The position numbers and the translations under genes were made by a program. DNA of 64,000 bases from Balanoglossus misakiensis (taxonomy: Eukaryota; Animalia; Hemichordata): the NCBI GenBank assembly GCA_040954595.2, contig CM082583.2:9995656-10059655 (forward strand), in the 5' to 3' direction. Positions 1 to 64,000 of the stretch are shown one piece after another. Within the stretch, counting starts at the first letter, position 1, and each line of letters opens with the position of its first letter. Under the pieces are notes generated by a model that ran no database searches, had not been told where the DNA came from, and saw only the letters and a program-made list of their open reading frames with translations.

Positions 1-175
1 ACCGTGGCTGAAATACGGACACACAATTATCAATATACCCACTGCAGAAGCTCAATTTTCAAACCCCAAAGTCTTTCAATAATCACTGAGCTGTTTGGCT
101 CTCGACATTGCTCAGTATATTGATAATTTTCTGTCCGCCTTCCAGCGACTGCAAGTGTAAGTATATGTCTCAAAT

Positions 176-728
176 TAGCTCTGCGTACAGTTCTGTGTGT
201 TCCCGGCGTTACACGGCCTCCACCCACAGCCCTGCAAGGCGCCATAGAAAAAACTGGTGCTTCTGCGGTCCGGATCCGGACCGCAGCTTTTTCGGCCGAA
301 ATTCGATTTTATCGAAGCAAAATCCTTCCCTGTCTACTTCTGCCTCCTAACCGACTCCAAATATGATGCGACGAACTTGTCTTAACGTCCGAACCGCTCG
401 CTTTCTAAAACTTTTATGTTTACCCATGGAGATAAACTCGCTGTAAGTCTTATATTTAATATGGCGATCTCAACATGTAAACACACAAAAATAAATCAAA
501 CGCGAGTGGTTCGGACGTTAGGACAAGTTAAACGCATCATATTTAGAGTCGGTTAGGAGGCAGAAGTAGACAGGGACAGGATTTTGCTTCGATAAAATCG
601 AATTTCGGCCGAAAAAGCTGCGGTCCGGATCCGGACCGCAGAAGCACCAGTTTTTTCTATGGCGCCTTGCAGGGCTGTGGGTGGAGGCCGTGTAACGCCG
701 GGAACACACAGACCTGTACGCAGAGCTA
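176..728. mobile_element. Non-autonomous foldback/Mutator-like DNA transposon with ~226-bp terminal inverted repeats and a 9-bp target-site duplication, probably intronic in the Nav2 gene
   Basis: Arms 176-401 and 502-728 are near-identical reverse complements (ORFs 108..350+ and 518..901- share the same peptide). The spacer is ~100 bp. The direct repeat GTCTCAAAT flanks both ends (167-175 and 729-737). Long TIRs plus a 9-bp TSD fit MULE/Foldback elements. No transposase is encoded. Confidence 0.88.
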
Positions 729-1275
729 GTCTCAAATAAACCACTAGTGATATTTGTCAGTATGCGCAATCCTAGAAAATCTATAAAACATTCTAAATGC
801 AGTAAGACATTTCCAAATGAAGCTGGAAATACGAACTCAACAGAGTTCATTATCAAACTTGTGTGCATGATGTTGTAACTAACATTTGAAAAAAAATACA
901 TGTACTAGTATATTTTGTGTAATTTTTATTACCGTTAATATTGACCCAACTCGTGATTGTTTAGTTTTTTTTCGTGTAATGTCTGTGTGCAACCTGTTCC
1001 TCAATTTATACCACTAACAGGAATAATACCGTCTCCACTGAAAGGTTACCTTGTTTTTTAACCCCCCCCCCCTCATCCAGAAGTTCACGTTGTCGAATGA
1101 ACTCCACCAACGTGGTAACTGGAAGAAGATGTATTGCACTAGGAGTTTTGGGGATGAAAATGTCAATCATGTTCGACGACTATCCATTATTTGTTTTGCT
1201 CAGACAGCTTTTTGTTGTCTGAATTCTACTTGAATACGAGCTCGAACGAATTTGTTGGTGTTTATATTTTTACAG

Positions 1276-4200
1276 ATTGCACCCGCTGGCGTTGAGATAC
1301 AGAGTAACGACAACAACAGTGAAAAGGATGACGAATCCATAGTGGGAGATAAACGAGGTATGCACGACCTTTGACCTTTCTTCATGAGTTTTTGCCTTGG
1401 ACTACTCGTTTTAGTCCGGTCCCCAGTCACATTTATCTGCGCTTTAGCAGTTGCAATGGTGGGGGGGGGGATATCAGATTATGCTGTTAGGCATAGAGTG
1501 CAACAAACTCGGTTATAAATGAAGCTTATCGATAGCTGATGAATGCTTATAAACAAGTGTTTTCAGAATTAAATCTTTCCAGATTGAACACCGTATACCG
1601 CAAAGTCGACTTAATGTCGTGTTTTTCGAGTTAACCAGAAATTTGCCATCCCCCTTTTTGCCCACAGTGGGTTTTCACGTACGGATGTTAACCGACGAGG
1701 ACACGGAGAAACCGGTGCCTTGCTGTCCGTACAAGCGTTGCTGCGCCTGCTGCAGACTCTGCTGCGTCTGCAACCGGAAGTGCTTCAGGGCCTGGAAGAG
1801 GGTGCAGAGTTCCGTCTACAACATCATCATGGATCCCCTGGTCGACGTCTTCATCACGGTCTGCATTTTGATCAACACTCTCTTCCTCGCCATGGACCAC
1901 CACGGCATCCCACCGCTCTGGAGTGCCATCCTGTTTTATGGCAACTACGTAAGACTATGTTCCCCCTTTTTTGAATGCCTTCATCAAAGATTCTTACCAA
2001 CGTACATTCATACAAACGTACCCGGACCCAAACCTTTGCAACACCTCGATCACAAGCTTAAGCAGCCATGGCCAGACTGCTCGTAAAGAGCGGAATGCGA
2101 ACGTCTTAGAACACTCTGACGAAACACATTATTCAGTTATGTGTACCGCTGTATTCTTGTTGCAGGTCTTCACAGCAATCTTCACCGTGGAATGTACCAT
2201 GAAGATCATGGCGCTGGACGCGGCCTTTTTCAAGAATGGGTGGAACGTTTTCGATCTGTTCATCGTGCTGGTCAGTCTGATGGAGATTCCACTGCAGAAT
2301 GTCAGTGGCTTCTCAGTTCTTCGAGCGTTCCGATTGGTGAGTTCACTTATCGTCCGCATTCCCTATTCGCTAAGTTACGATTGAAATTACATTATACATC
2401 ATGGGTCACTTTCATGACCCCTACGGATTCATACCAACGGAAGTACGAGGATGTTAGGTCATGTAGGGGTTATGAAAATGGCATACGCATTTACAATGTA
2501 GGCATTCGGAGCGACACATGCTTTTTTCTGACTACAGTACGCATCTTGTTCTCTCCGCAGCTGCGTGTGTTCAAACTGGCGCAGTCCTGGGCTACAATGC
2601 GCATGCTCATTTCCATTATCGGCAACACCTTATCATCCATTGGCAACCTCACGGTCATCCTCTTCATCATCATCTACATCTTCGCTGTGATTGGGATGCA
2701 ACTCTTTGGAGATGTTTACGTCATTGAGAATTTCGCGGAGGACGGAGAAGTGCCGAGGTGGAACTTCATCGACTTCTACCACTCGTTCATGATGGTGTTT
2801 CGAATTCTGTGCGGAGAATGGATCGAACCACTGTATGACTGCATGAGGGGGTGTCGGGCCACTGGCAATGGTCTCGAAGGGGCCTGTATCGCCATATTCA
2901 TTATCACCTTGGTTGTTGGCAATTTTATGGTGAGTGAAATGTTACCATATCAAGCTTTCACCATTCCCTTCGCACACCTGTTGCTACTACGTGCATGAAG
3001 TTGCACATCTAACAGCGCCACCCGCCGAAGTTTCATTCCAGTATTTTTGTTTTTATAGGTACTCAATTTGTTTCTGGCGTTGCTGTTGAATTCGTTCGCG
3101 ACCGATTCGCTGAAGGGCAACGGGGAAAATGGACCGGACAGGCTCAAACTAGGAATTCAAAAACTGATTCGGATCGTGACGTGCAGGAAATACCGCAAGG
3201 GCAAAGTGGGCGCCCATCCGAACGAGAAGAAGCCGCTTCCAAGCGAGTCTAAGAAAGACAGCGGGAAGGAAAAGGAAGGTAAAAAATCTGCCCATGAAGA
3301 TAAAGAAGACGAAAACATTTCCCGGATCAGTCTAGGAACGGCGGAAAATGGACTCTCAAGTACCGATAAAGGTTTGTTTTTAAATCATTTGTTGGCATCT
3401 ATACTTCCTTGAGAAAGAAACATGGCAAGTGAAATACTTTTCTCTTTTACACCGCTCATGAATGCACTGTTCATTTTTATTTTAGCAACTGACATTGAAA
3501 TGACTGACTTGGAAAACACCAAGGATTCAAACCAGCCCGATATCATTCCAAACGGAGCGTTGCTAACAGCAGCCAATGGTACTCTGAAGATCGGCAGTAG
3601 CAACAACAGCGTGAGCAGTCGAAATGGCAGTGCCCGCAGCGTCCAGGTATGTTCTGGTGCCCGTGAGTACTGTGGTCGCGCAGCTTAGGTTGTCTTGCAT
3701 GATGCTGAACGTAAACAAAAATAGACCAGTCAAAATAACACCAAGAGACTGAAACATTTGCCCTGTATTCAGTATTTTCTTTCTTCTTGTGTTTTTTTCA
3801 TGAACAGGAAAGACCTGGTAGCGGGAAGGCGCCGTTCCAAACACAGCGAAGTGCCTTCGCGTCGTTCGACACAGCATTGGAAAACAGCAAATCTAAGCAG
3901 GGCGAAAGCGAGCCGGGAGACAAGGGCGAGGAGGACAAGAGCGAGTCTGAAAAGAAGAAGGACGGATCAGACGACGACGGTGAAAAGAAAGACGACGAGA
4001 AGGACGCAATCATCGTGAAAGAGGATCCCGTACAAGACTGCTGCCTGAAGGCCGTCAACAAGTTCTGCGCCACGCGGTGTTGCTGCTCGTGTTGCCGCCA
4101 TTTTGACGACACCGCGTTCGGGAGGAAGTGGAAGATTTTCCGGCGATACGTGTTCAAGCTCATCGAGCACAAGGGCTTCGAAGCCGTCGTGCTCCTCCTC

Positions 4201-7200
4201 ATCTGCGGCAGCAGTTTTGCTCTGGTGAGTATCAGATCACGTGACCAATTGACCGCTCTCACGCATCATGTACAAGCACATCTGGTGTCGATCAAACACC
4301 AAGAGAGGCGCTGTTTGCCCGCCCAACCCTTCCTGCACGAAGTTAAATGGAAAGTGTACGGTCACCCGTGCAAATACTATGGAAAGTTGAGATTTAGCCA
4401 ATCACAAATTTTCGTAGGGTTGCCACGCGAAAAAAATGCTCCACCAAATAGCCATTCGAGTGACTTAGACACAGTGTAACCTTTTAACCATATATATACT
4501 AGTATACATGATTGTACATACGTATATGTTGAGGGAGATTGTATTCCTTTTACGAGTTGCAGCGCTATGTGTTGCAGCTTGAAGAGCAATGTAACTAGTA
4601 TTGCCAAATCTTCTTATTTACAGGTGTTTGAGGACGTTAGGCTAGAATACAACCCAACCATGCAAGCGGTTCTGAAATATCTCAACATATTTTTCGCTGT
4701 CGTGTTCACCATTGAAATGTTATTGAAATGGATTGGCTACGGTTTCGTCAAGTACTACACCAGTTTCTGGTGTTGGTTGGACTTCATCATTGTCTTGGTG
4801 AGTCCCCGCCCGGGTTTGTCATATGCAGATGAAAGCGCCATCTTCTGACATCAATGTTGTGGTTTTGTTTGTTTCGACGGAGAAGTCTGTGTATTGCGTC
4901 ACTAATGTACAGCAAGGCGTTCTGGCCCAGAGTTCGACGACGCTCTTGGTCTGCTGGAGTAAAACCATGCATATTTCTTGGTTTCTTTCTTCCAGGTATC
5001 CAACGTCAGTATAATAGCATCGTCTCTCGGTATGGACGGCCTATCAGCATTTCGGGCTCTGAGAACACTGCGTGCTTTGCGACCACTTCGTGCCATATCA
5101 CGCTGGCAAGGAATGCGGGTAATTATAATACATTCCATGAATCTTAGACTCCAGGTGCTGACGGAATCATCGTTTACTATTTACTGATCGAAAAGTTTCT
5201 CAACATTATCTGCATATATAAGGCAACAGAACTGGATGCTTGCCTTGGTGCAAAATTCAATGGCTGTTGGCATGACGACGTGGGAATAAGGTGCATCCAA
5301 TTCCCCTAACTCGCACAAACTATAAATGGTTCGCTTTTTGTTGCATTCAGATTGTGGTCAACGCACTGGTCCACGCCGTTCCCGCCATCTTCAATGTGTT
5401 GGTCGTCTGCATGGTATTCTGGCTAATCGCCAGCATCATGGGGGTGCAGTTCTTCGGCGGGACTTTCTACAAGTGCCTGGACGACGACGGGGTACAGTAC
5501 AATGCTTCCTTCGTGAACGATAAGGCGGAGTGTTTCCTGAATAATGGCACATGGAAGAACTCTGATATCAACTTTGATAACGTGTTAAATGGGTTACTTG
5601 CTCTCTTCCAAGTGGTACGTGGAACATTTTACTTTTTTTTTCTATTTCACCAAAGTACAAAAAAAGTGTTCCGGGAGTCGCCATTTTCGCTAATTTTCGA
5701 GAGAAAGATATCATGTAACGTCTGCCTAAAAGAAAGGAAAAAAAACTAACTGCGTGATGTATATGTATGAGAGGTTTTCCATGGGACCACGTATCTGTGC
5801 ACGAAAATTAATCATGCCAATTTATAGAATTTGACTAACTTGACCATTGTTTTTGTTGCTAGGCAACGTTTGAGGGCTGGATGGAAGTGATGATAGACAC
5901 TATCGATTCTAGAGGGGTAAGTTGAACACTTCAAAGGAGATCGTCACGTGATTAATATCAATTTATGATTGCTACAACAAGACCCCATTAGCTCGACTTC
6001 AGTCTCCCACTGTCGTCGAGCTAACGACCCATCAGGGAGAGAGACTTTCGCGGATGATTTAGACTTTATGTTTTATTTTATAATTTTTCTCAGGTGGATC
6101 TGCAACCAAGCCGCGAAGCATCCAAATATGCCTACCTCTACTTCTTCGTATTCATTGTCTGCGGCTCCTTCTTCAGTCTTAACTTGTTCATCGGTGTAAT
6201 CATCGACAATTTCAACGTTCTGAAGAAAAAGGTGAGGTGACTTCAATACGAAGTTTTAACATGTGTTAGCTCCCTCTATCGTCTTACAAGCAAATATCAT
6301 GGCAGATCATATTCTGAAACCAAACTGTCGCATATTATCCGATTGCAGTACGAGGGAGACAGTACGCTGGACATGTTTTTGACATCAAACCAAAAGAATT
6401 ACTACCAAACCATGAAACGACTCGGGCAGAAGAAACCATCTAAGCAAATCAAGAGACCAACGGTAAGCGATACCATGGTTACGATAAAGAAATCGAACTA
6501 TATAATTATTAATCCGCTGGGCGAATGGATTGATTGCTGTTCACTGGTGTGTGTGTTGGTTTTTCTCTAACTTTGTCGTCGAAGTTTGCCTTTTGTTTCA
6601 CATTTTGCTCAGCGTCGTCAGTTTTTGCGCTTGCCGATTGCTCAGTGTTTTTTGTCCTGATTTTGCAGTTTGATTTTTGCATGAAATTATCTGCCAATTT
6701 CCCATAACACATCCGTTTTCCTCATCCCAATTTTCCCTGCATGCTTACGTTATTTTGACTTCCGATAATTTTGCAGACTCGTGTAAGTAATCTGTTGTAC
6801 CACGTATTGTTTTCAACGAACAGGTGATTTTTGTCGCCTGCTTTAACACTCATGTAAAGAATATAAGATAGAATATACCGTGCTCAATGTTATTCTGGTA
6901 GCTATAGGTTGCAAATGTTTCCTGTCTGTGCAGGATCTAGGACTTGGCAAGGCAATAACGACACCGCACTTTTTTTTCTCTACGTAAACAGAACAAGGTT
7001 CAGGCGTTTTTCTATGACGTCACCACGAGTAATAAGTTTGAAATTTCCATCGTGTTGATGATCTGTGCAAACATGATTGCCATGGCCGTGGAGCACTACG
7101 GCCAATCAGAAGACATTACCGCCGTGCTGGATGTCCTCAACATCATATTCGTGGCCATATTCGCCTGTGAGTGCATCATGAAGATCATAGGAATGAGGTG

Positions 7201-8852
7201 GCACTACTTTAAGCGGCCTTGGAACGTCTTTGACTTCATCATTGTCCTGCTGTCCATATTAGGTAGGCACATTATCCCGTCATCCGGGTATCTTTGTCAT
7301 CCGCGCACGCCGGGGTGGGGCCCGGTTTCTTGATCGGTTGGCTTCGCCGATGTTTTGGTCCCTACTGTTATCTTATTATAATAGGCAGTTGACTTGAAAA
7401 GCAAAGCTTTCGAACATTATGGGTCAAATTGATCCAATCAGTAGCTTTGTAACATCAGTTTTTTTTATCTTTATTATCTTTTCAGGCATTGTTTTGGATG
7501 ACCTGCTATCAAATGTAGTCATAAGTCCAACGTTGCTTCGTGTCGTCCGCGTCTTCCGTATCGGCCGCGTGCTGCGTCTGGTCAAAGCGGCAAAGGGAAT
7601 CCGCAAACTGCTCTTCGCCTTGGTGATTTCCCTCCCGGCCCTCATCAACATCGGTGCTCTGCTCTTTCTGATCATTTTCATTTACGCCATCTTCGGAATG
7701 AACTTCTTCGGCTACGTCAAGAAAGAGGGCGCCCTCGACGAAATGGTCAATTTCGAGACATTTGGCAACGGCCTGATATTGCTGTTTCGCTTGGCGACGT
7801 CGGCGGGGTGGAACGACGTGCTGGAACCCCTGATGGTACAGCCGCCCAATTGCGACCCGAATTACAGGGGTATGCCCAACGGCAACTGTGGCCAGCCGTT
7901 GTTGGCGGTCCTTTATTTCGTCAGCTTCATCTTTCTGACGTTTCTGATCATCATCAACATGTACATAGCTGTTATTCTTGAGAACTTCACGCAAGCGCAC
8001 GCGCAAGAAGAGGTCGGGATTACCGAAGACGACTTCGACATGTTCTACATTGTGTGGGGTCGCTACGACCCTGTTGCCACACAATTCATCAAGTTCGAAC
8101 AGGTGTCCAAGTTCTGCGACGAACTTGACCCTCCCCTTCGCCTGGCGGCGCCCAACCGAATCAAAGTGACCGGTTTGAATCTCACCCTGTATGAGGGCGA
8201 TCGGGTGCATTGTCTCGACGTGCTGTCGGCGCTGACGAAGCGCGTTCTGGGCGAGGTGGAAGAGTCCGACGACTTTCAACAACTGCAGGAAGAAATGGCC
8301 ATGCGGTTCAACGAGTCGTTCACCATTCGCTCGCAGACGGTCGCCACTGAGACGACTTTGGAAAGAAAGAAGAAGGAAACTGCCATAGTGAAAATTCAGA
8401 AAGCATGGAGGCTTTTTAGACTGAAGCGAGAAATCGGCCGCGCCGCCTCGACGAGATCGAGAAACAGCCAAAGCAGTTTGACCAGCTCGCGCAAGAACTC
8501 GGCCCTGCTGAGCGTTGGCGACAGCAAACTGGTGAATTTAGATAATAGCTTTAACAGTTCGTTCGGTAACACACTGACAGTTCATCCCGAGAAATACGGG
8601 CAGAGCCCGCGCGGGTCCACCCCGTCACTGAACGCAAGCGGCCACAAGAAGCCGCTTCCCAAGATCGATAACACCAACGGCGCCGCGTCGAAGAAAAAAT
8701 CCACGGCCGAAGAAGAGTGGGACGACGTCCCAACAATTGAAGCTTCGGTTCAAATAGTGAACGAGTCGGCGAAAAATGTTAAAGACAGGCCAAAATCAAG
8801 CAAAGCTTTTCAGGAGAGGCCGAAAACTGGCAAAAAGGGCTTAAAGACATGA
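1276..8852 (+). CDS. Nav2: Voltage-gated sodium channel alpha subunit, Nav2 (DSC1/BSC1-like) clade; partial, DI-DII linker to C-terminus, domain I upstream of the window
   Basis: Phase-consistent GT-AG exons: 1276-1357, 1668-1948, 2166-2336, 2561-2929, 3059-3371, 3486-3646, 3808-4224, 4624-4797, 4996-5118, 5351-5614, 5863-5916, 6094-6231, 6349-6462, 6992-7262, 7486-8852 (TGA). S4 sensors: [51 protein letters not shown]. Pore loops: LCGEW (DII), ATFEGW (DIII), ATSAGW (DIV). DIII-IV linker DMFLT. C-terminal EF-hand-like region and IQ motif IQKAWR. Confidence 0.95.
6777..6782 (+). other. Candidate 6-nt cassette microexon (ACTCGT, Thr-Arg) in the Nav2 DIII-DIV linker intron
   Basis: TTTTGCAG|ACTCGT|GTAAGT. 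Consensus acceptor and donor, frame-preserving inside a phase-0 intron, with a pyrimidine/TGC-rich upstream intron. Confidence 0.6.
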
Positions 8853-10158
8853 CAGCAACGATGACTGATCATGTTTGCGACAAAAACTGTAATTTTAACT
8901 ATTGTGTGAATGTGCAACGACTAAATAGGCCTTAAAGGGTCTTTATTGAGCTCTAAGTGCCAGAATATCACGGTGGAGGGACAGGAGGAATTGACTAACG
9001 TGCCAACTTGCGCCACCACAGGCGACAAGTGATTTTTACCAGTAGATTTAGACAGGTGAGATGTCCCGAGAATCTTGTTCAGTGCCTCTCACTCTGAGGG
9101 CGTTTGGTCCATCGGAGAGAACGAACGAACGAACAAACAAGCCAAATGTGTTTGATAAAATGGCGATGCTACAATTTACGTTTTTTTTAAAGAAGTGGCA
9201 GTGTAAACATTTTAACACGGAAACTATTCCTATTCGATACTATAGACGTATACATTCTTCCTGACGAAAGGTAGGCCATCCCTCGAAATTGCAGCGTTAT
9301 GTTGCTGCACGCAGTTAACATGGTTAATACATGGCTGGCCGTAGCTTGAGTTTTCTATTCCAGGTTGAATTATTGGCGGCCATATTACACCGAGAGTTAC
9401 CTATGCTGGTGAACTCGGACTGTGCGTCGATCGTGCTTATGGTGCTTTCCATTATATCAGCGTTTTCAAAGCATTTCCACAATGTCGCGTGAATCAATGA
9501 AGCGTACAGAAATTGCCGTAGAATGAGACACGTAAATCGAGAAAAAACAAACAAACACAGTTCTGTTACCACATTTGTTTAAAATTTGAAACTCAAATCT
9601 TACAGTATGTAGCGAGAAATGTCTTTTTTCCATTGGTAAGATTTTTTTTCAAACATTATAATGACGACATCATTTGGTATTTAATGACAAAAGCCACACA
9701 TCGTTACAATATACATGTACCTGTTAATAATTCTGCGGCAATAAATGTCGACATAGCGTTCTATTCAAGAAACCGCCCCAGCCTTCAGTCTAATTTATAT
9801 CCGGGGCATTAGAAAGGCTGACTTTGACTTTTCCGAGTGCACAAGAACGATACAACGACTAATGAATGATCTATGCAAATTTTGTATTTCTGGTAATACT
9901 TAACTAATATAATATGCGGTGTATACCTGCGTCTGCGTTCTTGAGGCTAATAAAAAAATGGATACTTCTGAATCCATTTACGATTCTTCATCGAAGCTCT
10001 AGATTAGACATCACATTTATATCTTCTGTGGGAGTTTTTTCCACCTATAATAATGTACTGTATTTTGATAGTCTGTACAGTATTTTTTATAGATTTCTAT
10101 TTAATATTTTATGAAAAGTGACAGCTATGTTGTAAATATATTTCGAAATCTGGTTTGC

Positions 10159-10173
10159 AATAAATACAATAAA
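10159..10173 (+). terminator. Probable polyadenylation signals of the Nav2 gene
   Basis: Two AATAAA hexamers (10159-10164, 10168-10173) at the end of an AT-rich ~1.3 kb stretch after the stop codon, followed by T-rich sequence. Confidence 0.5.
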
Positions 10174-11326
10174 AAAAGTAATGTTTTACAATGCTATTTT
10201 CCTTGTATGACGTTCTTTGCCAACCGCGTTGTGCCAACCGTTGTAATGACTAAAAAAACTGACACTTTGGGCCACCGTTGAAACTGACCGATGTGGAAAT
10301 TAGGGGAGCTTTCTTTTACTAGAACTTGTGGTCGGTCGGTCATGTAAAATATGCCCCTCCATATCGCGCATTGCTAAATGTGATCCTCCCCTAGAACAAT
10401 TTATGAACCTCCCCTAGGGCAAGTTTGTAAAATGTGACCCCCCACCGTTTCCTCCGGCCCACCCCTAGTTTCCCTGGCTCGCCCGTCGAGAAAGCGAGTG
10501 CTCTCTGATGAACATGACTTGGCCTGGTTGCGTAATGGATGCGACGTGGATACTACTAGTATACTCAGGTAATGCAAGCGGGGTGTTCAGCACCTAAACA
10601 AACACACGCACAGGTCATTCGATATGGATATTGTGCTTTATTATGATCATATGGAACTAAATTTAGCTCCCGTGTCTGGCGTAAACAATGAACGTCTGAC
10701 ACAAGAGCCGCGTCTTGCGAGCAAGGCACTCGAAAAGAACATATCATACCGGGCAGTCTTGCGCGACACACGTACTTTATGCACGACGCGAGTACCCTTC
10801 AAGTATACAAAAATCCGTGATATAATTTTAAGATTCATACGGTATTTATTTTCTCGCGAGAGTGAGTGAGCGAGTGACATCTTCTGGCTGGCGAGAATGC
10901 CTCGCGAGCATTTCCAAAGATACTGGCACGTGGCGACACTCACCTGTTCGAAAATTCTTTGAAAATTGTCTGAGCCGTCAATCTGCGATCCTGACGCGGG
11001 GGCACGTTTTCCATTATGACTTGTCTGCCACCTGTTGATTTGTACAGGTGCAATCTGTCGTTGAGACAGACGTCACGACCTCTCTCTCTCTGTTTTGACG
11101 CGGGTATTGGCCGAGCTTTGCTTGTCCAGTACCCCGCCACCTGTTAACAAAGCCCCGGGTTGTTTTGACGCTCGTTCTCGTGCTGAGGAGAAGCGAATTG
11201 AAGAATGGCACGGTTGCCGAGTGAAGCGAGTTTTGCGTGTATAGTCATAGACAGTAGAGGAGAGAATAATTTACCCAGACAGGGATACAAACAGACTTTC
11301 CAAATGGCTTTGCTGGCACAATTCCC

Positions 11327-11404
11327 GGTCAGACCAGAAAAAAAGAAAAACACAGAATGATGTAGGTCAGACCAGAAAAAAAGAAAAACACAGAATGATG
11401 TAGG
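11327..11404. repeat. Perfect 38-bp tandem duplication
   Basis: GGTCAGACCAGAAAAAAAGAAAAACACAGAATGATGTA at 11327-11364 and 11365-11402. Confidence 0.9.
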
Positions 11405-14400
11405 CAGTGGAAAACAAGCCAGACTGTAGTGTTTATCTTGTTTAGATCCATACTCAGGCTAGTATTGTTACACCTTCTAACAATACACCTAAAAGCACAC
11501 TCTCCGTTGGGGATAATTCAGTAAATTTTGGTAGCCGGGGTGTGTGGCCCCACAGACTGAAAGTCTAAACGCTTCTCAACCAATCTTTTATGATGTATTC
11601 TAAATCTCAGCCTTTATGATTTCACGGGAATAAAGGGGGAAAGGGCCACACGTGATCCACTTCTAAACCATAGATCCCAAATTACCAGTACATGTACATT
11701 GTACCGACTTCAAGGTATTAGAAGCGGGCCTTGGGGGCACATACCCATTCTCTACCTATCTGCCTGTCTATCTGTCTCTCTCTCTCTCCACCCTCCATCT
11801 GTCTCTGTCTGTCTGCCCGTCTCCCCCTCCCCCCGCCCACCTCTCTCTGGTAGTTAGTGAACTCGTCACACAATTTCTTACCATTTTCCTTTTATGGTAG
11901 TGTTCAGTCCAGTCCAAGGCGACTGTGTCTGTTTCTGGCTTTAAAATAGTAATTATATCATCGTATTTGTGGATGCCTTTCGGTTTCTTCTACGGGTATT
12001 TGTTTTAAAATCTACCACATTTGCGTTGGCGGTAGCTGAACGATGTGCATTCTTTCGCGTGAAAATATCCAGGTTCTTTCACACGAGGGTTGGACGACAG
12101 GCCAAGATCTGACCCATGTCAGCCTGTGCATTCTAGTTTGGGTTTACAGTGTACCAATATCGTGTGCATAGCTGACATTCTTTAGAGTGCAACCACTTCT
12201 TAGTCGCTGGATGGTCTCTAAAGCGACACGGCCCACGCGTTGTCGAGAGTCAGTCATGCAAACAGGCCATTTTTTACGATCGTACATCTATAAGCTCGCC
12301 TCCGTGAGAACAGTTAATATGTTTTCGTTCGCAACTTGGCTTCCGGCCCAGTCATACTATTGACGCACTTACGTGATAGACTGATGTTAGCAGAGTAAAG
12401 CCAAATAACCCAAGGTATTGACAATGGATGTCCGCAAATATTGAACTCTACCGATCCCTTTGTGAGGTCCATGCCCGACAGGAAAACGCTAATATGTGCA
12501 ACGATGTATTGTAAATTAGACTAATTAAACAGATTATTAAAGAGTTTACGTTACTTGATAGTTAAAATTGTATAAATTGAGTGGGAAGCATATGCTCTGC
12601 ACACCAGGACGAGATCTGCTGGACTCTGCTGATATCTGTGTGAGTATTGCACAACAAAATACGATACATGTATTTTGTCTCTGGTATAATGTCTTTTATC
12701 CGTCTGTCTGACCCTCTCCCCGTCCCCCCTCTCTCTGTAGCGTATCCAAGGGAAAATGGCGTTTTTGGTTGTAGGGGTGAGGTGGGGGTTACGATTTAAG
12801 TACTGTATGTGGAGAGATGAAGTGACTGCGACGCGGGGAGCGATGTGAGGGATGTGATGTAATGTCTGTATCAGGAGGGTCGAATGGAAAAGTTGTATTC
12901 TGTCTGCATTAGTGCGACTGGTTTGAATAGAGACCAGACGCGTCTGTTGCTATAATTGGAAGAGTTTCTCGGAAATGATTAAACCCAAGACAGCATCAGC
13001 CCAAAAAATCCACTTTCTGCTATTATTGGCTTAGACGAGTTTATTGTAAATGATTAATCCCCAGACAGTAAGGAATTAAAGATTCCACTGTCTGTAATTA
13101 AACCAGCGTTCGTTGCTCATTGTTTATTGTTACCTGGCTTGTCGGGGGCAACGACCAGTCAGTGGTGTTGCACAACACCCCCCCCCCCTTCTCCCCACAC
13201 AAAGTGCAACCTATGTTCGCAAAAAGTACTCGATACACACCAGATAGTTCTCCCCACGTGCAAAGGATACGGACAATTCCATTGAAGAATAATCATTCCA
13301 ATTCTTTATTCAGTATACTTTGGGCTCACGACCGTACAAATGCAGAACAAACTATGTAATGTACAGGAGATGGGTACTAACGAAATTTAATTTAAATATA
13401 ATTGTAATCTATCTAGAGTAACTTAACATCAATCTTGCCACCTGACTTGTCGCATATACATTGTATATATTGGGTGGATATTTCCTCTCAGTACGTCTGA
13501 AGGAGCGATATGACCTCGTAACCCCATTGATTCTGGAACAAAAGAAGCCTGACCTCGTGGGAACTCTGGAATGTGCGGCAGTGCAGTGCGATGTTCCCTA
13601 TAACTAAGATTGGAGAGAAGCTGACGTTTTGCCAGTCAGATTTTGTCATTTTGATTCTTTTTTCGGCGGCCTGCAGACTTGTATGTACCTGTCAGCTGTA
13701 AGAGACAAACCTCTACCGAACCATGTTTTGAATTGGCCCAGACAACCAGTCTAAACGGCAAGGCCACATTAGGTAACCGCTTTAATAAGGCAGACTACGA
13801 GTAAACGATTGCCCTTCAACACCTTTCAGATAATTTCTGAATATTTTAGTGCTGATACATAAATATATCAAAAACCGAATTGAATTTTGTCTGTATTCAT
13901 GCTCTGTGACCTTGTGTGGTCGAGAAGCGATGCATCCCGGGATGATTGTTGCCTGCACAGTAGAGGCGTTTAGTAGAAATTTGTGATTAGGAAAATATTG
14001 TCTCGATTCTGGATTTTCAAATATTTTATACTGCTTGGCTATAAAATGAAGAAAATCAGCTACGCACTCTGAAAACTGGATCCACGTGACAGACAATGGG
14101 AACTTAAGAGGAAAAATCTTATTTTTGTTTGCACGACACCCGCACGTGATGGATAACAAGAGGGTCTGGAGCACAGAAAATGTTCAACTTTGGTATTTCG
14201 AAGACACACAATAACTGCCACTGCTAATTACACGATTTTTGTGTTCAGAGCGGGCGGTGACCGCGCGATCAGGGTGGTCGTAAATCTAAAAATACATTGG
14301 AAAGAAAACATTCTCCCGGTATCACCTTAAATCATCAGCAAGATCCCGGCGAGCGATTCACAGGGAATAAAAGACTCGGATAGTTGTGGGGGATTTAGGG

Positions 14401-14753
14401 ACAATACCCAAACAAAGTATGTTACCAGTCGGCAAAGTTACTTTGTGGGCACGCCGCTTCCGATTTGAGACGCCTTCATTTTGTGCTGGTATTTCTGGGT
14501 TGTGGGGGGAAAATGCAAGTACACCTGGTTGTCTTGTACAAGTACACATAGCGCACCTGCTTTGGCTGTGGCGTATTACGTCATTAAACACGTGTGACTT
14601 ACTATACGCCATCTTGGCAGCAACGTGAAACGCGGGATGAGTAATTCACGGCGGTTTCTGCCCGTCTTATTCAGCAATTAAGTATAGCATTCAAACTGAG
14701 TGCCTTTTGTTGTGCTCGCGGCTGGAATGCGTAGTTCTTTATTTGCCGAAGGA

Positions 14754-14895
14754 TATAAAAGGCAGGTACATCACCGTGGGCCCGGCCAAAGGAAGCAACT
14801 TTCGTCAACCCGAGCGCACAAGTCGATGCTATACCCGTGTCGCAAGCGACTTTGAATACGTGTTGAGAAGTTCACCAAGTTCGAACCCGGTAAGG
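14754..14895 (+). promoter_or_regulatory. Candidate follistatin core promoter and non-coding first exon
   Basis: TATAAAA at 14754-14760, followed ~130 nt later by donor-like CCG|GTAAGG (GT at 14890) and AAG|GTAAAG. The first follistatin coding exon is preceded by a strong acceptor (CTTTTTCAG, 19499), which suggests an upstream exon. Linking the two is inference. Confidence 0.45.
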
Positions 14896-17800
14896 TAAAG
14901 GACGGTTTATTTTCTTTTAATCAACGTAATATCATAGCATTTATCATATCATAGTAATGTCATTCTAGTGCCATCGATATATTTTATCGCAGAAACTGGA
15001 TTTGAGACAATTTATAGAGACCGCGTTTCCCGAGAGATTGCGGCAGTTTCTACTCCATTAGGACAAGGTCGCCCGACCGATACTACAGAATCACCGTCAC
15101 GTGAACAATACATGAACTACTACGCCATTCTAATTCCAACAGTTTTACCCGTAAAACGGAAACAGGAAAACTTTCCATCATCCTACACATGTAATCAGAC
15201 AAGAATATCATGACGTTTAATGCGCCACTCACGTAGTACACTTTTTATAAAGAAATGGGCGTAAATATTCCGTACGGAGCCACGAGGCGCATGCATCGTG
15301 CGTTACTGTTTGAAAACAATCTCTCTCTCTCCCCCCCCCCCCAACCTTCTCCGGAATCCCGCTACCCTCCTCGCTCTCTCCCATTCCAAACATGGGGGTT
15401 GGAGTGTTCCAATTTCGCCGGTTTTCTGTAGCAGAAATATCGTCATACGTAAGCTTGTACATCGTGCATCAATAAATTTAAATGCGGCTTTCTGTTGCTG
15501 GACAGACGTTGCACATGATTGGTGTATATGCTGTGAGTAACCGTCAGCCGCTATATCATTTTATGCCATTGTACTTAAAACTGTAAAATTTGTCAAAGAA
15601 ATCGTCTTTTGTGTTGATGCATTGCGCAATCTACGCATGGCGGGATGGGTGGATGGGAAAAAATCCGGCTGCTGAAAAGGAACGCGAATTTAGTTTTCTG
15701 CCCAACCCTAAAACACGCCCCGGTCGGTACGTCACTATGACGTCGTGACTGTGTGACGACGATGAGTCATGACATCAGCTCGAAGGGTTTTGTAACGTTC
15801 TCTGCTGGAGATCCACGGATAAATGGTGCACTTTGTGACGACATAAATGTTGAAATAGAGAGACTTCGTCAGAAATAGCGCCGCCACTGGCCATGTAGAA
15901 AAATGTCAGTTTAAAGGCTCATTAGCTGCCACTTATGGCGTGCTTCAGCCAACAACACATCAAAAAGACCGATTTGCACGGTCCCATCACATACGTCAGT
16001 GCACCTAATTGGATAAAATTGCATGAACGGAACACACACCTTTAAACCTACCATCCCCAACTTTTCCATGAATTTGATGAAACGTAACGGCCTGCTTCTA
16101 GTTCACACGCTTCCAATGCTTACCCAACAAAATTCGAACAAGTTTGAAAGGTGACCTTGGAAGAACCGTTTTAATCGATCGTGGACATCGCACACTGAGA
16201 GGAAGTTGTTAATCAGTCCTTCACTGCCTCCGCCGTGCCGACGGTCTCTCTGTCGCTCTCTTCTTCTGTTTATGATCAATCGACCGTGAGTCCCCCATCT
16301 ACCAACACACAATTTTGAAGATCCCCCTTCGATTCGCTAGAACCTCCCATGTCCACTATTCGTAGAGGACTCAATGTCGACCTACTTAGAGATGCAAGGT
16401 CATTCACCATGGTCATCTGACTTCGGACCTTGAACACCAAACTTTTGCCTTTGGCAATGGCAGCGCATTACAAACATAAACTTACTTTATACTCCTTCAC
16501 TCGTCAACATGTCTGGTCAGCATGACTTTGAGTCAATCATGTGACGCTTGGTGCGTTGATGCAGCGCCTACGTCATAATCTCCCTTTTTGTGATGACGCA
16601 GTTTGTCTCATTTTGGACTCGTGATTGCTACGATTTCTGGCGAAATATGCAAACCGTGCTTTAGTCTGTTGCAAGCGAAATCTTTTTTTTTTTATGATGA
16701 TTGGTGAAGTTTATGATATAACTGAACTTGGTGAAGTAGTCGAGAGGCAAGCCAAAAAATACCTTTTGCATGTGGGGAATATTTTATTTCATTCACGATC
16801 CCAAAGGAAAGGACCAACTTTAGAGAACATCTAACATGACAATGAAAAAATGTTTAAATTCCACTTCCATATTTCGGCTCTGTTCCTGGTGCAAAACAGC
16901 AGTCGCACGTGACCTACAGCGTTCTTTAGTACATTAAAATTCAGTATTTTTTATAGTACGCACAGGATCAGCTGACAAGCTCGTGATGAACTGCATTAAA
17001 ACGTTCTGGTTTTGGCAAAATGCCAATTCATGTGCCTTATTTACCAACAAGTTTACTTGGTTCTCTACGTCGATTTTTTGACACTACACCAAACATTCGG
17101 TTTTCAAGCAGTGACGACATTTTTCCGACAAATACTTAAATAAGAAAAAGTATCAATTGAAAAAGAAAGGAAAAGTTATAATCGACTTGGAATTTACGAA
17201 AGAAAAAAATCTGTAGCAAAGTGTGCCAGTGCCCACACACACACATATATAAGTTCATTTCATCGTTTGACTTTCCACCGCCAGACGACCCACAGTTGAT
17301 TTAGTTTTCAATAAATATACATGACCGTCGTTCTGGCGTCTTTCCTCCGAAGCGCGAGACTTGTCGCGCCGTTTGGCGTAAAAGATGACCGAGAATAGCC
17401 CGACATGCCGTCGTATAGATTCTATCACGGCTCATTAGTGCATAGCTATCGTTCGGTGTTTATGTTTTACCCACGTAAATATTTAGCCGTGTCAATGTAT
17501 CGCGGGGGTGAAATGAGAATTTTTTTCGCGCCTCTTCTTCCCCAACGGAACTTTGCGACTCCGTGATAGAAATAATGACTGATGACCCACATTCATGGCA
17601 GATACATCTACATATTAAATTGCCAGAAGTGTATTGTATTTTTTTTATGAATACATGTACTCCAAAGCATAAGGAAATTATTGAACCAGTGATGTGAATA
17701 GACATATAGTCGTTGTTGCTGTTGTTGAAACTCTTACGCCAATAAACGTATAGGTAAATGCACAGTTATTAAAAACAGGTGGACAGGACGTTTCGGTTGT

Positions 17801-19526
17801 TATGCTGCCATATGGTCCTTGGAAAAGAATTCACCTTCACTTACATTCACATGCGACCATTAACGTCAGATTATCGCGACTCCGTACGAGATTTACGTGG
17901 GTTTATCATGACTTTTCGCGACGCGCCGAACAGTTACTGATGGTGTTGTTTGCAAACATAGGCGGGTTTAACAGACACAGCTCCCGGAAGTGCGGACGCG
18001 TGTCTACACTTTACCAAAGTTCACCATGTATGTCAGTTTACAACGCCTTGTGAAACCCACGGCATGTTAAACGTAATCGTAAAATTTGATTTATACGCTA
18101 GCCGCTCAGCCTTGAATCTCTGCGGGCGGTAAAAATATTAGCCATTAAAAACCCAAACATCTCAGAAAGGAGTCTGTGGCTTACACGAGGGGGGTACCCA
18201 AAACACGATTTATGTTTTAATTGTGAATTGGTGCGGTCAGTATAAGTAGCGGCGGGGCGACAAAATTTCCACATTCAAGTTACAGGATTCCTGTCATGAC
18301 AGAGTCATCAAGAAAATGCCATTTCTCCAGAACTTAGTCGAAAGATGGTCACCCGTATTTTAATAAATAATAACAAAACAACAGATTACTGTAGGCACTA
18401 AACTGTGTGCCTAGGACAATAAGTTGTCCATGGCTGTACCCAGACACAACATAAGTTGTCCCACTTTTTGAAACAATCTGGTATAACAAACAGACCCAAC
18501 TAGTCGACTTATAGCAGGTGCCGACGTGACGTCAGTACAGAACGGGGTCGTCCATTGTTGAACATTTCGATGTTCATGGAGATGGTCTTTGTGGTATGTC
18601 GCGTCAGCTGGTGTCAGCTCAGGGGACACCTGTTTGACTGAAATGTCGAAGAAGACAGCGTGCTATGACCCTTCTACTATGTAATCTCTTGGGGGAAGGC
18701 GTTGGTGTTTTATCTATGAGACAACATGTGACACCGAACGCCGTTTCACATTTCAAGCGAGACACAAGGTGAAAGAAAGTGTGGTAACTGGTACAGGTGA
18801 ACCCGACGCCATCTTGCATTTACGCGCATGCTTACTCCATCGGGGTCGAGAGATGGCGTCCTTGTGTTGTTACATTTTTAGATGGGGGCGGACACAGTAG
18901 GAAAAAAACTGTCTATGGTTTAGGTGACATATAAAAGTCAATGAGGTAAAATCTATATAAAAGACAAGGAAAACTGAATTCAAAACCGACTACTTTCCGA
19001 CATTTGAAGAATATCATTTTGTCTATTCCCTTATCAGGCACGCATTGTCTGGTGGGTAGCTCCCCGATTGTTTGCTCTTGTCAGATGTGAGACACGTTTG
19101 TGTCACATGTCACGATGTGCATGCGCTTTCACAAAAGGCTTTCGGATGTCCATGAGACAAGAGTTTTCCCCCCGATCAATAATTTTCAAGCTCATGTCTT
19201 TGAAGTCTCACTACGCATATTTGCAGACATGTGTACTTTTGATCTTGTAGTCTGCTACCATTCAATTGTATCACCGATTGTTTCGAAGAGTCGTGTTTAA
19301 ACCGGAAACTAAAGTGCGAAAAATGCGACAAGTTGACCTAAAATTCCCCCCTCGTCATGTCTTGTCGGTGATAGTAGTCTGGGTAAAGGTCATTCAAACT
19401 CGCATACATTATAGGCCAGACGTTGATTGGCTATTTATCGGGTCCATCTTATGAAAGATGCCGATATAAAATTGATCATGTGTTCCTCTTCTTTTTCAGA
19501 TGTTGCCCAGAAATCGACAGACAAAC

Positions 19527-22500
19527 ATGAAAGCCGTTTCTTCCTCCGGGTGCTGCCTGGCCATGTTGCTGGTGATCATCGCCGCAAATTGTACGCTTGG
19601 ACAAGGTAAATATTTCTTTTGGGTACAATTTCTGTTTTTGGACCATTTTCACGTTCCTGTACATGGAGATGGAGATATTCCATTCTGCTTTTCCGTTTTC
19701 TCTTCGTTATCTGTGATGTTATTTTAGCAAATTGGCGTGCCTAATTGTCACTTTAAGTGACGCTCTTGCTCAAAAAAGCGTGACGGTCGGTCGATAAAAG
19801 TAAAGTCTTCGATTCTTCGAGTTCGGTGAAAGTGGGTCAATTGACCGGTTCACTTTGCCACAGACAGCGGAAAGTGAATGGAGGTACAATTTCCTTTCAA
19901 AGTAAGACCTCGGAATCCACCGCTCGTATAAATTGTTGCAGTGTTGTAGTTGTGTTTTAACGATGAAACCGTTCTCATGTCATGTCCTGCCCGACACTGT
20001 ATATTCATGCTACGTTGTAAAAAAATCGCCATATAAATTTCGGTTGCTTTCTTTAATGGAAGACCCCAAATAAGAAACAGGTTGTCGCTTCAAAGCTTTT
20101 CAGAAAACGTAAAAATTGAAAATCGGACTTGTACAAAAAAATCTCCCAGTGTGGCCACCTATATACCGTTGAATTGTTTCATGTACCTGATGGGCCACAT
20201 CAATATTCTCATTTGTCAACCTGTCGCGCTTTCTACTGTTTTAATTCCAGAAATCGCATCGGCGAGTTCACATAAATGGGGACAGCTTCTGGCCTAGTAG
20301 TAACCTTAGCAATTTCGTTTCACAACAAGATTAGACCCCTCTACAAAGTAAATTGATTTGACGTCACAGCCGCTAGCGCTGAAGTTCAAGTGGTGTAGAC
20401 ACTCAGACTATTGTGTTGACTCTCTTTGAGGGTTTAAAGCAGTTATTGTCCGTATTGTTACTCAACCCTTCACGTTAACTTTCGCTTGAATGTCCAACTC
20501 CCTCCTTTCTCTAAGACTTGGTGTCGACCTTTACAAAAATCAATATTTTTTGTTCCAGTGATCTTGGTCTTTCACAAGGACATTTACCATTGTTTCTTGT
20601 TTAGACTTCTTACTTTCTATTTCTGTATTTCCGCTGAGAATGAGCTTTTTTCCGGCTCTTTTGTAACGCGGGCAAGGATTTTCGAGGTTACAAATGGAAC
20701 ACTCGAAAAGACATTCGAAACTTTGTATACTATCGGCCGCCAGTTGTATGTGTTGTATGTGGTAGGACACAACCGCATTTACACGGCAATTAAAGGTGGG
20801 AAAAAGTCTTCACGTTACCAAGGTTGAAACAAAGGGCCGATGGAAAGGACAATTTACTCTGGAACACAGCCCAGCGGCGTTTTGGTACATCGAGGAGATC
20901 GGTTGATTATTTAATAAAGCCGACGCATCGAACAGTGGTATAGGTGACATATTTCACACACAGCCCGGGATTGTTACGGCGAGCTTCCCGTGCCGCCCAG
21001 ACTCAGCTAAAGTTTCCTATAAACAACTCCAGTGGGTCATAAATCAAAAATGGAAAATAAAAACGTCATCTAAGTTTTCCTCCCATGGTGCAACTCCCGT
21101 TTCAACCCGAAGCTGCGTAGTATTTAGGTTGAGAATGATTTGGCCAGCTTCACAGACGGTCGTCCGTAACAGACGAGTTTTTGGGTTTTAACTGTAAACC
21201 AGCCACTTTTCGACGTTTATTGCTGAATAGAGAATGTAAAGGGATGTGGGTTGTCTAACTTTGTCGTTTTAACGACGTGGTCTAATTTACGTGCGTGTTT
21301 TTGAAGAGTTATGGAAATTGATGTGTACACCAATAAAATACTCGTGACTATCACCGGTTTACCCAAGACGTGAACTCAGCGGGGGTGTCAGCAAGTCACA
21401 ATTTTATGATCTGAACTGAAACTGAACCACAATGTGACGTCAATTTCGTGATGGTAATTATTCTTATCAAATGAGAACAAACCGCCCTATCAAAATGAAG
21501 GGTGGGAATATCTGATTGGTTCACGTACACGAACGACCCAGTCCCGCCAAAAATAACAAACCAAGTCTCGGTATTTTGTTGATATGCTGCTGTCGGTTTT
21601 CAACATCAGTTATGTTTTAACCGGTCGACCTCATTCTCTATCGTAAGACGTCTGCCAAATCCGATACCAAAATCGGTGTCGTCTACTTGACATCTGCTCG
21701 AAACGGTTATTTACAGTTGGTGTCTGCGACTGGTTGGTAAATGGGTCTGGTAAACTCTGCCTGACTTTTGCTCATCTCCTTGGCGTATACACACTGTCAC
21801 CTTCGGTGAAACTGTGGGGTCATTCGGAGTGTCTTTAAAGCGGAATTTCAGGGGTCACTGGGGGGGGGGAGAAATATATAGTGTCTGATGACTCCTTGAA
21901 AGGTTTACTCTAAGACGACGTGACCTCCGATCCACTGCCCTCGATGGTAGAGGCAATCTTGGGCGAAAGGCGAAAGTTTAGTTGTCGGCGGGGTCGGAGA
22001 TAGTTCACACCATGGCGCGATTGGCTTCTCCGCTCAAATCACTCGACAGCGAAAGAGCTTTGTTTTTCGTTCGGATTTGGTTTTTCGATTTCACTTGCAT
22101 TTCATAGACGGTGCCAATTCTAAAATTTCCATCTTTTTTTGCAAAGTGACATTATATACGTGACCGGCCGACCCCAATTTTCTCCGGCCCACCCCGATTA
22201 TGATATATGAAAACTCCCTTACCCACTGGAGAACTGTCTGGTCAGTGCAAACAGAAAAGGGAATGTCCACAAAGCCGGTGAACTCTTATGAACTTTGGGC
22301 AAGACAGTCATAGTACGTCTGAGCCGCGAAACACCCGCTAAGAGCTGACCCAGACTGGAGCGCAAAAAAACAACGCCTGTCGGACACATGCTCCGGGCTC
22401 TGTATAGAGTGGGTCGACAGATAAGATAAGTCGGTTACCGAACTCTATCAGCCAGATTCAATTTGCTGGATTGTTGCCAAGACAACCAGACAGCATAAAG

Positions 22501-24970
22501 CTGCGCCCAGGAATACTCGTCTGTAAAGGGCCGCGTTCCGTGGGTATGATACACGTGTCGGATTTCATTTTTATTGTATGAAATGTCCTTAAGTATGTCT
22601 AGTACAAATTACATGAATTAGCTTCAATACGCATGCAAATGGTCACGTCCCTATAACGTTGATATCGGTGCCAAATGAAAGTGGTGCTGCATGTTTATCT
22701 ATCTGCAGCTTGATTTTTTTTTTCAAAACCATTTTTGTCATCAACCTAAAAGATAACTTGGGAGTACCACAATCTTAATATCGAAACTTGTTTTGATTAT
22801 CTAATCAATGACATTCACGTGAACCCGCAAATGTTGATATTTATTCATAATCATTCTAATTTCTAGATTTGATGTCGCTTTCTGAGAGTTAAATGAATCA
22901 TTCGAAAAATTACGTGAAAATAGATTCGGTGCAGTCTCCGTGTTTACAATGAAGAAGGTGGGACTGTATGTGGGAATAGGGACAGGTTTATTTAGTCTAT
23001 CCGGTGCATGTCAATGACTCTACCAAATTCCAAGCGGCAGGTTTCGGTGGCGTACTACTGACAGTGTCGTGCGGCGAAAGTTGACGGGGCAGACACCGTG
23101 ACCCTGTACCCGGCGGCTGCGGCCTTGTGTTGCTGCTGATATATCCGGTAAAGCATGCGGCCGTCTCAAAGACCCGCTCGGGGTCGTCTGTGACGGTTTG
23201 CGATATCCCTGTCCAGGTTTCGAAAACGCATGCGTGTTGGTTATGGGGACTCTGGAAATTTGCTTATGTTTTCCAAGGGTTTGGCGGCAAGAAAAATTAT
23301 CTAGAGAGAGCGGGGGAAGGTACCGATGAAAACTTGCTTGGTGATCTTCCTGGTAAAGATTTGACAACTGTTTCGAGTGACGGTCTATGGTTTGACAAGA
23401 AAATTACCTAGCGTGATTTCTGTTTGTGTCTACGGTCATAGAAAATTTTAGTTTAGGAATATTGTACATTTCTTAAACTAAGCACTTCTGGTATTTATAA
23501 GGAACTGAAACCCTCAGACTGTTCGGCGTGTGATTTTTGTTTCTGGCGCATTAGTACAGTCACCCAAGGCGAGTTGATGGAGGCATGCCACCCAGAAAGA
23601 GACAAACGTGATTTTTTATGTGCTGTGGGCAGCTTTACCCCATTGATAGAGAAATTGGGTCACTTTATCAATGACATTGAGGATCGGGACCAACGGGGAA
23701 GTTGTGTTTTGCGCCAAGTGTGGGTGTCGGTACCGCTTTAAACACGTTTTCAGATATGTTTACAGGCTGTTTTCTGATAAAAGTATCATGTGCACTTCCG
23801 AAATTTATTTTTTTCCGACCGTCATATTGATATTTTTGTAGAGCCTAGAGTTTGATATTATGCCAACATAGTTATCGCTTCGTGCGGCACATCAAACAGA
23901 TGCGCTTTTGTAAATGGTTGTGGGCTGCGTGAAAGACCAGTCCTGCGTTCTGTCACCTTTGCGCGAAAAAAGGGTCAGACCGGGGCGCGTGTCTGGGAGA
24001 CTAAATTGATATACGCCGTATGGGAGACTCAAGCAGTTACGAAGGTCAACCGCCGAACTCAAAAACATCCGTCGGCAATAATTATACCGACACAGGCAAC
24101 GCGCCGATACGTCAATGCATCATGTGACCACCGAGTTCCCCGTATCGTCCCCCCTCGGGGTGTGATTACGAGTTCCGGCCAACGTAAACCGTGTAAGACT
24201 ATACGCATGTTTTGTGTTGGCCGCATTTTAAGTAAGTCGACGACAAACTCATTAGTCAGATGCATATATAAAGACGCGATCGGGTCGATCGTTATATTTG
24301 TATTTCATATTCGCGTGTGCCGCAGTCGCACTGTAAGCAACTTTACTTACGTTATACCAAAAGCCACTTCGAAATATTTCCTGTTCGTGTTGACGAGACA
24401 AAACTTTGGAAAGCGTCCGTTTCTTTCATTGAAGCATCTTACGTCTCGAAATCCGGAATCGAAGTTTTAATAACCTTTTTACACCTCGATAGTGATGTCG
24501 ATTTCAACTGTCTTCTTCACCATCGTATTGTCTACGAGGTTTTTCACGGGAAGTCAAGGTACGTATTTGATGACTGTGCGCGCGCGTGATCAATTCTGCG
24601 CAACTTCGCGCGTTCAAATTATTTGATTTCATCCAGTTTTTCTTCGTGTTGTGGCCCCACCGCAACGAAAACCAGCATTTAAAGCTTTAGGCCTATACAC
24701 TGGAATTATTTTACGCGTTTTCCAGAAACTAGAGGTACCCCCGACTGTAGACCGTTTGCTCACTTCAAAGTTTGAGGGAATTGTTTGCGTTGCGTAAGAC
24801 CAGTAGGCGAGGTTGATATTCGCAACAGTAGGGCGCACGGGAGAGGGGAGACAGACAGATCGAGAGAGAGACAGACCTATTAGAAAGAGGGGCAGAGAGA
24901 TAGAGAGAGACAGAGAGAGCTATAGAGAGAGGGGCGCGTGAGAGAAAGGGAGACCGAGAGACATGGCTAT

Positions 24971-25004
<34 letters not shown>

Positions 25005-28000
25005 CACATTATGGCACGGCTGGCTGCTCGAACTCGGGAACTCGCAGACGTGCCTATTCGTAACTGGCGTTGCGCCACTTCCCGTAAGGGGTGACTTCAC
25101 GTAAAACTTTCTACTGTTACACGTGTTGTCTCGAGTTGTTCACAATCATGTTACAAATCTAGCGTTGTAAGTGTCCTCTAAGGGGCAGATTAATGCTTGC
25201 GGAAGATCGGGTGATGTCTTGCCGTATGCCGGCACGTGAGGCACCTGACCCCACTCAAGACAAGAATCCGCGGCATTTGCGGCGCACTCAAATACGGGCA
25301 GTCTACCCACCGGTCAGTCGTACTATTGCCGGCATGTTTTCGCAATTCTAACCTCGTTTAGTGTAAACGAACACTGTGAGAAACCACCGCAGTCGCGATT
25401 CATGCCGACGAAATCACTACGCTGTTATGAATTGTGAAGTGGTGTTGTCTTACGCTCTCTGAGTGCGCCATACATATTCTGTGTTTTGACGCGTACTCAT
25501 ATGGCTGACCACACAAGTAAACACAAATATGAAGTCTATTTATAGAAACACCTGGAAGCGAATGCCCACAAGCACCTCCTTCCGCGGAAAAATTTTCAAA
25601 ATGTTCTATAGTATTTTACGCCGCAGAATCAACATGTCTGAAATGTGACCTCCGTCAAAATATTATTGCAATAATCCGCCTTTTAACTGAGAGATTGCCG
25701 TCTGCCAGATAAACAACCGTGGCTTTATCACGAAGTTAAAGATTCGATAAAAACGAGCGCTAAAGATTCGATAAAAACGAGCGCAACTGGCAACGTTCCC
25801 AAACACGCACGGCCTGTTAACGGGTTACATCACAGCTGCTATGTTTTCGACGATCGAGTTCCACGGCGTCGAATATTTTCAAAACAAATGAAGTTAACCA
25901 GATCTGGGCGCTACCATGACGAAAACTGTAAAACGGCATGTGTGAGAGTACGGATTGGTAATACGATACCGAATAAGTATAGAAATGTTTAAAAAGACGA
26001 CTCATTCAACCATTCGGCGCTAGAAATAGCTAGTGTATTTGTAGCGCTCTCACGTAACAAGACACATTCTTAAGATATTAGATTTTTTGGCATTTTAGAA
26101 ACCGCCGCCTTGTAGCTGGTCCGTTGAGTTTCACCTATTTGAAGTCTTTTGGTCACAGACCTACACTCTCTTGACATGTATAGACAAAGCAAGTTATCAA
26201 AATACACACTTGTGGTTTATACACACCACAGCCACTAAACGCCAACCACTCTTGGTTCTCAAAACAGATTAGAAAGTTTAACATACCACAACGACAAAGC
26301 TCTCACAATATAACCTCGGCCGTGTTTCTTGACACCATCATAAAAGAAGCGCTTGTTGACGTTTTTTTTCAAAATGTGGGGCTAGTATTTGTGTCGGTGT
26401 AAGTGCGACTAAGCTGCCGGTAGTAGGTCTTCATTGATAGCCACTATAAACGAGAAGAAAATTGGACGTGAAGTGAATATGCCAAATATGGCGAGCAATT
26501 ATTTGCTCTGACGTTATAACATGTCCCCGAAGGCACAAAAATTAACCAGGCTTGATCTGGTTGCCACTTGATTTGGCTGCGTGTTGGTGTTTACATTTTT
26601 GTTTCTCGTCACAGGAGACTCAGATTTATCTAAGTTCGATATTAGGGGTCAATGTTACACCGCCTTCTCTGAAAGAAGGCGATACAACCGACTTGTTTAC
26701 GTAATATTTGATAGATAAAACCTTTGCAGCGATGAGTGACATTAAACGAATTCGATGTAATTCTGGAAGCGTTCCGTGCGTGGTTTATCTCTTTATTGAA
26801 CTGACACTGGACATGACGACAGAATTGTTATCTTTTATGGCGCAATGAAAATTGACCAGCGTTGGTAGAACTTATCAGGCAATACACTGAAATACGACTT
26901 TGTGAAAGTGCAAATCTCAAAAAGTGTATTACCATTATAGATATCTAACATAAGTCAGAAACAAAATATAATCTCTGATACGAAAATGCTGTAAATGGCA
27001 TACAGGGCAGCTTTAAATGTTGATATCTTTCCGTTTCTCGCAGCTGGGCTGTGTTGGGCCCAAGTGTCCAAGGATGGAAGATGTGTCGGTCTCATGACGT
27101 CCAACGTCAGTCGTGACGAATGCTGTAGCAGCGGGGCGGTCGGCATCGCCTGGTCGAGGCAAGACGTGACGGCCAGCACTCTCTTCAAGTGGACCATCTC
27201 CGAACGGGGCGGACCTGGTGACTGCACCCCATGCCACGGTGAGTCATCGACAGGTGAGTAGTCAAGTGATGGAACCATGGAAACCACGGCCAAGGTGTCG
27301 TAGCGTGCTGCTTCTTTCCTCCACTAGTCAGTTCCTAAAACCACGTCGACCGCATCTTTCTTCCTTTTTTTATAAAAATGTTTTTTTTTTTACTATCTAA
27401 ATCGTCACGGTAGTTTTAAACTAAATCTAGATCTTGTCCTCTTAATAACTCTTTCACCACCACGGTTTGGCACGGTCCCATCATTTTCAGTGGTAAAATT
27501 TTCTCCGTATTTAGTCCCGCACGGGTGAAAGGGTTGAATAAGTATGCATGCCGCACAGCCTGTTGTGGGTACTATGTCCATCCACCGACTACTACAACTG
27601 TATTTACGTACACTACATGATTTTATTGACAAATACAAAGTGAATCTCGCAAGCAGTAATGTTCTAGTAGTGTCCGGAGAAACTGTTCTTTTGTTCATAG
27701 CTCTTTGTGTTGTCCTCATCAGCACTTTCTCGTTTTCTTGATTTCTGTCAGTAGACACTTGCGACGAGGTGGAGTGTGGACCGGGCAAGGAGTGTAAGAT
27801 CAGCAGCAGGGGAAAGCCACGCTGCGTCTGCTCGCCCAACTGCTCGCCTCTTTCGCGTCGAGGCGCAGTGTGCGGTAGCGATGGCAACACTTATCAAAAC
27901 GAGTGTCGCATGAAGAAAGCCAGTTGCAGGCGAGGCATTGATATCCAGGTGGCATACAACGGAGTTTGTCAGAGTACGTACACGCATCAGTTTATATAAT

Positions 28001-28013
28001 GATTCGTGGTGTG

Positions 28014-28081
<68 letters not shown>

Positions 28082-30000
28082 CTGAATACTCCAGTTTTTA
28101 CAACAATTCCTAACGTCACGTGATTTCTATCCGACAGCATCTTCTTGTGACGATGTCGTTTGCAGCGAGGGAAAGAACTGCGTGGTCGACCAAAACAACA
28201 CCCCGCACTGCGTTTCGTGTATGTTGGACTGTCCGTCTCCCGGTCCATTCGACATGGTGTGCGGGGCTAATGGCGTCACGTACGAGAGCCTGTGCCAACT
28301 GAGAGTTGCTACTTGTTTGTTGGGTAGGAGCATCGGCGTAGCGTACAACGGGGAATGTAAAGGTGAGTCCCAGCTTCTTAGACCGTCTGCCAGACACTCG
28401 TTGATGAACTTATTGAAAATTGTTTATCGTTTTAAAGGGAAGGGGTCGTCGCGCCACGTGGGTGTCCCCCTTGAGGCGAATATGTCCTCCCATACCAGCG
28501 CAAACCCCACTGCAGTCGCCACGACTTTTAAACCCGGACAAGCTACGCACTGATTTTAATCAAAGCAGAAACTTATCATTCTCCATAGACATCTGACAGT
28601 ACTGTCTTGTGTTCCCGTTCTGCCAGGTGCCCTGTCGTGCGAAACGCTCAGCTGTGTCCGAGGAAAAGAATGTCTAATTTCAGCAGATGGCGGCACGCCA
28701 AGGTGCGTGGACTGCCAACTGTACGACTGTGCCGACGACATCCCATTCGAAACAGAAGTCTGCGGTACGGACAATCGGACGTACACCAGCTGGTGCGAGA
28801 TGCGACTGAATGCTTGCCACAGGGGAATAATCATAGAAACACAGTATTTTGGAAAATGTCAGGGTAAGTGAACGATTCTTCAATCTGAAGGCTTTCACTG
28901 GCGGGTCTCGTTTGAACGTGGACGAAGAGCCAAGGCTAATTTTGACGGCCTTTTGAGAATAATTCGTTGCACTGATTAACGCCACGTATAACACGCATCT
29001 GTTACGATAGTTTAAAGAAAATGTAGACTATATATACTTGTTTTAACTATTTTTAGGTAAATTCAAACCAGTCTCTCGAAAACACACATGCTGATAACGG
29101 AATGGCCAAAAAAACATAAAACCATTCGGTAAGAACATGCATGCGTGCATGGCTAATTTTTGTGCACGATTTAAGCTCACAGAATGATAAGAAAGCTCAG
29201 CCAGCAGCATGCTATACCTGACCCCCTCCCCCCCCTCTCTCTCTCTCTTCTTTTGTGGACAGAGTTGCAACACCATTAGTGACCGATGGGAACCATCTGT
29301 CACGCGTGCACGGTGACCGTCGGATGGGGCGGCAGACTGTCACTAAAATCATCGCCTGTTTCACCTTCACTCGCGATCGGCGCGCTCTGCATCGTGTTAG
29401 TTTTACAAATGTCCATGCTAGACAATTCAGGCGAACGTCAAGAGTGAAGGACATCCGAAAATTACATAGAAAAACGCGTTTTGCATGCACGTTGCCTTGT
29501 GCCTGCTTAAACGTCATTTTACAAATAATGATGGTTGTCGCGTAAAATGTTCAACAAAAACTCAACTAATACAGTAAAGTTAGTCGCTTGTTGCCATGTA
29601 TGTGCTTACAGATCACTACATGGGGCGAACTGATGGCATCCGTAAACGCTAACGCCATACATGCATGCATAGGAAAATATCATTCACAAGCGAGTGTGGG
29701 TAATACTTCGTTATGTGTAACTGTTCGAATTTTGTGTAACTTTTATGATCAGGTGGCGACAACGAACACGTGTCACTGCCCAACGACACGCAAGAGGCAA
29801 AATCAACGGAGCTCAACTCTGGGGAAGGCGTGATAGAGGAAGGTGCTGTTGACTGGCCGGGCAACAGTGGGTTTAGCGAATACGAGGAAGAAGACTGGCC
29901 ATTCGGCAAGGTGTTTGAGAGTGAATACATTGAGACACTACCTGACAAAATGGTGTACACGTCGCTCGAGGAACTCGAACAATTAATTCGGAACTCGTAA
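19527..30000 (+). CDS. FST: Follistatin, ~400 aa: signal peptide, N-domain, three follistatin (EGF+Kazal) domains, acidic C-terminal tail
   Basis: Exons 19527-19605 (signal peptide MKAVSSSGCCLAMLLVIIAANCTLGQ), 27044-27238 (GLCWAQVSKDGRC...ECC, like vertebrate GNCWLRQAKNGRC), 27755-27973, 28138-28362, 28627-28863 (three FS domains with VCGSDGNTY, VCGANGVTY, VCGTDNRTY), 29753-30000 (acidic tail EYEEEDW, TAA). All introns are phase 1, one domain per exon, as in vertebrate FST. Total 1203 nt. Confidence 0.93.
24840..25002. repeat. GA-rich degenerate microsatellite ending in a pure (GA)n tract, in the long follistatin intron
   Basis: Purine-rich GAGA/GACA repeats with an uninterrupted (AG)n run at ~24971-25001. 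Confidence 0.85.
25737..25784. repeat. Perfect 24-bp tandem duplication
   Basis: TAAAGATTCGATAAAAACGAGCGC twice (25737-25760, 25761-25784). Confidence 0.9.
28015..28080. repeat. (GAT)22 trinucleotide microsatellite in a follistatin intron
   Basis: Uninterrupted GAT repeat inside the intron 27974-28137. It explains the poly-M and poly-I ORFs in the track. Confidence 0.95.
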
Positions 30001-31591
30001 CAAAAACATTTTTTTGATTCGAAAGCAAAAACATTCTGCCGAAATGTTGATACTGTGTATAATTTGCTTGTAATATAATGATAAGTGTTTAATTTGTGTG
30101 TGTGTGTTTGGCATCGATGTATCTTTCATACGAAATCCGATGCTAGCATAGTTCGTGTTCGTGGTGATGAAGTTTATTGTTGCTAACAAGTTGTATGACA
30201 ATTTGAAGCCGTAGAAAACGCGGTCCGGGCAGTACCATAGACCCGGTCTCGGCTAAAGATGACCGTACTCTTAGCCAAAGTCGATTATCACGAAAGGGGG
30301 CGCACTCCAGCCAGCCCACACTACCTCGAAACTCGCTATATTGACTATTTTTTAGAATTACATATATGTTATTTTCATATTTTTGTACGCATTTTGTATA
30401 ATGTCATCTTCATATTTTATTATTTATGAGCGAGCAAGATTTCTTCACTATTTATAAATGCATGTAACAGTCTTTTCCACGCAAGAGTAAATTTGGTTTT
30501 TATTGTGGAAAAACTTTACAAGCGCGGATATGGGCGGGCCTTTCTGAACATGGTGCGCGGTTTCGTGGAGATTGGTATGCCACGCAGTGCCAAAAACTCA
30601 ATAAACATTTCCTAAGTGACAGGAAATTTCCAGATAAAGTTTATCAGTTGTGGCCACGATTTCGATCCCGCTGAAGACATCTTAACAAGAAAATTGGCAC
30701 TTTGCCTATCTCCCCAAAGGAACACCACTCGTTTTCGTTGGGTGGGTTTGTTTATCAGTTCATGTAGAAGAGCCGGGTTCTACTGCTTAGCTCTCGATTC
30801 GTTCTCATGTATGTATGGTATACTTCCTTGCTATGGTCATTAATTTATGAGACAAGCAGGCATATTGAAGTTGCTAATTTTTTTTACTAACTGTTTGTCT
30901 TTCAAAACATATTATAAATATTTATATACAAAACGAAGATACATGTTTTCCTACTTTTTATAAAAGTGATAAGTACTGATGCTTATTAAAAATAAAAAAA
31001 GTTTCAACTATTCATGAGATTTTGTGTGATTTGATTGTGTCATCGTAGATCATGCACTTTTATTTACTAATATTTTCCATCATATATATTTGAAATATGC
31101 ACGTAAAGTGTTCTCATTAAGGAATCAGACCAACAAATAAATCTTCCTTTGAAAACTTTCACGGGACCAACACAGCTGGGACTGGTTTACAGACATGGGA
31201 CTAGTCTACAAACAGCGCCACCTAGAAATACAACATTGTCTTCCTTTGTCTTCACGTGTGACATGCATCTGGGACATCTCGCCGACCGTGAAAATCCATT
31301 GATAAATGGTGGCCTCTTGGTAATTGTTGAGTGTTGTTTGACACCTTTATATGAAGGTCATTCGTAACTTGGACATGACATCTTCATTTAAAGGTCGGTC
31401 ACATTTTTCACCACGGTGTACTTTGCATGCCAACTCCATTGGCATCGCGAAACCAATCTTGCCTCTCGTAGCGTGCACTTTGGCCAAAAGTGCTCGGTAA
31501 ATCGCGGTGCCATGACGCTCCATAAGTATGTCTCCTGTTAGGGAACGCTTATACGAGAGAACGGCTGTTCGTGACGGGGATCGGTGGCGAA

Positions 31592-31709
31592 GGTTAGCAG
31601 TGGGGTTAGGTATAGGGTTAGGGTAGGACTGTATTTAAAATGACCAAGTGAAAGTGATTTAGTTTTGTTTAGGTATAACCTACGCTTACGCTAACCCTAA
31701 TGCTGACCC
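31592..31709. repeat. Imperfect inverted repeat made of telomere-like TTAGGG/CCCTAA units, possibly a degenerate MITE
   Basis: GGTTAGCAGTGGGGTTAGGTATAGGGTTAGGG (from 31592) faces CCTACGCTTACGCTAACCCTAATGCTGACC (to ~31709). Confidence 0.5.
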
Positions 31710-31886
31710 CGGCCATAGTCCAAGGCCACTCGCCTTGCAGTAACTATCAGTACCCTCATGCATATGCGCGTTCAGTGCCAGGAGGTTGGCTGCTAGATCC
31801 TTTGCCTATTGGACAGTCACATATTTATGCAAATCATCACGTCATGTTTGCTTTACTTGGCTTCGTTACGTTTGTCCTCATCAGCC

Positions 31887-33210
31887 ATGGCTGCTAAGGG
31901 CGATTTTCTCCAAGACAGGGCCTTAACTTTGAAGATAACCAAACGCCTAGCCGAGGTGATGGACAGTGAAGACTTTCAGAGACAGCACCTCGATGCAGTT
32001 GACCCGACCAAAGGAGATATCGCGAAGTTACGAGAAAGGGTGCGACAACTGCACGGCAGAGTTTTTCAGGGCATCCTTGATGAATTCAATGCCGTCTACA
32101 ACGGAGAGCACATAAACGCAGTGCATAAGTACATTCTCCGCGCGTATGCCGATGACCATGAGGTGAGTTGGTCGCGTAATAATTTCATTGGAGCTATAAA
32201 TAGAGACAATCGGCCGGGGGGGAGGGGGTAACAGCCCCAATCATGAGCCACCTTCTTTCGAAGCGGATAGTTTCTAATTTCACAATTTATTGCGCTTGTC
32301 TTTCAGATTCAAACAGTACTCGCTAAGACTGTCGTTAAAGAGAATGCCACCGATAAAGCCATCGAACTGGGAATACCCGTTCCGGAAATTTCTCTGGTGG
32401 ACGTGGAAACACGACAAGATATTCCCCTGCTGAGTCTCAGCACATCTGTGGGCAAACCACTGGCTTTCATAGCATCTTCGTTATCCTGACCTCCGCTGAG
32501 GGTAAGAGGCACTTTCCAGTCATGAAAGGAGTCGGTTTTTGTGCGTAACCAGGTGCTACCTTCGACCGCCTATATATAAGCACAGACATGTCCATTTGAT
32601 GTGTTTATAACTCTGGTTGTTTTACCATCTTTCTCCTCCAGGCCATTGTTCACAGTGGCTCGCTGAAGAAACTTTATGAAGACTACAAGGACAAAGTGGA
32701 CATCTGTATGGTTTATATGCGGGAAGCTCACGCCAAAGGTTCAAATCGGGAGAGAGGTCCTCACTACAGTATGATTACTCAACATCAGAATTTGGAAGAT
32801 AGAAGCAACGCAGCAAAGTAGGTTGCTAGGGGAACGGTTTTTATTCTACGTACTGAGCACACTGACTCCCCATATAAAATATATTCGCTGAGATCGAAAG
32901 GTTGTTCATCTTCCACTTTAAAAACTGAGCAAGAATACTATAATTCTTTTCTCTGCGCAGGATGCTGATTGAAATGGACCCCGAGTACGAAACCTTCACG
33001 AGTGACATCCGAGACACCGGCAAAGTGCGCATGGTGCTGGACAACATGGGTAATGGTTTCCATGTCAGTTTCGCTGCCTTGCCGGACAGGGTTGTCGTGA
33101 TTGAAGACAAGAAACTGGCGTTCCTTGGCGCTCGCATCGACGAGCAAACCGGGCTGATGACAGACGAGCTCCGCTGTTGGCTTGAAGAGCGATTTCCTAT
33201 CAAGGATTAG
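31887..33210 (+). CDS. Divergent iodothyronine deiodinase-like selenoprotein (~298 aa, Sec153) with a soluble N-terminal C10/C12orf57-like domain
   Basis: Exons 31887-32162 (Kozak GCCATGG; an alternative in-frame ATG lies at 31827), 32307-32501, 32642-32817, 32961-33210; total 897 nt. In-frame TGA at 32487-32489 in KPLAFIASSLS-U-PPL (DIO consensus RPLVLNFGSCT-U-PPF). Further DIO motifs: VYMREAH, QHQNLEDRSNAAK, VLDNMGN, FAALPDRVVVI, ELRCWLEE. A SECIS follows downstream. Confidence 0.88.
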
Positions 33211-33317
33211 GAATGGGGTATAAAATAGTGTAGGGTTTTAAAACATGGGGTCAATTCCTTAAAAATAAATTTTAAACTGGATATAGAAGTTGCAATATTT
33301 ATACACACGCTTGATGT

Positions 33318-33400
33318 GGACATGATTGGCAATATGATGACGTTTGCATGTAAATGCGTGTGCCATGCATGACTGAGTGTTGAAACATTGCCACCTGTCC
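33318..33400 (+). promoter_or_regulatory. Eukaryotic SECIS element (type II-like) in the 3'UTR of the deiodinase-like gene
   Basis: ATGA (33337-33340), then 11 nt, AAA (33352-33354), and TGAG (33374-33377). Helix II: GTTTGCATG/CATGCATGAC. Helix I: GGCAAT/ATTGCC, extended by GGACA/TGTCC. Apical mini-stem GC-GTGT-GC. Confidence 0.85.
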
Positions 33401-34075
33401 GACCATCATTATTGGAACGATTAGAACTATTTTAGGACAATATTGTATGTTAGGATGACTTGGCAGTCTGTATATACTCAGTAGACAATGTAGTACACGT
33501 ACTATACGTACCCGTTGTTTTCCAAGTTATCTTAATGGTTGAATTACATTCTATATTCTCCCATTGTGCAACGAATACTACTCATTTTGTTAAAATTTGA
33601 ATCGTATGCAATTATCCCAAAATATTTTCAATCATGAGTGTAAGAAAATCGTGCATTTGGTGTCAGTGAGCAAATTTTGTACAATGGAATGTATTCATAA
33701 TTGTTGTTGTCTAATGATGCTAATACCAGCTAGTCAAATATAAAGTGTACAATAAAGTGCGTGTAGACAAAAAACACTTTCAGTGTTTGAATTTAGGCAA
33801 CGGTGCAGGGAACACTCTCGCTGAACACGTAGTCAAGAGAAGATATACATTCTCGGCAAACTACAAAGTGCGGGCCTAGGTTTTGACCGGGGTTTGATTA
33901 TGGCATGCACCCCGGAGTCCCATCTTCTCCCGCCAAGGTCTTGCTCTCCGAAAAGTAGCAGGGAGACCGTCGTCGAGCCAACGACCAGTACCTTGACGAC
34001 GATGCCTCAGTGGTTAGGCCCAACCTAAGAAAGCGCCCTCAACGTTGACACGAAATTGAACTCCAAAGATCCAAG

Positions 34076-35551
34076 ATGGCCTCTCAGCTTTCAGCTTCTG
34101 TCCGAAGTTGTTCCAGTCTTTTACGTTCTGTTAACCCATGCAGGTAAGTGCAGATTATCTGTTGAGATGTAATTATCGAATATGGCCTGTTTGTTTCTTA
34201 CATGGGGAAATATAATGATAATCAATGCAATATTTAAGTAAAACTGCACGGTAATAATATGACAACCCGTGGCCTCGACCACAGGCACAGCCTGACACAG
34301 GCTAGGCACTCGTACGTTGACCCATGTATGTAGTGTAGTGTACCAGATTATCTCAAGATTTCGATGATATAGAACTCTCTAACATATATTTTGTTATTCC
34401 AAATAGGACACTATTTGTTTCAAGTGCACGCTGTGTGGAAGAAAATGTCGAAGCTAAGGCATTAGAAGAGGTGAAGGACACCGTACCAGTAAGTACATTT
34501 GCCTTTTCCCTACAGACCGGTCTGCTTGGGCAACCGACCATTTCCAATGTTTCTGAATATGACTCATATTTTTTTAAAGGTCGACATGACTCCAGTGTCT
34601 GTGATATCTGGCATTCCAGAGGAACACATCAAAACCAGAACAGCCAGGATTTTTGTGCCAGCCATGAACGCTATGCAGTCGGGCAGCAACAACACACACA
34701 AGTGGGCCATTGAGTTTGAAACCAGAGAGAGATGGGAAAACCCCCTGATGGGATGGTCATCAACGTAAGTTTGCTGAGAGCGGGTCATGTCGGGTCAGGT
34801 CATGTCATCTTGCTAAACAGTGTTTCACCTTGGAAAACTTCTGCCAGGATTGTGCAGTAATTTTACGGGGTCCCCTTCCAAAGCTGTTAATGTTAGTGGA
34901 TAGCAGCAAGGCTACCAGAGCTCCCAAACTATTCATATAAGTGCTGGTGGTCTAAAAGTCTAAGCAAAAACATCACCAACTTTTTTTTGCTTATGAAATA
35001 GTGAATAGGTGATGTTGGGTTGAAAGAGTGTTTTCCTGGAAAAAGTGAAATTCAGCATTGGCAATAATAGACGTACATACTTTCCAACAGGAGTAAAGAA
35101 AAGCCCATGTTCTTGCTGTGCTTAAAACTTGCTCATTTTATCTTTTCTCCGTTCCTTTCCTCTAGAGCTGACCCTCTATCAAATACTACGGTAAAATTTA
35201 ACACCAAAGAAGCCGCCATCCGCTTTGCTGAAAAACATGGTAAGGAATGTAAACTAGAACATATATTAACCCTTTCACCCCCAGTTCCCTCTTTAGAGGT
35301 CCAACCTTACCATAGAAAACAATGGGTTTGGACTGAACCATGGTGGTGCAAGGGTTAAATTTCTTGTATGATTGTCATGTCATTTGACTTTGTGTCAGTC
35401 AAAATGTGTGCAATAGTGTGACAAAGATGTATATTGTGTTCCCACAGGGTGGAGGTATGAAGTGGTGGAAAAACAAACACCTAAACCGAGAGCAAAGTCA
35501 TACGGAGCGAACTTCTCCTGGGACAAGAGAACAAGAACCCCATCCAAATAA
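34076..35551 (+). CDS. NDUFS4: NADH:ubiquinone oxidoreductase subunit S4 (18 kDa), ~170 aa
   Basis: Exons 34076-34143 (Ser/Arg-rich transit peptide), 34407-34488, 34580-34764, 35166-35239, 35448-35551; total 513 nt. Motifs: [58 protein letters not shown]. Confidence 0.96.
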
Positions 35552-37677
35552 TCTGTTAAATAGAAAAATAGTTAGAGACTTTGAATGTGTTTGGTAAAAT
35601 TCTGTATTTCATGTGACCAGTGTTACAATTAGTGAGTGGTTTTTGTTTGCTTTTGGACAGTTGAAGTCTTCTGCGGCTTGTTATAAGCTTTTAGAAGACT
35701 CCCTGTGTTGTGACATCATTGCACATGCACTCCTTGTGTGCTCTGGGATTGGTAGACAGAAGCTGTCATGGCCATCCGTAGAATTCAGTTCATCCTGAAT
35801 TTCATAGAATCCCTAGCTGTAGAGCATGGCACAAGGCAAATCTTGGGGAATGGTCTTACCATTACTACACCTGGATTGTGCTAATCTTACTTGTAAATAA
35901 AGTGATTATCAAGCTTGGAAATAACTGGGACATACTTATTGGCAGTTAGACTTGAGACTTTCATCATCATGTGGGCAGCCTGATGTAGGAATGCTAATGT
36001 ACCAAGACGTGAAGTCAGTGTGCAGAAATAACTAGCAAGGAGATATCTGAGCGAGTACAGTATTTAATTTATTCAGCAATGAAACTAAAATTTGTCCAAT
36101 TTCTCCAAATCTGTTATTAAGTAGCAAGTCTTATTTGTTTCTCTCAAGTTACATACAAGATGGCTGTGCACATATTTTGTGGAGTTCAAGTGCATGTTCT
36201 CGTTTGGCTCTGAGGTGACATCTGAGTGACCTAGTCAACAAGAAACATCAAAACATGTAATGCAAGGTGCTGAAGATTCTCAAAAGACTTGATATCTAAA
36301 GTTGCCACAAATACACATGTAGTACAAAATGTGCTTTAGAAAGCATCCATACAAAACACTGATTTAAGAAGATTTAAAATTCAGCCATAGATATAATTCT
36401 ATACATGGAACAGTTACAGTAAATAAAACTCAATTCAGAATGACAATTTGGACAACAATAATTATTCTTAGGACAGGCAATTTACAAGTACTTAAATTAA
36501 AATTATAAATATAAAGAAGTCTTCAAAATAAATAACTTTCAAAAAATCAAAATTTACAAAAAATGCAATTTAAAAAAATAGTTGCTTTGATGTTATAAAT
36601 GGGTGGATTGTCGCATGAACTCAGTTCAGAACATACAAACAAAATCAAAATTAACAAAGTTGGTGATAAACAGGTGAATGTGCTTTCATTCATATAAAAG
36701 CATGCAGGGAATGTTTAGGGACGGTGACAGCTTCCATTTTGCCCAAAACGGGTCTTTGCCTGACCCTAACCAGCTCCATGGTAGGCATTCAGAATATACT
36801 AACCAAAAATACGAAGTGACTACAATATAAAACACCTTGAAAAAAATCATTTTACAAAACTAGACATTTCAATACAAAATATACAGTTCAAGCCACTATT
36901 CAGCGCAAAAAAATTAACATTAAATCAAAATGACTAATTGACATTTTACCACACTTTAAGTATCTCTTGATTATTACAATCAGCACACAACTATTTTAGA
37001 GGAAAATGATAAAAAAATTCTGTTTTGATTCAGCTTGGTAATTAAAGTTACTGTTGTGATAATTTAGAATATTATAATATGGTCTGTGGATGATAATGTA
37101 CACAACACAGCTCTTAATGAATGTCAATTGTTCTAGATGATTCTCAAAAATCTACAAAAAACCTAGTTTAAAGATATTCCCCATTGCAAGATACTTTCAA
37201 TGTCATCATGGTTTGAGGGTGCACTCTGTGATACCCTCATCTTGCGCAGTACCTTGTGTCTACCCTATGTGATAAAAATCTTCAGACACGTACAAAAACT
37301 ATTTCAACATCTTGGAAAAATCCTACTTCCTGTAAAAGTTGTATATAATCATACAAATATTACAAATTCAAAAGTGATGAACTTTTTTAAGATTCTGCCT
37401 TCACTGATCACGTATTCGTCAAATTTTGTTTACTTCAAACTTGGTGTTTAATTTTGAACTTGGCAAGCTGGATGGAATATTGGTGTCTCTGTATACATCA
37501 ATAGATGAATTCTAAGTTTGTTATAAAATGGCAAAACATGCAACATTACTACACAAAATGTATTTTCCATGTTGGCCATTTTGGGCACAACATGGACCAG
37601 TCTATGATAAACATGCTGCAGAAGCGTTACAATGATTTCCCCATTTAACCATCTTGACAAAAAAAAAACACGCACTG

Positions 37678-39081
37678 CTATATCCTGCCTTCGCCATCTT
37701 TGATTTCTATTCCTTGAAGGAAATACACCAGTCTCTGAAATCCGCCTCTGGCTCCCTCGACATCGGAGAATGAACACGGGTGAATCAGCCATTTTCTACC
37801 GACAGCCTTCTCTTCCAATGCCAAGTCCTTAATGAGCTGTTAAGAAAAACAAGAGGCATGGCATTATGGTTCCTTCAGTTGACACTTAATCAAGTACAAG
37901 ATGCTAATAATACTTGTGTGTTTATTCACCTGAGCTACATTCCTGGCACTGGCCTGGTCTTGGTAGCTAGCAAGAACCAGTAGCGGTAAGCCCTTCAACG
38001 ACGCATGTCCCAGGATTTTGTGCAACTCGGAGGTTACAACCTGCAGGTCCTCATCTGAACAGGAGCTGTCCATCACAAAGACCACACCCTCTGTGTTGTC
38101 ATAGTAACGGTCCCAAAACTGGCGTACATTTTCATTACCTGGAATATATTCATTTATAAAGAACTGTCAGTGTATCTAGAATGTGGATACTTATTTATGC
38201 TTCCTTTGTGTGACAGGGTTCTGGAGCTGAAGACTTCTGGCCAAAATCCAATGTTTGTTTTTTGTATAAAAGGTTTCAAACTCAAGGCATCTCATTTATA
38301 CTGGTACATATACCTTACCTCCTATTTCTTTGACATTAAGCATTGCATCTTTAAAAGACAATGCTTTGATGTTGAAACCTAAAAGAAAACAAAACATACA
38401 AGTGTCTAATGTGAATATCAGAATTTTGAAATTGTCACCAATGTAAACACCCAGTAAAAAGTAGAAGAGGGGTTTCTCACGAATAACACTTTTTTCCTCC
38501 CTTGCCCTAAATCATGCACTTTAGAAACACACTTGCTTTCTCTTACCCTGAGTTGGTTGAATATCATCAGGCTTCTCGCCACACAGCAACGTCAACAAAG
38601 TAGTTTTGCCAGCCTTCGTTAGACCTAAACATATCACATTAAACTCTTGTTTGGGGGCAGGGAGTGGCTTGCAGCAAAGTTTACGATATAACTGTTGAGA
38701 GATGGAAGCATGTGGGATAGTTAAATACCATGATTTAATCTTCACAGTTATTAAGCACAGTTTGTTTTGTGGATGTTAAAACATTTGTCAACTCAGAAGA
38801 TGATTAAGTCCATCTTTAAATTGCCCTGATGGCTTGATTGACATCAACACCTGTGTATTACATGTGAAAGTCACATGGGAGACTTTTGACTATGCAACAC
38901 GTATTTTGACAGGTAAACTCGAGATTATAAGATCTACAAGTGCAGGATACTGTACTGTGTACATGACATTGACAGGCTTTCATTTAGTGACAGGCTTTCG
39001 TTATTTAGTTGGACTCACTGTAAAGCAGGCTATTCTGCAAACGCCACAACACATGCCAAGGTATTCTCCAATTCCTGGCAT
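37678..39081 (-). CDS. ARL15: ADP-ribosylation factor-like GTPase 15, ~211 aa
   Basis: Minus-strand exons 39081-39019, 38691-38547, 38378-38319, 38138-37930, 37836-37678; total 636 nt. LCCKPLPAPKQEFNVICLGLTKAGKTTLL (P-loop with the ARL15-type LCCK motif), GFNIKAL...LNVKEIGG, WDRYY...GVVFVMDS, GRKWLIHPCS. Confidence 0.93.
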
Positions 39082-39935
39082 CTTCACGTCATCTTATAGA
39101 AAACAACAATTATTGGAACTGAATCAGATATTATAAACCGACAAAAAACGGAATACCAAGTAATAATTGAAGATGTGTTTGGAATAGAATTGGCTGTTGA
39201 TTGGTTTCGGATTCACATTTTCATGACATTTTCTCTTCAGAGCTTTTGTTCAAAAATGGGACGCAATCTGGGATCTTAGACTGGGATCCCTGGTCAAGCT
39301 AATCAAACTCATCATGCAAATACAAACATCATTAACTAAAAAGCTAAAATTATGAAGATTAATGAGATTTTTCTATGGGGAGAAACAGAACAGCTACGTG
39401 GTGGTGCAGCTATGTGACTAAATACACTTCTGCATGAAAACACATTTATCCATGTGAAATATTGGTATTGGACAATACATATAAATATTTCTTAATTGTT
39501 CTTTCCATCCTTGCTCTTATATTATCAAACTGCGCAAGGAAATCTACTAATATTCCCTGCGAAATATGAATTTGACTGTGACGATGAATCTGATTTTGCT
39601 TCTAAAGTCACTTGCACACCGGAGTCAAGATATAATGCACAAACAAGCAATAAAAAAGTCGCGCACTTGGCGAGATAATACGGGATTGTATTGGTTACTC
39701 GGGTTACGTTTGCCCGGTAGACGCCGGGTGCTTCATCTGAGATTGATAAACACTTTATTCGTATTCTATAGTAGTGTACAAAATTATGGGGTCGAATACC
39801 ATTAGCCGTATAGGCCAGACTACTGTGTAGTGACATGTACAAGATATGAAAAAGTCGCATAAATTTTCGATTTCTCATTGCGCATGTCATCATATTTTAC
39901 GTGACGTCATCGGGGAAGACTGAACCACGATCAAG
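39082..39935. promoter_or_regulatory. Putative bidirectional promoter region between ARL15 (-) and RNF115/126 (+)
   Basis: Head-to-head start codons ~0.85 kb apart. A full CRE (TGACGTCA) lies at 39902-39909 and a YY1-like AAGATGGCG overlaps the RNF ATG. Confidence 0.55.
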
Positions 39936-42900
39936 ATGGCGGAAGCATCGATTCACGAGAACTCGGATTCACCGCGGTCTAGATTCTTCTGTCATTCATG
40001 TACTCGTGAAATTAGCCCCAAATTACCAGTGAGTATGAAATGTTGGTTATTATTATTCTCAATTTTTAGTCCGGGAGATCGATGGAGCAAGTGTAAGGAT
40101 ACCAGTAAAAGGTTGTCATTGAAATGTACATGTACCGTCGGTTTGGATTTGGAGGTTAGATTTACAATATGTACGATCGAAAAAGAACCGTCATTAAAGT
40201 CAGATGTTACAGTTATAACACGCCCTTTGGACCACCGGTCCATTGGTGTTACAATATTGTATAGAGAAGGCATCTTTGTGATTTTGCCGGATACTGTGGA
40301 TTGTTAACTCAGTACCTTACAGATTTAAATGGTAAACTGTATCTGTTTCGATATGTATGCCAAGCCGAGTGTGGCGAGGGGCAGCCCCCCCCCCCCCCCG
40401 GCCCCCAATAATTTCGACAACCGCATAGCACCGGGCATACCAGGATAAGAGATCATGTAGGGGTCAGGAAAATGGCTAATATTGTGACCCATTGCAGTGC
40501 GATGCACAAAATTTAAAAGGAAAATAGTACTAGTAATTAGTAGCCTGGTTGTCATGTAACTCTTACCGGTACTTGTAGGTTTGTATATGCTTGGATATTT
40601 TTAGTACTTCATTAATATGCAACTTCTCCAAAACAGTGTCGAATTAAAGGAACTACATGTAGGGCATTATCCATGAATTTGGTAATTGAATCGAAACTCA
40701 TTATAATAACAATGATTGCAACCACCAGGACATAGTCAATCTCCCCATGAACATGAACCAGCAACTTTGTAAAACATACTAAATGTATCTGTAATCTTTT
40801 GAACTTACAGTGCCCTACTTTACACCCCTGTGATTACAAACTTTGACATTAAAGGTTTACAGTCACCTATTTTAAGTGTAATATTTATGATATTCCGATT
40901 TATTTCAACAGGACTATACCTGTCCAAGATGTGACACAGGATTCATCGAAGAATTAAGCAAGTAAGTACATTGTATGTGCAGAAGCATTGGGGGAAGAGG
41001 GAGGGGAGGAGGAGTAGCAAAGACTGTCAGGAGAAAATAAGTCTCTTTATGATATGAGCTGCCTTGTGGCCTTGGACTGAAACATGGCTTAAAATTTGTT
41101 CTTCCTTCATCTCATGCTTTGAAGTTTCATTTGTCATGGAAGCACAGCCTCTGAGCTGCAACGACAATCTTTGGTGAAACCTTACATTTGTATCAAGAAA
41201 ATTACAGCAAGGTTTTGTGTTTTGTAGTCTTGTGCATTTGGAAAGTAACACTACTCCTTGCAGTGACCTCACAGACTGTCCTTGCTGTTCAAGCAGCCAT
41301 AATTCTGAACAAAAGAGACATGCTTTGCGTTGATCTTATTGTGTAATGTTTGAATCACTATCTAGCAGTAAGAGTTTATGATGCTCATGTGATTAATGCA
41401 CAAGTACAATAGAAGGGCTGACGTGTCATCTCGAAAAGGTTCCAATAATAGGAAGTGATAAGAAAAAGCCCATTTCCAACACAGAAATGACCTTCAGGGA
41501 ACCCCTACAGTGGCTTTAAATTAAGAGAACTTGAAACTGACCATCTGACTTTTTTTCCTCTAATTCTTTGACTGTATTCCCAATTCCTTACAGTGACATA
41601 ACAGAAGACAGTGTGAGTAGTTCAGACCACGATCCAGCTGCACAGTTTGCAGAGGTATGAACTTTTTGTTGTCTTTTCAAACAATTTTCAAGACTGTTGC
41701 CTGACCAATGCAGTGTAGTGATAATCGAAAGAGGACCATGCTCTATGTAGAATGAAGAATGGTTATGTGTGTGTTTCATGTTGTTCATATCGATTTGCTT
41801 CTCGTCTGTCTTCATCAGCTTTGGAGTAGGGCTTTCCTGGAGACACTTTCGCCGCCCAATCATAGTCACACTCACACCCACAGTCATGAGGACAGCAGCA
41901 GTTCCGCATCATCGTCGTCCAGTGAAAACCAGGATAACAGAGAGACGGAGAGAGCTGAAAGGGAGAGGAGAAACCGTTTTCCGGGCACTAGGATATCGTT
42001 TCGGAGGTCAAATTCCAGGAATGACAGGGCAAGAGCAATAGATATGTAAGTTCTCAAGTCGGCTGGCATGAAACTTAACCAGATTTTGTTGCAGTGTGTT
42101 ATGATGAGATAGCTTTGTGTAAAACCTACCTTGATGCACCTTTTACAAAGTTAACTTTTATAGTGCTGTGTTGTGTTACGTACTGAGATGCAGCTGTGAA
42201 GTACTGTTCATAGTACTGTGATGCACTTTGCCTATGTGCGGTAAAGATTGCCTATGCATTACTTGACTTTGGTTTGTTTGTTGACAGGATTCTTCAACAA
42301 TTGCTAGGGGGTCTCGGAGGGGCTGCAGTGTTTCAGGCAGGCCCAGCAGGATTTCCAATGTAAGTACACAGTGAAATAGCTACATGTTATCAAGTTATTA
42401 GTGTATGCTGTCTCACTGTAATATTCATGTATAAGGCAAAACCAATCAGACACACTTTGAGGTTTCTCATTGGAAAGTACCTTATTGAAACAAAAAACAC
42501 TTACATTTCTTCTAACTCTCTTTCCTTTGTTCATCTAGTCAAATGTTGAATCTCCATGGCAACCCTGGTGATTATGCATGGGGCACTGGAGGACTAGACA
42601 CAATTATTACACAGGTAGGAGAGAAACTCTGACATGTCTGACATACTAAAATAATATTAATTTAATTTAAGAGCTTCTTGAGATGCTGTATACGATGAAA
42701 AAAAATCCATATGGTTGCATTGCCGATTTCTTGTGAAATAATTTGATTTTTGCATTCATTTCCTCAAAGTGATGTAATTGTGTTAAATTTCTAACATACT
42801 TTTTTGTCTTTTCGCAACCAGCTATTAAATAATCTTGAAGGAACGGGGCCTCCTCCCGCAGATAAGGAGAAGATATCTCAACTTCCTCGAGCTAAAATTA

Positions 42901-43544
42901 CGAAAGAAGATACAGGTTAGTAACGTCACGTAGAAAGCTGTAATCCACCTAGCTCTGGTCCATTTCTATTTTCTTGAGTAATGTGGCCAGTGATACTATA
43001 ATAGATGGTAGTTCCTGATTTATACGTATTCTCTGTTTGCAGACAAAAATTTAGATTGCTCAGTGTGCAAGGAAGATTTTGTCTTGGACGAACCTGTCAG
43101 AATACTTCCATGTCAACACAAGTTCCACAATGACTGCATTATACCATGGTTAGAATTAGTAAGTATGCTTCCTCAGTTTTACTACGTCTGAAGTTGCTCC
43201 CTTTCCAGCTGTGTGCTGCCCTCTCTGGCCATGGTTGATCTCTCGCTTGCTGCATCAACCTGATTGGTTTTAGATATACGTAGATACAGCACTTGAAGAG
43301 AAAAAGAAAAGACTAAACCACAAGACGAGTGTTCACAGGATCTAACCTACAGTTGTGGTTTGTCTTGCAGCATAACACGTGTCCAGTTTGTCGCAAAGGA
43401 ATTGATGACGACTCAAATAAGAAGTCAGACGAGAGCGGCTCAGACGGAAACAACAGCACGGGAAACAACGGCGGTACGTCAGCGTCGTCAAGGCATACTA
43501 GGTCGGGAGGTTCTGTCTATGATTTCCAAGACGAATACGATTAA
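39936..43544 (+). CDS. RNF115/RNF126: E3 ubiquitin ligase of the RNF115/RNF126 family (N-terminal C4 zinc ribbon plus RING-H2), ~320 aa
   Basis: Exons 39936-40028, 40912-40961, 41594-41654, 41819-42045, 42288-42359, 42539-42614, 42822-42915, 43043-43158, 43371-43544; total 963 nt. Motifs: RFFCHSC...[55 protein letters not shown]...[27 protein letters not shown]. Confidence 0.95.
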
Positions 43545-46500
43545 TCAATAAAATTAAGCCACGTCTCCAAAAAAGTGTAGAAATCAAAACTCTATGGTTT
43601 GTCTGTAACAAGTCGTACAGAAGGAATGTTGACATAATGTAACTATTTTTCTCTCCGACCTCGCGATTTGGCCGACTTCCTGATTGGTGAAGTTGACATA
43701 CTACAATGGCAGGGGATGGGAAGAAAAAAAAATTAGTCTTAAACCTACAGTTTAATTTTTAAGAAAGTGCATAGATAATAGTGGACTACTGCTGATCCAG
43801 CCATCACCATGCTGATGTATAATGTATATAAACCGTCGGAATCACTGAAGAAGATGGCCATATCTGGATACAAACTGATAACTCATCTGCACTTGTAGTG
43901 ATATGCTTGATGCGTGTATTAGACAGACTGGTCCACTTAGTTTTGAGTCGTAACAGATATTACGAAGACACTTGGTCTCACGAATCCATTAGTAAAACTG
44001 ACTTTAAGCCAAATAATTTTAAGGAGCAAACAGACATATTTGTACTTGTTATACTTTTAGGGGGACGAGGGGTTTCTTTGTTTTGTCAGTGTAAGAGTAT
44101 TGAAGTATCCGTGTTTGCCGTTTGTGGTGAATTTTCCACCCATATTTTAATTTATGCAATCATTTCGTGTGGTTACCATATTCTGTAGAGTCCTGAGAGA
44201 AATTTTTAGGGGAAACTCAAATTCAGATCCTCAAACTGGAATGCTAATCCTGGGTGTCTGCATGCACTTTGTGAATCTATAATTTTATACACACACAGGT
44301 GTAACAAGACAAAGAATATTTACATGTTGTAGCTACTGTAAACTGTATCACGAACTCGCTTTACACACATATGGACAAGTCTAGCGCCCTCACACAGCCA
44401 TCATGAATTTGAACTCAAAGCATGATGGAGAAAAGTTAACCAATCAAGCTGCGATGTCACCCGCTCAGCAAAGGAAACAAATGATCACTAGTAATCAGAC
44501 CAGCTTTGCTAGAGAAAATGTTATACTGGTCTGATACACCAAGATTTCACCACTCATCACAGTTTGTAGATATAAAATGTATTTGATTTCCTGATATTGT
44601 AATGTGTGTAAAATTTAAAGCTGAGAATACTAAATACTAAAATGTCCATTATGGGAGAGTGCGCCAGACCTCAACAAAAACCAAAGATCAAAAACTGGAC
44701 AACGGCAGTCTTAAGAAATCTCAACACTGCATACTATTTGCGTTCACGTGTGACCATGGTAACTGTCTCCTGTGGCATCAAATGAACTTGCTAGTAAATC
44801 TATTTCAGCCTTTTCTGTTGTTAAAGGCCTTTTCCAAGAAAGCCTTTGTGTTAGCACTATCTGTTTATTGGAAACAAAAGATGTGACCCACTGTTGAGCA
44901 AGGCCTTTAAAGAAAAGTCAGGCTCTTTCTGATACAGCTTTATTTATGCAGAAAACTGAATATTCCCTGTTTGCACATCGTCTATTGTTTTATTTGTTAC
45001 TTTTTATGGAGTATTGTAATATAAGAAATTTTTTGTTGTTGAATGTGACGGGTGAAGCTTAAAACCCATGTGTATATCAATATTTCTAACACACAGAATA
45101 TTCCGACTATTTGTAAATAATCAATACCACAGTATGTCTGTGTTTGCTTCTTTTTTTTTTCATTCCCTCTAACTGACAACAAAGAGATGATGTCAGTGGT
45201 ATTCTGTGATCTGATTGGCTCTTGAAATATTTCTATTAAAAAGCTCAGTACTCGTAAAATAGAGGTTTTGTGTTTTATCCGTCAGTGTCCCTTGACCTCC
45301 ACCCACCGCCTGCAATCCTGCCCCAATGGTATCGTTTGGTGGCGCTATGCGAAGTGTTTGCCCATGCCCAGCGGTGGAACTGGTCAGTCAGGGAACCAGA
45401 CTACAGACAACATGTGGTTGAAGACCATAAAAGTGACATTTGCTTTGATGACACGCCTTTGTGCACCTCGAGTTTTGTACAATCCGCGTCGCCATGGTAC
45501 ATAGACGATGGATTTTTACCTTTCCAACCACTCAGATTCCAACCACATACTTGTGGGAGCGCGCCTCTTGCAGCACTGCATATATCAAAGCAACGCTGTA
45601 TTTATGTTCGCAGAGAAACCAAATTGAACATATAAAAAGGAGATTTAAAGCGTGCGGATATTTTTGACCAAGGTTAAATGAACCATGGATAATTAAAACG
45701 TGCGCATGATATTAACGAAACTAATTGCACCTGACCTCAACCCTTCTGCTGAAGGGTAAAGTCATTGTCGCGAGCCAGAGTCAGGCAACTCAGAAACTGT
45801 TGCCGTAAGGAAGTCGTGGTTACGACGATGGGTACGGTTGGCATTGCGTGCAGTACTTGTGGAACTTAGAGAAAACGTCAATTTAATGCGTATTTGCGCA
45901 CAATAATCGAAACGATGCAGTCGAACCACAATATTATTTTTCACGCCCCAAACACCAAACATTTACTGACGGACACAACCGAATACAGTCACTTTTCGCT
46001 TAGGGAAGATTGCTTATTGGCCTATTTCTACAGTATAGAACATCGTCTTTATTTAAAATTCGAACACCGACCTCGACCCGTCATTAAATAGAGGGGAAAT
46101 TGATATAAACATATAATTTTATTTCTTAACAGCTATTTAGCCATTTCCTGTTTGTGTTTGACATCAGACGTGTTATTCTAAGAGTATTTTCAGGGGAAAT
46201 AAACATAGCCTCAAATTAATTTTATCTTTAACATCTTGTTCTACTCTTTCACCGAATGACGTTAAATCGAATTGGTTCTGGTGACCCTTTTTATGCGTTT
46301 TTAAATTAATACATAGATCTAACTCCACAACGAACACACATTTACGGTAAAAGGGAAACGAAACGGGGGTGGGGCAGCGCAGATTGCGAAAGCATACTTT
46401 GTGTCTAATAGGCTTATTTCGACAAATTGCTTACCAACTTCGCGTGACAAGTCGTGCGGTTATAAGGAAGATCCTGAACTGGTAGAGTACTGGGCAAAGT

Positions 46501-47918
46501 GTTTGAAGTTGATCCCGACGTCTGATTCCGGCAAATGAAAGGAGCTGGAGGCGCAGTTTAGCTTTCTCTGTGGTTTTTATTCTTTCCTTGAAAAGTTATA
46601 CATCATGTATACCAAATTTTCAAGCTATATTGCCGATCTTCATGCTGTCTATTATCAATGTACGGTAGTGTGCGGGCATGTAGTCTTATGTTTCTTGCCA
46701 GTTCGTGACGTCGCTACCTCATGTGAACTTGTGGGATCGTGAATTCGTGATTGCCGCAGTGGTTTCGTCTGATTTTCGCCCACGTGTGCATTGGAGTAAG
46801 AGATTCGTGACATTCACCCGTTGAATTGTCTGTTTACCAGTCGTTTTATAATATTTAACATAAGTTGCCAGTCGGTGTATGCAATGACGCTGTTGGTTGA
46901 GAATGACTTTTTTGCGCCTGAACGTGCAATTGCCAATAGTTACATCATACAGTTCCCATCATTTGGCATCATTATTTGGGTTGTCTGTGAGTCCAGCGAT
47001 TTTTAAAAGTTACGATCACAAGCGGGTTATCATGATTCAAGTCTGCATTAACTTCACTTGACTGTCAATCATGACAAATTGTCAGATTATTTCTTTTTTG
47101 CCATGTAAGTAGGCGACGGTACCAAAACGTTTCGAGTACCATCAATTCAGTCAGTTGCGACTTCTTCGCTAGGGAGCACGTTTAACTTTTACAACAGCAA
47201 AATGTTTCAACTAATAGAAGATCTATGGGCATCACTTGGCCTATGCATGGGTGTTCCACGTGGCCACAGAACAGACGTATGGTGATTTTACACGTCGACT
47301 GATTTTTTTCTTCTCGGAAATGTTTTGCGCATTGACCGATTAAAATCATTCGAATCGGTGCCGGGTTTTACAATGTGATAAAAAGACACTCGATAAAGAA
47401 CATTGACATATTTCCATGAATTAATTGATTACATTCGTGGGCACAACACGCTATGGCGCACTATAGGCTTAATTACATGTAGGGCCTAGGTAGGTGTCTC
47501 ACGATATGTAGCCTACATTTATCATAGGTTTAGAACTAGGGAAAGCCGTACTGAGTCTGAATCTCTCCTGCAATAACCCTACAAACCTACAAATAGTGAT
47601 TTATTTTCCTTCCTTGCATATCTACCTGGACTCAAACAACGCTGCATGTAAGATAAAGAGAACTCTGACAAGGTCACAATAGTTTCCTTAGCTGATCCGC
47701 AAATCTGTTCAAACATGATCCTCGTTGCTATGGCTACGCACTGATGAACACTGAGCCTATACTCTTATGCAATCAGAAAGATTTTAAATTCATGTTCCCT
47801 ATGTCAATTAGTTACTAGTTAATAGTAGTTCACCAGGTTTATGAGTGTACTTACTACTACTAGTACTACATAATTCATTAGGCAGTATTTGTACTTGTAC
47901 AAGTGTTCCTCCCACTAC

Positions 47919-47934
47919 TATGTGACGTCACATA
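47919..47934. promoter_or_regulatory. Extended palindromic CRE upstream of unc-13
   Basis: Perfect 16-bp palindrome TATGTGACGTCACATA containing TGACGTCA, ~175 nt upstream of the unc-13 ATG. Confidence 0.55.
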
Positions 47935-48108
47935 TAGATGCTCTGATTGACTTGAGAGAGCGAAGATGGCGGAGGCGACACATACATAGCAATGGACACG
48001 GCACTTGCTCATTTTAAAGCCTTAGTACGCGAAGCCTGTCACTGTCTAAGCGTTGTCGACAGTATGAACACGTAGTTTGTAGCTGGAGAAGTCAACGCGC
48101 CTAAAAAT

Positions 48109-48827
48109 ATGTCTTTGCTATGTGTTTGCGGTGAGTGTTGTTGACTTGTGATCCTTTCTCTCAGAGATATAGATAGTGTTGTGATTTCGATTGCGGCCTC
48201 AGCTCCGTTGGCTCAGCGGCAAATTCTAATATATTTAACTCATTTTTTGTATCACTTCTTATTTTCCAGTCAAAGCAGCGAGATTAACAGGAGCCGCAGG
48301 TATGTGTAAATTTAAAAATCAGTTTTTAGAAAATGTGCTGGTAGCCGTAAAATATATTTCAACGCGTAGTGTGATGTCGTCTGTATATACCTGCAGCAGG
48401 CAACTCAGCACAGTAGCGTTTTACGTGCGTGATTTGGAGGCGCGCCGGGTGAATCCGTACACGTTCACTAGGGAGCTCCACGCATCATGCGTACCGGCAT
48501 ACAAATCTAGAATTCACTCTTCATAATTAAAAAAGAAGCAGTAGAATCGGTCGGTCGATCGGTAATAATTTGCAGCCGACCGTGAAATACTGCCGCAGTG
48601 ATAACACACGATATTACGTAAATTCACAACAAACCGTACACTAGCTACTACGCACTATTTGCCTTTTTCCATATATTTGCTCTACATCATTTCCCTGATA
48701 AATATTCTCTCGTTGTCTTGTCAACAGACAAATTTAACTCGTATGTCACCCTGAAACTTCAGAATGTAAAATCAACAACAATAGCCGTCAAAGGAAACAA
48801 TCCGAACTGGGAACAGGATTTCATGTT
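48109..48827 (+). CDS. unc-13: unc-13/Munc13 synaptic priming factor, first three coding exons (start of the C2A domain); gene continues beyond the window
   Basis: Exons 48109-48130 (22 nt), 48270-48299 (30 nt) and 48728-48827 (100 nt) give [51 protein letters not shown], matching the UNC13 N-terminus (MSLLCVGVKKA...[30 protein letters not shown]). The next C2A exon was not found up to 64000. Confidence 0.94.
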
Positions 48828-48919
48828 GTAAGTACCGAAACCTCAAATACATCCTGATGGCGCGATTCAGCCAATAGCTTTTCCGTATCAACGTAACCGT
48901 GTTGTGAAATCGACATCAA

Positions 48920-49118
48920 GGGACAGGTCAGTTTCTTCGGCGGGGTGGGTGGGTGGGTTCGACTTCGTGGATATCAGAAATGGACTGACCCTGCCCTCAT
49001 TGAAAGTGAGTGGTGGTTGACCATCCTGGTGACCCCTATCACCCAATTCCAAGACAGGGTGACCCCTAATGAATCCACCAATCCAATGGCACCCCATATG
49101 AAGAAACTGACATGTCCC
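48920..49118. mobile_element. PIF/Harbinger-like MITE, copy 1
   Basis: TIRs GGGACAGGTCAGTTTCTTC / GAAGAAACTGACATGTCCC, flanked by CAA and TAA (degenerate 3-bp TWA TSD). Confidence 0.75.
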
Positions 49119-49278
49119 TAAGGATGCATCAATCTTTATACCAGCCCAACATGGTTGTAAATTTAACCTCCTTTTATTTTGTTGACTATAATATTATGGA
49201 ATATGCATTCACACACAGTAGCACTTGCCATGGTTCAGTCCAAACCATTAGTTTTCTATAGTAAGGTTGGACTTCTAA

Positions 49279-49468
49279 GGGACTGGTCAGTTTTTTCAGC
49301 CGGGGATGGGGGTGGATTGTATTTTGTGGATATCCAAAAGTGACTGACCTCCGTCAAACATGGAAAAGTGGGTGACACCTCAGTGACCCCATCACCCATT
49401 TCTAAAATAGGGTGACCTCCCACATGAATCTCTCCCCCCCCCCCCCGCCAAAGAAACTGACCAGTCCC
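49279..49468. mobile_element. PIF/Harbinger-like MITE, copy 2 (same family)
   Basis: TIRs GGGACTGGTCAGTTT / AAACTGACCAGTCCC with a perfect TAA...TAA TSD. Shares internal GGGTGACC and GACTGACC motifs with copy 1. Confidence 0.8.
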
Positions 49469-49564
49469 TAAAGAGGGAACTAGGGGTGAAAGGTTAAGTT
49501 ATATTAAACCCAAGTACTGCTATTGTTTTTCATGCAGTTATGATCAAAGTGTATACAAGATCAT

Positions 49565-50090
49565 TACTGGTAATACCGGAAATTTTCGTGAACGGTAAAT
49601 TTTCGCGAACTCCGCGAGAGCCGAAAAAAACGCGAAAATAAAAGTTGCGTAAAAATGTTTTTTGGAGTTACATACGAGAATGCGTAAATTAATCGTCACG
49701 TAACTTTCGCGAAAATTTATGCTTGCGAAAATTTCCCGTTTTACAATTTTGGAGTTCCATACAAGAATGCGTAAATTAATCGTCGCGTAACAGTTGCCGC
49801 TCGTGATATCGCGAAAATTTACGCTTGTGAAAATTTCCCGTTTTACAATATATTTCATATTATAAGCAAGAAATGTTGTCGTAATATACATACTGTAAAC
49901 CGGGAAATTTTTGCGACAGGAAATTTACACGATAGAGCGGCAACCATTACGTGACGATCAATTTTCGCATTTCAAATTTCACTAACTCCATTGTTATCTC
50001 TGAAATTTTTTTTTACGAAGTTCTCGGAAATTTCTTGATCTCAAAGTTTTTTCCGTTTTACAGTAAATTCCTGTCGTTTTACAGTAAATT
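49565..50090. mobile_element. Cluster of two degenerate TA-flanked MITEs (TACTGTAAA..CGGGAAATTTT-type ends) with internal duplications
   Basis: Element ~49565-49850 carries a ~90-bp internal tandem duplication ending GAAAATTTCCCGTTTTACAAT. Element 49891-50065 has ends TACTGTAAACCGG...CCGTTTTACAGTA, followed by a short duplicated terminus. Confidence 0.65.
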
Positions 50091-53000
50091 CCTGCTTTAA
50101 TACTGAAAAATTAAATATCTACTAGTGATGTGAAACATTTATGCTATTAAAAATCATTGCAGAAATGGCCACTGTACTGAAAACAGAAATGCCAAATGCA
50201 TACTCTACATAATAATACTATATCAGACTACCAAGAAATTGAAAATTAACGGTTTTATGTATCCTGTATACCCTCATTCATAAGAATTCATTTTTGAGAA
50301 GTCAGTAAAACTGTCCACGAACAGTTTTTATTGGTATTAGTGACGCAAGTTTCTAAATGGATGTATTCATACCAGCTGAAAAGCTCTTGCACGATTTACC
50401 ATTTATTAATATAGCAATGATATTGTTTAGTGTTCCGTAATAACAGTTTTGATAAAGTGAGTTGCACACGTTTGTACATTTGCTGCAGTGACTGGTACCT
50501 GTAAACTCATCTCCAATATTTGCGTAATGTATTTAGACCATTTTTATTATGCGGCACCTGTTGTACCACATAGATGTGTTGGTCTCATCTATTTTCCTCT
50601 GGGAATTTTCAGTTGTGTGTACGCATGTACACACCAGGTTCCTTGGTGGTTCATTTCAGTTGTTTAATTTCCTGGAAGTCTGTACGATTGACATCAGAGC
50701 TGATTCTGCGAAATCGTACCAGGATTAAACTGATTCTCCCAAAGCCTTCATCGTGGATGAAATATCTGATGTAGAAAGACACTGTTGTTGTTTTTTTGCT
50801 GTCTTTGTACTTGGAGAAAACATCAATTTCAATTTTCTGTAGATCAAGATTGCCCTGGTTAAGCACAGGTTCAATGCCACTTTTCGCTCAATTTATTTTT
50901 TTGTGGCAATTTGTATGGTATACGACAGTAATCTTTAAAATCTAAATAATTCAACCTTTATTATAGATGATTAACCACTGATTCATTTGTAGAGATGATA
51001 TTTCTTGGAATCTAGGGGTATGCGTAATGATATGACTTGGCTATGCTAATACTCATGATACTGACAGGTGTGTAGAGGAAATGAAAGTATAGATTTTAGA
51101 GATGAAAACAGCCGAACAACAGCCTGACTGGCCATGAACTTGTCTCACTTAACAAAACATCCCAGAAGAATAAGCAACACACCCTTTTATTGTCAGCAGA
51201 GTGAGTGATGTGTGTTGTGTCTTCATAGCCACCACCTTCCTCTGTTGTTATTATTTTATTTCTGGCATGTATTCGAAAACTTTGATGGTAAAGTTGATGA
51301 CTTGCCAGATGAATTTGTTTTCATGTACATGTATGTTCTCAGGATGATCATTCATTCATTCACACTTGCTGTTTACTAGTGCAAGCTCAGTCAGTTTATA
51401 CATTACCCATGATGCAGTGGGTAATGTGTCTTGGGACAGGACTTGGATCAGACTCCTGCATCATGCCGTTTGCAATTTATATTATACATCTTAGTATTAA
51501 ATATTCAGAGCAATTAGACATACTTGTACTTAAAAATGAAAATTCTTTTCATCATGTTAATAGCAATATACGGTTATTATCAGCAGACCGAAAATGCAGA
51601 CACAGACATTTAAAGACATACACGACAAAAGTGTACCCAGAAAGTTTAATCATGTGTAATGTTTTTTGTCTGGATTTCTGGTGAAGCTTAAAATGATAAA
51701 CTTGTTTTTTATTCTAATAAGTGTGTGCTGAGGTCTTATCTGATGCACCAGATGAGCAGTGATGTGGCAGATATTTTCCTTGTTTGTTAAAAACTTAGCA
51801 TGATCATCATTTCCGTGTACATTTGGTGTTCCAAAAATCGGTGTTTGGTAGCATGGTATTTGCTGATTGCTGTGTGAATAATGGTGGCTGTTGTAGTAGT
51901 GACTCAGAATATTTTTTTTCAAAACAAGGATGTAATTACCAACTCGGATATTAAGCTGGGTCGAGATGGGAAGGGAAATATGCATGGATGATCATTGTGC
52001 GACTGAGTTGAAAAAGATGCACACGTACTCTATTTGTATAACCGTTTGTATTTGTGCGGTTGACAAGATACACGGCACCAAATCACACTGTTATTACTGC
52101 ATTCCTCAGTCACCAGCCACTGAGAACGGTTGCCAGGGGTTTTCTCAAGCCCCGGATTTCATCCCTCGGATAAGTGCACTGGTACCCTGGCCGGTTAATG
52201 AAGTAGTTCCTGCACATATTGATAATGTTGTCAGCCAGTGAAAGAGAGACAAGAGAGAGAGAGAGCCGAGATCATCTCGCTGGCATGCTGCTGTCAGTGT
52301 GATATGTTAAAATTAGCCAGGAGCCAGGTATTATTAAATTCCAGAAGATAACAATGTTGACCAACCACTCGGATAAGATCAGATATAGATAGAATGACTC
52401 TTGATCTACTAGTAAGAACATAATGGTAATGTTACCTTGCTTGTAAGCCTCATGATGTTGTGATACTGTGCATCTGCAGTTAAAGTCGCGTTGTCATGAT
52501 TATGTATTAAAGATGCATTGTCATAGAAGTTGAAATTAGCAGAATTGCCTTTTGAGGATTTACTGAAGTCATATACACATGCTGACATGTCAGATGAAAA
52601 CAACAATTCCCGCTGCTATTTCTGGCTTCAGTAAATGAACCCACACTGTGAAACTTTGAATTTGTCCCATTCATTTAGAAACATCAAATACTTATATGTA
52701 TGGCTGCAGAAGTCATGTGATAGCTGTAGAAAACATTTACTCACATGCTTTTGTTTCGTACAAACGTTAGTAGCGTTTAGCTTTTCTGCTTTGTAGCAAA
52801 GCAGTTCAACACGGGCTTGGTCCACTGCACAGCCAAATTCCTCCCTGGTTCTTTTGTTATGCATGTATTTATGTGTTTGCTATAGTCTATTGTTGCCAGT
52901 TTATGGTATGTCGTCTTTAAGTGTGTCATCGCCAAAAACACATCCATCCATCCATCCATAACAATTTAGTCACGAAACAAGTTTTCTGTCGACAACACAT

Positions 53001-56000
53001 CCTCCACTTGTTACATTCAGATTATTAAAATGAATGAGTCATGTGTTGAAACCTATTTGTTGTCATACGTTTACGTTCTGTCTAGGTACATATGTACAGT
53101 GAGCGTCATTGTTTTGGACATACAGGCCAATGGATGCCCCTATGCATTGTGTCGGTGATCACTTGAACTTCCTCAGTTCCTGGCTAATTCAAATGAAATA
53201 TGTTCGGGTTGAGTGGGACTCAGGAATGCTTTAGTGTAGTAAAGTGAAAGTGGGTAAATTTTGAATATCGTAAACTGTAACCTGAGGTTTATTGAAAGGC
53301 TGTCCTCAATTTTTTTGGCTCTTACCTGATATTTATTATTCAGAGAGCAACCAGCAAATTGCAGAGCTGGGTAGTAATTACCGTAAGATTTGTTTATATC
53401 TACATGTAACTTGTTCTGTACTGGTAGATCTGATAGCAGTACAGAGCTCATTAGGCCAGTTGTGGCGTATACACTGTTGGAACTAAATAAGTGACTCTGT
53501 AATGATCCAGTTACGACTCAATACATCCGACAGTCTGCTTTGCTCTCTGGATAAATTTGTGAGCTTTTTGCTGTGCCTTGCATGGACACACAACAGTGGA
53601 ATTGTTTATTGTAATTAAGTTGTGAGGGGGATTGCATAAGACTACATTGTATTGAATTTGTGTGTCACTGTGTGTGTGAGGTTTAAAACCAGTGAAGTGA
53701 AACTGTAGTGTGTAGAGGTTGAGTCTAGACCCATGGCTGTGACAGTGCTCCAGAGTCCAGACTGAAGGTTGTCTCGCTTTGTTGAGAGTAGAGTCTTTTT
53801 TTACTGTCTCAATGAGCTGATAGCATCAAAATATTTTAAATTCTAGCTATTGACCCTGTGTAAGCATCACTTTTAGGATGTTATACACTCGGTGTGGCCG
53901 TATGATTCGAACATGTAACACGGTCAAGCATTGTGAGTCAACTTTACTTACATAATTTATATTCTGGAAATCACACTCATTATTGATGGAATGATTAAAC
54001 ATTGCATAGTTGACTTCCATAATTGTTCCGTCATTAACAATCACTCTGGCTGAGATATTAATGGAGAGAGTGGCCGGCAACGTCTATCGTTCACCTGGAT
54101 TGATTGTTCCCCAATTACAGAAATTTAATTTCCATAATGAGACATACAGCAGCCTGCTAACAAGTGGTGTTTTTTTAATTTGCATTTATTGGAAGAGTTT
54201 GCAAATTTGACCCGGCGTAGACTCGGGTCAAGGGATGGTACTGAGAATAATGGATGATTCGTCAAGTCTCACGGGGATTCACGCCGGTGTAATTGATATT
54301 CCAGGGAAAGACAGTGCCTGCCGGAATTGGTTGGCCACTGTGTCCTGAATTGCCATAATAATCGAGTACTCTGTGATCTTTAGTCTGTGGTTTTTTTACT
54401 CTGCGGTCTGATAAATATTTTATGGCGACTTGTGATCGAAAATTCTGTGCTGCAGTCAGGAATTGTCTCTGCTGGTGAATTCCGGGGGTTATATGGCAGG
54501 GTTTTAGTTTATAGGGAAATGCTCGTCGGGAGAGTTTTGGAAAAGCCGTGGTTATCTCATCAACACAGGAAAATCATCACAGGTATTTGTACTTTGCTAC
54601 TGTTCGTGTCAGGGAACGCAGCCTGCGGTGGAACTGAAGCCAGAAATTAAACGGCGATCAATTTAATCGTGGAATTGGAGGATTTTGACCCGAAAGTACA
54701 TGCTGGGTATGCGTGTGCGCTCCGATTGATAAACGGAGCTGTTAAACGAAGCGTACATAAATGTGTGCATTTCAGCAGCTTTGAATTCTGAACAACGCGC
54801 CGTGTGATAGATTTCAGTGTGGTGAAATGTGATCACCTTTGGGTTGGGGCTCAGGAAATGAGATCTTTAAGTCGGGTTGAATTAAGACGTTGCGTGGCTA
54901 ACATTGACACTAATGGTTTTCAGAGACAATGGGAAGTGACATCAATTTCTTGCGGTGGAATTGTTGGTGATTGTGGAACAAACGGTCATTAGTTTTATAA
55001 GAAAAATGAGGATTGTGTGTGAACAGAGCGATAAAAAAAAGAATGATTGGATGGCGATTGAAAGTCTGTTAGATATCTCAGATATAATTGTATGATGGAT
55101 GAATCAGTAATTAATACATTATCAGTATGAGTAAGAATTATATCTTTATTGCCAATCACTCAATAAGATGATAGAGTTAAATTAAAAGAAAACATATTTT
55201 GAAAAATATGAGACAAAACCTATTTTATGAAAGATCACTTTCCTGAAAAGAGAAACAGCAACTGATCATTGCTGGAAACTATGATTCAGTCTGCAGGAGT
55301 TATTTGTTTACTATGTAGAAATAATTTTTCAGAAAACTGTTTGATTTTATCATTTTGCGGGTGTTATTTATTACCTTTGTAGAAATTATGTTATTTACCT
55401 GTATGCTTTGCCATGTCTGAATCAGAGAGTGCAAACAGAAAAGCAAGTGTGTCGCCTTTTAGTTCAACATTAAAAAGTTAGCAAGCCACTTGAATGTGCC
55501 TACGTGTATGCTATTTCATTTGATAGAGAGCCCTGTTGGAGTAGTTGAATGCGTATTGGATCTTCATCCATAATACTGCGATAGTTTTTTTACTTCCTAT
55601 AAAATGACAAGTATTGGCCCGCTGTGATTTGTATGTGCACATTAAATCTTTAGTGATTTAAGTCCATTTCCCAATATTGTCATGAATTTTGCCTTAAAGT
55701 AGCTTCTATCTGATCATAGTTTTCTGTCATTCAGAGATTTTATGAGTTGCCGAACAGTTGACAGAAAAAAACCCCAAGACTACGTTTGATTATGTTTTGC
55801 TGGTAAGGACGTCTAGAATGGGTGTTTTTCATGTCTCCCTGACCCTGATCTGGATCACAGCAGACGTATCAGATCTTTCGCCAAATCAGACGCTGTCACC
55901 GGATGGATCGAATCCTCACTGATGTTGTGGCAGTCACTTTATATGCAAACTTATTGATTTGTCATTACACACGTGTATTGTCAATTCATTCAAAGGCAGG

Positions 56001-59000
56001 TCAGGGTGTTCCTAATTCAATCAGGCCAACCTATACACTGTGTCAGGCCTAGATCTGTCTTGCAGCTGTTAGTTTTTGTGAACCCAAAATCATGGGATAT
56101 CCCCTGCATGTCTGTATTCCTGTCAGGTGAGGTTGGGGGGGGGGGGGGAGGGGGGGGGGTTGGGCGGTATAGACACTGGCACTCCACGGGGAATCACTCC
56201 ATCCATGGTGACACTAAAATTGTCCGGCATATACACAAGGGGGGGGGGGGGGGCAATATAGAAATATCCACTCATCATCATCATGGATCACCTATTCTGT
56301 GACAGATTATAAACATGACTATTTGTTCAGCCGTGTTCTCCACAGAGCAGTTAATTAAATAATGTTGGCCACTACCATTTAATAGAAACTCATTAACATA
56401 ATTGATTTCGTTGTTCTATGCAAATTAGCCAATAAAGGGATAAAAAATGTGGGGAGAACACTGCTGTATTGTCTTGTGGCTTTTTTGTTCTTGCTTTAAC
56501 ATTCCAAATTTCAATTTATTTAAATTCTGATCCAAGCGCAGTATGGTGTGAAACATGATGTGGTGTTGGTCAACATTTGTAGGAAAAACGATGAAAGTAA
56601 ACTCTTTCTTATCATTTCTGAAGTTTCCAATGCTCCATGAAATTTTGAAGAGCTAAAGTAACATCCAGAAAGTTGTTCCCGTTGAAGTGACAGAGAGAGT
56701 CTCTTTGTTGGTGTTTCTGACAAGTTTCTAGTGACAGCCCAAAGAATTAATGTAGTGGAACCGAAATTAATAATTTGAATAGGAGTTAGAGTTGATTAGC
56801 ATTTAGAAGGTTTGTGCAAATGAACAATGGTGGGTGAAATTAAGCTTGACAAGGAAATATATCAAACAATGACAGGCTTGTACATATAGCAACTCAGACA
56901 GTCCCCTGGGAATTGACGATATCAACTTACACGGAACTTGGCATTAGAAGCAGTTCTGCAAAATATGAACCGACATTTAATTAAAAAACCATTTTGATAA
57001 TTTGATTAGCTATTAAAGTACCTGCTACCTGTCACTTAGGAAATAATTTGCTGTAATTGTTCGGCTGATTTGTGATCATGTGAGGATTTTTTGTTTTTAC
57101 CTCAAACCAAAATTAAAATTATGAACATATCTTTTTAGCTTTTAATTTAAATTTAAATTTCTTTTTCAATTATCTGCCACATTAATATCAGCTCATACTA
57201 AAGATTTCCCAGTCTGTATATAAGCTTCATGCAGTACAAGCACTGATGTGGGGACAATCCAGTTTTCCGAACTTTCACCACAGTACCGGATTATACAATT
57301 TTAAATAGAATCCATAGTATACTGTCTGTCACTCACAGGATCTGAATACTTCCATCCTAAACAGCTGTTACTAATCAGCAAGCAGCGTTTACAAGGCAAT
57401 ATCTTTTGGTTTAGATAGGTTAAACCCTCACCTCACTGCCAACGAATTTTTTGTCACATAAACACAACAAATATTTTATTTACAGGAATGAATGATACTG
57501 TTGGCAATAAAACTGTTTGTAATAAATGCAAGTCAGCGTCTCAGATATTCAATAAGCGACAACACCTAAATACAACAATGTAACTACAAAATGTCATGTA
57601 TTCTGATTTTTGCAAATAGGCTGAAAGTCATGGCCAGATTATTGTAAACAGTAGGATTACACTCTGAGTTTGTGGCAATTGATTTCACTATCACCAGTAT
57701 TTGAAGCCCCAATAAAAATTGAAAGATATATCTGTTTGGGGATTTTGTGAATTAATAATGTTATACCTGTAATCCTTTCACCACTGTGGTTCGATGCAAT
57801 GTAATTGTTCTCGGAGGCAATTGTTTGACCTCTCAACAGAAGGGAAATTGGGTGAACAGGTTAACCTTTCTGCCACTCAGGTGAGCTGTGGCCAGCGGTG
57901 AGGTTAGACGTGTCACGCTGGGAAATCGGTTTAAGAAGTAGCAGGGTTTTATTTATGTTCGGTTGGATTTCTTGGTAATGACGCTCGGTGGTAAACCATA
58001 AATCATTGAACAGGGTAAGGGGAGCGTCTGTACCGGTAGACATTGTCTTGATTACTTTTGTCTGGTAGAAATACTGGTATCATTTTCGCTTATTGACATT
58101 CTGATTAAATGTGACTCACAGTGAACCACTTTGACTAGGCCCGCCTGAGTATGATGGTGGGATAATGACATAACTGCTGTCTTGAAGTCACGACAAAATG
58201 ATCTTACATCTGCGAGCTGGTTGAGAGCTGTGTGCATAGGCGACTATTAGAGTGGTTTTTTTTCAGTGAGCTAAATGACATGGCATGATCTCATATTGTG
58301 TATACTCAAAGCAAATTCAAGATATCTTCGTTGGACTTCAAGCAAGGGACAGAGTGTTTACGAAATGTACCAGGTACAGACTGATTGGTCTGTGTCACCA
58401 TAGTAACTGCCAAGTGTATACAGAGACAGTGCGATCAAGATGACCTTGAGTTTCAAATCAGTGAATTTAATTAGAGTGTGTAGTGTTGAGACAAGGACTT
58501 ACATGTCTGGCTGTTCTGAAGTGCTGTGTCTCAATATCTGACGCAAGGAATGTTACTGTTTGACAAGAAGCAATCAAGGGATTTCTGAGTCACACCTCCT
58601 TTCCCCTTGGTGGCCAACTGATACCATGCGCCTCAAAGGGTAATAAGAAGACTGTTTTGTTCTCCAGTTTGCGTGAGCAGTGCTGCTGATGATATTCGCA
58701 CGTCAATATCAGGACTGTCTTGTTCCCTTTGTGTTTTCCTCTCCCCATGCACACATGTGAAGACAGGGTCAGCTGATATCAGCCAGACAAGTCCGTCTCA
58801 CTCTTGAAGCCCTGTACATGTGCAGTGTATATGTACACCCATTGGTAGACTCACAGCTTGCTGAGGATGCTGGGTAGTACAGCTATGCACCATGGGAGTT
58901 AAAGCTGTGTGGGCAATGATGATGATGATGAGTGTCCGGGTTCGCACAGCTCTTGTACAAGGTCACGTGACCCACCCATCGAGAGCAGCCTGTTATGTGC

Positions 59001-62000
59001 CACGTCTTTTTCAAGCAGGCAAACTTGTCCTCACAATATCAGAAAAACTTTGCAGGCCATTTGTGTGACCCTGCATATTGTAACTGCCTATTAAGAGATG
59101 ATGGGGCTCTTCTCACTGCAGATTGCATTCAGTAAACTCAATGTTTTCAATTTGTGTTCGAGAGAAACTGGCCAACCTGCTTGTGGGTGTTTGCGCTCAT
59201 TTAAACACGTATTCTCGTCTAATGAGGAAGATTTTAATAGATTTGGACCTGAGAGTAAAGTCCAGAGAAGGGTTTTATGTTCCAGGAGCCTAAAAATAGT
59301 AGTTGTTACAACGTACCTATTGAGAAAGGTACATGAGGATACTCATTCAGAATAAGTCTTTCTGAGTATTCCAAATTCAACATGTACAGTGACAATGGCG
59401 ATGCGCAAACAGTGTAATTTTCTTTTTATAGATAATAAGCTCTTAACATTCGTCAGGCTTTCTGTTGACGCATGCATCCGTGGAAAAAAAAAAGGTTGTG
59501 TAAAAGCAGCGTAATGGAGAGAAAATTAATGCCAGGGAAGACATACTTGAAAAACTTGAAGTATGAAATGACATGAAATGACATTCACTGGAACTAGAAA
59601 AAAAATGTAAAGAGGATTCTGTACATTGTATGGGCAAAATGTCTATGTATTGTGATTGGTTCTTTGCGTCATGTTCTTGCTTTGGAAATGGAGCAACAAA
59701 ACAGACCTCTTGCAGGATTTTTGTGTGGGGTGGTGGTGCTCGAAATTCTAAGATGTGTTGCTGTTGAGAATGATAATGACAAGTTGGTGCCTCAGGGTGT
59801 CAAACACTGGTCATCCCAGTGTGATGGGCACAGAGAGACGTGGGAGTTGTGGTACGCAAACCCGGGAGTTAATGGTGGTTGGTAGCTGTCAATCACTCTG
59901 CCATGCTGTTTCCTTTGAAGTGAGAGCGTTTTTAATTTTCCAATCCTGAAAAAAAATAATTTCTACACTGTCCTCGAATAAATTCTCTCCTGACGTGCAT
60001 TGTCTGTGTTTTTTTGATGCCTGAGTTTTGTTTGACGTCATGTTATGAGTCCCTCTTTGACATGACAGATGGTTAGACATTATGTGTTTAACCAGATTTC
60101 TTTACTGTCTCATATCACCCTCAGTTCATGCAAAAAAGCGGTATCCATCATGCGTGTTCTCAGTAGGTGGGCGAGGATAGCAGGCACATAGATATGAAAT
60201 AATGGCAGCGAAAAGAGAATTATGGATGTTGGAACTGCTGGAGAAGTTTCACAATCAGTATATTGCTCGTTAGGGAACATTTACTGATGGTGGATGCATG
60301 CAGTACTTTTTCAACTAGTTAAATACTACATTGTACATGGTAGTCCCCAAGCTTTGACTGAATGATAGCCAAGTAGCAAAGGATATAATGGCATGGCGTA
60401 TGGAAAAGTATGGAAAGAGTTGAATGAAAGTGTGGTTTATTATACGTGATAGTTTCTGAGTTTTCCCCCAAATATCCACACATCCATATTGCCAACAAGT
60501 AGACAATTTCATGGTGAGCCATATGGGGCTTGGCACCACCATCAATTACCCCACCCCTCGTCATACAGATGATAAACTGTTTGACATCAGGCATTATATT
60601 GTATATTGTTATCGAGAATTATTGCTGTGGGTGACTATTAAATACCAGAAATTGCATATGGAAGTTTCCAGCATTGTCAGCACTCTGTTAGAACAAGTTT
60701 GGGTTTTGCTTTTCTGAATAATGTAGCTCTAGAGAGAGAGAGAGAGATTGCCAGCTCTGCATGCTCATGTATGGTAGAATGTACATGTATTTGCTCTGTA
60801 TTGTCATCTTCTGAGGAGGCACAGGTATATGTAGCCTTGTGTAAGCCCTCAAGCATGCTGAAGAGTTGTTGAGAAAAAGATTTGAGGTTTGCTTGGAATT
60901 GAGCTGATGAGATTAGATTTGGTTGTCTTGCCCTCATCACTGAGCCCAAGGTCGGATAACAAGATAGTGTGTGCATTTGTATTCCAAGGTCACCTGTTAT
61001 ACTGGTGACAGTCAATGTCTTGGTTGAATAAAAGGTCAAACAGGGACAGATGTAGTTTCAGTTCAGTTCAAACACAATTAGAAAAGTAAGTGATGCCCCA
61101 GAAAGTGAACAATGAAGCAGTCTGAGGCTCAGTTGGATCTGCCAATCAACAGGCTGGTTTGACTCCATTGATAGATATTTCACAGTGGGCTGACCCTTTA
61201 TGTTGCACATGATTGGTTTATTTCTTGAGCTGTCATGAACATATCATGTATGGTTTCTTCCGATTGGCCAATTCCATTGTCAGCGTCGCTCGTCAAACGG
61301 ATGCACTACAGGTGCATGATTGCTGTAACTTGCAATTTATTTGTACGAGTAGGAGATCAGTTCCGATTGAATTATAAATAGAGATACAGTTAGTGTTTCT
61401 TCGTGAACATTTTCTACCATCTTGAAAACGAAACATGGTGAATTATTGCTAGGGTTACAGCTTTTCACCAGTGTTCGACAAAAATAAATCAACCTGCAGA
61501 TTATTAAAAAGTTGAAACGAACATTTCTTTTGCATGATGAATTATAGAAAATGCATTGTGATAAAGCGAACTGTGGATGCAAAATGTATGTTCAGTGAAG
61601 TTTGCAACATGGCAGCTAGATGATGTTGATCTGATCCTAGCTACCTACACAAAAGCATCTCCCTCAAAAATGAATAAAACATCCCTTGTTTTGTGCAAAA
61701 AGCAACTGAAATGATAACCCATTATCTTTGATATTTCAGTTGGTTTCTGTTGCCCGGGCAACACTATCAACGAAACATTTAGACGACGCAGCCAGAAAGT
61801 GCAGGCAGTAATATCTGTGCAGGTCTTTTGTTGATGGTCCAGGTTTCTGATTACCCTACGGCGAGATTATTCTCTTCCCGCCTCGCCTTGTCTGCGCACT
61901 GAAAACCCCTTACCCTGCAACAATTACCGGTGTGCATTCATCAGACGAGAAGCCGAAGCTTGCAACTTCAATCGCGGGATGGTAATTGACTTTGATGAAT

Positions 62001-64000
62001 AAAAAAATTGGCACTGCCGTGTCTGCTTGAATTAAGAATGGTCATTTTTGCGAAGGGTTTCTCCTGAATCTTTTCAATTATGCATTACGTCGAGTCTCGC
62101 GTATTCTGTCACTGCCGAAATGAGGTCGTAGTTGACACAGGCGCAGTAGTGATGTTGAAGTATTCTGTTTCTATGGCGACGAGACCCCTAGCCAAAATTG
62201 GACATTTTTTTCTAAACTTTGCTGTTTTGCTGAAGGATTTTATTGTAGTGCTGTCTTTTGAGCGGAAAAAAAAACTAAATAAGGCAGTATCTTTTCTGTG
62301 TGAAAGGTTAAAGCAATGAGTGTAGATAAATCTGCGCATCTGGTCCATCTGGTGGGTGATATATGTTTGTACAACATTAGTATGAGCAAGCAAATAAAAT
62401 GAAGTAAATAAATAAACAATGTCTGTATAAAAGTTATCATATACAGTGATGAGAGTAATTAATTACCCTGACCTGAACCTTACAAAGGTGTGCTGGCAAT
62501 TAACAATGTCGAAGGATATCTCAAATCAACAGTACTTCCCGGTAATGTTTCTCCTAATGTAATTCGATTTGTGTGTAATTGAATGAATAGAGCTGGAGAC
62601 ACAATTTTCACTCCCGCCATTGAACAGTTTGTACCCGCCTGCACTTTTCATATTAACAAAACATATTTGCAGCTGTGGTACATGTAGTCGTATTAAGAGA
62701 GGTCTTATTTGTGTAATTGCTCCTGTGTAGTGTGTGGTTTTATCTGAATTGAAGGTTTGAATGGTGAACCGTCCCCCTGAGAGAAGACTTGCATTAAGAT
62801 TTGGACTCGAACACCGCAAACACAAATAGCAATTAGAATTCGGCACGCAGAGACACAGACTCGTAAGGCAAGAAGGATTGGAGGAAAATTTCTTGATATC
62901 ACATACTGTGGTATAAAGTACAGCATTAAAGAAAATTGCGAGTGGGCATTTATCACGGAGAGAAAAAAAAAGAACAAAGTTATATCAATAATGATGGTGC
63001 GCAAAGTGTGTTATTTTTCAATAGCCTCAATAAAATCACAGACAAGCACAGTAAAACGAACATTTTATAGATTTTTCTTCGCCCACACACTTGGCCATTA
63101 GTTCTCAAAGCAAAACAAGTTATTGTCACCAACAGGGGAGAACAGATGTGTGACATTTTTGCGTTGATGAATGTGGGAGTTGAAAAAAAACCCCATCAAT
63201 GATCAGTATTTATTACCATTTATAGGTTTGGAAGATAAGAAAAGAAAATGCAGAGTGTGGGATGAGAGGAGATTATTCTTGAATTCATTAAAATCAAATA
63301 TCAATTCATGTTCACCAGGTGGAGTTGAATCCTGAGTCAGCAGATAAAACAGGAGGTCTTTGAATTTATGCTTGACACTTTCATCCAGCCCGTCAATGAG
63401 GACATGCTTACATGTGAAAGTAGGGCACAGTCTGATTTGCATGAAGTTTGCCTCAGAGCTGTTTTACCTGTGACTGTTGTGAACCATCAGCCATCCATCA
63501 ACACAATAAAAACATGTCAGCCATTGTGATGCTTTCCTTTGTAACTGTCGTGTCAGTTGGCAAAATCAACGAAACTTTACCTAACCTTGATGTACAAATT
63601 GTGGAGGGTATCACTATTTACAGACACCAAAAAAATTAACCTTACTGAAGACAGCAGCTTAATATGCATTTTTCCTACCAGAGAAGTGTTTTAATGTAAC
63701 TCGACTACAAGAAAGCAGTAAATATGATCGGTAAACTCATGCCCCCAAGACTCTCAGACTTCTAACGAATATTGTCTTTTATTCTCCATTGTCTGTACTT
63801 TCTATTGATTTCTGTGTGTATGTTGGAGAACGCTGCCCTTCATGTGTGTGTTCCTTTCAAGGAAAATGCTCGATCAATATTTATCAAGAAACAATCGGGT
63901 ATTTATATGCTAGTGATACATCAGAGAATGGGAGACGAGAGGGTGATGTGCAAGGGTTTATTCTTTGGCAAAGGTCACAGGGTCTACTGCAGGTATTGAA

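What the first reader, a model, noticed from the sequence alone, without database searches (positions are those of the whole stretch)
31887..33400. Soluble deiodinase-like selenoprotein apparently fused to a C10/C12orf57-like domain
Seen in sequence: a four-exon gene missed by the ORF track because of an in-frame TGA, with a deiodinase-type C-terminal two-thirds. Its ~92-aa first exon is charged and has no transmembrane segment. Established: vertebrate DIO1-3 begin with a membrane anchor. Inference: the segment DIAKLRERVRQLHGRVFQGILDEFNAVYNGEHINAVHKYILRAYADDHEI (32016-32309) aligns without gaps to human C12orf57/GRCC10 as I recall it (DMGKMLQFVLPVATQIQQEVIKAYGFSCDGEGVLKFARLVKSYEAQDPEI). By eye that is 10/50 identities (D, K, V, Q, GE, A-D-EI) with matching hydrophobic periodicity. 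I know of no described C10-deiodinase fusion. It would be a possibly cytosolic Sec-dependent reductase/dehalogenase and a clue to the function of the poorly understood C10 fold. Caveat: the upstream in-frame ATG at 31827 would add a mildly hydrophobic 20-aa leader.
Basis: partly seen in the sequence, partly recalled or inferred. Interest (0 to 1): 0.9.

Follow-up and report, generated by a model that had tools for sequence, protein, structure and literature searches.

The report
Membrane-free deiodinase with C10-like domain
This four-exon gene encodes a relative of the thyroid-hormone deiodinase enzymes; its internal stop codon is likely read as selenocysteine, and in place of the usual membrane anchor it carries a water-soluble domain that is likely a distant relative of the human disease protein C10 (C12orf57), a pairing also present in an acorn worm and predicted to give a cytosolic halogen-removing enzyme.

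Summary
Confirmed. Four exons give 298 codons, one an in-frame TGA in a deiodinase-type SSLS-U-PP site; a SECIS-like hairpin follows the stop. Ptychodera flava proteins (47-68% identical by exon) carry the same N-terminal domain on the same enzyme, start at the same Met, and one ends exactly at the TGA. No transmembrane stretch. Identity is only 10-14% and no 3D superposition was possible, so: C10-like, not a Pfam member. The enzyme keeps the proton-relay residues but lacks both resolving cysteines and Trp207, so its substrate may not be thyroxine. Likely a cytosolic reductive dehalogenase whose C10-like bundle does the scaffolding job of the lost anchor (untested). No paper found describes it; the scan had not noted this fusion on other DNA. 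No RNA reads were available.

The parts
31827..31886 (+). Optional 20-codon leader from an upstream in-frame ATG; probably not used
   Evidence: Weak ATG context against a strong one at 31887; the ATG overlaps an octamer-like word and lies beside an inverted CCAAT word, which look like promoter elements (positions; motif names recalled); four relatives start at the 31887 Met. Mildly hydrophobic (1.34), so a signal peptide is not excluded.
31887..32162 (+). Exon 1: 92-residue soluble helical domain, likely a distant relative of protein C10 (C12orf57)
   Evidence: 40-54% identical to four relatives; C10 tests; helices 11-25, 28-35, 45-55, 57-71, 76-90 in a low-confidence model (pLDDT 60).
32307..32501 (+). 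Exon 2 (195 nt): probable last helix of the C10-like domain, the N-terminal strands of the catalytic core, and the active-site motif
   Evidence: 37 of 57 residues identical to P0006; no Pfam or PDB match on its own.
32487..32489 (+). In-frame TGA, codon 153, likely selenocysteine
   Evidence: Context SSLS-TGA-PP against the Dio3 SCTU motif (PMC7506546); P0006 ends at the same place.
32642..32817 (+). Exon 3: deiodinase-specific insertion with Tyr182, Glu185, His187, His205, Arg211
   Evidence: Pfam PF00837 E 4.8e-08; residue numbers; alignment of the relative P0001 to Dio3 4TR3.
32961..33210 (+). Exon 4: rest of the thioredoxin-fold core and stop codon
   Evidence: Pfam PF00837 E 4.1e-06; 64% and 60% identical to two P. 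flava proteins.
33327..33393 (+). SECIS-like hairpin in the 3' UTR (core ATGA at 33337, unpaired AAA 11 nt later, GA at 33375, 7-bp lower helix, 9-bp upper helix)
   Evidence: Only place in 64 kb, both strands, that fits my pattern; 5 of 1000 shuffles of the 590 nt behind the stop fit it (pattern set after seeing the element). Not the lowest-energy fold, no Rfam hit, 3' core UGAG instead of KGAW (PMC3753652).

Best explanation
This is an intact four-exon gene for a deiodinase-family enzyme with no membrane anchor, whose in-frame TGA is likely read as selenocysteine and whose N-terminal domain is likely a distant C10 (C12orf57) relative, so that it would work as a cytosolic reductive dehalogenase. 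Shown: gene structure, deiodinase homology, absence of a transmembrane stretch, the same architecture in Ptychodera flava, retention of the Ser, Tyr, Glu, His, His and Arg equivalents of the Dio3 relay. Inferred: a SECIS-like hairpin recodes the TGA; the selenolate pulls a halogen off an aromatic ring, as in Dio1-3; with no Cys168 or Cys239 equivalent, the oxidised selenium must be reduced by an outside thiol; with Trp207 gone and the loop changed, the substrate is likely a haloaromatic other than, or in addition to, thyroxine. The C10-like bundle most likely does the non-catalytic job of the lost N-terminus, holding the enzyme in its active assembly or docking it on a partner: Dio needs its N-terminus for stable dimers and a leucine zipper can stand in for it (PMC11592359), and C12orf57 is reported and predicted to be a protein-binding module (PMC11838199, PMC13478489). 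My odds by step: real gene 0.97, Sec read-through 0.9, C10 common ancestry 0.85, cytosolic 0.75, dehalogenase activity 0.65, scaffold role of the bundle 0.5.
For: Gene and Sec. Same architecture in P. flava, at least four distinct copies on one 44-Mb sequence, plus one unnamed exon-1 record. C10: ESM Atlas ranks 1-3 of 7.7 million clusters are P_C10 clusters, 193 of 256 features shared, 10 of the 10 best named hits of one family or clan; hhalign of 5 family members against 11 Pfam-checked C10 rows P 1.6e-4 over 75 columns, above 139 of 139 decoy profile windows; gapless score best at the predicted offset among 92 offsets, z 6.1, 0 of 1000 column shuffles, 2 of 1000 with the retrieval motif masked; the window peptide alone is matched or beaten by 1 of 229,855 decoy frames; predicted helices 1-3 start at 11, 28, 45 here and at 5, 22, 39 in C10, the same offset of 6. 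Catalytic residues. No TM.
Against: Pfam P_C10 hits none of 5 members. A C10 HMM does not place exon 1 among the top 8 of 529 window frames, and the family HMM gives the best C10 protein only E 1.3. With canonical C10 rows only, hhalign gives probability 4.4% and 1 of 139 decoys scores as high; with the motif masked, 15 of 1000 shuffles reach the score. The Atlas score of 0.84 is under its 0.9 mark and its recognition value (1934) is low. The exon-1 model is weak (pTM 0.39) and helix 4 is shifted by three residues. Decoys were bacterial proteins of mixed fold, not chosen helical bundles. The SECIS-like fold is 4.6 kcal/mol above the minimum, has one off-consensus core base, and an AATAAA lies in front of it at 33264. 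The Ser167/Cys168/Thr169 mapping rests on spacing from the TGA, not on a tool alignment (one search found none). The window's species is not known, so the acorn-worm context is by homology only.
Confidence: 0.6

Rival explanations
1. The N-terminal domain is an unrelated amphipathic helical bundle; the C10 likeness comes from shared helix periodicity.
For: No Pfam or HMMER significance; identities 10-14%; hhalign P of 1.6e-4 would not survive a Pfam-wide correction; exon 1 lacks the two intron positions seen in 6 of 12 C10 loci inspected.
Against: The family and register were named before testing; a blind search of 7.7 million clusters returned C10 first; no neighbouring helical offset scores close (next best -0.52 against -0.08); the match is gapless over about 85 residues with shared anchors at the helix 2 cap, the end of helix 3 and the acidic DDxE turn.
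Confidence: 0.13
2. The upstream ATG at 31827 is used and its 20 residues act as a signal peptide, giving a secreted or ER-lumenal enzyme.
For: In frame, mildly hydrophobic core (1.34), small residues before the second Met.
Against: Weak context and overlap with promoter-like words; four relatives have no such leader, although their starts are themselves predictions.
Confidence: 0.1
3. The protein is a soluble selenoenzyme but works as a general thiol peroxidase or reductase rather than a dehalogenase.
For: Deiodinases have a thioredoxin/peroxiredoxin fold (PMC11592359 passages); Trp207, described as conserved in all Dio types (PMC7506546), is absent; similarity to Dio3 is low (E 1.4e-06 for P0001).
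Against: The deiodinase-specific insertion and its Tyr, Glu, His, His, Arg residues are kept; no resolving cysteine is conserved.
Confidence: 0.2
4. The TGA is a true stop and the locus is a decaying gene or makes only a 152-residue product or an exon-2-skipping, enzyme-dead isoform.
For: Exon 2 is 195 nt, so skipping keeps the frame, and two P. flava models skip it; the SECIS evidence is imperfect.
Against: Coding conservation of 60-68% continues behind the TGA; the stop falls exactly on the catalytic position in two species; no other stop or frameshift in 298 codons.
Confidence: 0.06

Closest known systems
Vertebrate iodothyronine deiodinases Dio1-3 (Pfam PF00837; structures 4TR3 Dio3, 9H48 Dio2)
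   Same: Catalytic core with the S-x-x-U-P-P site, the deiodinase-specific insertion and the relay residues; in-frame UGA and a 3' SECIS-like element.
   Different: No N-terminal transmembrane helix; a C10-like bundle instead; no Cys168 or Cys239 equivalent; no Trp207; an insertion of about 13 residues before the third core strand relative to Dio3; activity unknown.
Ptychodera flava RefSeq proteins XP_070570157-60, XP_070571174, XP_070571175, XP_070569326
   Same: Same gene family and architecture; 47-68% identity by exon.
   Different: Catalogued as 'deiodinase-like' or 'uncharacterized'; every model seen is cut at the UGA or skips it; none carries a C10 label.
Protein C10 / C12orf57 / GRCC10 (Pfam PF14974)
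   Same: Likely the same five-helix layout; gapless alignment over about 85 residues with shared anchor positions.
   Different: 10-14% identity, below Pfam detection; lacks the two introns of the animal-type C10 loci; fused to an enzyme instead of free-standing; fifth helix shorter and in the next exon.
Microbial deiodinase-like proteins with other N-terminal domains (e.g. the Mucoromycota ubiquitin-like + T4_deiodinase cluster of the ESM Atlas)
   Same: Deiodinase core behind a soluble domain, no membrane anchor evident from the Pfam labels.
   Different: Different partner domain; no Atlas row shown carried both P_C10 and T4_deiodinase (clusters under 50 members are not searched).

Membership tests
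Iodothyronine deiodinase family (PF00837) | Profile match to T4_deiodinase | tested here: met
   Exon 3 alone 33 bits (cut-off 27), exon 4 alone 26.7 bits; relatives 51-56 bits.
Iodothyronine deiodinase family (PF00837) | In-frame UGA at the catalytic S-x-x-U-P-P position | tested here: met
   Codon 153; same position in P0006.
Iodothyronine deiodinase family (PF00837) | 3' UTR SECIS element | tested here: inconclusive
   Unique pattern fit, 5 of 1000 shuffles, but no Rfam hit, unremarkable folding energy, one off-consensus core base.
Iodothyronine deiodinase family (PF00837) | Relay and anchor residues Ser167, Thr169, Tyr197, Glu200, His202, His219, Arg225 (Dio3 numbering) | tested here: met
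   Ser150, Ser152 (Thr to Ser), Tyr182, Glu185, His187, His205, Arg211; the first two by spacing from the UGA.
Vertebrate-type Dio1-3 | N-terminal transmembrane helix | tested here: not met
   Best hydropathy window 0.18 in the first 100 residues; 0.36-0.45 in relatives.
Vertebrate-type Dio1-3 | Omega-loop Trp207 and at least one of Cys168 / Cys239 | tested here: not met
   Leu151 and Val238 at the Cys positions; no Trp before residue 289; P0003 has no cysteine.
Vertebrate-type Dio1-3 | Homodimer and iodothyronine deiodination | not testable with these tools
   Needs protein.
Protein C10 (PF14974) | Score above the Pfam P_C10 cut-off | tested here: not met
   0 of 5 members matched, while 10 of 11 C10 control frames passed the cut-off.
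Protein C10 (PF14974) | Profile similarity along the whole domain in one register | tested here: met
   weaker with canonical rows only.
Protein C10 (PF14974) | Five-helix bundle of the C10 type | tested here: inconclusive
   Starts of helices 1-3 coincide in register, helix 4 is off by three, helix 5 lies in exon 2 and was not modelled; model confidence low. No tool superposes two models.
Protein C10 (PF14974) | The two intron positions of animal-type C10 genes | tested here: not met
   Apparent acceptor at residue 15/16 and donor at 74/75 in 6 of 12 loci inspected by eye; exon 1 is uninterrupted there. Four of the 12 C10 loci also lack both.

The most novel reading that the evidence does not exclude
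A lineage-restricted, tandemly expanded family of cytosolic selenoenzymes in acorn worms, built from a C10-fold bundle and a divergent deiodinase core, that strips or recycles bromine and iodine from the halogenated aromatics these animals accumulate (PMC6315191, abstract start). The C10 bundle would be the first natural soluble stand-in for the deiodinase membrane anchor, giving both an easily purified full-length deiodinase and a direct assay of what the C10 fold does. The missing C10 introns leave open that the module came from a retrocopy or a microbial donor.
Probability: 0.25. Interest if true: 0.82.

Novelty: new variant of a known kind. Interest (0 to 1): 0.62.

Why it matters
Full-length deiodinases are membrane proteins whose dimer architecture is poorly understood and whose solved cores are mostly monomeric and, for the Dio3 core, without significant activity (PMC11592359 passages). 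A naturally soluble, full-length member would be a tractable target for structure with substrate. It also places a C10-like domain, from a family tied to Temtamy syndrome and with no solved structure among the PDB representatives searched, on an enzyme with a measurable output, so deleting it asks directly what the fold does. Gene callers break these genes at the UGA and Pfam misses the domain, which explains why the architecture is not labelled in the records seen.

Full report
Observation. The four exons join in frame to 298 codons with one internal TGA at codon 153 and three GT-AG introns of 140-144 nt. Exons 3 and 4 match Pfam T4_deiodinase; exon 1 matches nothing significant. The gene is single-copy in the window and lies between a follistatin gene and NDUFS4.

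Independent support for the gene model. Exon 4 found two Ptychodera flava proteins (2 of 38 candidates, 64% and 60% identity). A cluster mate, P0003, carries an exon-1 homologue (47%) in front of the exon 3-4 part. A profile of those two exon-1 sequences, run over 1.84 billion representatives, gave 4 hits: P0005 and P0006 from P. flava, P0004 from an unnamed record, and one spurious repeat that I dropped. P0006 runs exon 1 into exon 2 (37 of 57 exon-2 residues identical) and stops exactly where the window has TGA. P0001 begins two residues before the exon 2/3 junction. All four relatives with a full exon 1 begin at the Met equivalent to 31887. The P. flava records hold at least four different copies on a sequence of the same length, in line with the clustered deiodinase duplications reported for other invertebrates (PMC3473315, passages). 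These are gene models, not reads; no RNA run was listed. The family looks narrow in the collections searched, which does not show absence elsewhere.

Selenocysteine. The TGA sits in SSLS-U-PP, against SCTU in Dio3 (PMC7506546, passages). A hairpin at 33327-33393 has an ATGA core, an unpaired AAA 11 nt later, a 9-bp upper and a 7-bp lower helix. It is the only fit to my pattern on either strand of the window, and 5 of 1000 shuffles of the downstream 590 nt fit; I set the pattern after seeing the element. Against it: no Rfam hit, folding energy like shuffles, a 3' core of UGAG where KGAW is the consensus (PMC3753652, passages) and an AATAAA upstream of it.

No membrane anchor. Vertebrate deiodinases have an N-terminal transmembrane region (PMC8143656, passages). 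The best 19-residue hydropathy in the first 100 residues is 0.18 here and 0.36-0.45 in four relatives. The upstream ATG at 31827 has a weak context and overlaps promoter-like words (motif names recalled), so it is probably not used, but its leader could act as a signal peptide if it is.

The C10 question. To avoid a recalled sequence I fetched real C10 proteins: a short degenerate motif (recalled, not from a call) gave 68 metagenome loci; I picked 11 by eye and all 11 matched Pfam P_C10, 10 above the cut-off. Results against: Pfam hits none of the 5 family members; HMMER in both directions is not significant; single-sequence comparisons with the divergent L056 fail. Of 139 decoy profile windows from 41 bacterial families, 0 reached the first score and 1 the second. 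A gapless profile score peaks at the predicted offset among 92 offsets (z 6.1; 0 of 1000 column shuffles, 0 of 139 decoys, 0 of 139 reversed decoys); with the eight retrieval-motif columns masked it still peaks there (z 5.0; 2 of 1000); with four canonical rows only, z 5.3 and 4.3, 0 and 15 of 1000. Taken singly, the five sequences are matched or beaten by 1, 0, 1, 11 and 0 of 229,855 frames from 974 partly redundant decoy proteins (the C10 columns were trimmed to the register already found). Identities are 8-12 over 78-86 positions. Independently, the ESM Atlas feature search with exon 1 returned P_C10 clusters at ranks 1-3 (0.84, 0.83, 0.82; 193 of 256 features), which the tool calls a lead because it is under 0.9; its weight here comes from C10 having been named beforehand. 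C12orf57 is predicted as a five-helix bundle (PMC13478489, passage). A C10 model (pLDDT 89) has helices at 5-19, 22-35, 39-61, 67-81, 85-98; the exon-1 model (pLDDT 60) has 11-25, 28-35, 45-55, 57-71, 76-90; at offset 6 the first three starts coincide. I put common ancestry at about 0.85 and call the domain C10-like, not a Pfam member. Exon 1 lacks the two introns seen in 6 of 12 C10 loci inspected, so it is not a simple recent shuffle of intact animal C10 exons; a retrocopy or an older or microbial C10-like source would fit (inference).

Mechanism. Kept: Ser150, Ser152 (Thr169 in Dio3; the Thr to Ser change keeps part of the activity per PMC7506546), Tyr182, Glu185, His187, His205, Arg211. 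Lost: Cys168, Cys239, Trp207. So the likely cycle is halogen abstraction by the selenolate and re-reduction by an outside thiol, on a substrate that need not be thyroxine. Enteropneusts accumulate halogenated aromatics (PMC6315191, start of abstract in listing), which offers candidate substrates if the window's species is, like its closest relative, an acorn worm; that is not established. Dio activity needs dimers, the N-terminus stabilises them, and a leucine zipper can replace it to give a soluble active enzyme (PMC11592359, passages). C12orf57 binds CAMK4 (PMC11838199, passages) and is predicted to bind ANKRD50. Hence the most likely role of the bundle is scaffolding or docking; this step is untested.

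Novelty. The searches named under Tried and rejected found no paper on this fusion; the RefSeq relatives are labelled deiodinase-like or uncharacterized; the Atlas rows for P0005 show deiodinase clusters and a fungal ubiquitin-like fusion, none with C10. Earlier notes of this scan list deiodinase-like selenoproteins with other partners and C10 domains in other settings, but not this pair. It is a new variant of a known enzyme family, of real interest to deiodinase and C10 specialists, not a new kind of system.

Noticed in passing
window 32307-32501: Exon 2 is 195 nt, so skipping it keeps the frame and removes the selenocysteine; two P. flava models (P0002, P0003) skip it. Either a real enzyme-dead isoform or a gene caller avoiding the stop.
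   Followed up: partly
window 33264 and 33751: Two AATAAA signals, one before and one behind the SECIS-like hairpin; use of the first would remove the hairpin.
   Followed up: no
window 31844-31897: An out-of-frame ATG opens a 17-codon frame that overlaps the main start codon.
   Followed up: no
window about 27000-30000 (+), 34076-35600 (+), 37700-38200 (-), 2100-8850 (+): Neighbours: follistatin (FST_N, FOLN, Kazal), NDUFS4, an Arf-like GTPase, and a voltage-gated channel alpha-type gene (Ion_trans, GPHH).
   Followed up: partly
L056:2-973: A divergent C10-like domain sits behind an alpha/beta hydrolase domain in one frame: another C10-enzyme fusion.
   Followed up: partly
L046:28-897: A C10 domain behind a long Lys/Glu/Ala-rich stretch.
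   Followed up: no
ESM Atlas row: A Mucoromycota cluster of 52 proteins joins a ubiquitin-like domain to T4_deiodinase; C10 clusters include Myxococcota members.
   Followed up: no

Follow-up and report, generated by a model that had tools for sequence, protein, structure and literature searches.

A predicted deiodinase-family selenoprotein with a hydrophilic helical N-terminal domain in the acorn worm Balanoglossus misakiensis

The window, by which we mean the whole 64,000-nucleotide stretch of Balanoglossus misakiensis DNA that was analysed, is intron-containing, animal-type DNA. On its + strand lie a four-domain voltage-gated sodium/calcium channel gene (1553-8852; several Ion_trans exons and a GPHH/IQ tail), follistatin-like exons with FOLN and Kazal domains (27757-28700), and an NDUFS4 gene (34075-34765 and onward; Pfam NDUS4, E 2.1e-16). 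A gene of the deiodinase family (PF00837), also on the + strand, sits between the follistatin-like gene and NDUFS4, and the latter is a useful synteny anchor for the orthologous locus. Three further features of the window were recorded. A perfect (TGA)22 microsatellite occupies 28014-28080 in an intron of the follistatin-like gene. An inverted repeat at 31602-31710 (24-nt arms, 79% complementary, with a 61-nt spacer and degenerate TTAGGG-like units), found as a single copy within the window and about 180 nt upstream of the start codon of the deiodinase-family gene, is perhaps a small mobile-element remnant. The region 52000-64000 shows a sustained positive GC skew of 0.08-0.17 per 2 kb, and the long frames tested there gave no Pfam match.

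The deiodinase-family gene consists of four exons with 897 nt of coding sequence, corresponding to 298 codons, and all three introns have GT-AG borders. Exon 1 (31887-32162, codons 1-92) encodes a hydrophilic helical N-terminal domain without a transmembrane segment. Exon 2 (32307-32501; 195 nt, phase 0-0, codons 93-157) contributes the last helix of this domain, a peroxiredoxin-like N-terminal module and the strand leading into the catalytic codon. Exon 3 (32642-32817) carries Y182, E185, H187 and H205, the deiodinase proton-relay/substrate network, and exon 4 (32961-33210) the C-terminal half of the thioredoxin fold, with the TAG stop ending at 33210. The PF00837 catalytic domain is recognisable from the last two exons: exon 3 matches the Pfam T4_deiodinase profile with E 1.3e-7 and 31.6 bits (cut-off 27), and exon 4 with E 4.1e-6 and 26.7 bits, slightly below that cut-off. 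Against the PDB, exon 4 finds mouse Dio2 (9H48, E 5.1e-4) and Dio3 (4TR3, E 0.026), the latter also being matched by a relative from another acorn worm, Ptychodera flava (E 1.4e-6). Exons 1 and 2, each scanned alone against Pfam, gave no match, exon 2 being too diverged.

The sole internal stop in this 298-codon frame is a TGA at 32487-32489, codon 153, in the context S-L-S-[TGA]-P-P-L, and it is followed by 145 sense codons. The original prediction placed this TGA exactly where deiodinases carry selenocysteine and described a frame that stays open for 145 codons with deiodinase motifs; both points hold, as codon 153 falls in the column where 30 bacterial homologues have U or C, and the frame is intact to the TAG with Y-x-x-E-A-H and the other motifs present. 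For this alignment an HMM was built from all 30 bacterial PF00837 loci fetched, and the gene model, its codon 153 replaced by X, was compared with it (E 5.9e-21). The X falls on the catalytic position, where 26 of the 30 loci have TGA and the remaining 4 have Cys. Exon 2 alone, in one comparison against an HMM of 16 of these loci (one of them in the wrong frame), gave E 1.7e-4. The same register of codon 153 follows from the human DIO1 peptide printed in a passage of PMC9141512. Among the bacterial loci (L115-L144), three Cys forms, L121, L130 and L136, come after a long N-terminal region that is hydrophobic.

The named relatives of the protein all come from P. flava, and their catalytic domains are about 60-68% identical to its own. 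Five distinct RefSeq proteins were retrieved, and the residue of codon 153 is absent from every one, a concrete annotation failure that fits the earlier expectation that automated pipelines would truncate or split such genes. XP_070569326 (149 aa) spans exons 1 and 2 and terminates at the residue preceding codon 153; the first Met of XP_070570159 aligns with codon 156, three codons past the TGA; in XP_070570157 and XP_070571174 exon 3 directly follows exon 1; and XP_070571175 departs from exon 2 some 22 codons into it. Selenoproteins are commonly misannotated, according to the accessible part of PMC13134290. The P. flava models independently confirm the exon 1-2 and 3-4 junctions. Identity is similarly high on the two sides of the codon, at 38/60 before it (XP_070569326) and 94/139 after it in the best case; in four P. 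flava sequences, 86-94 of about 138 residues after codon 153 are identical (62-68%). The ends and skips of the P. flava models, together with this flanking identity, are what a second species would be expected to show if it, too, had a stop codon at this site, and the pattern points to purifying selection on both sides of codon 153. The P. flava stop, known there from protein ends and not from DNA, would then be a TGA. By accession, the P. flava family counts at least four RefSeq loci, all on one 44.0-Mb contig, and the best reading is a small, lineage-restricted and expanded acorn-worm gene family.

The same models raise another possibility, namely that the main product skips exon 2, giving 233 residues without the catalytic residue, and that the selenocysteine form is minor or switchable. 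Skipping would keep the frame (195 nt, phase 0-0), and two of the five RefSeq proteins join exon 1 to exon 3 while a third leaves exon 2 early. However, exon 2 is conserved like the rest of the gene, two other RefSeq sequences hold parts of it, and its loss would remove a strand and the start of a helix from the thioredoxin fold; stop-avoiding pipelines, moreover, would be expected to make exactly such models. We thus regard exon-2 skipping as a quite improbable account of the main product, and we return to a product that includes codon 153.

Decoding of this codon requires attention to the 3' UTR, where a predicted type II SECIS, identified by pattern and folding energy, lies at 33327-33393 on the + strand, 117-183 nt past the stop. 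Helix I (33327-33333/33387-33393) has seven Watson-Crick pairs, the core (33337-33341/33374-33377) has ATGA at 33337 and TGAG at 33374-33377, and helix II (33342-33350/33364-33373) has nine pairs with one bulge; an unpaired AAA (33352-33354) follows the ATGA by 11 nt, and an apical mini-helix of two pairs assigns the hairpin to type II. In the spliced mRNA, the UGA and the SECIS are 564 nt apart, which exceeds the minimum spacing of 51-111 nt quoted in the accessible text of PMC3753652. The claim that this SECIS is well formed stands in part: it passes the default and loose SECISearch1 patterns and the energy filter, but no Rfam model recognises it, and its core ends in UGAG. With the SECISearch1 patterns re-implemented from the supplement of PMC3753652, the default and loose patterns are satisfied at 33337/33375 and the strict one fails in that register; the stem-2 rules of SECISearch3 that are applicable by hand are also satisfied. 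None of the Rfam SECIS families scores the hairpin, either at the gathering score or at E up to 10. The core consensus is given as UGAN/KGAW in the part of PMC3753652 at hand, and the core here, UGAC/UGAG, keeps the GA/AG tandem and has G instead of A/U as its last base, so that KGAW is departed from.

How often such a hairpin would arise by chance depends on the measure. Without energy, the default pattern fires in 131 of 2000 shuffles and the loose one in 489 of 2000, and the default pattern has 7 sites in the window. The hairpin is nonetheless the top-scoring of 80 primary-pattern matches over both strands of the whole window. Among 5000 dinucleotide shuffles of the 570-nt 3' region, none equals the hairpin's own scores, a threshold derived from the candidate itself, and 11 pass a looser energy filter that was fixed. 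The stability of the unconstrained fold is indistinguishable from shuffles (z 0.04), and in the free fold a competing upper-stem hairpin is favoured by 0.3 kcal/mol. Two other sites pass the loose energy filter, at 7014 (+) in the ion-channel coding region and at 25500 (-), and they are taken as chance. A proximal AATAAA (33264-33269) stands between the stop codon and the SECIS and, if used, would yield a SECIS-less mRNA; 21% of base shuffles of the 115-nt stretch also contain one, and thus it is plausibly a chance occurrence. A distal AATAAA (33751-33756), past the SECIS and about 320 nt before the start of NDUFS4, is likely the polyadenylation signal that retains the SECIS in the mRNA.

It is at this point that a true nonsense codon must be weighed, which would make the locus either a pseudogene or the source of a truncated protein of 152 residues. 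XP_070569326 is annotated as ending here with 149 residues, no Rfam SECIS is recognised, and the proximal AATAAA precedes the hairpin. Against these observations, there is no second stop or frameshift in the following 145 codons and the splice sites are intact; the downstream identity to four P. flava sequences is 62-68%; the stop falls on the one codon where homologues carry Sec or Cys; and a SECIS-shaped hairpin of this quality is rarer than 1 in 400 shuffles. A true nonsense codon is thus very improbable. We propose that the UGA at codon 153 is very likely decoded as selenocysteine by recoding of the SBP2/eEFSec type, a prediction from the alignment and the hairpin together. Recoding alone is ordinary, as it adds one further member to a known selenoprotein family.

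Failure of recoding may have a consequence for the mRNA. A stop codon more than 50-55 nt upstream of the last exon junction leads to nonsense-mediated decay. The original prediction held that the last junction lies more than 50 nt past the UGA, and by our measurement it lies 188 nt after the TGA, with the next junction only 12 nt after it. Under the 50-55 nt rule, failed recoding would trigger decay, and the mRNA would be NMD-sensitive whenever recoding fails; the accessible part of the review PMC12936836 holds no passage on NMD of such mRNAs.

The N-terminal region is the second unusual part of the protein, and its reading depends on the start codon. The ATG at 31887 sits in a GCC-ATG-G context, and all four homologues with a whole N-terminal domain start at a Met matching it; across these four, 36-48 of about 88 residues of exon 1 are identical. 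From this ATG, no transmembrane helix of the Dio type is found: the domain of about 100 residues is hydrophilic, with a top 19-residue hydropathy of 0.18 in the first 100 residues, and six homologues stay at or below 0.45 over the same span. An in-frame ATG upstream (31827-31886, + strand), in a weak context, would lengthen the protein by 20 residues whose hydrophobic core resembles that of a signal peptide, the 11-residue mean hydropathy of this extension being 1.92 and the 19-residue mean 1.34. It is conceivable that translation starts there and that a 20-residue signal peptide before the helical domain directs a secreted or luminal protein; the frame and the hydrophobic core agree with this. 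However, the start context is weak compared with GCC-ATG-G at 31887, and the homologues begin uniformly at the downstream Met, which makes secretion improbable. We propose that the protein is probably soluble and cytosolic, the membrane helix being replaced by the helical domain, as modelled from the start at ATG 31887.

AlphaFold predicts exon 1 as a confident four-helix bundle (pLDDT 82.8), and a fifth helix is contributed by the start of exon 2. A search of 1.84 billion representatives with a profile built from exon 1 and two P. flava N-termini gave only three matches; two are P. flava proteins, and the third is a gene call of 92 residues on an ENA contig of 614 bases. No C10 protein was retrieved among these representatives, and the profile found no match in 16 bacterial deiodinase-like reading frames. 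In the ESM Atlas, where scores under 0.9 are leads only, clusters of P_C10 (PF14974) rank first both for the window exon (0.84, 193/256 shared features) and for a P. flava member (0.83, 166 and 187/256 shared features), although the two query family members are only 42% identical to each other, and P_C10 makes up all ten of the best named matches. The top structural match, 'Protein C10 (Fragment)', has a TM score of 0.68 over 100/100 residues, with a runner-up at 0.45 and predictions on both sides of the comparison; 13% of the members of its cluster carry PF14974. The Pfam P_C10 profile (PF14974) matches none of the five whole N-domain sequences, in a search whose speed filters drop weak matches, and when C10 sequences were sought in bacterial genomes, the PF14974 family was present in 0 of 5 and in 0 of 401. 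Weighing the predicted fold and the shared features, we lean towards a diverged protein C10 (C12orf57) fold for the N-terminal domain. The 'Protein C10 (Fragment)' cluster has 62 members and a length of 307 residues, near that of this protein; if its other ~200 residues prove to be a thioredoxin/deiodinase domain, such fusions would be more widely spread.

The active site retains the elements of the deiodinase proton relay. In human DIO1 numbering, S150 corresponds to Ser123, S152 to Thr125, Y182 to Tyr153, E185 to Glu156 and H205 to His174, and H187 corresponds to the His two residues after Glu156; the Ser before Sec, the Tyr, the Glu and the two His are all present. The accessible passages of PMC9141512 give Ser123, Tyr153, Glu156 and His174 as the Dio1 relay, and report that Dio1 requires a hydroxyl at Sec-1, with T125S near wild type. 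Both the window gene and the P. flava proteins retain the deiodinase motifs Y-x-x-E-A-H, second His and A-x-P-[DE]-R, except that in one P. flava protein the Asp of the last motif is replaced by Val. The Pro at Sec+2 is the Dio2/3 state and is tied to PTU resistance, as stated in the part of PMC11592359 seen. At the same time, the active-site motif is degenerate, ASSLS-U-PPL vs GSYT-U-PPF or GSCT-U-PSF; loop D lacks the Trp and Pro found in vertebrate enzymes, and an insertion of 12-13 residues precedes the next strand. The proximal Cys is replaced by Leu and the distal Cys is missing; the only cysteines, Cys179 and Cys288, lie at neither position and are not conserved in P. flava. The degenerate motif, the loop-D losses and the insertion imply that the activity or the substrate may differ.

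These losses suggest another identity for a genuine selenoprotein, in that the enzyme may be a general, peroxiredoxin-like thiol/selenol oxidoreductase, or a redox sensor with a partner-binding helical domain. The degenerate motif and the loss of the loop-D residues and of both resolving cysteines agree with this, as does a weak Redoxin match in a P. flava relative (E 0.11), and C12orf57 is reported to bind a kinase in the passages of PMC11838199 at hand. However, Y-x-x-E-A-H, the second His and A-x-P-[DE]-R are deiodinase-specific and all kept, and we consider an oxidoreductase or sensor unlikely. The deiodinase reading is preferred: judged by the residues kept and lost, the halogen-abstracting chemistry is probably retained, while recycling and the substrate pocket are probably different.

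On this basis, we propose that the locus holds an intact, Sec-decoded gene for a soluble 298-residue selenoenzyme that removes iodine or bromine from aromatic rings, to which we assign a probability of roughly 65%. In the proposed mechanism, the predicted SECIS in the 3' UTR would direct Sec insertion at codon 153; the selenolate would attack the halogen on the aromatic ring, as in Dio1-3; and S152, Y182, E185 and H205 would relay a proton, with H187 helping to hold the ring. As neither the proximal nor the distal Cys is present, the task of reducing the oxidised selenium would fall to a free thiol or to a partner protein. Catalysis like that of Dio1-3 followed by such recycling is likely, by analogy with the known enzymes. 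The helical domain may stand in for the anchor, with a putative dimer-stabilising or partner-binding role; the anchor of Dio2/3 stabilises the dimer and is dispensable for catalysis, as far as the accessible part of PMC11592359 tells.

As to the substrate, the odds are about even between native halogenated phenolics or indoles and molecules of the iodotyrosine/iodothyronine type. Fish deiodinases are reported to debrominate PBDEs (a passage of PMC7144113), and enteropneusts accumulate halogenated aromatics (abstract of PMC6315191); taken together, these make a native organobromine substrate plausible, if speculative. A bolder version, in which an expanded family of cytosolic fusions between a C10-like domain and a deiodinase core turns over acorn-worm bromophenols and other organohalogens, is doubtful in its entirety; if true, an animal selenoenzyme would be acting on natural organobromines, and the C10 fold would be seen for the first time as part of an enzyme.

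Deiodinases sit in membranes and are difficult to purify, and the structures solved so far show truncated cores. With a selenodeiodinase that naturally has no anchor, dimerisation and substrate binding would become easier to study in a full-length protein. Human C12orf57 underlies Temtamy syndrome, and if the N-terminal domain has the C10 fold, the protein would provide a second biochemical setting for the domain behind this disease. If the substrate is an organobromine, animal selenium biology would be tied to the halogen chemistry of acorn worms.

Compared with Dio1-3 (PF00837; 4TR3, 9H48), which are built from a transmembrane helix, a linker and a core (accessible part of PMC11592359), the protein shares the thioredoxin-fold core, the catalytic-site UGA, the SECIS-shaped element in the 3' region, the hydroxyl at Sec-1, the Ser at Sec-3, the Tyr/Glu/His/His network and, with Dio2/3, the Pro at Sec+2. 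It differs in having a hydrophilic helical domain of ~100 residues and no transmembrane helix from the likely start, and in missing the distal Cys of all isoenzymes, the proximal Cys of Dio1 and Dio3, and the loop-D Trp/Pro; its motif is ASSLS-U-PPL, and it has the 12-13-residue insertion. Multi-copy Sec deiodinases with SECIS elements are documented in invertebrates, including amphioxus, Trichoplax, Lottia, Capitella and the mussel (McDx/McDy), in the accessible passages of PMC3473315 and PMC8481496. The acorn-worm family resembles these as a multi-copy Sec family with a SECIS; however, theirs are described there as having a highly conserved active centre, and the passages on invertebrate deiodinases in these two sources mention neither hemichordates nor an extra helical N-terminal domain. 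The accessible part of the hemichordate genome paper PMC4729200 yielded no relevant passage.

Of 401 genomes sampled within one bacterial phylum, 51 have a PF00837 match. Bacterial deiodinase-like selenoproteins share U-P-P after the catalytic codon, the lack of a proximal Cys, an Arg/Lys in Y-x-R-E-A-H and a similar family-HMM score; in contrast, the introns and the eukaryotic SECIS here are not expected in bacteria. The N-terminal domain, as modelled, is similar to protein C10/C12orf57/GRCC10 (PF14974), its top Atlas match by features and predicted structure, in being small, all-helical and of ~100 residues. C12orf57 occurs as a separate protein, shows no homology to known proteins and binds CAMK4, according to the passages of PMC11838199 available. 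Unlike protein C10, the domain here has no Pfam profile match and is fused to an enzyme. Bmp8 of marine bacteria is a soluble, cysteine-dependent reductive tetrabromopyrrole debrominase that has been likened to deiodinases, and its likeness to the present protein is a functional analogy only. A deiodinase that is anchor-free, cysteine-free and fused to a helical domain was not found in the open-access literature, the pair C12orf57 plus deiodinase lying outside that search. The novelty would thus reside in the architecture: judged from its sequence, the anchor-free, cysteine-free, helical-domain-fused form appears to depart from two of the features that define Dio1-3.
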